IMG/VR virus record: IMGVR_UViG_3300046779_000420
Span: 1-40,282 of that record
DNA: 40,282 bases
Direction: 5' to 3' (one strand)
Source of the DNA: a virus
Lineage: Duplodnaviria; Caudoviricetes
Below the pieces are notes generated by a model that was not told the DNA's origin, ran no database searches, and was given only the letters and a program-made list of their open reading frames with translations. Positions 1-40,282 of the stretch are shown here, one piece after another (positions within the stretch are counted from its first letter, which is position 1; every line of letters begins with the position of its first letter). The translations under genes were made by a program, and so were the position numbers.

Positions 1-240
1 TCATTTGCTAAACGCCTTAATCTCTTCGTCATCTAAGTTGGTATCGTAACTCTCGCCACACTTAGGGCAAGAGATAACCGCCATAAAACTATTCCCGTAA
101 GGGGCTAGGCTAATCGTTGTCTGCTGGTTGCAGTTATCACAAATTGCCCCGTCAGTTTGCGCTTCGTTAGGACCACACTCCGCGCAGATGTCGCACTCTG
201 TAATCGCTTCGTTTATTCCACACTCTTCGCACTTCATCAC
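1..240 (-). CDS. Small Cys-rich (multi CxxC zinc-ribbon) hypothetical protein
   Basis: Four CxxC motifs; ATGA overlap with the upstream gene; GGA-containing RBS-like sequence upstream. Confidence 0.7.
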   Translation of the reverse strand: MMKCEECGINEAITECDICAECGPNEAQTDGAICDNCNQQTTISLAPYGNSFMAVISCPKCGESYDTNLDDEEIKAFSK

Positions 241-530
241 GCGCTCGCTTCTTCTAGTTCTTTAATCATTTCGCGGGCTATCTCTGCCCAATTAACACGA
301 TATAGCGAGCCAATATCGGTGAGCATTAAGAATAATTCGTGATTATTCTTTACGCTATCGTAATCAAATAGTTCTTCAATTAGGTTCTGTAATTGGTCAG
401 ATAATTCACGAACCCCGTCTGCTTCATCTGCTAAACCGCGAGCGGTTAGATATAATCCGTAGGTGTTTTCTATCCATAAATTAACCGCCCAAGTTTCCCG
501 GTTAGTCCAGCCATTGTATTTCTCGCACAT
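237..530 (-). CDS. Hypothetical phage protein (YNGWTNRETW motif)
   Basis: Start moved from the ORF-track 602 to ATG at 530, preceded by AGGAG; motif YNGWTNxETWxVxLW and C-terminal VNWxEIA typical of small phage early proteins. Confidence 0.75.
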   Translation of the reverse strand: MCEKYNGWTNRETWAVNLWIENTYGLYLTARGLADEADGVRELSDQLQNLIEELFDYDSVKNNHELFLMLTDIGSLYRVNWAEIAREMIKELEEASA

Positions 531-579
531 TGTTTTCTCCTGTCCTGTGCTGATAGGCGTTTGCCTACCTAGTCCCTTA

Positions 580-636
580 ATGGTGTCTTGCTCACCGCGC
601 ACTCGTCAAGTGTTTAAGGGTGTGAGTTGTCTCTCA
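580..636 (-). promoter_or_regulatory. Putative sigma70-type promoter with upstream CRP-like box
   Basis: Minus-strand TTGACG (609-604), 18 nt, CACCAT; TGTGA-N6-TCTCA at 621-636 (one mismatch to the CRP consensus). Confidence 0.4.
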
Positions 637-804
637 CGGAAATCTAAGGTCTAAGCAGAATTGGCTTAGGGTTTCAATATCTCCCTTGCACTCGTCGGGT
701 GTGGTTAGTTCTCCAACTATCCACAAGATACCCAAGAAGACCGCGAGCCAAAAGAGAAACCTACATACCGCCCGAACTCTTAAACCCCTTTGAGTAAGTG
801 CCAT
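634..804 (-). CDS. Small membrane protein (one predicted TM helix)
   Basis: Hydrophobic FLFWLAVFLGILWIVG; TAATG coupling at 804 gives start MALTQRG. Confidence 0.65.
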   Translation of the reverse strand: MALTQRGLRVRAVCRFLFWLAVFLGILWIVGELTTPDECKGDIETLSQFCLDLRFP

Positions 805-1256
805 TACGCCACCGCCTTTTCTCTTAGTGGCAAACCCGCAAGGGTGCGCAGTTCGTTCTCGTGCTTCTGCCACATCTCAGAAATCTGCTCGCGCAATTCG
901 GGTTCCACTTCGTAACTTGCTCGCCACGCTTTATTACTTAAATCAGAAATCTCTTTACGCTCTTGCTCTTGCATCTCACGCAGTTGGTTCTCTAGTTCTT
1001 TTATTTGGTCGCGTAATGCTTGAAGTTGCGGTGCGTATCGGTTAGATACTGCTTCTATCTGCTCGCCTATCCCGTCCTTGTGTGCTTTAATTCGTGCATC
1101 TTGTTCTTTGGTTGCCAAGATACCGCGTAACGGGTTAATCGTTGCCAATTGCAGGGCTTCTAGTTCTCGCACTTTGGCGCGGGTCTTTGGGTCTAACTCA
1201 TTGTATTCATTAAAGGTTATGTGGTTATAGACCTTTAGTCCTTTGATGTTTCCCAC
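804..1256 (-). CDS. Hypothetical coiled-coil protein
   Basis: GTG start with AGGAG RBS; heptad-rich E/Q/L/K sequence. Confidence 0.7.
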   Translation of the reverse strand: MGNIKGLKVYNHITFNEYNELDPKTRAKVRELEALQLATINPLRGILATKEQDARIKAHKDGIGEQIEAVSNRYAPQLQALRDQIKELENQLREMQEQERKEISDLSNKAWRASYEVEPELREQISEMWQKHENELRTLAGLPLREKAVA

Positions 1257-1269
1257 TTTGTTTTCTCCT

Positions 1270-1339
1270 GTTCGTCGTTCTAGATAATCATTTGACTATC
1301 TACCACCCCCGCCCCTTTCGGGGTAGGGGTAGTAAATCT
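1270..1339 (-). ncRNA. Two-hairpin structured RNA motif, copy 1 (unknown class)
   Basis: Hairpins at 1301-1334 (GAAA loop) and 1281-1302; G-U pairs form only on the minus strand; covarying second copy at 2032-2106. Confidence 0.65.
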
Positions 1340-1564
1340 TCAAACCGCGCTAATGATAACCGCGTCCCTGTCTTTTGTCTCGCAATACTCGCGGGCGTCT
1401 TCTACGCTTTCAAACTTAATCCGATAATCTACTTCCCGCCCAAACCATAACCGCCCCGCTACCCAATACTTACCCGCTACGCGGTATACATAATAGTATT
1501 CGTGCGCTTTTGTGGTTCCGTCTGCGGTTCTATGGAATACCGCGCCCTTATTTTCCCATTTCAT
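1340..1564 (-). CDS. Hypothetical protein
   Basis: TAATG-coupled start MKWENKG at 1564. Confidence 0.65.
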   Translation of the reverse strand: MKWENKGAVFHRTADGTTKAHEYYYVYRVAGKYWVAGRLWFGREVDYRIKFESVEDAREYCETKDRDAVIISAV

Positions 1565-1743
1565 TATTTCACCCCGCAAGCGGTTAGAAATCTCTCGCGG
1601 TCAAATCGTGGATTTTCCTGCGCTAATCGCCACGCTAATTCGCCCGCTGTGAACTTTACGCCCTGCTGTTGTTCTGCGCTTGTGCTGTTCTCTATCTGCC
1701 ATTTAATAGCGTCTGCGATTAACACGTAATCTTTACGGGTCAT
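1564..1743 (-). CDS. Small phage protein MTRKDYVLIA...NPRFDRERFLTAC (59 aa, below ORF-track cutoff)
   Basis: Translated by hand; AGGAG RBS; MTRKDY and NPRFDxxRFxxAC motifs recur in phage early proteins. Confidence 0.8.
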   Translation of the reverse strand: MTRKDYVLIADAIKWQIENSTSAEQQQGVKFTAGELAWRLAQENPRFDRERFLTACGVK

Positions 1744-1769
1744 TTTCTTGCTCTCCTGTTCGGTTCTTT

Positions 1770-1836
1770 GGTGGTGTCTGCCATCATCAGAGACGGGGAA
1801 ACACCCCCATCTGACCCCCTTTCGGGGGTTTCGGCT
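1770..1836 (-). ncRNA. Hammerhead ribozyme, type II, with pseudoknot
   Basis: Minus strand: GCC GAA A CCCCC-GAAA-GGGGG UC^ AGAUGGGG-GUGUUU-CCCCGUCU CUGAUGA U GGC AGACACC; complete core, stems I/II/III, and loop I complementary to the 3' tail AGACAC. Confidence 0.9.
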
Positions 1837-2016
1837 TTAGCGATAAGGTAATTCCTTGCCTGTGGTGGTCTGATACCAGCGAACCGCGAGACGCATAAAG
1901 TGCGGTGTGCATAATTGTTCAATATCTAAATCATCATTAAAATCTGCTTGTGGATTTGGGTTCTTGCAAAGTAAGCACTCGTCAGAGAGCCACGCGATTT
2001 CTTTGTATTCGCTCAT
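1837..2016 (-). CDS. Small CxxC-containing hypothetical protein (59 aa)
   Basis: Translated by hand MSEYKEIAWLSDECLLCKNP...ELPYR*; AGGGG RBS; stop abuts the hammerhead. Confidence 0.65.
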   Translation of the reverse strand: MSEYKEIAWLSDECLLCKNPNPQADFNDDLDIEQLCTPHFMRLAVRWYQTTTGKELPYR

Positions 2017-2031
2017 TTTTTCCCCTTTTCG

Positions 2032-2106
2032 GTTCGTCTTGCTAGGTAGTTAATCTAACCACCTACCACCCCACCCCGTCAAGCAACGGGGCGGGATAGT
2101 AAGTCT
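2032..2106 (-). ncRNA. Two-hairpin structured RNA motif, copy 2
   Basis: Hairpins at 2064-2101 and 2043-2065; compensatory changes relative to copy 1; same GACGAAC tail. Confidence 0.65.
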
Positions 2107-2298
2107 TTAGCGTGTGCGGTCGTATCGGCTAATCAAGCCCCAGGTGTCGTCTTGCTTCTTTGCTAGGTGTTCGCCTAGTTCTTGCATATATTTTGAAAGT
2201 TGCTCTAAGTTGGTCTCTGAGTTATCTATCTCATTGTGCCATTTTTCTAAAGCGATTAAAAGAAGTTCATAATCGTATTTATTAAGACGTTTTGCCAT
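2107..2298 (-). CDS. Hypothetical protein, first gene of the leftward early operon
   Basis: ATG with AAGGG RBS directly downstream of the promoter at 2343-2371. Confidence 0.7.
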   Translation of the reverse strand: MAKRLNKYDYELLLIALEKWHNEIDNSETNLEQLSKYMQELGEHLAKKQDDTWGLISRYDRTR

Positions 2299-2342
2299 TT
2301 CTGATTTTCCCTTTCAGTAGTTCTTTATTAACTTGTAGGAGA

Positions 2343-2397
2343 ACAATATCAAGCGTAAATCTAGAAGTCAAGCATTTTCTTTGTGAGTTGCGTCACA
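2343..2397 (-). promoter_or_regulatory. Sigma70-type early promoter plus perfect CRP/GlxR box
   Basis: TTGACT (2371-2366), 17 nt, TATTGT (2348-2343); TGTGA-GTTGCG-TCACA at 2382-2397. Confidence 0.7.
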
Positions 2398-2460
2398 TCT
2401 TTACCCAATGGATATTCAGATATATTTAGTTGAACTTTCAACTATCGGAACCCTTTCGGG

Positions 2461-2499
2461 TGTATGGTCATATGGTTTATATGTATGGTCATATGGTTT
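2461..2499. repeat. Direct repeat TGTATGGTCATATGGTTT x2 (21-nt period)
   Basis: Identical 18-mers at 2461-2478 and 2482-2499. Confidence 0.85.
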
Positions 2500-2812
2500 G
2501 AATTCTGATTTATATATAAGGGGGGCGAACTAGAACCCGTCGGGGGGATAGTCGCTCACCCTGCCTTTTGATTTATATTTATTTATCTCTCAGAAATCTC
2601 TTATTTATTATTAAGTAATCTCTAAAGTTACCCTAAGGTAACTATATATATTCTCTCAGGTATAACTATCAAGTAAAGGTCTAGGGTCTGGGTCTTTGAC
2701 CCCAGAGTATTTAAACTGCGGTCAGATGTAACTGTAACTATCTCCCTAAAATTTTCTGTTATATCAGGGGGCTATATATGCTCTGACCTGCGGTTTTACC
2801 GCATTACAATAG

Positions 2813-2828
2813 TGTGACTAAGGTCACA
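2813..2828. promoter_or_regulatory. Perfect CRP/GlxR-type box
   Basis: TGTGA-CTAAGG-TCACA. Confidence 0.6.
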
Positions 2829-3050
2829 CGATATTTTTGTTCGGTTTTACGTTTTGAACAGGTTATCTTATATGTATAGATATTTATATATCTATACGGA
2901 GCGTCGCTCCGCCTCTTGCGGGCTACGCGACGTAATATAATATATATTAAAAATAATATATATAATATAATATATATAATATGGGGATATTCTGCCGTTT
3001 TATTGGGACGTTATAGATAGGTTTTAACGGTAGGAATAACCGACTAGAAT

Positions 3051-3226
3051 TGCTGAACCTGGACTAGGGGCTGAGACCTCTCGCAGAAAGTTGAATACCT
3101 ACCCAGGGTGAAAAGATACGCTAACGGTGTAGGCGGGCACACCCACGAAGTCAAGAGTAGTGGGAGGAAAGGGTTCGTATCCCGACTGGTCTGACGAGAC
3201 CAACGTGTTCAAGTAACTATTCAGCA
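3051..3226 (+). ncRNA. Unidentified multi-stem structured RNA (~176 nt)
   Basis: Nested helices TGCTGAA/TTCAGCA and TTGAATAC/GTGTTCAA; internal hairpins CCCAC/GTGGG, GGG-TTCGTAT-CCC, TGGTCT-GACG-AGACCA; no credible ORF. Confidence 0.55.
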
Positions 3227-3227
3227 T

Positions 3228-3299
3228 AGCCTCATAGTTCAATGGACAGAACGCAAGGTTACGTACCTTGAGGTAGAGGTTCAATTCCTCCTGGGGCGC
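3228..3299 (+). tRNA. tRNA-Arg(ACG), atypical
   Basis: Cloverleaf: D stem GTTC/GAAC, anticodon arm CAAGG-TTACGTA-CCTTG, T loop TTCAATT; mismatches at 1:72 (A-G) and the first T-stem pair; no encoded CCA. Confidence 0.7.
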
Positions 3300-3314
3300 G
3301 ATTAAAGGAGCACA

Positions 3315-5180
3315 ATGGGACGTAAGCCAGGCAAAGTGGACTTACCAAAGGGCGACGCCCAGAAGAAAGTTCTAGCCTTATTAGAACAGGGCAGTACCAT
3401 CTCAGCGGCTATGACTGCCGTCAACCGCAACGAGGTCACTTTCCGTCAATGGACAATGAACTCACCTGAGTTTAAGGAAGCAGCCGATAAAGCCCGCCTA
3501 GTGGGCAAAGGGGTCAAGGCTGACCTGAAGAACCTAAAGGATATTACCTTTGAGGAGTTCTCAGAGCAGTTCCTAGATTCTAAACTCTTTGACCATCAAC
3601 TATCCTGGATTGACCTGATTGAGGGTCGTGAGCCAAGATTCCTTCACCCTAATATGATTTATGAACCAGGGGCGGCAAACCGCGTACTTCTAAACGTACC
3701 CCCTGAGCACGCTAAGTCAACTACGATTACGATTAACTACGTAACCTACCAGATTGCCGTTAACCCTAACGTGCGAATCATTATCGTCTCTAAGACGCAA
3801 GGTATGGCTCGTAAGTTCCTTAGTGCAATTAAGACCCGCCTATCCCACCCATCTTGGATTAAGTTACAGATGGCGTTTGGACCTAATGGCGGTTACAAGG
3901 CTGATTCACCTACTTGGTCAGCAGATATGATTTATCTAGGCTCAGGAAGAGATTCTGGCGAAAAGGACCCTACGGTGCAAGCCTTAGGTTTCGGTTCTCA
4001 GATTTACGGTGCTCGCGCCGACCTGATTATCCTAGATGACGTGGTGATGAACTCAAATGCCCACGAATGGGAAAAGCAAATTGAATGGCTTCAAAAGGAA
4101 GTTATCACACGTCTGGGACGACACGGCAAACTACTTATCGTAGGAACCCGCGTCGCCCCAGTAGATTTATATAAACAGATTCGTGACGGCTCCAATTGGA
4201 CTGGTGGCAAAAGCCCCTTTACCTATTGTGCAATGCCAGCGGTTCTGGAGTTTGACGAGAAACCATTTAACTGGAAAACCCTTTGGGCTAAGACTGATAG
4301 ACCTGAAGGAGATGTGGACGAACCAGATGCCGACGGACTTTATCCGAAATGGGATGGACCCTCGCTCTTTACAAGGCGCTCTGAGGTTGCACCATCTGTC
4401 TGGGCTATGGTCTATCAACAGGAAGACGTCATTGAAGATGCCATCTTCCCCCCAGCCGCAGTCGCAGGTTGCGTCAACGGTATGCGAAAACGAGGACCAC
4501 TAAAACCTGGTACTCCAGGTCATCCTAAGCATTTGGAATCTTTTACCGTTATCGGTATAGACCCTGCTATGACTGGCGCAACTGCAGCCGTTGCTTGTAC
4601 TTTTAATAAGGCTGATGGAAAGATTTATATTCTGGATGCGGTCAATATGACTGAACCCTCCCCACAGAAGATTAGAACTCTAATTGAAGAGTGGGTACAA
4701 AAGTTCAAACCGCAAGAATTGCGTATTGAAATCAATGCTCACCAGAAAGCGTATGCCCTAGATGATGATTTGCGAAACTGGCTTTCAGCGTACGGTTGCA
4801 CGCTCAATCCTCATTTCACTGGTAAGAATAAATGGGATACCTCTTTCGGTGTCGCTTCTATGGCGACCTTATTTGGAAGCCTCAGAGACGGACGCTTCCA
4901 AGATAACAACCTTATTGAGTTGCCAAGTAACGAAGGCTCTGAAGGTCTAAAGGCTTTAGTACAGCAACTTATTACCTGGAAACCTGATACCAGAAACGCA
5001 ACAGACTGCGTGATGGCTTTATGGTTTGCAATTATCCGCATCCGCGAGATGATGCAACAAGGTTCCAACTTGCAGCGTTACACCAACAATCGTTGGTCAA
5101 CTAGAGCACAAGCCTCTAACAGAGCAAGTATTAATTTAGATGAAGCCTTTGCAGAGCAATGGCAACAGATATACGGATAG
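3315..5180 (+). CDS. terL: Terminase large subunit with N-terminal HTH-like extension
   Basis: Walker A-like LLNVPPEHAKST, Walker B ADLIILDD, coupling motif VGTR, nuclease VIGIDPA and TDCVMALW; AAGGAG RBS. Confidence 0.93.
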   Translation: MGRKPGKVDLPKGDAQKKVLALLEQGSTISAAMTAVNRNEVTFRQWTMNSPEFKEAADKARLVGKGVKADLKNLKDITFEEFSEQFLDSKLFDHQLSWIDLIEGREPRFLHPNMIYEPGAANRVLLNVPPEHAKSTTITINYVTYQIAVNPNVRIIIVSKTQGMARKFLSAIKTRLSHPSWIKLQMAFGPNGGYKADSPTWSADMIYLGSGRDSGEKDPTVQALGFGSQIYGARADLIILDDVVMNSNAHEWEKQIEWLQKEVITRLGRHGKLLIVGTRVAPVDLYKQIRDGSNWTGGKSPFTYCAMPAVLEFDEKPFNWKTLWAKTDRPEGDVDEPDADGLYPKWDGPSLFTRRSEVAPSVWAMVYQQEDVIEDAIFPPAAVAGCVNGMRKRGPLKPGTPGHPKHLESFTVIGIDPAMTGATAAVACTFNKADGKIYILDAVNMTEPSPQKIRTLIEEWVQKFKPQELRIEINAHQKAYALDDDLRNWLSAYGCTLNPHFTGKNKWDTSFGVASMATLFGSLRDGRFQDNNLIELPSNEGSEGLKALVQQLITWKPDTRNATDCVMALWFAIIRIREMMQQGSNLQRYTNNRWSTRAQASNRASINLDEAFAEQWQQIYG

Positions 5181-5186
5181 GAAATT

Positions 5187-6950
5187 ATGGCACTATCAAT
5201 TGAGCAGGTTAATGCGCGAGTACAGGCGCTTAAATATCGCGCTGTAGACCGCGACCAACGTGCACTTGACGTGCTTGCAGTTCGTAAGGGTGATATTGCA
5301 TCTGTCTATCCAGACTTCTTTCCAGAGGGCGTAGATGCTAACGTAGTTGCAAACTTCGTAGATATTGTCGCACGTGACCTTTCTGAAGTTATGGCTCCGC
5401 TACCTGCAGTCAACTGCAATGCGGCTAACTCAGTTAAGGACCGCGCTCGCAAGTTTGCTGATACCCGCACCCGTATTGCATCTAATTATTTTGCACATTC
5501 AGACCTCGGCGTTCAAATGTATCAGGGCGCTGACTGGTATCTAACATATGGTTTCGTTCCTTTCATTATTGAACTGGACGAAGAAGCGAAGTTGCCACGT
5601 ATCCGCATAGAAAACCCAATAGGTGCTTACCCTGAGTTTGACCGCTATGGACGTTGCGTTGCCTTTGCTAAGAGATATATGATGCAGTTAGGCGAACTCG
5701 TCGCACTATTTCCTGAGTACGAGTATCAATTACTTGGTAAGTTCCGCTATGAGCAGGACTTAACCCAACAGGTTGAGATGATTCGCTATTATGACGCTGA
5801 CCAGTCACTAATCTATATCCCAACCAAAGAGAACCTAGTTCTCTCTCGTGCCCAAAATCCACTTGGCAAGATGATGGTTGTAGTTGCAAAGAAGCCATCT
5901 GTTGATGGTGAAATGCGTGGTCAGTTTGACGACATCATTGGTATCCAATTGCTTCGCAATCGTTTTGCACTTCTTGCAATGGAAGCAGCAGAGAAGAGCG
6001 TTCAGGCTCCGATTGTTCTACCTCAAGACGTAAATGAATTACAACTTGGTGGAGATGCAATTATCCGTACTGCAAATCCTGCAGGTGTACGCCGTGTAGA
6101 ACTTACTCTACCAACGGGCGCATTTACAGAACAAACATTATTAAATCAAGAAATGCGTGTTGGTGCACGCTACCCAGAGGGACGTACAGGTAACATTGAT
6201 GCTTCAATTGTTACAGGTCAGGGTGTTCAGGCACTTATGGGTGCTTTTGATACGCAAGTTAAATCAGCACAAGCAATCTTTGCGAGCGCACTGCGCGACG
6301 TTATCCAGATTTGCTTTATGGTTGATGAACAAATTTTCTCTAAAGAAAAGACAATTCGTGGTGTAGATGCTGGTGCACCTTACGAAATTACTTACAATCC
6401 TAAGAAAGACATCAAGGGTGACTACTCTGCAGATGTTCGTTACGGAATGTTGGCAGGTCTTAACCCAGCACAAGGTCTTATCTTTATGCTACAAGCACTT
6501 GGTGGTGGCTTAATCTCTAAGGATTTGGCTATGCGTGAACTTCCATTCCAAGTGAATGTTACTCAAGAAGTAGAAAAGATTGAAATTGAAAGTATGCGTC
6601 AATCTTTGCTACAAGGAATTCAAGCAATGTCGCAAGCAATTCCACAAATGGCTACATCTGGTGGGGACCCTGTTGAAGTAGTTAACAAGATTTCTGCAGT
6701 AATCAAGGCTCGCCAAAAGGGACAGGCTCTTGAGGACGCGATTGCGGAAGTATTCGCACCTGCAGAACCTGTTCCTCCTACTGGAGAAACCGCCCCTATG
6801 GTTGAGCAACCGTCCCCTGCTCCCGCTGGCGCTCCAGTAGGAGGCTCTCCTGCTGCGGCACAAGCACAGCCAGATATTCAAACAATTCTTTCTAACCTAA
6901 CTGCATCAGGTGCAGCAGGTGGAAGAGCATCAATAGCAGCACGTCTATAA
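5187..6950 (+). CDS. Portal protein
   Basis: Position after terL, 587 aa, NFVDIVARDL N-terminal motif, SIVTGQGVQAL motif, Pro/Ala-rich tail. Confidence 0.85.
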   Translation: MALSIEQVNARVQALKYRAVDRDQRALDVLAVRKGDIASVYPDFFPEGVDANVVANFVDIVARDLSEVMAPLPAVNCNAANSVKDRARKFADTRTRIASNYFAHSDLGVQMYQGADWYLTYGFVPFIIELDEEAKLPRIRIENPIGAYPEFDRYGRCVAFAKRYMMQLGELVALFPEYEYQLLGKFRYEQDLTQQVEMIRYYDADQSLIYIPTKENLVLSRAQNPLGKMMVVVAKKPSVDGEMRGQFDDIIGIQLLRNRFALLAMEAAEKSVQAPIVLPQDVNELQLGGDAIIRTANPAGVRRVELTLPTGAFTEQTLLNQEMRVGARYPEGRTGNIDASIVTGQGVQALMGAFDTQVKSAQAIFASALRDVIQICFMVDEQIFSKEKTIRGVDAGAPYEITYNPKKDIKGDYSADVRYGMLAGLNPAQGLIFMLQALGGGLISKDLAMRELPFQVNVTQEVEKIEIESMRQSLLQGIQAMSQAIPQMATSGGDPVEVVNKISAVIKARQKGQALEDAIAEVFAPAEPVPPTGETAPMVEQPSPAPAGAPVGGSPAAAQAQPDIQTILSNLTASGAAGGRASIAARL

Positions 6951-6964
6951 CTTAAGAGGGGACA

Positions 6965-7540
6965 ATGACTACCTTAATTGCATATCAAGGCAAAGGCTGG
7001 GCTGTAATCGGTTGCGATTCACGTTCATCTGATGAATCTGGTCGTCCTATGGTTATGGCTACTCATAAGATTATTGAGAACAATGGCGTATTAATTGCTG
7101 GTTCTGGTGCAGGTCGTGGCTCAAACATTATGCAATTTGGCTGGAAAGCACCAAAACCAACTGCAGCAGATGCACAAGACCTTGATGGTTTTGTAAGTAG
7201 AAAATTTATTCCAGAAATGCGTAAAGTATTTATGGATGCTGGCTACGATATGAAGGAAGATGGGGATGCAGCGGCGCACGATTCAGATTTTCTTGTCTGC
7301 CTTCGCGGAGTTATCTATCCTATCTTTGGAGATTATTCTTGGGATAGGGATAGTCGTGGTATCTATTACGCTGGCAGTGGTGGGGACGTTGCTCTTGGCT
7401 CCCTTATTGCTTATCTTGAGGGTGTTAATAAGGATGACCCAGAAGATGTACGAGATGCGATTACGCTTGCAATAAGAAATGCTTGCGAATGGGACATTTA
7501 TACCGCACCACCTATTGTAACTAGAGTGCAGTACGCATAA
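6965..7540 (+). CDS. Ntn-hydrolase peptidase (proteasome beta / HslV-like)
   Basis: N-terminal Thr nucleophile (M)TTLIA, DSR at 17-19, Lys near 33, AGSG, YAGSGG and DIYT motifs. Confidence 0.85.
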   Translation: MTTLIAYQGKGWAVIGCDSRSSDESGRPMVMATHKIIENNGVLIAGSGAGRGSNIMQFGWKAPKPTAADAQDLDGFVSRKFIPEMRKVFMDAGYDMKEDGDAAAHDSDFLVCLRGVIYPIFGDYSWDRDSRGIYYAGSGGDVALGSLIAYLEGVNKDDPEDVRDAITLAIRNACEWDIYTAPPIVTRVQYA

Positions 7541-7791
7541 TGAGCAAAGAATTTCGTACAAAAGTTGAGAACGCTTTGCGTTTTCTAGTTGATAGTGACG
7601 AAGATGGAAAAGATTTTATCTGTTCTGGTTGGGTATTAGTTAGCGAATGGGCTGATTACAATGGAACAAGATACCTACACACAGAAGTAAGTTCAGAAAT
7701 GACCCCCTGGAACGCAGCGGGTATGTTGAAACTTGCTGAAGAATACAATAGTGAATTAATTGATACCGAAGAGGAGGATGAAGATGCCTAG
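7540..7791 (+). CDS. Hypothetical acidic protein
   Basis: TAATG-coupled ORF in operon. Confidence 0.7.
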   Translation: MSKEFRTKVENALRFLVDSDEDGKDFICSGWVLVSEWADYNGTRYLHTEVSSEMTPWNAAGMLKLAEEYNSELIDTEEEDEDA

Positions 7792-8209
7792 AGGTGGGAT
7801 GCGTCCAACTGCTCCGCAGAATAATCCAGCCAATATTTCAGCCACAGGTGGCGACGGTCAAAGTGGCACACAACCTGCACGCTATATCTCAGGTCTTCCT
7901 TACGGTCAAGGAGAAGCAACTTACAATCAACAGACTGCTGCTCCAATGGCAGGTCCTGCTAAGGCTGCAACAGCCGAACAAATGGGTACACCATTTATGG
8001 GTATGGAAGTTACTCCTCTTGCTGCTCCTACTGCACGTCCTGATGAGCCAATTACTGCTGGTATGGATTTCGGTGGAGGACCTGGAAGCGAAGCGTTGGC
8101 TTTACAGAATCAGCGCACTCTTTCTCAGATTCTTGCATCAATGATTGATATTGACCCAACTGGAGATGTTCAGGAGTTATACAATTACGTTGCCTCTAGA
8201 GGTTTGTAA
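7784..8209 (+). CDS. Hypothetical Pro/Gly-rich virion-associated protein
   Basis: Start MPRGG at 7784 with GAGGAGG RBS; low-complexity sequence. Confidence 0.7.
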   Translation: MPRGGMRPTAPQNNPANISATGGDGQSGTQPARYISGLPYGQGEATYNQQTAAPMAGPAKAATAEQMGTPFMGMEVTPLAAPTARPDEPITAGMDFGGGPGSEALALQNQRTLSQILASMIDIDPTGDVQELYNYVASRGL

Positions 8210-11200
8210 TGGCAAAAAATAAACTAACAGATATTGCTGGTTTATCGCCAGGAGTTGCCACCGCTGCCGCTCAAGCAAACCTATCTGAAAAAGATAAACA
8301 GCAACTTGCTGCCTTTGCTCAGTTAAAACAGACCCACGAATATCTTGCTACTTTGCCACAGAATGACGCTTATCGCTCTTTCTCTGCGCTACCTAAAAAT
8401 TATCAAAATGCTTTAACTACATTCTTTGACCCAAAGTATAGAGAAAAAGATTTAGGCTTCTTTGGCAATATTGCTAGAAGTGTAAAGTCCACAGCAAACT
8501 ATACAGCGACTGCTTTCAAAGAACTTGGTATGCAAATTGCTGGTGTTCCAATTAAGCCAACAACTTCTGCATCTCCAGCCGAAGCACTTCTTACACTTGG
8601 TTTAGCACTACCAGTTTCTACAAACAAAGAGACTGGCGTATCTAGTGGTGCGGGTAAAGTTTTAGAAACGCTTGTTCGTCCTCAAGAAAAACTTATCAAG
8701 CAACCTTACATTGCTGAACGTCTTGCTGCAGAGCAGGGCGAAGGTGGCTTACTACAATACGGCAAGTTCATTGCTGAGGGTGCTAAAGAATTATTACCTG
8801 GTGGACGTGACGCTAAAGTAACTGACGCTTCAACTACTTGGAAAAAGTATTGGGAACAAGCATCTGACCCAGAGAGCGCATACGACGAAGATAAGACTGA
8901 TGAGATTGAGCGTACCGCTCAAGCAGAATATGCTTTCGTTGCTAAAACTCTTGCAAGCAAAAAGAACTTTATTGATGTTTATGATGAGTTACTAGCAGAC
9001 CCTAAGCGTCTTGAAATTGTACAACGCTATACTTCAGGTCGTCCTGAAGATAAAGAAGTTGCTATTCAGGTTGGTCGTCTTGTAGAAGCGTACGAACGCT
9101 CCAAGATTAGTCCAGGTCGTGATATTGCTCGTGGAGTTTCTGATGCTTTATTTGCAGCGTTTCCATTTGAGGCTGAAAAAGCAATTCAAGGTAGCACTGC
9201 ATACAAGGCTTTCTTTAATACTATCTCTGGAACTGTAGACTTTACAGTTACCTTTGGTCTAGACCCACTGATTCTTCTTGGCAAAGCAAAGAAATCTGCA
9301 GACATTGCCCGCTTTGGTTTAATGAAACTTGGCGAAGACCCACGTAATTTAGATAAGGCTTGGCAGAATCCAACTGTTGTTCGCTATTGGGATGAAATTG
9401 GTAAGTTATTTGTGCAATACGAGAAGGGCAACATCCAGCAAAAGGGTGAAGCACTTACTAGAATTGCAGAACGCTTCCCAGAAATCAATCCTGACGTTGC
9501 ACTTTACCTAGCACCTAACATCAAGAACGCTGATGATGCTCTAGAATTCTTCAAAGGCGCAGATATTATTGATGTAATGAGCAAGGGTAATGTCGGTTTA
9601 CGCCGTGACCCACTTATTCCACGCTACACATTGGCTCGTGGCATCAAAGATTCGCTACGCGATAGAGCAGTTCAAATGCTTGGTACTGGAAAGTATAGCA
9701 TTGGTACGCTACCAAATACTGTTGATGATATTGCTAGAACATTAAATGAAAATCCTAATATATGGGCTATAAATTTAGGTTATCGTGAGGCTGAAAAGGC
9801 TGGGGCACTTACAGGTTTCCGCGAAGGAAAGCGATTCGTTGCTAAAGATACCAGCACATACGCAAAGATTGACCGCGTTGTGCGTCAATTTGCTATCGCA
9901 CCTAGCCAAGAGAAGTTAATTAAGATTTCAGATGCGTCTAGTGCTACTCAAGTTTACCGATTGGTAAGAACCGTAGCAGATAAGAACACAGCATCTATCT
10001 TCCGCGCTGCTTGGATTAATGCCACAGAGGGTCAGCGCCTACTTATGTATAAGGGAATTATCAAAACCTTATCTTATGGTATGGGTATTGACCTAACAGC
10101 CAGCGGTAAGCGTTTCTTAGATTCTATTGATAGTATGACTACTGAACTATATTCAGTAAACCAGAGCACTTTAGACTTAGGTGAGTTTTCACGTTTAGTT
10201 CGTACTACATCTAAGGGAAGCGCAGAAGTTCCGTCAGGTATTCGCGCTATTGTTGCAGACGCTACCGAAAAGGCAGATGCTGGTCAGTTAGCCGCACGCC
10301 TTGCTGCATCAACTGGTGCTGAGATGGCGGATATGATTTCTGAAGTTAATAAACTCAAGGTAATCAAGAAAGAATTAAAGGCTCGTAAGGCTGTATCTCC
10401 AGAAGAAGCAGCAATTATTGCTGAAACTGTAGAAGATATTAACAAGTCAATTGCATTGTACGGCGGTATGCTAGGCAAGACCCGTATGGCTCGCAAAGAA
10501 ATCAAGAAGATTATTGAAGATGTAGAGCCAGCAGATATTGATTTGTTCAATGCTGCAGAACTCAATGGTGGTCAGTATGCAGTTCGTGCATATCAGTTAT
10601 CTGATGCACGCTATATGCCTAACTTAATTGAATTACGTCAGTTTGAATTAAAGGGCAACGTACTTTCTGCACTAACTGGACGAGTAGGCGAAAGCATTTA
10701 CTCACAAAAGATAGTTGATATTTGGTCATATCTAAACCTATATCCTCGTCTAGGTATCAGAACAACCATTGAAGAAGTTGGAACATTTGGACTTATTAAT
10801 GGTACCAGTGGTGTTGCAAGATATATTCAGGGACGTTTAGCATCTCAGAAAATCCGTCAGGCTCAAGCACCTGGCTCTAAGGTAGCAGCATTTAGCCAAA
10901 AGGTTAAAGAAGTTAGCCCATTAGGAATCATTTCTAACCAGGTATATAAGATACTTGGCAAGAATTATTCGCCAGCAAAAATTGCTGCTATGGCTGAAGA
11001 TAAAGAACTTATGGCTGAAACCGTAGGCAAGGCTATGTTAATAGACCGTCTTACTCCAAAGTTTTTACGTACTGCTCGGGGTAAGCAAGCAGCCCTTGAT
11101 ATTGAAGATGCAATTCTAATAAATGCTATGCGTGTATCAGATGATATTAATGGCGCAGCATATAAGGCTGAATTCAAACAAGATACTGCTGAGACTACCA

Positions 11201-13512
11201 AGAATCTACTTAAGGATTATGGTCCATCTGTAGCCTATAACGTAGATATTGCTGAAGCACTAAAGAATCAAGATTTTGCTAAGGTTTATTCTCAGATTCA
11301 ATATAATCGTCCTGAGTTCTTGCTCAGTTGGTATATTGATTTGCATAATACAATCGGTAAGAAGAATATCTGGGGTAAGATTGTATTTGATAACATCTAT
11401 AAAAAAGAAGAAGATGTTATTGAAATCTTGGTTAATTACTTTGAGGGTGCTGGCAAAGGACAGGCTTCACGCTCTGCTATCTATGAAGCAAAGGGTCCAT
11501 ACGGTCTAGCAAAGGCTGTATACCTAGATGCTACTAACGCTCTCAGAGATTTTTCAGGTCGCCTTAATAAGAAACTCATAGAAGAGATTAAGGCTTCAGG
11601 TGGGATTAAGGACTTTAACTTCCAGCAACTAGCAAAGTATGAAGAGAACTATCAGTTCCCTAAGGCTGTGCTTGGTCGTGAACTTATTCCACTTACTCAG
11701 AATAAAGCATCTGGCGTAATTGACCGCATTATGAAGAATGGTTATGGCTGGATTGGTAAGCAAGTAGCACTTCTTGACCGCGAACCTATCTTCTACGGCA
11801 ACTATCTTATGTTCCGCGATAAACTTCGTGGTTATCAAAATAACTTATATAATGGATTCGTTGATTCAGGTATTGAAAAAGAAGCAGCAGAGAAGTTAGC
11901 CCGCACTCAAGCGGCTGAAGTTTCTGCTGATTTATCTAGATACCGAACTATTGGCTATATGGATAATGCTGATGTTCGCACAAACCTAGCCTTTAGTGTA
12001 CGTAACTTTGGTCGTTACTATCGTGCTACTGAAGATTTCTACCGTCGTGCTGGTCGTATTGCTAAGTATGAAAAAGAAGCGTTAATGCGTCTTGCTATTA
12101 CTAACCAGAGTTTCCAGCACTCAGGCTTTGTACACGAAGACGCTAATGGTGAATTGTATTTCACCTATCCAGGTGACGATATTCTAGGCTTTGCTCTAGA
12201 TAATACGCTCTTTAGATTCTTTGGAGTTAATACTGGACAGCCTTTGTCCGTTAACTTCGGTGGTAAAGTCAAGATGTTAACTCCATCTCTTGACCCAGAA
12301 TCAGCAGCATTACGACTTAGCGGTCCTTTGATTTCTGCACCACTTGCGGTTTTGAATAACTTGCCTGGTGTTGGTAACTGGTTACGTGCATTTGAACCAG
12401 TATTAACTGGTAGCCCACAAGATGTATCTTGGTGGCGTAAGTTAATGCCAATTAACGTACAGCGTACTATTGATATTATTGGTAGCCAAGAAGTAATGAC
12501 TGACCAGAAATACTCAGCATTAGTTCAGTCAGCACGTATGCTTAACTCTATTGGTCAGGGTCCTACCACTGGCGCAGAGATAGAACCATTTGCTAACAAA
12601 CTACTTACTCAAGCAACCAACATTATGTTCGTTCGCTTGATTGGTGGTCTAGGTGCACCTGCTTCTGTTCAGCAATTTGCTACAACAGATGTGCCTAAAG
12701 AGATGATTAATGCTGGATACTATACTTGGGATTCAGAATTTTCTAAGATTCTACAAAGATATGCTGGAGACCCAGAGGCTTACAGCCGAGCACTAACAGT
12801 CTTTGCTACCTTATATCCTACAAAGTTGGTTTATACAGTATCTAAGACTACCTCTGGTACAGAGGCTGGCTTCCAGAAGACTTATGAGGCTGCTAACTTT
12901 GTAAAGAATAACAAAGACTTTGTAGAAAACCACAAGCAAGCAGCAGCGTTCTTTATGCCTATCACTGGAACATCTGACCTAGAGGCTTATACCTACTTAA
13001 AGGCTCAAGGCTTCGTTAAGAATAAGATTCAAGAAGACTTCCTACGTGAGGCGTCTACTGCCGAGGCTCGTCAGATTTACAACGCACGTAAAGAATACTA
13101 CGACAATGCTATTACTAGCACCAACAGTATTGAGTTACGTCGCAGAGCACGTGCTAACTGGGCTAATGAGAAGAACTTCTTAAAGTCTACTTATCCATTA
13201 CTGGCACAGCAGTTAGAGAACAATGATGGATACAAGGCTCTAAAGCAAGAGGCTCTTGATGATTTACGTGGTGTTGTCTATGGAGATAAAGCACCTAATA
13301 AAGAATTGCAAAAGACTTTTGCTGCAATGATTTATGAATACGATTCTGCAAGAGCAGCACTTGATGCTAATGCAGGTGCATCTACTGCATCAGAAAATCG
13401 TAGAACACAGATTAAAGAAAACTTGCGTGCCTACTTAAAGCAGATAGCGGGACAAAATCCTAATGCTATCTCTTTATATTGGAACGTATTTGATGCTCTG
13501 ATTGGAGAGTAA
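8209..13512 (+). CDS. Large (1767 aa) putative internal virion / ejection protein
   Basis: Very long helical-looking ORF in head module; no tape-measure periodicity; function inferred from size and position. Confidence 0.6.
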   Translation: MAKNKLTDIAGLSPGVATAAAQANLSEKDKQQLAAFAQLKQTHEYLATLPQNDAYRSFSALPKNYQNALTTFFDPKYREKDLGFFGNIARSVKSTANYTATAFKELGMQIAGVPIKPTTSASPAEALLTLGLALPVSTNKETGVSSGAGKVLETLVRPQEKLIKQPYIAERLAAEQGEGGLLQYGKFIAEGAKELLPGGRDAKVTDASTTWKKYWEQASDPESAYDEDKTDEIERTAQAEYAFVAKTLASKKNFIDVYDELLADPKRLEIVQRYTSGRPEDKEVAIQVGRLVEAYERSKISPGRDIARGVSDALFAAFPFEAEKAIQGSTAYKAFFNTISGTVDFTVTFGLDPLILLGKAKKSADIARFGLMKLGEDPRNLDKAWQNPTVVRYWDEIGKLFVQYEKGNIQQKGEALTRIAERFPEINPDVALYLAPNIKNADDALEFFKGADIIDVMSKGNVGLRRDPLIPRYTLARGIKDSLRDRAVQMLGTGKYSIGTLPNTVDDIARTLNENPNIWAINLGYREAEKAGALTGFREGKRFVAKDTSTYAKIDRVVRQFAIAPSQEKLIKISDASSATQVYRLVRTVADKNTASIFRAAWINATEGQRLLMYKGIIKTLSYGMGIDLTASGKRFLDSIDSMTTELYSVNQSTLDLGEFSRLVRTTSKGSAEVPSGIRAIVADATEKADAGQLAARLAASTGAEMADMISEVNKLKVIKKELKARKAVSPEEAAIIAETVEDINKSIALYGGMLGKTRMARKEIKKIIEDVEPADIDLFNAAELNGGQYAVRAYQLSDARYMPNLIELRQFELKGNVLSALTGRVGESIYSQKIVDIWSYLNLYPRLGIRTTIEEVGTFGLINGTSGVARYIQGRLASQKIRQAQAPGSKVAAFSQKVKEVSPLGIISNQVYKILGKNYSPAKIAAMAEDKELMAETVGKAMLIDRLTPKFLRTARGKQAALDIEDAILINAMRVSDDINGAAYKAEFKQDTAETTKNLLKDYGPSVAYNVDIAEALKNQDFAKVYSQIQYNRPEFLLSWYIDLHNTIGKKNIWGKIVFDNIYKKEEDVIEILVNYFEGAGKGQASRSAIYEAKGPYGLAKAVYLDATNALRDFSGRLNKKLIEEIKASGGIKDFNFQQLAKYEENYQFPKAVLGRELIPLTQNKASGVIDRIMKNGYGWIGKQVALLDREPIFYGNYLMFRDKLRGYQNNLYNGFVDSGIEKEAAEKLARTQAAEVSADLSRYRTIGYMDNADVRTNLAFSVRNFGRYYRATEDFYRRAGRIAKYEKEALMRLAITNQSFQHSGFVHEDANGELYFTYPGDDILGFALDNTLFRFFGVNTGQPLSVNFGGKVKMLTPSLDPESAALRLSGPLISAPLAVLNNLPGVGNWLRAFEPVLTGSPQDVSWWRKLMPINVQRTIDIIGSQEVMTDQKYSALVQSARMLNSIGQGPTTGAEIEPFANKLLTQATNIMFVRLIGGLGAPASVQQFATTDVPKEMINAGYYTWDSEFSKILQRYAGDPEAYSRALTVFATLYPTKLVYTVSKTTSGTEAGFQKTYEAANFVKNNKDFVENHKQAAAFFMPITGTSDLEAYTYLKAQGFVKNKIQEDFLREASTAEARQIYNARKEYYDNAITSTNSIELRRRARANWANEKNFLKSTYPLLAQQLENNDGYKALKQEALDDLRGVVYGDKAPNKELQKTFAAMIYEYDSARAALDANAGASTASENRRTQIKENLRAYLKQIAGQNPNAISLYWNVFDALIGE

Positions 13513-13513
13513 A

Positions 13514-14737
13514 TTGGCAAAAACAGATAAGGATAAAGACGGTTTCTATACGGGCGACCCTACGATTCCGCCAACCTTACGCGACCCTGACGACAACAAT
13601 CGTGCCATCACTCCATTTAATACTGGCGCTTCTACATCAGGTGCTTCTACTGGTGAATCAGATTTCAATGTAAGTACAGCGGGCTACCGCGTGTGGGATG
13701 GCAAGAAGGAAATTCTTCTTAACGATTCAACTGCGTTAATGAAGTATCTGAAAAGTCTTGGTCCTACAACAATTAAAAGTCTAAAGCAGTCTTACAAGAG
13801 TGCTGGTTTATATGATGGACCAGTCAACGGAATTGTAGGACCATCCGATAGAATTGTTTCCCTAGTAGGCAATGCACTTCAGTATCAAGATATTCGTGAA
13901 GTTAAGAACGAAACCCTTATGTCTGGTGTTAAGGCAGCCATTAAAGATGCTGTAGCCACAGGAGCAGCGGGCACTGGTGGTGCTGCTGATACACCTAGAG
14001 CAAGTGTTACCTCTAAGGCTGCAGCCAGAGCACAGATTCAAAAAGATTTCCAGAAGTTGTTTGGGGATAATGTTCCTCAGGAAATGTTTGATGCTTACTT
14101 TGCTGAACTAAATGCTCTAGAGAAGTCTCGCACAACCAGAACTAAAACTGAAAAGGGTGTGGAAATATCTACCTATGGTGTATCTGAACAAGAACGCCAG
14201 AATCTAATAGATAAATACCTAAGACAGTTTGCTAAGTCTCGCATTGCAAATGCGGCAACAGGAGATGCTACCGCTGTAGCGGCTCTTAATAAGGGCACAT
14301 TCGGTAATTCATTTACTACTTTACGTAGAGCATATCTTGATAATGGTATCCCTATGACTGAGGGCACATTGGCTGAACAGGCTTTATCAATCACTATAAA
14401 TCCTGATAAGTTAAATCCAACTTTGAATCTAATTAACCTACAGGCTGGCGAATTATATCCAGCACTTAAGGAAAAGATTTCTGCTGGTTACACTGTTAAG
14501 CAACTATTGAATCCCTACATTCAAACCCGTGCAGAAATCCTTGAACAAGACCCAGATATGGTTGATTTAGTTTCTCTATCTACAGATGTAGCACGAGATA
14601 AGAATGGCTTAATGAACCTATACGACTATCAGGTATCCCTACGTAACGACCCTAAGTGGCGTTATACAAAAAACGCTCAAGATTCTATGGCGAAAGTAGC
14701 CAGAAGTCTTGCTGAGACATTTGGAGTATTAGGCTAA
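13514..14737 (+). CDS. Putative internal virion protein
   Basis: TTG start after GGAGAG; C-terminal LRNDPKWRYTKNA motif; position next to the large protein. Confidence 0.55.
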   Translation: MAKTDKDKDGFYTGDPTIPPTLRDPDDNNRAITPFNTGASTSGASTGESDFNVSTAGYRVWDGKKEILLNDSTALMKYLKSLGPTTIKSLKQSYKSAGLYDGPVNGIVGPSDRIVSLVGNALQYQDIREVKNETLMSGVKAAIKDAVATGAAGTGGAADTPRASVTSKAAARAQIQKDFQKLFGDNVPQEMFDAYFAELNALEKSRTTRTKTEKGVEISTYGVSEQERQNLIDKYLRQFAKSRIANAATGDATAVAALNKGTFGNSFTTLRRAYLDNGIPMTEGTLAEQALSITINPDKLNPTLNLINLQAGELYPALKEKISAGYTVKQLLNPYIQTRAEILEQDPDMVDLVSLSTDVARDKNGLMNLYDYQVSLRNDPKWRYTKNAQDSMAKVARSLAETFGVLG

Positions 14738-16182
14738 TGGCACGTATTACTGAATCAGACGCGGGTGATTTCGCAGAGAATATCCCTTTAACTGCTGTAA
14801 CACGTGCAGACCAATTAACTGCACTTGCTGCTGCTAATAAAGCAAATGCTGCTGCTACAATTCAGCAACTACAAAACTTAGGCGTGGGTGGCGGAACAGA
14901 TTCACGCGCTGCTTTGATGAAACTTACATCTGGTCAGACATTAACTGATGATGAAAAGAGACTACTTAATCTCCCAGTAACTCCTACCCCTACACCAACT
15001 CCTACCCCTACACCTACTTCAAATATACCAGCACTTAATAATCGCAATCAAGTGCCAACAGAAAACCCAGGCGAAGGATATGAATGGCGTTGGGTTTCTA
15101 TGGCTTATGCCAACAATAAGTATGGCGGTGAATGGCGTAAGATTAAAAAGACTTCTAATGCTCCTACTCCTGGTGCTAACAATGCACCACAAGGCGCACC
15201 TGGTGCTGCTTGGATTTGGAATGGTACTTCTTGGACTAAGCCACCAATGCCACAAGACGGAAAGATTTATACCTGGAATGATAACAATGGCTGGGTAATA
15301 TCTGATATTAATACTGGTCCTACTAAGGAACAAGTGGATGCTATTGCTGCTATTGGTGCATTGCTATCTTCTTATGGTGTAGGCGACCTAACAGATGCAA
15401 TTACCAATGCTGTTAAAAAGGGTTACAGCGCAGATACTATTCAGTTGATTATGCAAGACCCTAATAGCAATGACCCACTAGCCATTGCTTTCCAGAAGAG
15501 ATTCCCTGCAAACAAGGCTCGTCTTGCTGCAGGTAAGGCTGTGCTAAGTGCTGCAGAATATCTAGCAGCAGAGCGAACATATGCTCAAGTATTCCAGTCC
15601 TACGGACTAGGTAGCAAGGCTACTCGTGATTACTTTAATAAGTTTATTGAGGGCGACGTATCTGCCGCTGAAGTATCTGACCGTATTTCAATTGCAGTTA
15701 ATCGCGTACAAAATGCAGATGCAACTGTAAAGAAAGCACTTGCAGAATACTATCCAATGCTTAACCAATCAGACATTGTAGGCGCATTGCTTGACCCTAA
15801 GGAAGGCTTGCCAGCCCTACAACGTAAGATTCAAACTGCTGAAATTGGTGGTGCTGCACTACAGCAAGGACTTCAATTAGGTCTTGCAGCAACTGCACAA
15901 TCTCTAGGTGCGTCAGCACTTGCTGACTTAGGTATCACTCAGGCTCAAGCAAGAGCAGGATTTGAGAACATTGCAGGAGTATTACCTCGTGCAGAGTTCC
16001 TATCTTCAATTACAACTGGTGATGACTACGGCAGATTGCAAGCAGAACAAGAACAGTTCCAGGGACTTGCATCAGCAAAGAGAGCAAGAGAACGTCTGGT
16101 ATCAGAAGAAGTTTCTAGATTTGCAGGACAAGCAGGAACAACAAAAGTCTCCCTAGCAAAACCAACTCAGGGAGCATTTTAG
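14737..16182 (+). CDS. Putative internal virion protein with PT-repeat linker
   Basis: TAATG coupling; (TP)n tract at ~14980-15018; Trp-rich middle segment. Confidence 0.55.
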   Translation: MARITESDAGDFAENIPLTAVTRADQLTALAAANKANAAATIQQLQNLGVGGGTDSRAALMKLTSGQTLTDDEKRLLNLPVTPTPTPTPTPTPTSNIPALNNRNQVPTENPGEGYEWRWVSMAYANNKYGGEWRKIKKTSNAPTPGANNAPQGAPGAAWIWNGTSWTKPPMPQDGKIYTWNDNNGWVISDINTGPTKEQVDAIAAIGALLSSYGVGDLTDAITNAVKKGYSADTIQLIMQDPNSNDPLAIAFQKRFPANKARLAAGKAVLSAAEYLAAERTYAQVFQSYGLGSKATRDYFNKFIEGDVSAAEVSDRISIAVNRVQNADATVKKALAEYYPMLNQSDIVGALLDPKEGLPALQRKIQTAEIGGAALQQGLQLGLAATAQSLGASALADLGITQAQARAGFENIAGVLPRAEFLSSITTGDDYGRLQAEQEQFQGLASAKRARERLVSEEVSRFAGQAGTTKVSLAKPTQGAF

Positions 16183-16186
16183 AATC

Positions 16187-16270
16187 CTTGACGGACCGAC
16201 CAGCCCCGTCAGGCGTATAAGACTGGAAGCAGAAGCCAACCCATTCCCCCTAATGGCAATTGAGGTCTGC
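16187..16270 (+). ncRNA. Structured leader upstream of the scaffold/capsid genes (possible pseudoknot)
   Basis: CTTGACGG/CCGTCAGG stem, loop CCAG complementary to CTGG (16223-16226), second stem GCAGA/TCTGC enclosing CCATT/AATGG. Confidence 0.45.
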
Positions 16271-16301
16271 GAACTAACAACGAATAGAAAGGGTGGTTGC
16301 T

Positions 16302-16775
16302 ATGAGCAACAATCAATACTGGGACGACGAAGATGACGACTTTGAATCAGAGGCGTCTCTTAGCGAAAATGACTTACTTAAGAAATTACGTAAGGCTAAG
16401 AGAGCAGATGAGAAGCGCATCAAGGACCTCACTGACCAACTGGAATCATTAACAAAGGTTCAACGTGAGAAAACCGTAACCGAAGTCCTAGCAAAAAAGG
16501 GAGTAAGTCCAAAGGCTGCACGCCTAATCCTAAAAGATTTAGATGGAGATTTCTCAGAAGAATCAGTTGCAAACTGGCTTGAGGATAACGCTGAATTATT
16601 TGGGTTAAAGGTAGATGAGCCTCAACAAGACAACACTAACCTTGCTGCATTACGCCAGCAAGATATTGTCTCGCAGAGTGCCGTTACTCCCGACAGAGCA
16701 GAAGATTTTGAACTGCGTATGAACAATGCTTCAAGCGCAGAAGAACTAATCTCAATGCTCCGTTCGCAGCAGTAA
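16302..16775 (+). CDS. Capsid scaffolding protein (putative)
   Basis: Acidic N-terminus and coiled coil, directly upstream of the capsid gene. Confidence 0.7.
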   Translation: MSNNQYWDDEDDDFESEASLSENDLLKKLRKAKRADEKRIKDLTDQLESLTKVQREKTVTEVLAKKGVSPKAARLILKDLDGDFSEESVANWLEDNAELFGLKVDEPQQDNTNLAALRQQDIVSQSAVTPDRAEDFELRMNNASSAEELISMLRSQQ

Positions 16776-16809
16776 ACAATCCGTTCATAGTCAATAGGAG
16801 ACTTAAACA

Positions 16810-18012
16810 ATGTCTAACGCATATACAGATACCTCCAGCACCTCGCTTGGCGGTACAGTAGGTGGCGCTGGTCTAGTCCAGAAGGCGTATGACCGCCTTC
16901 TTGAGTTCGCTCTCCGCGCAGAACCACTAATTCGTTCAGTCGCAGATAAGCGCCCAGCACGCCAAGCAATGCCTGGTCAAACCGTAGTTCTACAGAAGTA
17001 CGTAGACCTTGATGCTGTAACCAGCACACTAACAGAGACAACTGACCCAGATGCAGTTGCTCTAACAACACCAACATCAGTAACTGTAACTCTTAACGAG
17101 TACGGTAACGCAGTTCTTGTAACTCGTGCACTTGAGTTATTCTCACTTGCAGATGTTGACCCAGCAATCGCTAACATCATTGCGTTCAACCTAGCAGATT
17201 CAATTGACCAGGTTGCAATGACTACCCTACGTTCAGGTTCAAACAACCTTTACTCAGGTTCAGCAACAACAGTTGCTACAGTTGCAGCATCAGACACAAT
17301 TGATTCAGCAGACATCCGCAAGGTTGTTGCTAAGTTGCGTTCTAACAAGGCGACCTACCGTCGCGGTTCAGAATACTGGGCAGGTATCCACCCAGAAGTT
17401 TCACACGACCTTCGTGCAGAAACAGGAAATATGGGCTGGAACTTCGTTCACGCACAGACTTCTCCATCAGTAGATAAGATTTGGGCTGGCGAAATTGGCA
17501 CATATGAAGGTGCTTTCTTCGTAGAATCTCCACGTCTTTACAATGCTAAGTCAGGTGCAGACCAGACAGCACTTGCTACAACAGCAGCAACAGTTGCTGG
17601 TACATCAGCAGGTTTCACACTAGGTGTTGCATCATCTTCTGTTATCGCATCTCGCGCAGAAGTTGGCGACAAGATTGCAGGAACAGGTATCGCTTCAGGC
17701 GCTAAGATTTCTGCTATCTCAACATCAGGTTCAACAACCACAATCACAGTAGACACCGCTAACACAGGCGCTGTTACTGTTTCAACAACCATCACTGTAA
17801 CTCCAGTAACTCGTGTATTCAACACAATCATTGCTGGACAACAGGCTATGGCTGAAGCAGTTGCAGAAGAGCCACACATTGTTATCGGTAACGTAACAGA
17901 TAAGTTGATGCGCTTCCGCCCAATGGGTTGGTACGGCGTACTTGGCTTCGCTGTATACCGTGACGAGGCTCTATACCGAATCACTTCAGGTTCATCAATC
18001 GCTGCTAAGTAG
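16810..18012 (+). CDS. Major capsid protein (N4-gp56-like, HK97 fold) with S/T/A-rich insertion
   Basis: VTLNEYGNAV, IHPEVSHDLR, GEIGTYEG and DKLMRFRPMGWYG motifs; strongly biased codon usage. Confidence 0.9.
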   Translation: MSNAYTDTSSTSLGGTVGGAGLVQKAYDRLLEFALRAEPLIRSVADKRPARQAMPGQTVVLQKYVDLDAVTSTLTETTDPDAVALTTPTSVTVTLNEYGNAVLVTRALELFSLADVDPAIANIIAFNLADSIDQVAMTTLRSGSNNLYSGSATTVATVAASDTIDSADIRKVVAKLRSNKATYRRGSEYWAGIHPEVSHDLRAETGNMGWNFVHAQTSPSVDKIWAGEIGTYEGAFFVESPRLYNAKSGADQTALATTAATVAGTSAGFTLGVASSSVIASRAEVGDKIAGTGIASGAKISAISTSGSTTTITVDTANTGAVTVSTTITVTPVTRVFNTIIAGQQAMAEAVAEEPHIVIGNVTDKLMRFRPMGWYGVLGFAVYRDEALYRITSGSSIAAK

Positions 18013-18064
18013 TTGATTGACTGTAGGGCTTGGACAAAGTGCCAAGCCTTATGGTCGGTTCACT
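18011..18064 (+). terminator. Long hairpin after the capsid gene (terminator, stabiliser or RNase III-type site)
   Basis: GATTGACTGTAGGGCTTGG / CCAAGCCTTATGGTCGGTT pairing with G-U pairs; no U tract; abuts the next RBS. Confidence 0.5.
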
Positions 18065-18075
18065 AAGGAGGAACT

Positions 18076-18351
18076 ATGACTGACTGGACATTTGTAACAC
18101 CTACCGTCCTTGAAGGACCTATTGGTGGCAATGCCCGCTTATGGGAGTTCTACCGACAGGACAGAGGCATAACTATTGTTCTGCAAACTAGCGGAACTTA
18201 CAGACAAATTCGTTATCCAACCGACGATACTTTGGATACTTACCCACAAGTTTATCGTGGTGGATACAACTACACAGTAGACGATACAACTAAAGCAGCA
18301 CTAATTGCGGGGGGCGTAGGTGTTACAGAATCAAACTTCACAGCACAGTAG
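18076..18351 (+). CDS. Hypothetical virion protein
   Basis: AAGGAGG RBS; position after the capsid gene. Confidence 0.75.
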   Translation: MTDWTFVTPTVLEGPIGGNARLWEFYRQDRGITIVLQTSGTYRQIRYPTDDTLDTYPQVYRGGYNYTVDDTTKAALIAGGVGVTESNFTAQ

Positions 18352-18775
18352 CCATATAAGTAAGGTTCTTGAATGGGGCTTTGATGAGCACCATAACTTC
18401 AAGCCATCACTATATGGATGTGTCTTATGTGATGCTACTTCAGATACTCCATTCAAGGATGAAGAAGAGATTGAGTATGACCACATTGATTGTGGCGAAG
18501 ATTGCTTTGGATGTAAAGTTAGAACACTAGAACTTAGCACTGGTGATGCTAACAGCAAAAAGAATATGAGTAATAAGAAGTTCAACAAAGAACTTGATGC
18601 CTACAAGGATGCTCGTAAGCAAGGCATACAACCTGGCGGAACTTCTATGGCAAAGATAGAAGCAGCGGTAACGGCTTCCGAAAGATTGGGCAAAGCCTAT
18701 GACGGCAACTCAATGCCTTCGGCAGAAAAGATAACACCAACACTAGCAAAAACAATGAGAGAACTAGGAGCATAG
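18320..18775 (+). CDS. Hypothetical protein with Cys motifs (start uncertain)
   Basis: CVLC and CGEDCFGCK motifs; no clear ATG or RBS. Confidence 0.6.
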   Translation: MLQNQTSQHSSHISKVLEWGFDEHHNFKPSLYGCVLCDATSDTPFKDEEEIEYDHIDCGEDCFGCKVRTLELSTGDANSKKNMSNKKFNKELDAYKDARKQGIQPGGTSMAKIEAAVTASERLGKAYDGNSMPSAEKITPTLAKTMRELGA

Positions 18776-18776
18776 T

Positions 18777-18923
18777 ATGTCTATGAAGGGCGAAAAGTAT
18801 TCATCTAAGAAGATGATGAAGAAGCACGAAAAGATGGAAGGCAAGAAAGAAAAGATGATGGAATACGGCAAGAAGAAAGCCGTAAAGAAGATGGCTATGA
18901 AGAAGATGGGCAAGAAGAAGTAA
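18777..18923 (+). CDS. Lys/Met-rich mini-protein (48 aa)
   Basis: Translated by hand MSMKGEKYSSKKMMKKHEK...KKMGKKK; AGGAG RBS. Confidence 0.7.
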   Translation: MSMKGEKYSSKKMMKKHEKMEGKKEKMMEYGKKKAVKKMAMKKMGKKK

Positions 18924-18924
18924 A

Positions 18925-19104
18925 ATGGCGTATATGCGACCAAACCCAAAGGGCAAGGTTACTCCTAGTCCAAAGCCAAAGGCTAAATCATCAGATTCAG
19001 GATTACCAAGTCTTGCAGAGTTCAAGCAATCTGCAGCATATCGTTCAGGTGCTATGACTTACAAAGAGTATCTTGATTACTTTAAGTCACGTAAAGGAAT
19101 GTAA
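18925..19104 (+). CDS. Small basic protein (59 aa)
   Basis: Translated by hand MAYMRPNPKGKVTPSPKPKAK...; tightly packed between neighbours. Confidence 0.6.
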   Translation: MAYMRPNPKGKVTPSPKPKAKSSDSGLPSLAEFKQSAAYRSGAMTYKEYLDYFKSRKGM

Positions 19105-19265
19105 TGAAGAAGACTAAAGGTGCTAAGAAGGTTGCCAAAGTTATGCGTGAGTATAAGGCTGGCACACTTCATTCAGGCAAAAAGGGACCAGTAGTAAAGT
19201 CAAAGAAGCAAGCAGTTGCTATCGCACTAAGCGAAGCAGGAATGGCTAAGAAGAAAAAGAAATGA
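19104..19265 (+). CDS. Small basic protein, DUF6496-like (53 aa)
   Basis: KVMREYKAGTLHSG...KQAVAIALSEA motif. Confidence 0.75.
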   Translation: MKKTKGAKKVAKVMREYKAGTLHSGKKGPVVKSKKQAVAIALSEAGMAKKKKK

Positions 19266-19522
19266 AAAAAGACCCACGACTAGAGCGAGCAGGAGTGTCT
19301 GGTTACAACAAGCCAAAGCGCACACCTAAGCACCCAACTAAGTCACACGTTGTTGTGGCTAAAGAGGGCGACAAGGTTAAGACTATTCGCTTTGGTCAGC
19401 AGGGTGTAACTGGGGACAAACAACCAACAGCAAGACAGAAATCATTTAAGGCACGCCATAAGGCAAACATTGCTAAAGGCAAGATGAGCGCAGCCTACTG
19501 GGCAGATAAGGTGAAATGGTAA
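19262..19522 (+). CDS. Basic conserved phage protein (DUF5754-like)
   Basis: KSHVVVAKEGDKVKTIRFGQQG...FKARH...SAAYWA motif. Confidence 0.75.
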   Translation: MKKDPRLERAGVSGYNKPKRTPKHPTKSHVVVAKEGDKVKTIRFGQQGVTGDKQPTARQKSFKARHKANIAKGKMSAAYWADKVKW

Positions 19523-19797
19523 TGGCAGGTGAAGCAGGTAGCACATTTACTGACGAGTTAAATCGTCTTGCCAATGGTGGTGCAAGTTATCCAGGTCTAG
19601 CCTCTTACCTTGCAGATACTGGCGCAGCAAATGAATGGGCTGGTACAACAGGCAAGGCTCTACTTGGTGCTCTTAACTACAAGGCAGACCCAACACGTCA
19701 GCCTGATGAGTACAAGGGCTTAGGAGCAGTTTGTAACGAACTAGCGGGGACTACAGATTTATCACCAGTTGACGCATTAAGGAGCATCACTTCGTGA
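19522..19797 (+). CDS. Hypothetical virion protein
   Basis: TAATG-coupled ORF. Confidence 0.7.
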   Translation: MAGEAGSTFTDELNRLANGGASYPGLASYLADTGAANEWAGTTGKALLGALNYKADPTRQPDEYKGLGAVCNELAGTTDLSPVDALRSITS

Positions 19798-20714
19798 CTA
19801 GCACACTCTCAAATCTTATTGATGAAGTTCTCATCAATCTCTCAGGTTACACATACCAGCAGGAACGCTCTACTTACCTGACCCAGGCTGTAACCACACT
19901 TACATCTCCATCATCTAGCCCTACCATTCTTAGCGTTGGTTCAACCGACAATATCGGTAAAGGAGTTCTAGAAATTGATGAAGAACTTATCTGGGTTGAT
20001 TCTTTTGACCGCGTTGCTAACACTGCAACTATCGCTCCTTATGGTCGCGGATACTTGGGTACTACTGCAACTACTCACGCAGTAGATGCTAAGGTAACAG
20101 TATCTCCTATCTTCCCACGCTACTCAGTTAAGAAAGCAATCAACGACACTATCCGTGCTATGGGTACTCAGTTGTTTGCAATCAAGAACACAACCTTTAC
20201 CTACAATGCAGCGGTAAATACTTATGGCTTTGAAGATTTGAACATTGACCGTATCCTACGTATGGACTGGCAGAATGTTGGACCTAGCGAAGAGTGGATT
20301 CCACTACGCCGTTGGGACTTTGATTCTCAGCCTGATTCATCAACCTGGGGTTCTGGTGGTCAGACTGTAACTATTGGGGACTATGTAACAGCAGGACGAA
20401 CAGTTAAGGTTACTTACATTACACAGCCAGAAGTATTGGTAAATAGTTCAGATGTGTATGAAACAGTAACTGGTCTACCTGCATCATCTAAGGACGTTAC
20501 AGTTCTTGGTGCTTCATACCGACTTCTATCATTCCTTGACCCAGCCCGTGCTGGTCAGATTAGCCCACAGGCTGATGAGACAGATGGCAAGCGTCCTTAT
20601 GGCGCAAGTGCCTCTGCAACAAAACAACTTTATGCACTTTATACAACCCGCTTGCGCGAAGAAATTATGGCGCAACAGGGACAATATCCCCCACGAGTTC
20701 ACTACAGCCGATAG
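19794..20714 (+). CDS. Putative head-tail adaptor / tail tubular protein A-like
   Basis: N-terminal TLSNLIDEV helix, AINDTI motif, size and position before the fiber gene; inference. Confidence 0.55.
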   Translation: MTSTLSNLIDEVLINLSGYTYQQERSTYLTQAVTTLTSPSSSPTILSVGSTDNIGKGVLEIDEELIWVDSFDRVANTATIAPYGRGYLGTTATTHAVDAKVTVSPIFPRYSVKKAINDTIRAMGTQLFAIKNTTFTYNAAVNTYGFEDLNIDRILRMDWQNVGPSEEWIPLRRWDFDSQPDSSTWGSGGQTVTIGDYVTAGRTVKVTYITQPEVLVNSSDVYETVTGLPASSKDVTVLGASYRLLSFLDPARAGQISPQADETDGKRPYGASASATKQLYALYTTRLREEIMAQQGQYPPRVHYSR

Positions 20715-20722
20715 GAACCTGA

Positions 20723-22420
20723 ATGACTACACGTAAATACTCCTCTCGCTCACAGCAGTCAACACTGACTGGAGCAATCACCTCTGGTGCTACATCTATG
20801 ACTGTAGTATCAGGTACTGCGCTGTTAGGTGGTGTAACAATCCCGACAGGTACTACCTTTACTTTGGTAATTGACGTAGATACCGCGCTTGAAGAAATCG
20901 TAGACGCCACCGCCGTATCTACTAATACCTTTACCATCACTCGTGCAATAGACGGTTCGTCTGCTCAAGACCACTCAGCGGGTGCAGTCGTACGTCATAT
21001 GGCAATCGGTCGTGACTATCGTGATGCTAACCTGCACGCTGAAGCATCTGCTTACTACAATGATGGTAGTGGCTCAGGTCATACAATGCACGGCATTGGT
21101 TCAGGTGAGGGTGATGTAGTAGGTACTGCTAAGACACAAACTCTTACCAACAAGACTTTAACTTCCCCAACTATCTCTGACCCAACGATTACTGGTACAG
21201 CATCTGCTGGCGCAGTATTGGTCTTTGAGGGTACAACTGCTGACGCATACGAAACTACTCTGACTGTAGTTGACCCAACTCAGGATAATACAATCACACT
21301 GCCTAATACAACGGGCACAGTGGTAATTGTTGATGCAACTCAGACCCTAACCAATAAGACCCTGACCAGTCCTACTATCTCAGGTTCTCCAGTAATCACT
21401 GGTCTATCTAGCGCAGGTATGATTTCATCATCTGCTACCCCTAAAGATTATGTAGATTCAATTCTAGGCTCTGCTACCGCAGCAGCCACCTCTGCAGCCT
21501 CAGCAGCAGCAAGTGCTACAGCAGCGGCTACAAGTGCTACAAGCGCAGCAGCAAGTGCAACTTCGGCTGCTAACTCAGCAACTGCTTCAGCAACATCTGC
21601 ATCTGCAGCAGCGACTTCAGCATCATCTGCAGCAACTTCGGCTAGTGCTGCAGCAACTAGTGCAACTAGCGCAGCCACATCAGCGACAAGCGCAGCGGCA
21701 TCTGCTTTAACTGCAGCCAACTCAGTAGCAACAATTGCTGGCTATGCAACTACAGCATCTAACTCAGCATCTGCAGCGGCTACATCCGCTACCAGTGCTG
21801 CTGCCTCAGCAACCGCTGCTGCTACTAGTGCTACCTCTGCAGCAGCCAGCCAAACCGCTGCTGCTACTTCAGCAACTTCTGCAGCGGCTTCTGCTACTGC
21901 CGCTGCTACTAGCGCAGCATCTGCTGCGGTATCTGCAGCCAGTGCTGCAGCAGCAGTAACTACAGCAATCCAGGCAAGCATCATTGATGCTAAGGGTGAT
22001 TTGATTGTAGGCTCTGCAGCAGATACGGCAGCAAGACTAGGTGTAGGAACTGATGGCTATGTTTTAACTGCAGCATCTACTGCTACCTATGGAATCCAAT
22101 GGGCAGCGGCTGCAGCAACCTATACCGCTCCTACTCTTGGTACTACAACTCTTACCTCTGGCACAACAGTCTCAACAGTTGCAGCATTAACTTTAGATAA
22201 TGCAACTTTGACTGGAACTCTGACTGCAGGTGCTTCTTCAGGTACTAATGGTCAGTATCTAAAATCAACTGGCACTGGTGTACAATGGGGAACTGTTGAT
22301 GCTCTACCAAGCCAAACTGGAAACTCAGGAAAATATTTGACTACGAACGGCACAACCGCTTCGTGGTCAACAATCGTAACAGACCCAACTCCGTCAGTGT
22401 TTATGCTGATGGGCGCTTAA
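20723..22420 (+). CDS. Tail fiber protein with Ala/Ser/Thr heptad repeats
   Basis: QTLTNKTLTSP repeats, long AATSA repeats, DAKGDLIVG and LPSQTGNSGKYLTTNG fiber motifs. Confidence 0.85.
   Translation: MTTRKYSSRSQQSTLTGAITSGATSMTVVSGTALLGGVTIPTGTTFTLVIDVDTALEEIVDATAVSTNTFTITRAIDGSSAQDHSAGAVVRHMAIGRDYRDANLHAEASAYYNDGSGSGHTMHGIGSGEGDVVGTAKTQTLTNKTLTSPTISDPTITGTASAGAVLVFEGTTADAYETTLTVVDPTQDNTITLPNTTGTVVIVDATQTLTNKTLTSPTISGSPVITGLSSAGMISSSATPKDYVDSILGSATAAATSAASAAASATAAATSATSAAASATSAANSATASATSASAAATSASSAATSASAAATSATSAATSATSAAASALTAANSVATIAGYATTASNSASAAATSATSAAASATAAATSATSAAASQTAAATSATSAAASATAAATSAASAAVSAASAAAAVTTAIQASIIDAKGDLIVGSAADTAARLGVGTDGYVLTAASTATYGIQWAAAAATYTAPTLGTTTLTSGTTVSTVAALTLDNATLTGTLTAGASSGTNGQYLKSTGTGVQWGTVDALPSQTGNSGKYLTTNGTTASWSTIVTDPTPSVFMLMGA
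21470..21960 (+). repeat. Degenerate 21-nt coding repeat (A-A-T-S-A-x-x)
   Basis: Repeated AATSATS/AASATA units within the fiber gene. Confidence 0.8.
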
Positions 22421-22433
22421 GGAGAAATAATAA

Positions 22434-22760
22434 ATGGCAAAAAAAGTTCTTGGGCAATCAAACCCATCAGCAACAACAGCAACTACTCTATATACAGTAC
22501 CTGCTTCTAAGGAAGCGGTAGTATCAAGTATCTCTGTCTGTAACCTAGCATCATCATCTGCTACCTATCGTATTGCTATCCGCCCTGCTGGAGCAACACT
22601 GGCTAACCAGCACTACCTAGCGTATGATGTAACAGTAGGTGCAGCAGATACTACCATCATTACAGTTGGTATTACTCTTGCTACTACAGATGTTATTACT
22701 GTATACGCATCAACTGCTAACTTAGCGTTCTCTGCTTTCGGAGATGAGGCTTCTGTCTAA
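22434..22760 (+). CDS. Small beta-rich tail-associated protein (possible fiber-tip adaptor)
   Basis: TTLYTVP...VSSISVCN motif; AAGGAG RBS; lies between the fiber and the paralog array. Confidence 0.7.
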   Translation: MAKKVLGQSNPSATTATTLYTVPASKEAVVSSISVCNLASSSATYRIAIRPAGATLANQHYLAYDVTVGAADTTIITVGITLATTDVITVYASTANLAFSAFGDEASV

Positions 22761-23305
22761 TGTCGGTTACTAGTGCAAAGTCTGGCGCAACTGGCATCAG
22801 CCTTGCGCTAGATAACAACTATATGGAACCTATCGCTACTACGCTAGTAGGTAGTGGTGGGGTTAATACGGTTATCTTTAATGATATACCGCAGACATAT
22901 AAACATCTACAATTAAGGGTACTTTGTAAAAATGGTACTGGCACATATTGGGTAATTACTCAATTTAATAGCGATACTGGAAATAACTATTCTTATCACA
23001 ATATTTATGGTAGTGGTTCAGCAGTTGCTGCCGAAGGATATGCGGATAAGGCAGAATCTAATACGTTCTTAAATTCATCAAGTCAGTTTAGTGCTGGTAT
23101 TATTGATATATTAGACTACTCTAACACTAATAAATATAAAACATTAAGAGCGCTTGGCGGGTATGATGCTAATGGTTCTGGATATATTAGTCTTGCTTCT
23201 ATTGGTTGGCGTAACACCGACCCTATAACTTCTATTAAGTTATATTCTTATACAAGTAACTTTGCACAATATTCACGCTTCTCATTATATGGAATCAAGG
23301 GGTAA
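22760..23305 (+). CDS. Tail-associated paralog, type A1
   Basis: YKHLQLR, IIDILDYSNTNKYKTLR, C-terminal LYGI. Confidence 0.8.
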   Translation: MSVTSAKSGATGISLALDNNYMEPIATTLVGSGGVNTVIFNDIPQTYKHLQLRVLCKNGTGTYWVITQFNSDTGNNYSYHNIYGSGSAVAAEGYADKAESNTFLNSSSQFSAGIIDILDYSNTNKYKTLRALGGYDANGSGYISLASIGWRNTDPITSIKLYSYTSNFAQYSRFSLYGIKG

Positions 23306-23308
23306 CTA

Positions 23309-23818
23309 ATGGCTGCTAAAACTGGCACATACACTTTGATTGCAAGTACCACTATTGGAACAGCAACAGGAACGGTTACTTTCTCTTCAATTCCCGCTAC
23401 TTACACCGATTTAGTTTTAGTTATTCAATATCAAAGTGCTGCTAATTGTGTAGCAAATATAACTTTTAATAATGATACTGGTAGCAATTATTCAACTACT
23501 TATTTAAGTGGCAATGGTACTACTGCTGCATCTGCTAGAGGTTCTAATGAAACTTCTATTGGAACTGTATATACAGGGGCAAGTTTCAATGGTAAATTGG
23601 GACAAGTAACTATTCAAGTACAAGACTATTCAAATGCTACTACATATAAAACAGCAATTAATCGTACTTCTTCGGCTGGTGGAGAAGCAACTGCAACTGT
23701 TGGACTATGGCGTTCTACTGCTGCTATAAATCGTGTAGATGTAACAGGTACAAGTGGTGCTACATTTGCATCTGGCTCCACATTCAAACTCTATGGCATA
23801 GAGGCGGGAAATAACTAA
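23309..23818 (+). CDS. Tail-associated paralog, type B1
   Basis: YTDLVL, YSNATTYKT, LWRSTAAI, LYGI. Confidence 0.8.
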   Translation: MAAKTGTYTLIASTTIGTATGTVTFSSIPATYTDLVLVIQYQSAANCVANITFNNDTGSNYSTTYLSGNGTTAASARGSNETSIGTVYTGASFNGKLGQVTIQVQDYSNATTYKTAINRTSSAGGEATATVGLWRSTAAINRVDVTGTSGATFASGSTFKLYGIEAGNN

Positions 23819-23820
23819 CT

Positions 23821-24312
23821 ATGGCGCTACAACTATTTAAGATTGCTGATACTACGGTTGCTACCCCACAGGCTAGTATAGATTTTAGTTCCATACCTAG
23901 TGGATATACTGATTTATATTTAGTCTTATCTGGTCGTTCAACTACTACGGTTGACTATTGTGAAGTAAGATTTAATGGTGCAAGCACCAATCTTTCAGGT
24001 AGGTATTTATATGGAAGTGGTGCTGCTGCTGCATCTGGTACTTTTCAACCTTTTATTTATATGAACTCAAGTGGTAATACTTCTAACTCATTCAGCAATT
24101 CAAGCGTTTATATCCCTAACTATACTAGTAGCAATTACAAATCCGTATCAATAGATAGTGTTTATGAAAATAACGCTACTACTGCATATTGTAATTTACA
24201 GGCTGGTTTATGGTCTAGCACTTCTTCAATAAATCAAGTTACTTTAGTATGCACTGGTTCTAGTCAAACCTTTGCTGCTGGTTCAACTGCTACCCTATAC
24301 GGAGTTCTATAA
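23821..24312 (+). CDS. Tail-associated paralog, type C1
   Basis: YTDLYLVLSGR, YIPNYTSSNYKS, ENNATT, AGLWS, LYGV. Confidence 0.8.
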   Translation: MALQLFKIADTTVATPQASIDFSSIPSGYTDLYLVLSGRSTTTVDYCEVRFNGASTNLSGRYLYGSGAAAASGTFQPFIYMNSSGNTSNSFSNSSVYIPNYTSSNYKSVSIDSVYENNATTAYCNLQAGLWSSTSSINQVTLVCTGSSQTFAAGSTATLYGVL

Positions 24313-24893
24313 TGGCTATTAGAAGTCTCAAGTCTGGCTCATTCAGCCGAAGTGCTCAGGTTGGCAATAGCATTATCCTGCCTGGAGATTATGAATCTAT
24401 TGCTACTGCCGTTGGTACAGGTTCTAGTAATACTATTACTTTTACTTCCATACCTAGTACATTTACTCATCTACAAATTCGTATGGTGGCAAGCAATACT
24501 AATGCTTCAACGGCTTGGTCAGGTTTGCTTGTTAGATTTAACTCAGATTCTGGAGCAAACTACGCAATCCATTATGTTAGAGGCGGTGGCACAGTGGCTA
24601 GCGCAGGTAGTGGAACCGCTCAAACTTCGGCATTTATTGATAACGTGGTAAGTCGTTCAGGTAATACTAATACTTTAGCCACAACAATTATTGACTTGCA
24701 CGATTACGCTTCTACAAATAAGTATAAAACTCTTAGGGCTATTGGTGGAATTGACTTAAATGGTTCAGGAGTTATAAACTTTAATTCTGCATTATGGTTA
24801 AACACTGCTGCAGTTACCTCTATTAGTTTAGTCGCTGAGCAGGACAACTGGACAACTACTTCTAAATTTGCACTTTACGGAATCCGAGGTTAA
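24312..24893 (+). CDS. Tail-associated paralog, type A2
   Basis: FTHLQIR, IIDLHDYASTNKYKTLR, LYGI. Confidence 0.8.
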   Translation: MAIRSLKSGSFSRSAQVGNSIILPGDYESIATAVGTGSSNTITFTSIPSTFTHLQIRMVASNTNASTAWSGLLVRFNSDSGANYAIHYVRGGGTVASAGSGTAQTSAFIDNVVSRSGNTNTLATTIIDLHDYASTNKYKTLRAIGGIDLNGSGVINFNSALWLNTAAVTSISLVAEQDNWTTTSKFALYGIRG

Positions 24894-24895
24894 CT

Positions 24896-25387
24896 ATGGC
24901 AGCAGGTAGAACATATACCCCGATAGCAACTACTACGCTTAGTAGCGCAAACGACACAGTAACTTTTTCATCTATTCCAAGCACTTATACAGATTTAATA
25001 TTGATTTCTAATGTCGTGCCAACTTCAAGCCCTTATTTATTCTATCGGATTAACTCTGATAGTGGCACAAATTACTCACGCACTACGCTTTATGGCACTG
25101 GCTCATCTGCTGGTTCAAGCAGATTTTCCAACGAAACTTATGCCTATATTTCAACTTCAACAGTAAGCGGAATTAGCACCTGTATCACTCATTTTGAGAA
25201 TTATTCAAATACAACTACTTATAAAACCCTTTTAAGCCGTTGGTCAGATGCAGGCAATAACGTTGCCGCAGTAGTTAATTTATGGCGTTCTACTTCTGCA
25301 ATTAACAATATTGTAGTAACTACGACTGGTTATTCAACCTTTGCAGCGGGTTCAACCTTTACACTCTACGGAATTGCGGCGGCATAA
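24896..25387 (+). CDS. Tail-associated paralog, type B2
   Basis: YTDLIL, YSNTTTYKT, LWRSTSAI, LYGI. Confidence 0.8.
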   Translation: MAAGRTYTPIATTTLSSANDTVTFSSIPSTYTDLILISNVVPTSSPYLFYRINSDSGTNYSRTTLYGTGSSAGSSRFSNETYAYISTSTVSGISTCITHFENYSNTTTYKTLLSRWSDAGNNVAAVVNLWRSTSAINNIVVTTTGYSTFAAGSTFTLYGIAAA

Positions 25388-25390
25388 ACT

Positions 25391-25906
25391 ATGAGTTATA
25401 CATATTCTAAAATCGCAAGCGTAACTGTAGGCTCAGGTGGAGTAGGCAGCATTGACTTCTTGGCTATACCGCAGAATTATACTGACTTAGTATTAAAAGT
25501 AAGCGCAAGAAGCAATCGTTCTCCTCAGTCTTATGAAACATTATATTTTTCAATTAATGGTTCAAACTCTAATGCTACCTTTAGGGAATTGTTGGGTGAT
25601 GGTGCTTCAACGTATTCGCAATCAGGCACTGACCCTGACTTCGGACAAGCACCTGGCAATGGTGGCACTGCCAATACATTTGGTAATGCAGAAGCCTATT
25701 TCCCGAACTACTCGGGTTCAACCTATAAATCATATAGCGCAGATGCGGTATCTGAAAACAATGCTACTACTGCTTGGAGTTCTTTAGTTGCTGGGTTATG
25801 GTCACAAAGCGCACCAATTACAAGCATTAGAGTTCGTCCAGGAGTGGGAACTCTTTTATTGCAATACAGCACAGCAACCTTATACGGGATAAAGGCGGAA
25901 GTATAA
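25391..25906 (+). CDS. Tail-associated paralog, type C2
   Basis: YTDLVLKVSAR, YFPNYSGSTYKS, ENNATT, AGLWS, LYGI. Confidence 0.8.
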   Translation: MSYTYSKIASVTVGSGGVGSIDFLAIPQNYTDLVLKVSARSNRSPQSYETLYFSINGSNSNATFRELLGDGASTYSQSGTDPDFGQAPGNGGTANTFGNAEAYFPNYSGSTYKSYSADAVSENNATTAWSSLVAGLWSQSAPITSIRVRPGVGTLLLQYSTATLYGIKAEV

Positions 25907-26511
25907 TGGCATCTATCAGTCTTAAATATAAAAGCAAGAATGGTAACCTGACTGCTCCAGGTGATGCAGACCCAGGCGCTATGATTCCTATTGCTACTGT
26001 TACAGTTGGTAGCGGTGGTAGTTCAACTATTACCTTTAGTAACATTCCACAGAACTATGAACATTTACAAGTTAGATTAATTGCTAAACAAGACTATGGT
26101 AGCGGTACTGCAGATTATTCAAACTTAAATGTGCGATTTAATTCCGATAGTGGCTCAACAAAGGCTTCACACCGTTTAAGCGGCAATGGAAGTACTGCTA
26201 GCGCTGGAGCGTCTACCACAGATACTTATGGTCGTTTAGGTTATCAAACAGTTCCAAATACTTGGTCAGGATTTGCTAATGTGTTTGGTGTTGCGGTTAT
26301 TGATATTTTAGATTATGCAAATACTTCTAAATATAAAACTACTCGTTCACTTGCAGGATTTGATGGCAATGGATATGGATATATAAACCTAAATTCATCA
26401 GTCTGGCAATCAACATCTGCTATTACTCAAATTGACTTTACTCCTGATTTACCATCATTTACTCAATATACCACCTTTGCCCTATACGGTATCAAGAGAG
26501 CAGGTGCATAA
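25906..26511 (+). CDS. Tail-associated paralog, type A3
   Basis: YEHLQVR, VIDILDYANTSKYKTTR, LYGI. Confidence 0.8.
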   Translation: MASISLKYKSKNGNLTAPGDADPGAMIPIATVTVGSGGSSTITFSNIPQNYEHLQVRLIAKQDYGSGTADYSNLNVRFNSDSGSTKASHRLSGNGSTASAGASTTDTYGRLGYQTVPNTWSGFANVFGVAVIDILDYANTSKYKTTRSLAGFDGNGYGYINLNSSVWQSTSAITQIDFTPDLPSFTQYTTFALYGIKRAGA

Positions 26512-27011
26512 TGCCACTACCATCTACTATGACCCCGATTGCTACTAATACCCTAACTGCAAATTCTGGAACAGTAACATTTTCTAGCATACCACAGGGA
26601 TATACTGATTTAATATTAATTACTAATTCTAAAACAACCAGTGGTGGCAATTTAACAATGCAACTTAATTCGGATACTGGTACTAATTATTCTATGACCG
26701 AAGTATATGGTGATGGAAGTACAGCAGCAAGCAATAGAAATACAAGTCAAACATCTATGTCTATTGCTAGATATGGTAATCCAGATACAGCAAATTTTAA
26801 CTCAGTTAGTATAAGTCACATTATGAACTATGCTAATTCAACTACATATAAAACTGTATTGACTAGAGCAAGCAATGCTAATACAGGACAAGGAGCAGAC
26901 TTAACTGTATGTCTATGGCGCAGCACTGCTGCTGTAACTACAATTAGTGTATCGTCTGGAACTTTTGTTATAGGTTCTACATTCACCCTATACGGCGTAA
27001 AGGCAGCATAA
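26511..27011 (+). CDS. Tail-associated paralog, type B3
   Basis: YTDLIL, YANSTTYKT, LWRSTAAV, LYGV. Confidence 0.8.
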   Translation: MPLPSTMTPIATNTLTANSGTVTFSSIPQGYTDLILITNSKTTSGGNLTMQLNSDTGTNYSMTEVYGDGSTAASNRNTSQTSMSIARYGNPDTANFNSVSISHIMNYANSTTYKTVLTRASNANTGQGADLTVCLWRSTAAVTTISVSSGTFVIGSTFTLYGVKAA

Positions 27012-27013
27012 CT

Positions 27014-27514
27014 ATGGCTAATATGATTCCTATTCAGACAGTTACCGTAGGTAGTGGTGGGGCTAGCAGTATTGATTTCAATAACATTCCACAGATTTAT
27101 ACCGATTTAGTATTTAAAGTATCTGGTAGAAACTCTTCTACTGGTGCAAATAATTTTCTGTTTACTTTTAATGGTTCTACTTCATCATTCACATTGCGTC
27201 AATTATATGGAACTGGTGCAGCAGCAGGTTCAACCACAACACCTGCACGTTATGCTGGTGAATATACTGGTACAGATATGACTACATCTACATTTTCTAG
27301 TGTAGATATCTATATTCCTAATTATACAAGTAGTAACTATAAATCTTATTCAGTAGATGACGTAACAGAAAATAATGCAACTACTTCTTATGCTGTATTG
27401 TCTGCAGGTTTATGGTCTAATACTGCACCAATTACATCTATTAGTCTTGCGCTAACAGGCGGAAGTCTAACACAATACTCTTCGGCTACTCTCTACGGTA
27501 TCCGTAAATACTAA
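27014..27514 (+). CDS. Tail-associated paralog, type C3
   Basis: YTDLVFKVSGR, YIPNYTSSNYKS, ENNATT, AGLWS, LYGI. Confidence 0.8.
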   Translation: MANMIPIQTVTVGSGGASSIDFNNIPQIYTDLVFKVSGRNSSTGANNFLFTFNGSTSSFTLRQLYGTGAAAGSTTTPARYAGEYTGTDMTTSTFSSVDIYIPNYTSSNYKSYSVDDVTENNATTSYAVLSAGLWSNTAPITSISLALTGGSLTQYSSATLYGIRKY

Positions 27515-27539
27515 CAACAACAACTAAGGAGCAACAACA

Positions 27540-27767
27540 ATGACCGACACCAAAATTGTCGTAAACTGTGAGACAGGGGAAACTCAAGTAGTTACTCTTA
27601 CCGCAGAAGAAATCGCACAGCGTGAAGCAGATGCAGCAGCATTCGCTGCAGAGCAAGCAGAGCGTGAAGCAGCAGAGGCTGCAGCAGCAGAAGCAAAGGC
27701 ATCTGCACAGGCTAAGTTAGCAGCACTAGGACTTACTGCTGACGAAATCGCAGCACTATCTAAGTAA
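27540..27767 (+). CDS. Small helical protein, possible fiber assembly chaperone
   Basis: VNCETGE...LTAEEIAQRE...KLAALGLTADEI; position after the fiber genes; AAGGAG RBS. Confidence 0.6.
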   Translation: MTDTKIVVNCETGETQVVTLTAEEIAQREADAAAFAAEQAEREAAEAAAAEAKASAQAKLAALGLTADEIAALSK

Positions 27768-27785
27768 TAAACAAAGGGGACGATA

Positions 27786-28505
27786 ATGATAGGACCGAAA
27801 GAAACCGTTGCACTTGCTTGGTGCGACAATGGAACAGTAGATGGCAAGTTTGCCGAGGGGCTAATGAACGCCACCATCACTGGCGCAGCCAATGGTATGC
27901 CTATTCACACATCAATTCGTGTGCAAGGTAATCAGATTGGTCGTCAGCGTCAGGTGGCATTTGACCACTGGGCAGATAAAGTCAAAACTGACTGGCTACT
28001 ATGGGTAGATTCAGACATTGTTCTGAGCCTAGATGTAATAGCAAAGTTATGGCAGACAGCAGATAAGAACCTACGACCTGTCGTAAGTGGAGTTTACTTC
28101 ATCTCTAAGGAGAATGAGGGAACTCTTATGAAACCTTATCCTGTTCTATTCAATGACGTATCTGAGTTCCAGATTCAATACGTTCACCCACTACCTGATA
28201 ATGAAGTTATCAAAGTAGATTGTGCTGGCTTTGGTCTTGTCTTAATGCACAAGTCAATCATCCAGAAGATGCGAGATAAGTTCCCTGGCGAATCTATGTT
28301 CCTAGAAACTGGTGGCTCATCTGATGATGAGTTTATTGGTGAGGACATTATCTTCTTCAGAAAGATGAAAGCAGCAGGAGTTCCACTGCACGCACACACT
28401 GGGGCAAGAGTTAAGCATATGAAGCGTTTTAGTCTGGACTATGACTACTACGCAATGTACTGGACTATGCAATCAATGCAAGAGAAATTCAAACAACAAG
28501 GCTAG
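27786..28505 (+). CDS. Glycosyltransferase, GT-A fold (GT2-like)
   Basis: WLLWVDSDI (DxD), AGFGLVL, GEDIIF, HTGARVKH motifs. Confidence 0.85.
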   Translation: MIGPKETVALAWCDNGTVDGKFAEGLMNATITGAANGMPIHTSIRVQGNQIGRQRQVAFDHWADKVKTDWLLWVDSDIVLSLDVIAKLWQTADKNLRPVVSGVYFISKENEGTLMKPYPVLFNDVSEFQIQYVHPLPDNEVIKVDCAGFGLVLMHKSIIQKMRDKFPGESMFLETGGSSDDEFIGEDIIFFRKMKAAGVPLHAHTGARVKHMKRFSLDYDYYAMYWTMQSMQEKFKQQG

Positions 28506-28513
28506 GAGAATAA

Positions 28514-30733
28514 GTGGCTGGTCGTGATATTACCGAGGGTCGTTCCAGTAGAGCGATTGCGGTTGACGTTGGTGTAGTAGCAACTAATGCTATTTGGCAG
28601 AACACAGATATTGCTTACGATACTGCTATCGGTGGTATGCCATTTATCTATGCCATTAGTGATGCTAAACCATATATCCGACAGACTGCCCCTTTCAAGA
28701 AAGAGCAGTTTGATAACCAGACAGAACCAGGTGAGCAGTCACTTACTGGTTGGTGGATTAGAAGCCAGTCATCATTCCACTATGGAGATGGCATTACATT
28801 CTATGACCCAGCAACTACTACAACTAACTCACCTGAACATTACCGCTATGCGGAATCTAAAGGTGTGGATGTTTGGACCCCAGGTCAAGTAACTCTACTT
28901 AACAATGTAACTCAAGAACACATTACAACTGGTGCACTTAATACCAACGGGCGAGCAAATCAAACCTTACGCTCTATCCAATGGAATGGCACAAGTGGTG
29001 TCTTGCTTCGTGATGAATATGACGTAGACAAGGTTGCTGCTGATGGAACTGTTACCCACTTCATTGACTACAACGCAGGAACTGACGACAAGGTTTATGC
29101 TATCTGTGATGATGGAACTACAGCCTTTTGGCTTACCAATGATAATGCTTCAGGCAAGTTAGAAGTAAACAAGAAACTCTTAACTGGCGACGCATCAACT
29201 TCTGCAACTGTAATGTTTACTTCTCCTGGCATTACCGTAACTAATGGTGTTATGGAATTCGTCAAAGAACGTATTGTTATGTGTGCTAACGAAAAGGTAT
29301 ATGAGTTTGCACCTACTGCATCTGCATTACCTACTGCTTTATATACGCATCCATCTACATCTCACATCTATACCAGCATTGCAGCATCTGGTACTGCTAT
29401 CTATGTATCTGGTTACAATGGTATCCAGTCATCTATTACAAGATTTACATTACAAAGCAATGGAACAATGCCATCCTTATCTTCTGCGGTTACTGCTGCA
29501 GAATTCCCTGTTGGTGAAATCGTACATAAGATTCACTACTACTTAGGCTATATGTGTATTGGAACCAATAAGGGTATCCGCATTGCTACTGTTGATGATG
29601 CTGGTTCTATTAACTATGGACCACTAATCGTACAAACATCTCAGCCTTGCTATGACTTTGCATCTCGTGACCACTACATCTGGTGCGCTACATCTGTAGA
29701 GGGTGAGCCAGGTGTTATCCGTATTGACTTAAGTGCGGAAGTAGAACCACTACGTTTTGCCTACGCCAATGACCTTTACTATGGAACTGGTTCAACTAGC
29801 CACGTTACTACTGCTTGCGCCTTTGCTGATGGTACTGACCAACTATGGTTTACATCAGCAGCAGTTACCGTTGGTGGAACTATTACCAATAAGCAGATGA
29901 CTTCAGGTGTGGCTACTCTGACTACATCTAGTGCACATAACTTAGTTGCTGGAAATTCAATATGGGTTCAAGGTGTTGATTCAAACTTCAACTCAACCAA
30001 TACTCCCTGGACAATTACCTCAGCAACCACAACTACATTTACTTACACATCAGCAGTTACTGCAACTGTTGCATCTACTGCAGTTACTTCAGCGGTAGCG
30101 TTAGCAAATGTTACTGGCTATGCTTATGGAGAAGATGAATCAGAACTTATAGCATCTGGTTATCTACAGACTGGATACATTCGTTATCAAACCTTAGAGC
30201 CTAAGAACTTTAAGAGACTTGTCGCTCGTGGCGACTTTACCTATGGCTCTATGACTTTAGAAACTGTTGATGCAGATGGTAATGAATACGACCTAATCTC
30301 ATACGATTCAACAGTTCCACCTATTGAAGTAACTACATCTCAGCCACAGGCTGCACAAGAATATCTTGCATATAAGTTCTTGCTATATAGAGATGGAGAT
30401 GACGCTTCGCTTGGTCCTATTATGAAGGGCTATCAGGCTAAAGCAACTATCGCTACCCCGCGTCAGCGAATCCTTAGATTTCCTGTCTATTGCTACGACG
30501 TAGAGACAGATAGATACAACGTACAAGTTGGATACGAGGGCAGAGCCTTTGACCGTATCGGACAACTTGAAACCATTGAAGAGAATGGTGACGTAGTAAC
30601 TTGGCAGGACTTGACTACTGGCGAATCACGTCAGGTAGTTATTGAACAAACATCATTCACTCGTCTTACTCCACCTGACCGAGGCTTTACTGGTTATGGT
30701 GGCGTAATTGAAATTACTATAAGGACCGTATAA
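28514..30733 (+). CDS. Putative tail nozzle / tubular protein B-like (beta-propeller) with S/T-rich insertion
   Basis: 739 aa, beta-strand-rich repeats, EQSLTGWWIRSQSSFH motif; last structural gene before lysis. Confidence 0.6.
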   Translation: MAGRDITEGRSSRAIAVDVGVVATNAIWQNTDIAYDTAIGGMPFIYAISDAKPYIRQTAPFKKEQFDNQTEPGEQSLTGWWIRSQSSFHYGDGITFYDPATTTTNSPEHYRYAESKGVDVWTPGQVTLLNNVTQEHITTGALNTNGRANQTLRSIQWNGTSGVLLRDEYDVDKVAADGTVTHFIDYNAGTDDKVYAICDDGTTAFWLTNDNASGKLEVNKKLLTGDASTSATVMFTSPGITVTNGVMEFVKERIVMCANEKVYEFAPTASALPTALYTHPSTSHIYTSIAASGTAIYVSGYNGIQSSITRFTLQSNGTMPSLSSAVTAAEFPVGEIVHKIHYYLGYMCIGTNKGIRIATVDDAGSINYGPLIVQTSQPCYDFASRDHYIWCATSVEGEPGVIRIDLSAEVEPLRFAYANDLYYGTGSTSHVTTACAFADGTDQLWFTSAAVTVGGTITNKQMTSGVATLTTSSAHNLVAGNSIWVQGVDSNFNSTNTPWTITSATTTTFTYTSAVTATVASTAVTSAVALANVTGYAYGEDESELIASGYLQTGYIRYQTLEPKNFKRLVARGDFTYGSMTLETVDADGNEYDLISYDSTVPPIEVTTSQPQAAQEYLAYKFLLYRDGDDASLGPIMKGYQAKATIATPRQRILRFPVYCYDVETDRYNVQVGYEGRAFDRIGQLETIEENGDVVTWQDLTTGESRQVVIEQTSFTRLTPPDRGFTGYGGVIEITIRTV

Positions 30734-30736
30734 CAA

Positions 30737-30931
30737 ATGACCTTTGCAACGTGGGCAGGTATTGCCGTATCCGTAATGACTATCATAGGTGGCGTTGGTG
30801 CTGCTATTAGATTCTTAGTTAAGCACTATCTCTATGAACTTAAACCTAATTCAGGTAGCAGTATGAATGACCGCATTGCAAGGTTAGAAACCAGACTAGA
30901 CGAGATATATAAATTCTTATTGGAGAAGTAA
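30737..30931 (+). CDS. Small membrane protein (holin-like / lysis accessory)
   Basis: N-terminal TM helix, ELKPNSGSSM motif, coiled-coil tail; precedes the lysin. Confidence 0.6.
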   Translation: MTFATWAGIAVSVMTIIGGVGAAIRFLVKHYLYELKPNSGSSMNDRIARLETRLDEIYKFLLEK

Positions 30932-31423
30932 ATGGGACAAAGAGAAGACTTCTGCTTTACAGCAACTCAAGAAGTTGGAACCAAAGAGAAGCCAGCCAAC
31001 TCTAACAAGGTTAAGTACAACAATAACAACGGACAATTCTGGTGTGGTTACTTTGTTGACTGGTGTGCCAAGCAGGTAGGACTTAAGATTCCTAGTTGTG
31101 TCTATACCCCAGCAGGAGTAGCAGGGTTCCAGGGTAAGGGACAATGGTGGAACATTTCTACCAAGAAACCTGAGTATGGTGATATTGTTTTCTTTGACTT
31201 CCCAGATGGGGCAAAGGTAGACCACGTAGGTATCGTCATTGAAGTTCTTGATGACGGCACACTCATCACGGTTGAAGGCAATACGACTGAGGATGGAAAG
31301 ACTGGTTCGCAAAGCAATGGCGGATGTGTTGCCAAGAAGGTTCGTGCTTATAAAGCCAACAATAAGCGCAAACTACCTGTCTATATCGTTGGCTTCGGCA
31401 GACCGAAATGGAGTAAGAAATGA
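30932..31423 (+). CDS. CHAP-domain endolysin
   Basis: WCGYFVDW (Cys), GDIVFF, DHVGIV (His), TVEGNT. Confidence 0.9.
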   Translation: MGQREDFCFTATQEVGTKEKPANSNKVKYNNNNGQFWCGYFVDWCAKQVGLKIPSCVYTPAGVAGFQGKGQWWNISTKKPEYGDIVFFDFPDGAKVDHVGIVIEVLDDGTLITVEGNTTEDGKTGSQSNGGCVAKKVRAYKANNKRKLPVYIVGFGRPKWSKK

Positions 31424-31617
31424 AGTTAAACAAAAAACAAATCGCTGTACTTAAGTCATACTTTCGTGGCGTATTGGTATCAGCACTGACCCTGATTGCC
31501 TCTAATGCACTGGGCTTTGACCCAGTAATCGCTGCAGTCCTAGCCTCTGTAGCGGGTCCTGCTGCCAAAGCACTTGATAAGCAGGAAACAGAGTTCGGAG
31601 TAGGCTCCGCAGAATAG
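31420..31617 (+). CDS. Holin (putative)
   Basis: 65 aa, two hydrophobic segments, charged C-terminus, overlaps the lysin stop. Confidence 0.7.
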   Translation: MKLNKKQIAVLKSYFRGVLVSALTLIASNALGFDPVIAAVLASVAGPAAKALDKQETEFGVGSAE

Positions 31618-31656
31618 CCCTTTTAAGGCTCTAGACTGGCGATTTCAGCCACTTAG

Positions 31657-31705
31657 ACCCCCTGACCTAGTAAAGATACTGGGTTGGGGGGTTCTTTTTT
31701 GTTTT
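31657..31705 (+). terminator. Rho-independent terminator of the structural/lysis operon
   Basis: CCCCCTGACCTAGTA/TACTGGGTTGGGGG stem followed by TTCTTTTTTGTTTT. Confidence 0.85.
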
Positions 31706-31722
31706 GTAGGGGTTTAGTTATC

Positions 31723-31865
31723 GGCGTGTCGTGCACGCCTTGACCCAACATTCAGTTCAGTCTATGTGTATAATTAATATATAATAATAAATAATATAAT
31801 ATATATAGGGGCGGAGCCCCTTATATAATATATATATAATATAATATATATACAACTACATAGAA
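31723..31865. other. AT-rich region with GC hairpins; candidate origin and/or promoter of the replication module
   Basis: GGCGTG-N5-CACGCC palindrome, TTGACC, TATAAT, TA-rich tracts around AGGGGC-GGA-GCCCCT. Confidence 0.5.
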
Positions 31866-31866
31866 T

Positions 31867-31932
31867 TACTTAAGCCCCTCGTTGAGCCATCTCCTGTCCT
31901 CCGAGGGGTTTAAGTAGTAACAGAACAGGAGA
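31867..31932 (+). promoter_or_regulatory. Leader hairpin whose loop is complementary to the Shine-Dalgarno sequence
   Basis: 15-bp stem 31867-31881/31902-31916; loop TCTCCTGT (31890-31897) pairs with ACAGGAGA (31925-31932). Confidence 0.6.
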
Positions 31933-31936
31933 AAAG

Positions 31937-32125
31937 ATGATTCAACTTGGCGACTACAAATTGCCTGGACATATTTCGTACTCAGCCTTTACAACTTACC
32001 TGACTTGTGGGTATCAGTATTACTTAGGCAGATTGCTACAACTACCTGAAGAACCTAGCGTGTGGTCTGCTGGTGGTCGTGCGTTTCACGCAGCGACAGA
32101 AGAGTGGGACAAACTAAATGACTAA
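31937..32125 (+). CDS. Cas4/RecB-like PD-(D/E)XK exonuclease, N-terminal part
   Basis: ISYSAFTTYLTCGYQYYL and GRAFHAATE motifs. Confidence 0.8.
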   Translation: MIQLGDYKLPGHISYSAFTTYLTCGYQYYLGRLLQLPEEPSVWSAGGRAFHAATEEWDKLND

Positions 32126-32714
32126 CCTATGGGCTGAGGCTTGGGCTAAAGAAACTAAAGATATAGATTTAACTAATGCTCGCGTCGCTGGACGCGCCAC
32201 TAAGATTAATCCTAATAAGGAAGATGCTACTTGGTGGAATACTCAAGGACCTATTTGGGTAGAGCAGTACATCCTATGGCGTAAGAATAATCCTGATTGG
32301 AAAATCTGGAGAACACCGCAAGGTGAGAGAGCCATTGAACTAGAACTCAATCCCGTAATCGCAGACGTGCCTGTGAAGATGGTGATTGACCGAGTGTTTG
32401 AGGTTAACGGAGAACTTGTGATTCTTGACCTTAAGACTTCGGCACGCAGACCAACATCATTCCTACAACTTGGGTTTTACAAGATTGGTTTGGAACAGAC
32501 GTTTGGTATATCAGTTAATCTAGGAAACTACTGGATGAGCCGTGAGGCGGGGACAGGAGAGATGATTGACTTAAGTAACTATACCTACGACACACTAGAG
32601 TTTATGGTGGCTGGCTTTGATAAGGCTCGCAAGTCTGGTATATTTCTACCGAATCTATCCAGTTGCAGTTTCTGTGGACTAACAGAACATTGCACATTTA
32701 CGAAAGAGAAGTAA
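32118..32714 (+). CDS. Cas4/RecB-like PD-(D/E)XK exonuclease, C-terminal part
   Basis: IDRV, ILDLKT, QLGFY, C-terminal CSFCGLTEHC. Confidence 0.85.
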   Translation: MTNLWAEAWAKETKDIDLTNARVAGRATKINPNKEDATWWNTQGPIWVEQYILWRKNNPDWKIWRTPQGERAIELELNPVIADVPVKMVIDRVFEVNGELVILDLKTSARRPTSFLQLGFYKIGLEQTFGISVNLGNYWMSREAGTGEMIDLSNYTYDTLEFMVAGFDKARKSGIFLPNLSSCSFCGLTEHCTFTKEK

Positions 32715-32839
32715 TGAATATCAATTACAACATCTCAGGTCAGGACATCCTTGTTGCCCTAGACCTGAAAGTAATTACAAAGGCTGAAGCAAGAATGTTG
32801 CTTGGCAATCTAACTACACAGGAGGAAGCAAGTGAGTAA
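32714..32839 (+). CDS. Small hypothetical protein (41 aa)
   Basis: Translated by hand MNINYNISGQDILVALDLKVITKAEARMLLG...; TAATG coupling. Confidence 0.55.
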   Translation: MNINYNISGQDILVALDLKVITKAEARMLLGNLTTQEEASE

Positions 32840-33224
32840 CGAAGACTGGAAACTACAGGTTTCTTACAAGACCCCAGCAGGGGATATGATTAACATTCGC
32901 GCTAACACTGCTGATGAACTATCAGTATTGCTAGAGGGTATTGGTGATTACTCACCACAGATTGCAAGCGTTCAGCGTCTAGTAGTTGCGGCATACAATG
33001 TAGCCCCCCTGCAGACAACCGCTTCCACGCCAAGCACTCCGCCATTCACATCCTCCGCTCCAACCCAGGCGGCAACTCCCGCACCTACAAGTTCTACTAA
33101 TCCAACTTGTGTACACGGCGCACGTATCTTCCGTAGTGGAGTATCAAAGAAGAACGGTCAACCTTATGCGTTCTGGGCTTGCCCTCAACCACAGGGTGCT
33201 GACCAATGTAAACCAGTAAACTAA
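32832..33224 (+). CDS. Protein with C-terminal zinc finger (GRF-like), possibly ssDNA-binding
   Basis: CVHG...FWACP...QCKP after a P/T-rich linker; GGAGG RBS. Confidence 0.65.
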   Translation: MSNEDWKLQVSYKTPAGDMINIRANTADELSVLLEGIGDYSPQIASVQRLVVAAYNVAPLQTTASTPSTPPFTSSAPTQAATPAPTSSTNPTCVHGARIFRSGVSKKNGQPYAFWACPQPQGADQCKPVN

Positions 33225-33310
33225 GTTTCCAGTTTGGGGACTGGGAAATGGGGGTCGGGCTACTTCGGGAAGCGTAGCCTTACCCCCAAACTCATAGATA
33301 GGAGAAACAA

Positions 33311-33451
33311 TTGAGATTTATTAGAACACATAACGATATGTCTTGGGACTTTGGTATCTACATTACCAACTGGGGACATCCAATCGCTAACGAATGGGAA
33401 GTTGGAATTAACTTCGGCAAGTGGTCATTTGGAATTGAGTTATACAAATGA
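33311..33451 (+). CDS. Small Trp-rich hypothetical protein (46 aa)
   Basis: TTG start with AGGAG RBS; translated by hand. Confidence 0.55.
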   Translation: MRFIRTHNDMSWDFGIYITNWGHPIANEWEVGINFGKWSFGIELYK

Positions 33452-33573
33452 GAACTGAAGATATTTGTGAGTGGTGTGGCAAGAAAGAATATCACAACTC
33501 TGATGATTGCAAACTAATAAGTTTAGCCCGTATTGCTAAAGCATTAGAAAAGATTGCTAGGGGGCAGAATTGA
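33448..33573 (+). CDS. Small CxxC-H-C protein (41 aa)
   Basis: Translated by hand MRTEDICEWCGKKEYHNSDDC...; ATGA/TTGA overlaps on both sides. Confidence 0.55.
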   Translation: MRTEDICEWCGKKEYHNSDDCKLISLARIAKALEKIARGQN

Positions 33574-34352
33574 GAACCCTCGTCCGTAGCGTAGGCAGAG
33601 CAGACATTGGTGGAGAACCATTGCCCTCTGTATTCAAAGCATTTGATAACCATAAGATTATATTTCGTAGGGCAGAAGTATCTATGTTGGCAGGAACTCC
33701 TGGCGTAGGTAAGTCAACACTAGCCCTAGCATTAGCACTTAATATGCGTGTGCCAACGCTATATATCTCAGCAGATACTAATGCACATACAATGGCTATG
33801 CGATTAGCCTCAATGATTTCAGGTAAGAACCAATCAGATGTAGAACATCTATTACAGAATGATGTTGGTTGGACTAAGGCAACACTCTCGCGGGGTTCAC
33901 ACATTGTGTGGTCGTTTGAATCTAGTCCAACCTTACAAGATATTGATGAAGAGGTTCAAGCCTTTGAAGAACTATGGGGTTGTCCACCTGTGGCTATCTT
34001 CGTAGATAACCTAATGGATATTGCAACTGATGGTGGCGAAGAGTTTGCCTCAATGCGTGCGATTATGAAAGAGTTAAAGTTCTTAGCAAGACATACCAAC
34101 GCAGGTATCATTGTCTTACACCATACATCTGAAGCAGTAGAGGGTAGACCTTGCCAGCCACGTTCTGCATTACAGGGTAAGGTCGCACAACTTCCAGCAT
34201 TAATTGCTACACTTGGTGTTGTGGGAACTTCAATGGCTGTATCACCTGTGAAGAACCGCTATGGAAAAGCGGATGCCAATGCTAACTTAAACGTATGGCT
34301 ATCCTTTAATCCTGAGTATATGTATATGGCAGACTTACCTGAAGCGAACTAG
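33570..34352 (+). CDS. DnaB-like (SF4, RecA-fold) helicase, ATPase domain only
   Basis: Walker A GTPGVGKST, Walker B IFVDNL, IVLHH, KNRYG arginine finger. Confidence 0.88.
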   Translation: MRTLVRSVGRADIGGEPLPSVFKAFDNHKIIFRRAEVSMLAGTPGVGKSTLALALALNMRVPTLYISADTNAHTMAMRLASMISGKNQSDVEHLLQNDVGWTKATLSRGSHIVWSFESSPTLQDIDEEVQAFEELWGCPPVAIFVDNLMDIATDGGEEFASMRAIMKELKFLARHTNAGIIVLHHTSEAVEGRPCQPRSALQGKVAQLPALIATLGVVGTSMAVSPVKNRYGKADANANLNVWLSFNPEYMYMADLPEAN

Positions 34353-34360
34353 GAATAGAA

Positions 34361-34570
34361 ATGATTAGAGAAGAAGAAGACGATATGACCCAAGAAATGC
34401 GTGCGAATATTATGGCGCAAGCAGACTTGATGTTAAGAGATAAGTTAGGTCGTATCATTAATAAGATATTGGCAGAACGTCCAGCAGTAACAGACCAATA
34501 CACCACAGGTGTAGTTGATGGACTAGAGTGGGCAGTGCGTATTATCTCTGGAGATAAGAGCGCGTCTTGA
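34361..34570 (+). CDS. Hypothetical protein
   Basis: ORF in operon; AGGA RBS. Confidence 0.65.
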   Translation: MIREEEDDMTQEMRANIMAQADLMLRDKLGRIINKILAERPAVTDQYTTGVVDGLEWAVRIISGDKSAS

Positions 34571-34815
34571 CCCACGAAGAATTGCTAACTAGAGTTAATG
34601 GAAATATAGTTCATTTTTATGGTGGCTTTGGTCATAATATAGATGCAGGTAATATGTTTAATGCCCTGCGTGCAGTAGTGGAATTGCATAAGCCATTTAT
34701 GGGAAATACTTTAGAATTATGCAAAGAGTGCAGTCAACTCAGGAAAGTTGATGACCCAGTAATTACTTATCCTTGCCCAACTATTCAGGCTATAACTAAG
34801 GAACTTAATGGCTAA
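34567..34815 (+). CDS. Hypothetical protein (ALRAVVELHKP...CxxC...YPCPTI family)
   Basis: Motif recurrent in actinophage small proteins. Confidence 0.65.
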   Translation: MTHEELLTRVNGNIVHFYGGFGHNIDAGNMFNALRAVVELHKPFMGNTLELCKECSQLRKVDDPVITYPCPTIQAITKELNG

Positions 34816-35170
34816 TCCCAATGGGCGCAAGGGTGCTAAGTGGGAGACTGACCTACTTAAATACTTTCGTAAGTTAGGTATTTGGACTGAGCGTCTAACC
34901 AAAGCGGGAGCCAATGATGAGGGCGACCTTGTTGCTATGATTGCAGGTAAGACCTACATCTTTGAACTTAAGAATGTAAAGAAGATGGACTTGCCTAAGT
35001 TTTGGGAAGAAGCACAGGTTGAAGCAAAGAATTATGCTAAGGCTAGAGGATTAGAACAAGTACCACCTCACTATGTTATAGTCAAGCGTAGGAATGTAGG
35101 AATTGAAAAGGCTTGGGTTATTCAAGACTTAAGTCATTGGTTAAAGGAGACAGGAGATGTTGAAAATTGA
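34808..35170 (+). CDS. Holliday junction resolvase (Hjc-type PD-(D/E)XK)
   Basis: KGAKWE, DEGDL, IFELKN motifs. Confidence 0.8.
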   Translation: MANPNGRKGAKWETDLLKYFRKLGIWTERLTKAGANDEGDLVAMIAGKTYIFELKNVKKMDLPKFWEEAQVEAKNYAKARGLEQVPPHYVIVKRRNVGIEKAWVIQDLSHWLKETGDVEN

Positions 35171-35534
35171 TAACGACTTGCCAAGTATCAAGGAAATCCT
35201 TGAACACTATGGAGCAAAACTCAGAAGCACACACGGACAGGTTAACCTTAAGTGTCCCTTTCACTCTGATACACACCAGTCTGGAAGTGCAAATCTTGAT
35301 AAGAACATCTTCATCTGCTTTGCGTGCGGAGTACAAGGAAATAGTTTACAAATAATTTCAAGACAGGAAGGTATAGATATACGTGAAGCAAAGTCATTCG
35401 CAGAAAGAATTGTTGGGACGAGCAACGGAACGATACGCGGAAAACATTTATCAGGCGGAAGCCTACCTAAAGCAAAGAGGAATTCCTCTAGAGGTAGCAC
35501 GTCTGGCACGATTAGGCGTAGTCGCGGAGCCTGA
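35157..35534 (+). CDS. DNA primase zinc-binding domain (CHC2)
   Basis: CPFHSD...S...FICFACG. Confidence 0.85.
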   Translation: MLKIDNDLPSIKEILEHYGAKLRSTHGQVNLKCPFHSDTHQSGSANLDKNIFICFACGVQGNSLQIISRQEGIDIREAKSFAERIVGTSNGTIRGKHLSGGSLPKAKRNSSRGSTSGTIRRSRGA

Positions 35535-36006
35535 GACAGGACACGAAGCCTTTGTTGGTAGGTTATCTATCCCTTATGTAACCAAGACTGGTGTTGTAGA
35601 CCTACGTTTTAGGTCGCTAAACCCTGCAGTTGAGCCTAAATATATGGGGCTGACTGGTGCAGAGACCAAGATGTATAACGTCCTTGATGTTGAAAAGGCT
35701 GGAGATTTTATAGGAGTATGTGAGGGTGAACTGGATACACTTACTATGTCTGCTTGCATTGGTATACCTTGCATTGGAGTACCAGGTGCGAACAGTTGGA
35801 AGCGACACTACACACGATTGCTTGCAGACTTTGAGAGAGTGTTCGTCTTTGCTGACGGAGACCAACCAGGCACAGAGTTTGCCCGTAGTCTTGCCCGCGA
35901 ACTGCCAGTTACTATCGTCCAACTACCTGACGGAGAAGATGTTAATTCAATGTATGTGCAACACGGGGCAGAATACATCAGGGCTAAGGTAGAACTTAAT
36001 GGATGA
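35383..36006 (+). CDS. DNA primase catalytic (TOPRIM) domain
   Basis: YLKQRGI, PKY, VCEGELD, FADGDQPG, EDVN motifs. Confidence 0.9.
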   Translation: MKQSHSQKELLGRATERYAENIYQAEAYLKQRGIPLEVARLARLGVVAEPETGHEAFVGRLSIPYVTKTGVVDLRFRSLNPAVEPKYMGLTGAETKMYNVLDVEKAGDFIGVCEGELDTLTMSACIGIPCIGVPGANSWKRHYTRLLADFERVFVFADGDQPGTEFARSLARELPVTIVQLPDGEDVNSMYVQHGAEYIRAKVELNG

Positions 36007-36358
36007 ATACTTCTGCGAAGAATGTAAACAACATTTTGAAACAGCATTTGATATGGTAGACCATCACATACCTGAAGATGAAGATGAGTTTGACCCAGCA
36101 ATAATCTTGCCCAATGGATATAGATTAATGGTTGGTTCACTACTTAGATTTTTCTATGAGTATGCAGATAATCCAGAACAAATAAGACAAATTACACAAT
36201 CTACTTATGTTACACTATTCGCTGCTGAACACGATTCAGATGTCCTTGAAGATATGATAGAAGACGTAGTAGTAGATTCAGAGATGTTGCGCTTTGAAGA
36301 TAGTCTTAAGTCATTATTAGAGGGGAAGTTTAATGAGCCAGAAGAGGGCGGAGAATGA
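35999..36358 (+). CDS. Acidic protein with N-terminal C2H2-like finger
   Basis: CEECKQHF...DHH. Confidence 0.65.
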   Translation: MDEYFCEECKQHFETAFDMVDHHIPEDEDEFDPAIILPNGYRLMVGSLLRFFYEYADNPEQIRQITQSTYVTLFAAEHDSDVLEDMIEDVVVDSEMLRFEDSLKSLLEGKFNEPEEGGE

Positions 36359-36364
36359 GGAAGT

Positions 36365-36733
36365 ATGGCAGATTATCCAGTATTTGATGAACTTAAATTT
36401 GAAAGTCATACACTACGAGAAACAGGAAAAAACTCTGATGGTAACTCTAGAGTTTCCACTTCTTTCAACAAAGATGTAGAAGATATTATGTCCGAACTTT
36501 CTTTCTTACTGATTAGTAAGCATCAAGATTACGGACCAAAGAATATATCTGAAGCACCTGGTGGTGCTATCAATGGATTGCTTGTGCGTATGCACGACAA
36601 GATGGCACGATTAAAGAACTTGCATTACAACAATAAGTCTGCTAACTATGAATCAATTGAAGATACATATAAAGACTTGGCTAACTACGCCGTCATTGCA
36701 TTGATGGTGCTAAGAGATAAATGGGATAAGTGA
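36365..36733 (+). CDS. DUF1599 / nucleotide-modification-associated all-alpha protein (start may be 36488)
   Basis: KHQDYG, VRMHDKMARL, ESIEDTYKDLANYA motifs. Confidence 0.75.
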   Translation: MADYPVFDELKFESHTLRETGKNSDGNSRVSTSFNKDVEDIMSELSFLLISKHQDYGPKNISEAPGGAINGLLVRMHDKMARLKNLHYNNKSANYESIEDTYKDLANYAVIALMVLRDKWDK

Positions 36734-37227
36734 TAATTCAACTAACCAAAGATGAAGTTCGTGTCTGCACTCTGCTTGCGGTAGAGCGTTGGCTCACCAA
36801 GTTTGGTTCGGTTGACCGACCTAACTATGCAGCAGGTAAAAGACTAGGTAAGTTAGAGCCAGAGATTAACGCTAACATCAGAGCGAATGTTGCTGAGTGG
36901 GCAGTGGCTAGAACATACAACCTACAATGGTCGGTCCCCTGGTATCCTAATGAATACCACAAGCAACGCAAGAATATATCTGATGTCGGAGACTTAGAGA
37001 TACGAACCGTTCGCACCCAAGATTCAATTCCATTCTGGAAAAAAGATATTGGTAGAACAATTGTTGGTGTTAAAGTTTTAGATGAGGAGTATTATTCTCA
37101 AGTAGAAATTTATGGCTCATTCAAAGCAGATGATTATATGAACGACAACTATTACAAAGCAGACATAGACGGATGGCGAGTGCCGATTGAGCAGATAAAA
37201 GGTATTGAAGCGGATGAATTGGGATGA
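36730..37227 (+). CDS. Hypothetical protein (possible degenerate PD-(D/E)XK fold)
   Basis: AEWAVA...SDVGDLEIRT pattern. Confidence 0.6.
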   Translation: MIIQLTKDEVRVCTLLAVERWLTKFGSVDRPNYAAGKRLGKLEPEINANIRANVAEWAVARTYNLQWSVPWYPNEYHKQRKNISDVGDLEIRTVRTQDSIPFWKKDIGRTIVGVKVLDEEYYSQVEIYGSFKADDYMNDNYYKADIDGWRVPIEQIKGIEADELG

Positions 37228-37867
37228 AGTAAAGAAGTGGGAATACATTGTAGATAGTGTTGCCATTGAATACCATAGGAAGTTTGATATGGTAGAAGTC
37301 TCTGACCTAAGACAGAACCTCTGGCTTTGGTTTGCTGAACATCCTAACAAACTTAAAGATTGGGTTGCTATCGGTGAACGAGATGCAAAGAACTTAATCT
37401 ATAAATCTTTACGCAACCAAGCAATTGATTACTGCCAGAAGTGGAAAGCAAAAACTATTGGTTATGATACAGGCGACTTGTATTACTATGCGCCTGAAGT
37501 GGTAGAAGCAATTCTCCCTGCGGTCTTACGACAAGAGTATGGTGTTCAACATAAACTAAACTTAGGTCGTATCGGTAGACCCACCGCTCCATCTGAGGGT
37601 GGCAATATGATGGTGCTTATGCTTGAGATAGACTACGCATATTGGAAACTATCTAAAGAAGATAGAAAGATTATCTTTATGAAGCACGCTCAGACTTTAG
37701 ACTTCAAAGAGATAGCAAACCTATTGAGTTTAGGCTCAGAAGATAGTGCTCGTATGCGTCACAGACGCGCTATCAATAGGTTAATTCGTAGGTTGGGTGG
37801 GCATAAGCCATACATTGACCACGATACGGAAGCCTCCGCTCCCCCTGACGAAGAGGATGATTACTAA
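37205..37867 (+). CDS. RNA polymerase sigma-like factor (ECF type, regions 2 and 4)
   Basis: DLRQNLWLWF, LRNQAIDY, LSKEDRKII...DFKEIANLL...ARMRHRRAINRL; start may be ATG 37214. Confidence 0.8.
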   Translation: MKRMNWDEVKKWEYIVDSVAIEYHRKFDMVEVSDLRQNLWLWFAEHPNKLKDWVAIGERDAKNLIYKSLRNQAIDYCQKWKAKTIGYDTGDLYYYAPEVVEAILPAVLRQEYGVQHKLNLGRIGRPTAPSEGGNMMVLMLEIDYAYWKLSKEDRKIIFMKHAQTLDFKEIANLLSLGSEDSARMRHRRAINRLIRRLGGHKPYIDHDTEASAPPDEEDDY

Positions 37868-37960
37868 ACTTTACATTTATTGCAGTAAGGTTTACCACCG
37901 CGCTTCGCGCCTCGTCTTTCAAATACTTCCTTGCACTTTGGACATACTAGTTCAATCATC

Positions 37961-38131
37961 TTATCCCCCTGTTGAATAAAACCCAGAGCCTTTGAAATGC
38001 ACAGGGTTCGCTGTATAAATTCTGGTCATAGGTGCGCCACAAGTTTCGCACATTGGTTGTTCGTGTCCAACAGGTAGTTGTAACTCCTGTCTTATCCCCT
38101 CACCTGGACACTCGTAGTCATACGTTGGCAC
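37961..38131 (-). CDS. FmdB-family zinc-ribbon protein
   Basis: (M)PTYDYEC...CETCG...FKGSGFYST; GTG start with AGGAG RBS. Confidence 0.8.
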   Translation of the reverse strand: MPTYDYECPGEGIRQELQLPVGHEQPMCETCGAPMTRIYTANPVHFKGSGFYSTGG

Positions 38132-38307
38132 TATATCTCCTCGTCTATTGGTGTAGGTGCGGTGGCTATTGCGCCACATACAATACAAGTTTGCTTAAGG
38201 TCATACCAACCTACCGCCCTTGTCTCTGTATCCCACATAACATTTAGTTGCCACATCTTGCTACCGCATACGCATACCATTACAGGTTTGCCTTGTAAAT
38301 CTAACAT
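38131..38307 (-). CDS. Small zinc-ribbon protein
   Basis: CVCG...CIVCG; TGATG coupling. Confidence 0.7.
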   Translation of the reverse strand: MLDLQGKPVMVCVCGSKMWQLNVMWDTETRAVGWYDLKQTCIVCGAIATAPTPIDEEI

Positions 38308-38732
38308 CAGTAATGTCCCGTTCTTAAATGGTAAACCCAAGCCTTGCAGGGAGACCCATTATAGCGGTGTTCAATATACTGATACGCTCTGAGTATCTGT
38401 ATCGCAGGGTCGCTTGATGTCTCACTTAAGACCTGACCAATACCATAAGCACTTGACTTAGGGTTATCTGCTAGGTGGTCAAACCTACTCTCTGCGGTAA
38501 ATAGTTTCTCAATGCAAGTCCAATGCTGACCACGCCAACCATAGCCAGCCCAAGCAAACTCCCTAGCCATATCTTTGTTGGCTTGTTTTTCTGCCATAGT
38601 TGCTTTCGTTCTTGCCTTGATAATCGGTATCTTTATGGGGATAATTTTTTCTGGCGTTTCTATTAAGGGTGCTGACCACACCCAAATCAACGCCACAATA
38701 AATGCAATTACCATTGGCTTTCGTTCTTGCAT
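38307..38732 (-). CDS. Membrane-anchored lytic transglycosylase (SLT-like, actinobacterial type)
   Basis: N-terminal TM; C...ESRF...NPKSSAYGIGQ...YIEHRY..PCKAW. Confidence 0.85.
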   Translation of the reverse strand: MQERKPMVIAFIVALIWVWSAPLIETPEKIIPIKIPIIKARTKATMAEKQANKDMAREFAWAGYGWRGQHWTCIEKLFTAESRFDHLADNPKSSAYGIGQVLSETSSDPAIQILRAYQYIEHRYNGSPCKAWVYHLRTGHY

Positions 38733-39091
38733 TAAACACCTGAGTTTCTTCTTCTGCTTAGTCTGTTTAAGCCAGCCTTGAGCCAGCGTTCGTTGTAGTA
38801 GCGGTCATTGGCACGCTTACCTAACATTCTGCGTCTATCTGAGAACAACATACCGCCCCAAATACTACCAGCGTGTAGGTTATCAGTCTTAAGCCCCTCT
38901 GCGAGGCACTCTTTACGGACGGGACACGCCGAACAATACTCAAGTGCTACCGATACACGCAGGATAGTCTCTGCTCGTTCGTCAGGTTGGCTAGGTAATG
39001 GGTAGTCATACCACCATAGGTTAGGGTCATAGTGTCGCTGGCACTCTGCGTCCTTATGCCAAGTCGGTAACTTCTCTACGCTATCAAACAT
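38732..39091 (-). CDS. whiB: WhiB-family transcription factor
   Basis: AEC...CSACPVRKECL (four Cys) and GSIWGG turn, basic tail. Confidence 0.88.
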   Translation of the reverse strand: MFDSVEKLPTWHKDAECQRHYDPNLWWYDYPLPSQPDERAETILRVSVALEYCSACPVRKECLAEGLKTDNLHAGSIWGGMLFSDRRRMLGKRANDRYYNERWLKAGLNRLSRRRNSGV

Positions 39092-39178
39092 TTCTATACT
39101 TCCAATTCTCCCAATAGAATTTTAATTTGGTTCGGTATCTAATCAGTAAAGCCACCGCAACCACTAAGGTTGCTATGC

Positions 39179-39406
39179 TCACTTAACCAACTTTAAGTTA
39201 CTTGTCGGTAATATATTAACTGCATTACCCCAAGTGGTATCTGTGAATTGTTTCTTAGAATAACTTTGGTTCTCGTATAGCCACTCGTCTTGCGCCAGCA
39301 ATGACCAATTCTGGAAGTCTTCTGGTATCACAATGGTATCATCTAAGAATACATTGACCACTTCAACACCCTTAAATTCGTAGGTTACTTGATATACCTT
39401 GCTCAC
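39179..39406 (-). CDS. Hypothetical protein
   Basis: GTG start with AAGGAG RBS. Confidence 0.65.
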   Translation of the reverse strand: MSKVYQVTYEFKGVEVVNVFLDDTIVIPEDFQNWSLLAQDEWLYENQSYSKKQFTDTTWGNAVNILPTSNLKLVK

Positions 39407-39543
39407 ATTATGCTCCTTACCATTTGCTCATCTTCACAACTGCCACATATGCCACGCCATATCTCATCAAGCGGGGTGTTATGCCCACAACTACGGCAAG
39501 GCACGCACTCGCACTCATCATCTAGTTCGCACGCTTCACACAT
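39403..39543 (-). CDS. Small Cys-rich protein (46 aa)
   Basis: Translated by hand MCEACELDDECECVPCRSCG...CGSCED; overlaps both neighbours. Confidence 0.6.
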   Translation of the reverse strand: MCEACELDDECECVPCRSCGHNTPLDEIWRGICGSCEDEQMVRSIM

Positions 39544-39829
39544 TGGCTTGCTCTTCTCTCACTCGCTCTAAGTATGCGTCCATTGCTAGGTTAGCGTGCA
39601 ACTTCTCGCTCTCTTCTTGTTCTATCTCTGCGTCTGCGTCTCCTACTAGGTCGGCTACTGCATTTACAAATTGCACATCAACGTATTTGTCGTTATCAAA
39701 TAGTTCTACTGCTCGTTGCCATACTCCCGCCTTAGTTTCAAAGGCTTCCGACCCTATCCATACCGCCATAATCTCCTGCTCAGGGTCGTAGGTTTGGTAT
39801 AGCAACTCAACCACTCGTCTAACTTTCAT
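39536..39829 (-). CDS. Hypothetical protein, paralog of 39948-40178
   Basis: MKV..V.ELL...Y...W...WQ.AV..FD shared pattern. Confidence 0.7.
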   Translation of the reverse strand: MKVRRVVELLYQTYDPEQEIMAVWIGSEAFETKAGVWQRAVELFDNDKYVDVQFVNAVADLVGDADAEIEQEESEKLHANLAMDAYLERVREEQANV

Positions 39830-39948
39830 TTCATTTCTCCTATCTCAAACGAATATAAATCTTCATCACACTTCGGACATTGTGCATAGTATCCGCGTGT
39901 TACTTCTTCAAACGATACTTCTTCGTGGCATTTGTTATGCACTTTCAT
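39826..39948 (-). CDS. Small zinc-ribbon protein (40 aa)
   Basis: Translated by hand MKVHNKC...QCPKCDEDLYSFE; coupled at both ends. Confidence 0.6.
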   Translation of the reverse strand: MKVHNKCHEEVSFEEVTRGYYAQCPKCDEDLYSFEIGEMK

Positions 39949-40178
39949 TACTCTTCCCCCATTACTTTACCCTTAGCAACTACCACTAGAGAGTGGCACT
40001 CGTCATTGAAGTCTTGCAAATCTGCGCGGTCAAATACTCGCACCGCTTCTTGCCATATCTCATTAGGTAGTTCTTTATCTAAGATGAATTCGTATTGTGT
40101 CTTGTCGTTCCACGCTATCATCAGTTCATCTTCGTCTGAATATGCGCTGAGTAATTCTTTTACCTGTGATACTTTCAT
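39948..40178 (-). CDS. Hypothetical protein, paralog of 39536-39829
   Basis: Shared pattern as above; TAATG coupling. Confidence 0.7.
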   Translation of the reverse strand: MKVSQVKELLSAYSDEDELMIAWNDKTQYEFILDKELPNEIWQEAVRVFDRADLQDFNDECHSLVVVAKGKVMGEE

Positions 40179-40282
40179 TAGTTGTCTTCGCTTTCCGTTG
40201 CTTCTACTTCACCAATATCTTCTAATTCAAATACGAAATCTCCAAGTTCATCAGAAATTCTAGGGAACATCTCATTTAATAC
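40178..40282 (-). CDS. Partial acidic ORF, truncated by the window edge
   Basis: Open frame VLNEMFPRISDELGDF...EDN* coupled to the next gene. Confidence 0.5.
   Translation of the reverse strand, partial: VLNEMFPRISDELGDFVFELEDIGEVEATESEDN

What the first reader, a model, noticed from the sequence alone, without database searches (positions are those of the whole stretch)
1270..2106. Two covarying copies of an unknown two-hairpin RNA motif on either side of the hammerhead
Seen: gaps 1270-1339 and 2032-2106 (minus strand) both start immediately after a stop codon with AGAYUUACUAYCCY, form a long C/G hairpin, then a second hairpin (UAGAUAGUCA/UGAUUAUCUA versus UAGGUGGUUA/UAACUACCUA, compensatory A-U to G-C), then GACGAAC and the RBS. 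G-U pairs form only on the transcribed strand and there is no U tract, so they do not look like terminators. A degenerate partial copy may lie at ~540-575. Inference: each non-overlapping gene junction of this operon carries a structured RNA and one of them is a clear ribozyme, so this motif is a candidate new self-cleaving RNA, nuclease processing site or protein-binding switch, and the set may form an mRNA segmentation system. I cannot match it to twister, pistol, hatchet or HDV-like consensus.
Basis: partly seen in the sequence, partly recalled or inferred. Interest (0 to 1): 0.85.

Follow-up and report, generated by a model that had tools for sequence, protein, structure and literature searches.

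The report
Two-state cut-mark hairpins between phage genes
Two gaps between small genes of an uncultured lake phage hold a real, uncatalogued RNA that is predicted to fold either as one long rod or as two hairpins; it sits where related phages carry self-cutting hammerhead RNAs and likely marks where a host enzyme (probably RNase III) cuts the long message into single-gene pieces, which is untested.

Summary
The two copies are real (RNA folding z -5.4 and -6.1, transcribed strand) and match no Rfam family. The element starts one base before the upstream stop codon. Both pairings covary. GACGAAC is dispensable, and the "partial copy" at 540-575 belongs to a different, tRNA-like element. Seventeen further members in nine freshwater phage contigs share the geometry. 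They have a helix box (CUNYC/GRNRG) 10-11 nt after the stop, 13-17 bp from box to loop, and hairpin 2 directly behind the box. In lake contigs copy A replaces the hammerhead before the same gene, and upstream genes swap at the rod's 5' edge. Best reading (0.55): a T7-style RNase III processing site that leaves hairpin-capped products. No cut has been observed, and fit to known RNase III box rules is inconclusive. A new ribozyme is unlikely (0.06). This scan noted the same kind of element before on other DNA.

The parts
2043..2110 (-). Copy A. State 1: rod 2110-2055 (24 bp, base YURA stop codon paired with UYAR, 2x2 AG/GG loop). State 2: hairpin 1 plus hairpin 2 (2065-2043). Helix box CUAUC 2099-2095 with GGUGG 2070-2066.
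   Evidence: homolog L240 with other flanking genes
1281..1345 (-). Copy B. State 1: rod 1345-1290 (23 bp, AG/AG loop). State 2: hairpin 1 plus hairpin 2 (1302-1281). Box CUACC 1332-1328 with GGUGG 1307-1303.
   Evidence: homolog L229
2032..2038 (-). GACGAAC spacer before the ribosome site of copy A; not part of the conserved fold
   Evidence: the equivalent 7 nt are absent in L229
1270..1276 (-). GACGAAC spacer of copy B; dispensable
   Evidence: absent in L229; 7-nt deletion in a contig of run X5
1772..1836 (-). Type II hammerhead ribozyme in the gap between the two 59-aa genes; predicted cut after GUC at 1813
   Evidence: Rfam RF02276, 50 bits, E 1.7e-7
570..623 (-). T-loop three-way junction (tRNA-like), a third kind of junction element
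   Evidence: model R1 29.4 bits, filters off; covariation in 28 relatives; about 90% identical to L004 4243-4311
552..571 (-).
2343..2397 (-). Likely operon promoter (TTGACT-17-TG-TATTGT, 2371-2343) with an upstream TGTGA-N6-TCACA palindrome (2397-2382; CRP-type box, label recalled)
2107..2298 (-). 63-aa first gene; its stop codon is the base of rod A; replaced by another gene in L240
1837..2016 (-). 59-aa gene between copy A and the hammerhead; skipped together with the hammerhead in relatives
   Evidence: (joint 1734-2022)
1564..1743 (-). 59-aa gene (weak phrog_19432) that follows the hammerhead here and copy A in relatives
1340..1561 (-). 73-aa gene; its stop codon is the base of rod B
804..1256 (-). 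150-aa coiled-coil-like gene behind copy B; replaced in L229 and in lake contigs
   Evidence: (joint 829-1277)

Best explanation
The two copies are members of a family of two-state junction hairpins that likely serve as host RNase III-type processing sites, cutting this actinophage's small-gene operon message into hairpin-capped pieces. Shown: the operon's long gaps hold a hammerhead, these two hairpins and a tRNA-like element; both pairings of the central strand covary; relatives keep a fixed geometry; copy A and the hammerhead are exchanged before the same gene. Predicted: the rod (about 11 positions below the hairpin-1/hairpin-2 boundary and at least 13 bp above it) forms first during transcription. 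Inferred: RNase III binds the rod, the conserved helix box helps place it, and a cut in the 3' arm near the box leaves the upper 13-17-bp hairpin on the upstream mRNA's 3' end. The released strand then refolds as hairpin 2, capping the downstream mRNA's 5' end just before its ribosome site. Because the element carries its own stop codon and ribosome site, it would also let small genes be swapped between fixed junctions.
For: Position: copy A sits in the first gap of the operon, where several relatives carry a hammerhead; 22 of 40 terminase-linked loci (near-duplicates included) have at least one hammerhead-like pattern in this operon. Exchange: joint 1734-2022 in runs X3 and X5 (sides 83 and 70 nt) and contig L240 put copy A directly before the gene that follows the hammerhead here. 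Boundaries: foreign upstream genes join at 2110 (X3, X5, L240) and 1343 (X5), the 5' edge of the rod. Structure: rod 97.6% paired, 4 of 21 pairs changed on both sides; hairpin 2 100% paired, 3 of 9 pairs changed on both sides (4 sequences, 2 lineages). Family: a sequence-blind helix scan of 955 junction-like stops gave 17 distinct hits; 12 carry the box at stop+10/11, hairpin 2 starts 0 nt behind the box in 12 of 12 and beats shuffles at p<0.05 in 10 of 12. With a floor of 8 bp, all 19 freshwater members have 13-17 bp from box to loop, above the 11-bp minimum of E. coli RNase III (PMC1540722, section 9). Stop-paired rods measure 22-26 bp in 13 of 15 junctions, against an ideal substrate of about 22 bp (PMC3867540, passages). 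The sense strand folds better in 19 of 19, and only 0-4 U follow the rod. Hairpin 2 uses the rod's 3' arm, so it forms too late to be a classical antiterminator but suits a product cap (inference). T7 early mRNA has five RNase III signals, and single cuts leave stabilising 3' hairpins.
Against: No cut or RNA end was observed. The box does not clearly fit published RNase III rules. With the cut at the hairpin boundary, proximal-box position 2 is C-G in 19 of 19, which inhibits the E. coli and Aquifex enzymes. Other registers fit some positions and break others, and the E. coli UA/UG distal box is not matched. The 19 members fall into a few subtypes, so they are not 19 independent events, and parts of the box were imposed by the filter. 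In Streptomyces phage relatives the stop is paired in only 10 of 25 junctions, hairpin 2 beats shuffles in 2 of those 10, and the box is absent. The box's distance from the stop also equals a terminating ribosome's footprint (recalled), which a non-nucleolytic switch would explain as well. Host RNase III is assumed from general knowledge; the host is inferred, not identified.
Confidence: 0.55

Rival explanations
1. U-less intrinsic terminator, pause or 3'-exonuclease barrier that grades expression along the operon without an endonucleolytic cut; a ribosome at the stop codon would open the base and allow read-through.
For: GC-rich hairpin right at a stop codon; state 2 is by definition a V-shaped structure, and U-less terminators are reported for actinophages (PMC3013805, passages); blocking 6-9 nt from the stop removes the rod's base.
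Against: Purified mycobacterial polymerase did not stop without a U-tract (PMC3993855, passages); 0-4 U after the rod. A terminator does not explain a conserved box inside the stem, hairpin 2, or exchange with a hammerhead. No promoter-like site was called between copy A and the next genes, apart from one weak hit inside a gene at 1381.
Confidence: 0.17
2. Ribosome-sensing or protein-binding switch: the terminating ribosome flips the rod into two hairpins, which tunes stability or translation of the next gene or binding of a phage or host protein, with no fixed cut.
For: States lie within 4.5 kcal/mol in 19 of 19 and are near-isoenergetic in the four close copies; blocking stop+9 gives hairpin 2 a probability of 1.00. 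A stop triplet lies 10-11 nt before the box in 18 of 19, and the anti-stop pairs in register in 14 of 18.
Against: Neither state hides the ribosome site, so no direct output is visible; the stop may sit at the base only because of genome compaction.
Confidence: 0.13
3. The junctions are kept mainly as DNA homology blocks for swapping gene cassettes; the RNA fold is secondary.
For: Flanking genes are replaced while the motif stays; copy A and the hammerhead share a GAACCGAA tail at the exchange point.
Against: Non-standard pairs are nearly all G-U on the transcribed strand, and the sense strand folds better in 19 of 19. Sequence diverges while pairing is kept, which lowers DNA homology.
Confidence: 0.07
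4. A new class of small self-cleaving ribozyme.
For: Occupies hammerhead slots and is exchanged with one; no Rfam match.
Against: No conserved unpaired core or pseudoknot: the loop and base vary freely in the family and only helical pairs are kept. GACGAAC is dispensable. The three-way junction of copy A's minimum-energy fold loses its outer pair in L240 and is not copy B's favoured fold.
Confidence: 0.06

Closest known systems
RNase III processing signals of phage T7 early polycistronic mRNA (five sites; PMC3867540, passages)
   Same: Two-turn imperfect hairpins between the genes of a phage small-gene operon; no U-tract; a single cut would leave a 3' protective hairpin.
   Different: Here the stop codon is built into the base, the 3' arm has a conserved alternative hairpin, the helix box (C-G, U-R, N-N', U-G, C-G) differs from the E. 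coli optimum, the host is likely an actinobacterium, and the sites alternate with hammerheads and tRNA-like elements. Cleavage is untested.
Clustered hammerhead ribozymes flanking variable prophage genes (Perreault et al. 2011, PMC3088659, passages; Rfam RF02276)
   Same: Same genomic slot and same proposed outcome (single-gene mRNAs from a long transcript; flanking genes not constant); one such ribozyme lies between the two copies.
   Different: The motif has none of the hammerhead core and no Rfam match, and it would need a protein to be cut.
I- and V-shaped U-less terminators of actinobacteria and actinophages (WebGeSTer, PMC3013805, passages)
   Same: Hairpin(s) directly after a stop codon with few uridines; state 2 meets the V-shape definition.
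   Different: Internal to an operon and directly before a ribosome site; conserved box within the stem; two mutually exclusive folds; whether such terminators work at all is disputed (PMC3993855, passages).
Junction hairpins of Streptomyces phages of Beephvirinae (Immanuel3, FlowerPower, Manuel, WRightOn; seen here, unannotated)
   Same: Closest cultured kin by terminase (about 45%); the reversed small-gene operon has long junction hairpins, with the stop codon paired at the base in 10 of 25.
   Different: No sequence match and no box; hairpin 2 is short and beats shuffles in only 2 of 10.

Membership tests
Bacterial RNase III substrate (T7-type processing site) | About two helical turns of double-stranded RNA | tested here: met
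   24 and 23 bp rods; 22-26 bp in 13 of 15 stop-paired junctions
Bacterial RNase III substrate (T7-type processing site) | At least 11 bp between cut and terminal loop | tested here: met
   13-17 bp from box to loop in 19 of 19, provided the cut lies at or within 2 bp of the box base (assumed)
Bacterial RNase III substrate (T7-type processing site) | Proximal and distal box preferences (A-U/U-A at pb2 and pb4; UA/UG distal box in E. coli) | tested here: inconclusive
   Register unknown; each register tried fits some and breaks other positions; no actinobacterial rules were found
Bacterial RNase III substrate (T7-type processing site) | Enzyme-dependent cut with 5'-monophosphate and 3'-OH ends | not testable with these tools
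   No RNA reads available; needs an assay
Hammerhead ribozyme (RF02276 and clan) | CUGANGA and GAAA core with three stems | tested here: not met
   Absent from both copies; no Rfam hit at E<=10
Other Rfam 15 ribozyme and motif families (twister, twister sister, pistol, hatchet, HDV-like and others held in Rfam) | Match to a covariance model | tested here: not met
   No hit over the copies; in L259, L277, L285, L291 and L255 only one chance miRNA hit at E 0.16
Small self-cleaving ribozyme (any class) | Conserved unpaired catalytic residues and tertiary pairing | tested here: not met
   Conservation confined to helical pairs in 19 members; 3' GACGAAC dispensable
Small self-cleaving ribozyme (any class) | Protein-free site-specific cleavage | not testable with these tools
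   Needs an in vitro assay
Canonical intrinsic terminator | U-tract directly after the hairpin | tested here: not met
   (3 and 4 U in the 9 nt after the rods)
V-shaped U-less terminator (WebGeSTer class) | Second hairpin starting at the end of the first, few U | tested here: met
   State 2: hairpin 2 starts 0 nt after the box in 12 of 12; a shape class only
V-shaped U-less terminator (WebGeSTer class) | RNA polymerase releases the transcript there | not testable with these tools
   Needs in vitro transcription or 3'-end mapping

The most novel reading that the evidence does not exclude
A translation-gated processing signal: the ribosome stopping at the built-in stop codon flips the cuttable rod into two hairpins, so cutting depends on whether the upstream cassette gene is being translated. 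One phage operon then uses three interchangeable cutting devices (ribozyme, RNase III rod, tRNA mimic) as plug-in adapters for swapping small genes.
Probability: 0.2. Interest if true: 0.75.

Novelty: new variant of a known kind. Interest (0 to 1): 0.5.

Why it matters
Why phages put hammerheads between small genes is an open question. Here a protein-dependent-looking hairpin takes the hammerhead's place before the same gene in natural populations, which supports the view that the purpose is to make capped single-gene mRNAs by whatever cutter is at hand. The family gives sharp, testable predictions (19 natural variants, fixed geometry, a helix box). If RNase III is the cutter, the box would be a first look at substrate rules of the enzyme from freshwater actinobacteria. 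Cultured Streptomyces phages with similar junction hairpins offer a working test system. The mechanism itself, if RNase III, is the T7 one.

Tried and rejected
Pattern scans of viral contigs built on the two copies gave only chance hits: 3 loci, 2, 24 (inspected), and 119 loci of an estimated 390 stretches (the 25 most stable of 120 matches inspected). The genome collection gave 11 loci, none homologous. The metagenome scan gave 2 true homologs of 13, both from one assembly. No relative of the 73-aa gene was found in viral contigs. blastn against annotated phages found only hammerheads or chance hits. Model R2 found nothing beyond its 4 training sequences and their antisense echoes in 64 sources, 577 kb, so the wider family was recognised by geometry and box, not by sequence score. 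No RNA holder was listed among sequencing runs, and run X18 does not cover the motifs; neither bears on expression. Depth differences between motif and gene bins were not used as evidence; most joints there have short sides and only 1734-2022 and 829-1277 are relied on. The phage itself has no PF14622 RNase III match; none of the 18 proteins tested in Pfam is a ribonuclease. Rejected: the three-way junction of copy A's minimum-energy fold as the conserved structure; GACGAAC as a core; 540-575 as a copy; hairpin 2 as a classical antiterminator; the hammerhead-like pattern in L277 (inside a coding region). Literature: searches showed no paper describing this family (listings only). The Fremin et al. 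2023 supplements (PMC10690425) gave no hit in 6 files, but files 1, 2 and 4 were not searched, so the family may be among their candidates. For Weinberg et al. 2017 (PMC5737381) only main-text passages were seen, not its supplements.

Full report
Setting. The window is a whole 40.3-kb phage record with terminase at 3315, portal, major head, a WhiB-like regulator and a sigma-like factor. It occurs in freshwater runs, and its closest cultured kin by terminase are Streptomyces phages at about 45% identity. An actinobacterial host is therefore inferred. The finding lies in a minus-strand operon of eight small, mostly unknown genes (1-2298) behind a promoter-like site at 2371-2343. Its four long gaps hold copy A, a type II hammerhead (RF02276, 50 bits), copy B, and a fourth element.

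The observation. Both copies are as described and fold far better than shuffles on the transcribed strand (z -5.40 and -6.14). Neither matches Rfam. Three details need correction. GACGAAC is missing in homolog L229 and in a contig of run X5. The stretch at 540-575 is the leader hairpin of a T-loop three-way junction at 570-623 (missed with default filters). And the fold has two states.

Two states. Between A and B the changes in the central strand are matched on both partners. The rod is 97.6% paired with 4 of 21 pairs changed on both sides, and hairpin 2 is 100% paired with 3 of 9. These counts rest on 4 sequences of 2 lineages, so the shuffle figures are not probabilities. L240 adds two changes in the 3' arm of hairpin 2 that keep pairing and one that opens its last A-U pair. 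The states are near-isoenergetic (rod probability 0.22, 0.56, 0.71, 0.98), the rod is the fold of the shorter prefix, and blocking 9 nt from the stop forces hairpin 2.

Population evidence. Contigs of three lake runs laid on 1-2800 show foreign upstream genes joining at 2110 (X3, X5) and 1343 (X5), the base just before each stop codon and the 5' edge of the rod; L240 breaks at the same place. Joint 1734-2022 (X3, X5) and L240 place copy A directly before the gene that follows the hammerhead in the window. Joint 829-1277 and L229 replace the gene behind copy B. Among terminase relatives, 22 of 40 loci carry hammerhead-like patterns in this operon, often in the first gap, together with the T-loop element; none of those scanned carries A or B.

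A wider family. L259, fetched through a protein and not through the motif, has three junction hairpins of the same design, and its clade has more. A sequence-blind scan of 955 junction-like stops gave 26 hits, 17 distinct. Twelve of these have the box at stop+10 or +11, hairpin 2 starts 0 nt behind it in all 12, and it beats shuffles in 10; the 5 without a box were set aside. A box-anchored scan with an 8-bp floor, which also required hairpin 2 and a ribosome site, gave 20 distinct hits: 19 freshwater members (A, B and 17 in nine contigs) with 13-17 bp from box to loop, and one Streptomyces phage hit with 9 bp. Box pairs in the 19 are C-G 19; U-G 14 and U-A 5; A-U 13, U-A 3, G-U 2 and C-G 1; U-G 16 and C-G 3; C-G 19. 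A stop triplet lies 10-11 nt upstream in 18, the anti-stop pairs in register in 14 of 18, the sense strand folds better in 19, and the states lie within 4.5 kcal/mol. The members fall into a few subtypes and part of the box was imposed by the filter. No Rfam family matches. Four cultured Streptomyces phages have long junction hairpins in the equivalent operon, with the stop paired in 10 of 25 and hairpin 2 significant in 2 of those 10, but without the box.

How it most likely works. The rod has the size of an RNase III substrate (about 22 bp; T7 early mRNA has five such signals; single cuts leave 3' hairpins: PMC3867540, passages). Its upper helix never falls below the 11-bp minimum (PMC1540722, abstract, section 9 part 1 and figure legends). 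Sequence kept inside a helix at a fixed distance suggests a protein reading double-stranded RNA (inference). Hairpin 2 can form only from the rod's 3' arm, after the polymerase has passed any stop point, so it suits a cap on the downstream product (inference). A cut in the 3' arm near the box would give what the hammerhead gives: a hairpin on each new end. Against this, no RNA end was seen, and the box does not cleanly fit E. coli or Aquifex proximal-box rules in any register tried (PMC3074117, passages). I put this reading at 0.55, a U-less terminator or decay barrier at 0.17, a ribosome or protein switch without a cut at 0.13, a DNA swap linker alone at 0.07, and a ribozyme at 0.06.

Known and new. 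Hammerhead clusters around variable prophage genes are published (PMC3088659, passages), and RNase III punctuation of a phage early message is the T7 model. The element works like a T7 site on present evidence; membership is not established, because cleavage is untested and the box test is inconclusive. The family itself was not found in Rfam or in the listed paper searches, though unsearched supplements may hold it. My RNase III reading was recorded before the look-ups. Earlier notes of this scan describe the same kind of element, and tRNA-like elements, on other DNA; none is a sequence look-alike, and they are not counted as support. Ribosome footprint length and the CRP-box label are recalled.

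Verdict. A real, uncatalogued, two-state junction RNA family; most likely a new variant of a known kind of processing signal. Interest 0.5.

Noticed in passing
window 570-623 (-); e.g. L007 4596-4647, L062 3944-3995, L253, L254: T-loop three-way junction (7-bp outer stem, short hairpin, 7-nt NNCRAGA-type loop, then ACNA and a leader hairpin) in many relatives. 7 of 10 consensus pairs change on both sides in 28 sequences; no Rfam hit in 15 loci and no ARAGORN call in 8 loci. Looks like the top half of a tRNA, a candidate RNase P/Z cut mark (inference).
   Followed up: partly
window 2382-2397 and 622-637 (-); many relatives: TGTGA-N6-TCACA-type palindrome (CRP-type box, label recalled) before the operon promoter and, in a looser form, before one subtype of the T-loop element, whose first hairpin often holds TTGACA or TTTACA: that subtype may also be an internal promoter.
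   Followed up: no
L255-L258, reversed small-gene operons of Streptomyces phages Immanuel3, FlowerPower, Manuel, WRightOn: Unannotated long hairpins at most gene junctions; in several the loop of a short alternative hairpin holds the triplet that pairs with the upstream stop codon. A culturable test system.
   Followed up: partly
window 18007-18070 (+): 23-bp hairpin after the major head gene, with the stop codon paired at its base and the 3' arm running into the next ribosome site; no box.
   Followed up: no
L004-L083 upstream of terminase: CTTAAGACAGGAG, often within the palindrome GTCTTAAGAC, precedes most start codons of this operon in the hammerhead clade; a likely shared swap point for cassettes.
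   Followed up: no
window 3228-3299 (+): tRNA-like gene just before the terminase (Rfam 47.4 bits), also in L034 but not in the other 14 loci scanned.
   Followed up: no
Streptomyces phages R4, phiELB20, Thestral and others (hits H1-H20): Matches to the window's hammerhead region, mostly in unannotated gaps.
   Followed up: no
window 2865-2982: A/T-rich palindromic tract between the operon promoter and the terminase, conserved in relatives; possible origin or genome-end signal.
   Followed up: no

What the first reader, a model, noticed from the sequence alone, without database searches (positions are those of the whole stretch)
22434..27767. Nine tail-associated paralogs in strict (A-B-C)x3 order: candidate heterotrimeric receptor-binding cassettes
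Seen: nine consecutive, closely packed 163-201 aa genes share one framework (IAT.T...I.F.SIP..Y..L ... W....I..I ... LYG[IV]) but fall into three subtypes: A (HLQ.R, IDxxDY...KYKT.R...G.D.NG, longer N-terminal extension), B (YTDL.L, Y.N.TTYKT, LWRST) and C (YTDL....S.R, Y.PNY....YKS...ENNATT, AGLWS), ordered ABC-ABC-ABC. Same-subtype copies are well diverged in their middle segments, so this is not a recent duplication. The array follows the fiber gene and a 108-aa beta protein and ends with a chaperone-like gene. Established: phage fiber tips are normally homotrimers. Inference: each ABC triplet forms an obligate heterotrimeric head docked through the A-type N-terminal arm, giving three specificities, or up to 27 if subunits mix, i.e. 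host-range diversification without an invertase or DGR.
Basis: partly seen in the sequence, partly recalled or inferred. Interest (0 to 1): 0.85.

Follow-up and report, generated by a model that had tools for sequence, protein, structure and literature searches.

The report
Swappable three-chain heads on phage fibres
This lake phage carries three copies of a three-gene unit (A-B-C) that relatives keep in this order and exchange as a block for single glycine-rich genes; each unit likely builds a three-chain host-binding head that likely hangs on the tail fibre by a short arm on A, which would explain a very large, unnamed family of phage proteins.

Summary
The nine genes split into A, B and C. 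In related viral loci, 649 of 651 unique neighbour pairs follow A-B-C-A. The context adds more. After the 108-aa gene, relatives have ordered slots, each marked by its own N-terminal arm. A slot holds either one glycine-rich (PF21722) gene or arm-A plus B plus C. The window fills all three slots with ABC. A distant branch fuses three such domains into one chain (60 of 66), and lone homologues sit at the end of fibre stalks. Inter-chain covariation exceeds controls. Best reading (0.65): each ABC is a 1:1:1 head docked by A's arm, probably binding the host. Free 27-way mixing is doubtful (0.2). The cultured Planktophila phages E7 and F5 carry one ABC, published only as 'three DUF2541 proteins' in a variable island, so this is testable. 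The scan had not reported this family on other DNA.

The parts
20723..22420 (+). 565-aa fibre protein; likely carrier of the assembly
   Evidence: phrog_38058 tail fiber E 4e-115; N-terminal 250 aa 71% identical to phage E7
22434..22760 (+). 108-aa protein; inferred adaptor on which the three arms dock
   Evidence: weak hits to tail-fibre PHROGs 11338 and 693; followed by arm-bearing genes in order 1-2-3 in 51 of 54 loci examined; no solved relative by sequence
22760..23305 (+). A1, 181 aa: arm type 1 plus beta-sandwich domain
   Evidence: arm scores 11.9/-1.7/3.5 against arm 1/2/3 profiles trained only on glycine-rich genes; AlphaFold2 model pLDDT 82, residues 1-18 under 50
23309..23818 (+). 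B1, 169 aa, no arm
23821..24312 (+). C1, 163 aa, no arm
24312..24893 (+). A2, 193 aa: arm type 2 plus domain
   Evidence: arm scores 9.4/28.0/6.8
24896..25387 (+). B2, 163 aa
   Evidence: ESM Atlas neighbours are unnamed viral clusters, some fused to PF21722 or fn3
25391..25906 (+). C2, 171 aa
25906..26511 (+). A3, 201 aa: arm type 3 plus domain
   Evidence: arm scores 0.8/-0.7/17.2
26511..27011 (+). B3, 166 aa
27014..27514 (+). C3, 166 aa
27540..27767 (+). 75-aa partner gene (p75); likely assembly factor or small subunit, one copy for three triplets
   Evidence: follows the last ABC within 1.3 kb in 183 of 187 unique cassettes with room downstream, and 4 of 5 lone homologues; present in 30 of 32 loci with ABC and 1 of 17 without; nearest named cluster only 0.84, XkdW in 27% of members, a lead only

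Best explanation
Each A-B-C triplet likely folds into one 1:1:1 three-chain beta-sandwich head that likely hangs, by the short N-terminal arm found only on A, on one of three predicted slots of the 108-aa protein at the tail fibre, where it likely binds the host surface. Shown: the order, the three slot-specific arms, the block exchange of ABC for a single glycine-rich gene with the same arm, the all-beta predicted fold, and the tie to the 75-aa gene. Inferred: a slot takes one arm, but the fold works as a trimer, as it likely does at the end of ordinary fibre stalks. Splitting the head into three different chains lets a trimer hang on a single arm. The 75-aa protein likely assists assembly. 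Cassettes and single subunits are exchanged by recombination, which would retune host range.
For: (1) Order: 649 of 651 unique neighbour pairs follow A-B-C-A (AB 313, BC 301, CA 35); the other 2 are distant lone homologues upstream of A; loci were anchored separately on A, B, C and the adaptor. (2) Slots: arms ascend 1-2-3 in all 51 loci with scorable arms of 54 examined. Slot 1 holds A in 11 and a glycine-rich gene in 38; slot 2, 10 and 36; slot 3, 26 and 11. Arm profiles trained only on glycine-rich genes place the window's A1, A2, A3 in slots 1, 2, 3. (3) Units of three arose twice: 60 of 66 P0290-family proteins have exactly three tandem domains, the other 6 have fewer in the same order, none has 4 or 5 within the 277-884 aa searched. 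Their domains branch apart from A/B/C (SH-aLRT 97, quick tree). L403 has three such genes, each one ORF. (4) 3 of 5 lone homologues follow a fibre stalk, and BFVD matches include tail-fibre and collagen-repeat proteins. (5) Type-specific, nearly invariant polar residues sit at alternating strand positions. (6) Inter-chain covariation with z>6: 12/11/14 pairs against 4/5/3 (neighbour swap) and 1/0/1 (random), on one patch near the termini. A173 R goes with B119 D in 30 of 34 against 2 of 264; 6 of 8 independent pairs agree, none oppose. (7) The E7/F5 cassette lies in a variable island proposed for host recognition (PMC10202952).
Against: Gene order and co-occurrence also arise for proteins that act in sequence. 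The covariation has no handedness (overlap 51 cyclic against 52-60 flipped), and part of it is ancestry (A175-B119 keeps z 10.7 after the neighbour swap). The A173/B119 pair was picked after the fact, and A's end lies next to B in the DNA, so joint recombination could mimic it. P0243 has the domain in pairs (2+2), not threes. 5 of 34 complete arrays show only two arms, and another lineage has two slots. Structural matches to C1q/TNF trimers (best Z 7.5, rmsd 2.5, 98 aligned) are tied with the GH32 beta-sandwich (Z 7.8, rmsd 3.1, 112 aligned), within the tool's background range. B and C sometimes carry their own glycine-rich domain, which fits an adaptor role. No proteomics, structure or binding data were found.
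Confidence: 0.65

Rival explanations
1. ABC is a heterotrimer on the fibre, but a structural branch point or spacer, not the receptor-binding part; binding is done by glycine-rich domains attached to it or by the fibre.
For: B and/or C carry a C-terminal glycine-rich domain in several loci (L084, L100, L108; PF21722 in P0121). C-fn3-A fusions (104 of the 120 best longer hits; seen in DNA at L130) link one triplet to the next like a scaffold.
Against: All nine window proteins lack such domains, and no glycine-rich gene lies in the array. ABC replaces the glycine-rich gene slot for slot. Loops are highly variable.
Confidence: 0.14
2. A, B and C are separate homotrimers or monomers that stack or act side by side; order is kept by co-regulation and co-transfer.
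For: Lone homologues on fibre stalks are likely homotrimers. A's invariant H-x-Q-x-R recalls the galectin sugar-binding motif (recalled, not from a call); galectins match at Z about 6.6, so each type's conserved face could be its own sugar site.
Against: Only A has an arm, and the three arms differ. No orphan A, B or C away from contig ends was seen in 78 A-anchored and 75 C-anchored loci. Single-chain triple forms exist. Covariation crosses types.
Confidence: 0.1
3. The heads are virion parts but sit on the capsid or another appendage rather than the tail fibre, or are not virion parts at all.
For: A distant triple-domain homologue, P0244, begins with a head-decoration-like region (phrog_2647, E 2.5e-28). 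Location rests on gene neighbourhood alone.
Against: The cassette follows the fibre gene and adaptor in the window and in E7. In the other main context it follows a fibre-like gene (63 of 121 upstream neighbours; phrog_8780 minor tail protein).
Confidence: 0.11

Closest known systems
'Three proteins encoding DUF2541' of Planktophila phages E7 and F5 (PMC10202952; OX376640, OX376641)
   Same: Same family and same locus: E7 reads fibre, adaptor, glycine-rich, glycine-rich, A, B, C, p75. [quoted passage not shown]
   Different: In the text and rows I saw, the paper does not describe three subtypes, a fixed order, arms, slots or a complex. The HHpred rows seen were not significant (probability 28.9 and 9.2), and Pfam gave no DUF2541 hit.
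DSLV2 virophage tripartite tail proteins (PMC12724248)
   Same: Three consecutive paralogous genes of about 200 aa, kept in order in relatives, shown to co-purify as a receptor-binding heterotrimer.
   Different: Needle-shaped T4 gp37-like fold with the collar domain PF07484. The ABC proteins have no Pfam hit and a predicted globular beta-sandwich. No slot exchange is described in the parts I read.
Mycobacteriophage Mysterious gp35/gp36/gp37 (PMC13252515)
   Same: A beta-sandwich heterotrimer from three adjacent genes in an actinobacterial phage.
   Different: Six copies form a baseplate bowl of a siphophage. tblastn of B2 against 50,697 phage records hit only E7 and F5. The structures were not compared directly.
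Straboviridae gp38 adhesins (PMC12032242)
   Same: A monomeric glycine-rich adhesin hung on a fibre by an N-terminal attachment domain: a working model for the glycine-rich genes that alternate with ABC.
   Different: One adhesin per fibre tip, no alternative three-gene head. Homology of PF21722 to gp38 was not shown (no PDB sequence hit of that kind).
CBA120 TSP1-4 branched tailspike complex (PMC8825819)
   Same: Several exchangeable receptor-binding units dock on one hub in a fixed hierarchy (abstract).
   Different: The units are large tailspikes docked through XD domains, not small heads on 20-residue arms.
C1q globular head and TNF/C1q-type trimers
   Same: Three paralogous beta-sandwich chains A, B, C making one head (recalled); C1q-family chains rank high in the fold search.
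   Different: Z 6.8-7.5 only, tied with lectin-like sandwiches; about 100 of 160 residues align.

Membership tests
DUF2541 (label used in PMC10202952) | Match to the Pfam profile | tested here: not met
   No such hit for the nine window proteins at E 0.01 or for the three E7 proteins at E 1
DSLV2-type tripartite collar heterotrimer | [quoted passage not shown] | tested here: not met
   No Pfam hit; predicted compact all-beta domain
DSLV2-type tripartite collar heterotrimer | Three consecutive paralogues in conserved order | tested here: met
   649 of 651 neighbour pairs
C1q/TNF-like trimeric head | C1q/TNF jelly-roll fold | tested here: inconclusive
   4oul_A Z 7.5, rmsd 2.5, 98 aligned; tied with 1uyp_A Z 7.8, rmsd 3.1, 112 aligned
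C1q/TNF-like trimeric head | Trimer with first and last strands at the axis | tested here: inconclusive
   Covariation lies on the first and last strands but has no handedness; no complex model was obtained
Galectin / lectin-like beta-sandwich | Fold and sugar binding | tested here: inconclusive
   9fxz_A Z 6.6, rmsd 3.2, 117 aligned; binding cannot be tested here
Mysterious gp35/36/37 baseplate heterotrimer | Homology to gp35-37 | tested here: inconclusive
   No mycobacteriophage hit by tblastn of one subunit, B2; no direct structural comparison
Branched receptor-binding complex (CBA120 type) | Several exchangeable binding units with position-specific N-terminal docking parts | tested here: met
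   Met at the gene level only: slot-specific arms shared by two kinds of head
Branched receptor-binding complex (CBA120 type) | XD domains and tailspike bodies | tested here: inconclusive
   No sequence match of the adaptor profile to solved structures; the adaptor was not folded
Branched receptor-binding complex (CBA120 type) | Presence in the virion and receptor binding | not testable with these tools
   Needs proteomics, cryo-EM and binding assays
Invertase or DGR tropism switch | Recombinase or reverse transcriptase gene with repeats | tested here: not met
   None among 51 window ORFs scanned, of 101 listed; repeats inside the array reach only 69-76% over 51-157 nt

The most novel reading that the evidence does not exclude
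The virion carries a three-slot hub in which A is fixed by its arm while B and C chains from different cassettes mix, so one genome makes up to 27 kinds of binding head by protein assortment alone, with no DNA rearrangement.
Probability: 0.2. Interest if true: 0.9.

Novelty: new variant of a known kind. Interest (0 to 1): 0.76.

Why it matters
The family is very large: 34,909 clusters at 50% identity match the B profile, yet the nine proteins have no Pfam or PHROG hit. It occurs in cultured phages of 'Ca. Nanopelagicales', among the most abundant lake bacteria (PMC10202952). If the reading holds, it names a host-recognition module of these phages and shows a design I did not find in print: numbered slots that accept either a one-chain adhesin or a three-chain head. 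It also gives a reason for a homotrimer to turn into a heterotrimer, namely hanging a trimer on one arm. E7 and F5 make the structure and the mixing question testable.

Tried and rejected
AlphaFold2 on residues 1-527 of database protein P0121 (A, B, C in one chain, 12 rows) folded three domains but did not place them: pLDDT 67, pTM 0.41. This is inconclusive, given a shallow alignment and 2-3-residue linkers. The short A-B, B-C and A-B-C 'fusions' in the protein database were rejected as evidence: those I inspected have Q where the stop would be, P0121's cluster holds a separate 181-aa protein, and no such junction was found in viral contigs. Foldseek against PDB gave nothing clear (best E 6e-4, TM 0.37-0.41); VIA-align gave no Z of 8 or more; a PDB sequence search with the B profile gave one chance hit. 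A test for a cyclic direction of covariation failed. No homology between B and the adaptor. In 185,579 prokaryote genomes only 8 loci matched, all in metagenome-assembled records, so a cellular role was dropped. My first ORF callers missed GTG starts and gave false gaps (L032, L126); counts were redone stop to stop. In runs X3, X5 and X7 contig depth over 23001-27500 is mostly below that of the flanks, and in X3 a 3,400-letter contig lies on the window only to 22893; no contig joins across, so I do not count it as evidence. crAss001, phi92, A-1(L) and phiKZ heterotrimers are A2B hubs or wedges, not comparable. The HFTV1 fibre, a Z 6.6 match, is a homotrimer.
Full report
OBSERVATION. The window is a phage sequence with terminase, portal, capsid, fibre and endolysin genes and a WhiB gene. 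Its capsid protein is 79% identical to that of the cultured 'Ca. Planktophila' phage E7. An actinobacterial lake host is therefore likely (inference). The nine ORFs at 22760-27514, their motifs and their ABC-ABC-ABC order are as described. The tree groups them by type; identity is 41-52% within and 25-38% between types. None has a Pfam or PHROG hit.

ORDER IN RELATIVES. I fetched viral loci anchored on the 108-aa gene (80), on B (80), on A (79), on C (79) and on a C-fn3-A fusion (80). Type profiles were trained on the window and L001-L080, then applied to all loci. Counting unique neighbour pairs (both domains at least 120 aa, gap at most 1.1 kb, exact duplicates and the window left out), 649 of 651 follow A-B-C-A: AB 313, BC 301, CA 35. 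The 2 others are distant lone homologues before an A. Short fragments were dropped from that count; in the unfiltered count on 157 loci the odd pairs (AA 2, Ab 1, bB 1, bA 1) trace to split genes, a contig end and a lone homologue. Arrays hold one, two or three triplets. The loci are related and some are near copies, but the first 147 complete triplets form 122-130 clusters at 90% per type. In nine-gene relatives the window's A1, A2 and A3 are mostly closest to the A of the same position, so the three cassettes are old. Single subunits also move: L005 and L006 share a B at 99% with A at 55% and C at 56%. In five relatives the ABC genes are 40-59% identical to the window's, against 84-85% for the 75-aa gene in four and 93-96% for the adaptor; the adaptor figure is inflated because it was the search anchor.

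SLOTS. Downstream of the 108-aa gene lie genes with three kinds of N-terminal arm of about 20 residues. An arm is followed either by a glycine-rich domain (PF21722 in the two E7 examples) or by an A domain, and then B and C follow. Arm profiles trained on 10 loci that have only glycine-rich genes assign the window's A1, A2, A3 to arms 1, 2, 3 (A1's score is modest, 11.9). Of 54 loci of this lineage, 51 had scorable arms, all in ascending order. Slot 1 holds A in 11 and a glycine-rich gene in 38; slot 2, 10 and 36 (2 other); slot 3, 26 and 11 (2 other). Of 34 complete arrays 29 have three arms and 5 have two (the window and the training loci are in these counts). A sister lineage has two slots, again with either head. 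Each head type has its own helper gene: the 75-aa gene occurs in 30 of 32 loci with ABC and 1 of 17 without, and a 120-aa gene in 34 of 36 loci with glycine-rich genes and 0 of 13 without (49 complete arrays of 81 loci). So one ABC is the genetic equal of one glycine-rich gene. Monomeric glycine-rich adhesins hung on a fibre by an N-terminal domain are known (gp38, PMC12032242); that these PF21722 genes work the same way is my inference.

FOLD. AlphaFold2 gives A1 an all-beta domain (pLDDT 82) with a low-confidence arm. BFVD holds 178 matches at E 0.001 or better, several in proteins labelled tail fibre, Stf repeat or collagen repeat. No solved structure stands out: GH32 beta-sandwich Z 7.8, C1q domains Z 6.8-7.5, galectin Z 6.6. 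Each type has its own nearly invariant polar residues at alternating strand positions, for example 49/51/53 H-Q-R in A, 132 R in B and 132 D in C, while loops vary freely. I read this as a type-specific interface on one sheet; a sugar site is the alternative.

WHY THREE. Lone distant homologues exist in these loci: 3 of 5 follow a fibre-stalk segment and 4 of 5 are followed by their own 75-aa gene. This suggests a homotrimeric fibre head as the plain form. A separate branch fuses three domains in one chain: 60 of 66 proteins have domains 1-2-3, the rest fewer in the same order, none more, though 277-884 aa was searched. Those domains branch apart from A/B/C (quick tree of 59 sampled rows), so the triplication happened twice. 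L403 carries three such genes after a 1,234-aa gene, again nine domains. Against this, P0243 has pairs. C-fn3-A fusions make up 104 of the 120 best longer hits, a list that favours two-domain proteins; one unique case is confirmed in DNA as A, B, C-fn3-A, B, C.

COVARIATION. Mean-field coupling on 298 unique triplets recovers strand pairings within chains and gives 12, 11 and 14 inter-chain pairs at z>6 for A-B, B-C, C-A, against 4, 5, 3 when the partner comes from the nearest other triplet and 1, 0, 1 at random (one draw per control). The signal sits on positions 20-27, 45-48, 119 and 173-182 in all three pairings. It shows no handedness, and part is ancestry. A173 R pairs with B119 D in 30 of 34 triplets against 2 of 264 (both K); 6 of 8 independent pairs agree and none oppose, sign test p about 0.03. 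The pair was chosen after the fact. In the window only triplet 1 has R/D, which argues against free mixing.

MECHANISM. Shown: order, arms, slot exchange, helper-gene tie, predicted fold. Inferred: fibre, then adaptor, then three single arms, each carrying one ABC head that binds the host. A trimeric head on a single arm needs one armed and two unarmed chains, which would favour three genes. Confidence 0.65; scaffold role 0.14; other location 0.11; separate homo-oligomers 0.10.

WHAT IS KNOWN. E7 and F5 each carry one ABC; PMC10202952 calls them three DUF2541 proteins in a variable island perhaps tied to host recognition. Heterotrimeric tail parts are in print for DSLV2 and Mysterious, branched binding complexes for CBA120. 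Ten paper searches found no description of this family as a triplet, of the arms or of the slots; the library lacks most subscription papers. Seen: PMC10202952, part 1 of 2 of the text, passages and 3 supplement rows (that file was cut when stored; 4 further DUF2541 places and Fig. S3 not seen); PMC12724248, abstract and Results part 1 of 2; PMC8825819, abstract; passages only of PMC13252515, PMC12032242, PMC10172136, PMC13450770, PMC10966104, PMC13250141 and 10.1101/2024.12.09.627619; PMC13419713, a stub without the term. The C1q chain make-up and the galectin motif are recalled.

VERDICT. A real, strictly conserved module in a very large unnamed family (34,909 clusters). New variant of a known kind; interest 0.76.

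Noticed in passing
L403 3728-5290, 6257-7834, 7904-9481: Three genes, each with three tandem domains of this fold in one ORF, after a 1,234-aa gene: nine domains by an independent route.
   Followed up: partly
L130 4213-5478 (also L133): C joined through a fibronectin-III domain to the A of the next triplet, which would tether two heads in series.
   Followed up: partly
L084 6237-10342, L100 7992-10708, L108 8507-9880: B and/or C extended by a C-terminal glycine-rich domain; A extended by N-terminal fn3-like segments.
   Followed up: partly
L028 about 12600-12960, L029, L074 5486-6879: Small ORFs with HNH-like look inserted between A, B and C without breaking the order; family not scanned.
   Followed up: no
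L077 8438-8956 and 10189-10965; L105 6147-6857; L329 3051-3725: Lone homologues, three with a fibre stalk, each followed by its own 75-aa gene.
   Followed up: yes
L047 9866-10228, L169 about 10253-10627: A 120-aa gene (phrog_7759) tied to the glycine-rich heads, 34 of 36 against 0 of 13; likely their assembly factor.
   Followed up: partly
L033/L034 slot 2, L044/L051 slot 3: Arms carrying a third kind of head (321-421 aa), with different small genes behind them.
   Followed up: no
window 27786-28505: Glycosyltransferase family 2 gene right behind the array, also in E7 and F5 (60% identity).
   Followed up: no
window 38732-39091 (-): WhiB gene, a marker of actinobacterial phages.
   Followed up: partly
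window 1730-3314: About 1.6 kb without an ORF of 70 aa, T-rich on the + strand, between the leftward genes and the terminase.
   Followed up: no
window 8209-13512: 1,767-aa gene with no Pfam or PHROG hit between portal and capsid genes.
   Followed up: no
BFVD A0A516KYE7, A0A516KYE9, A0A516KYD7: Three matches of 172-201 aa with close accession numbers, possibly a distant triplet; also matches in Methanobacterium phage psiM2, Rhizobium phages and a giant virus.
   Followed up: no
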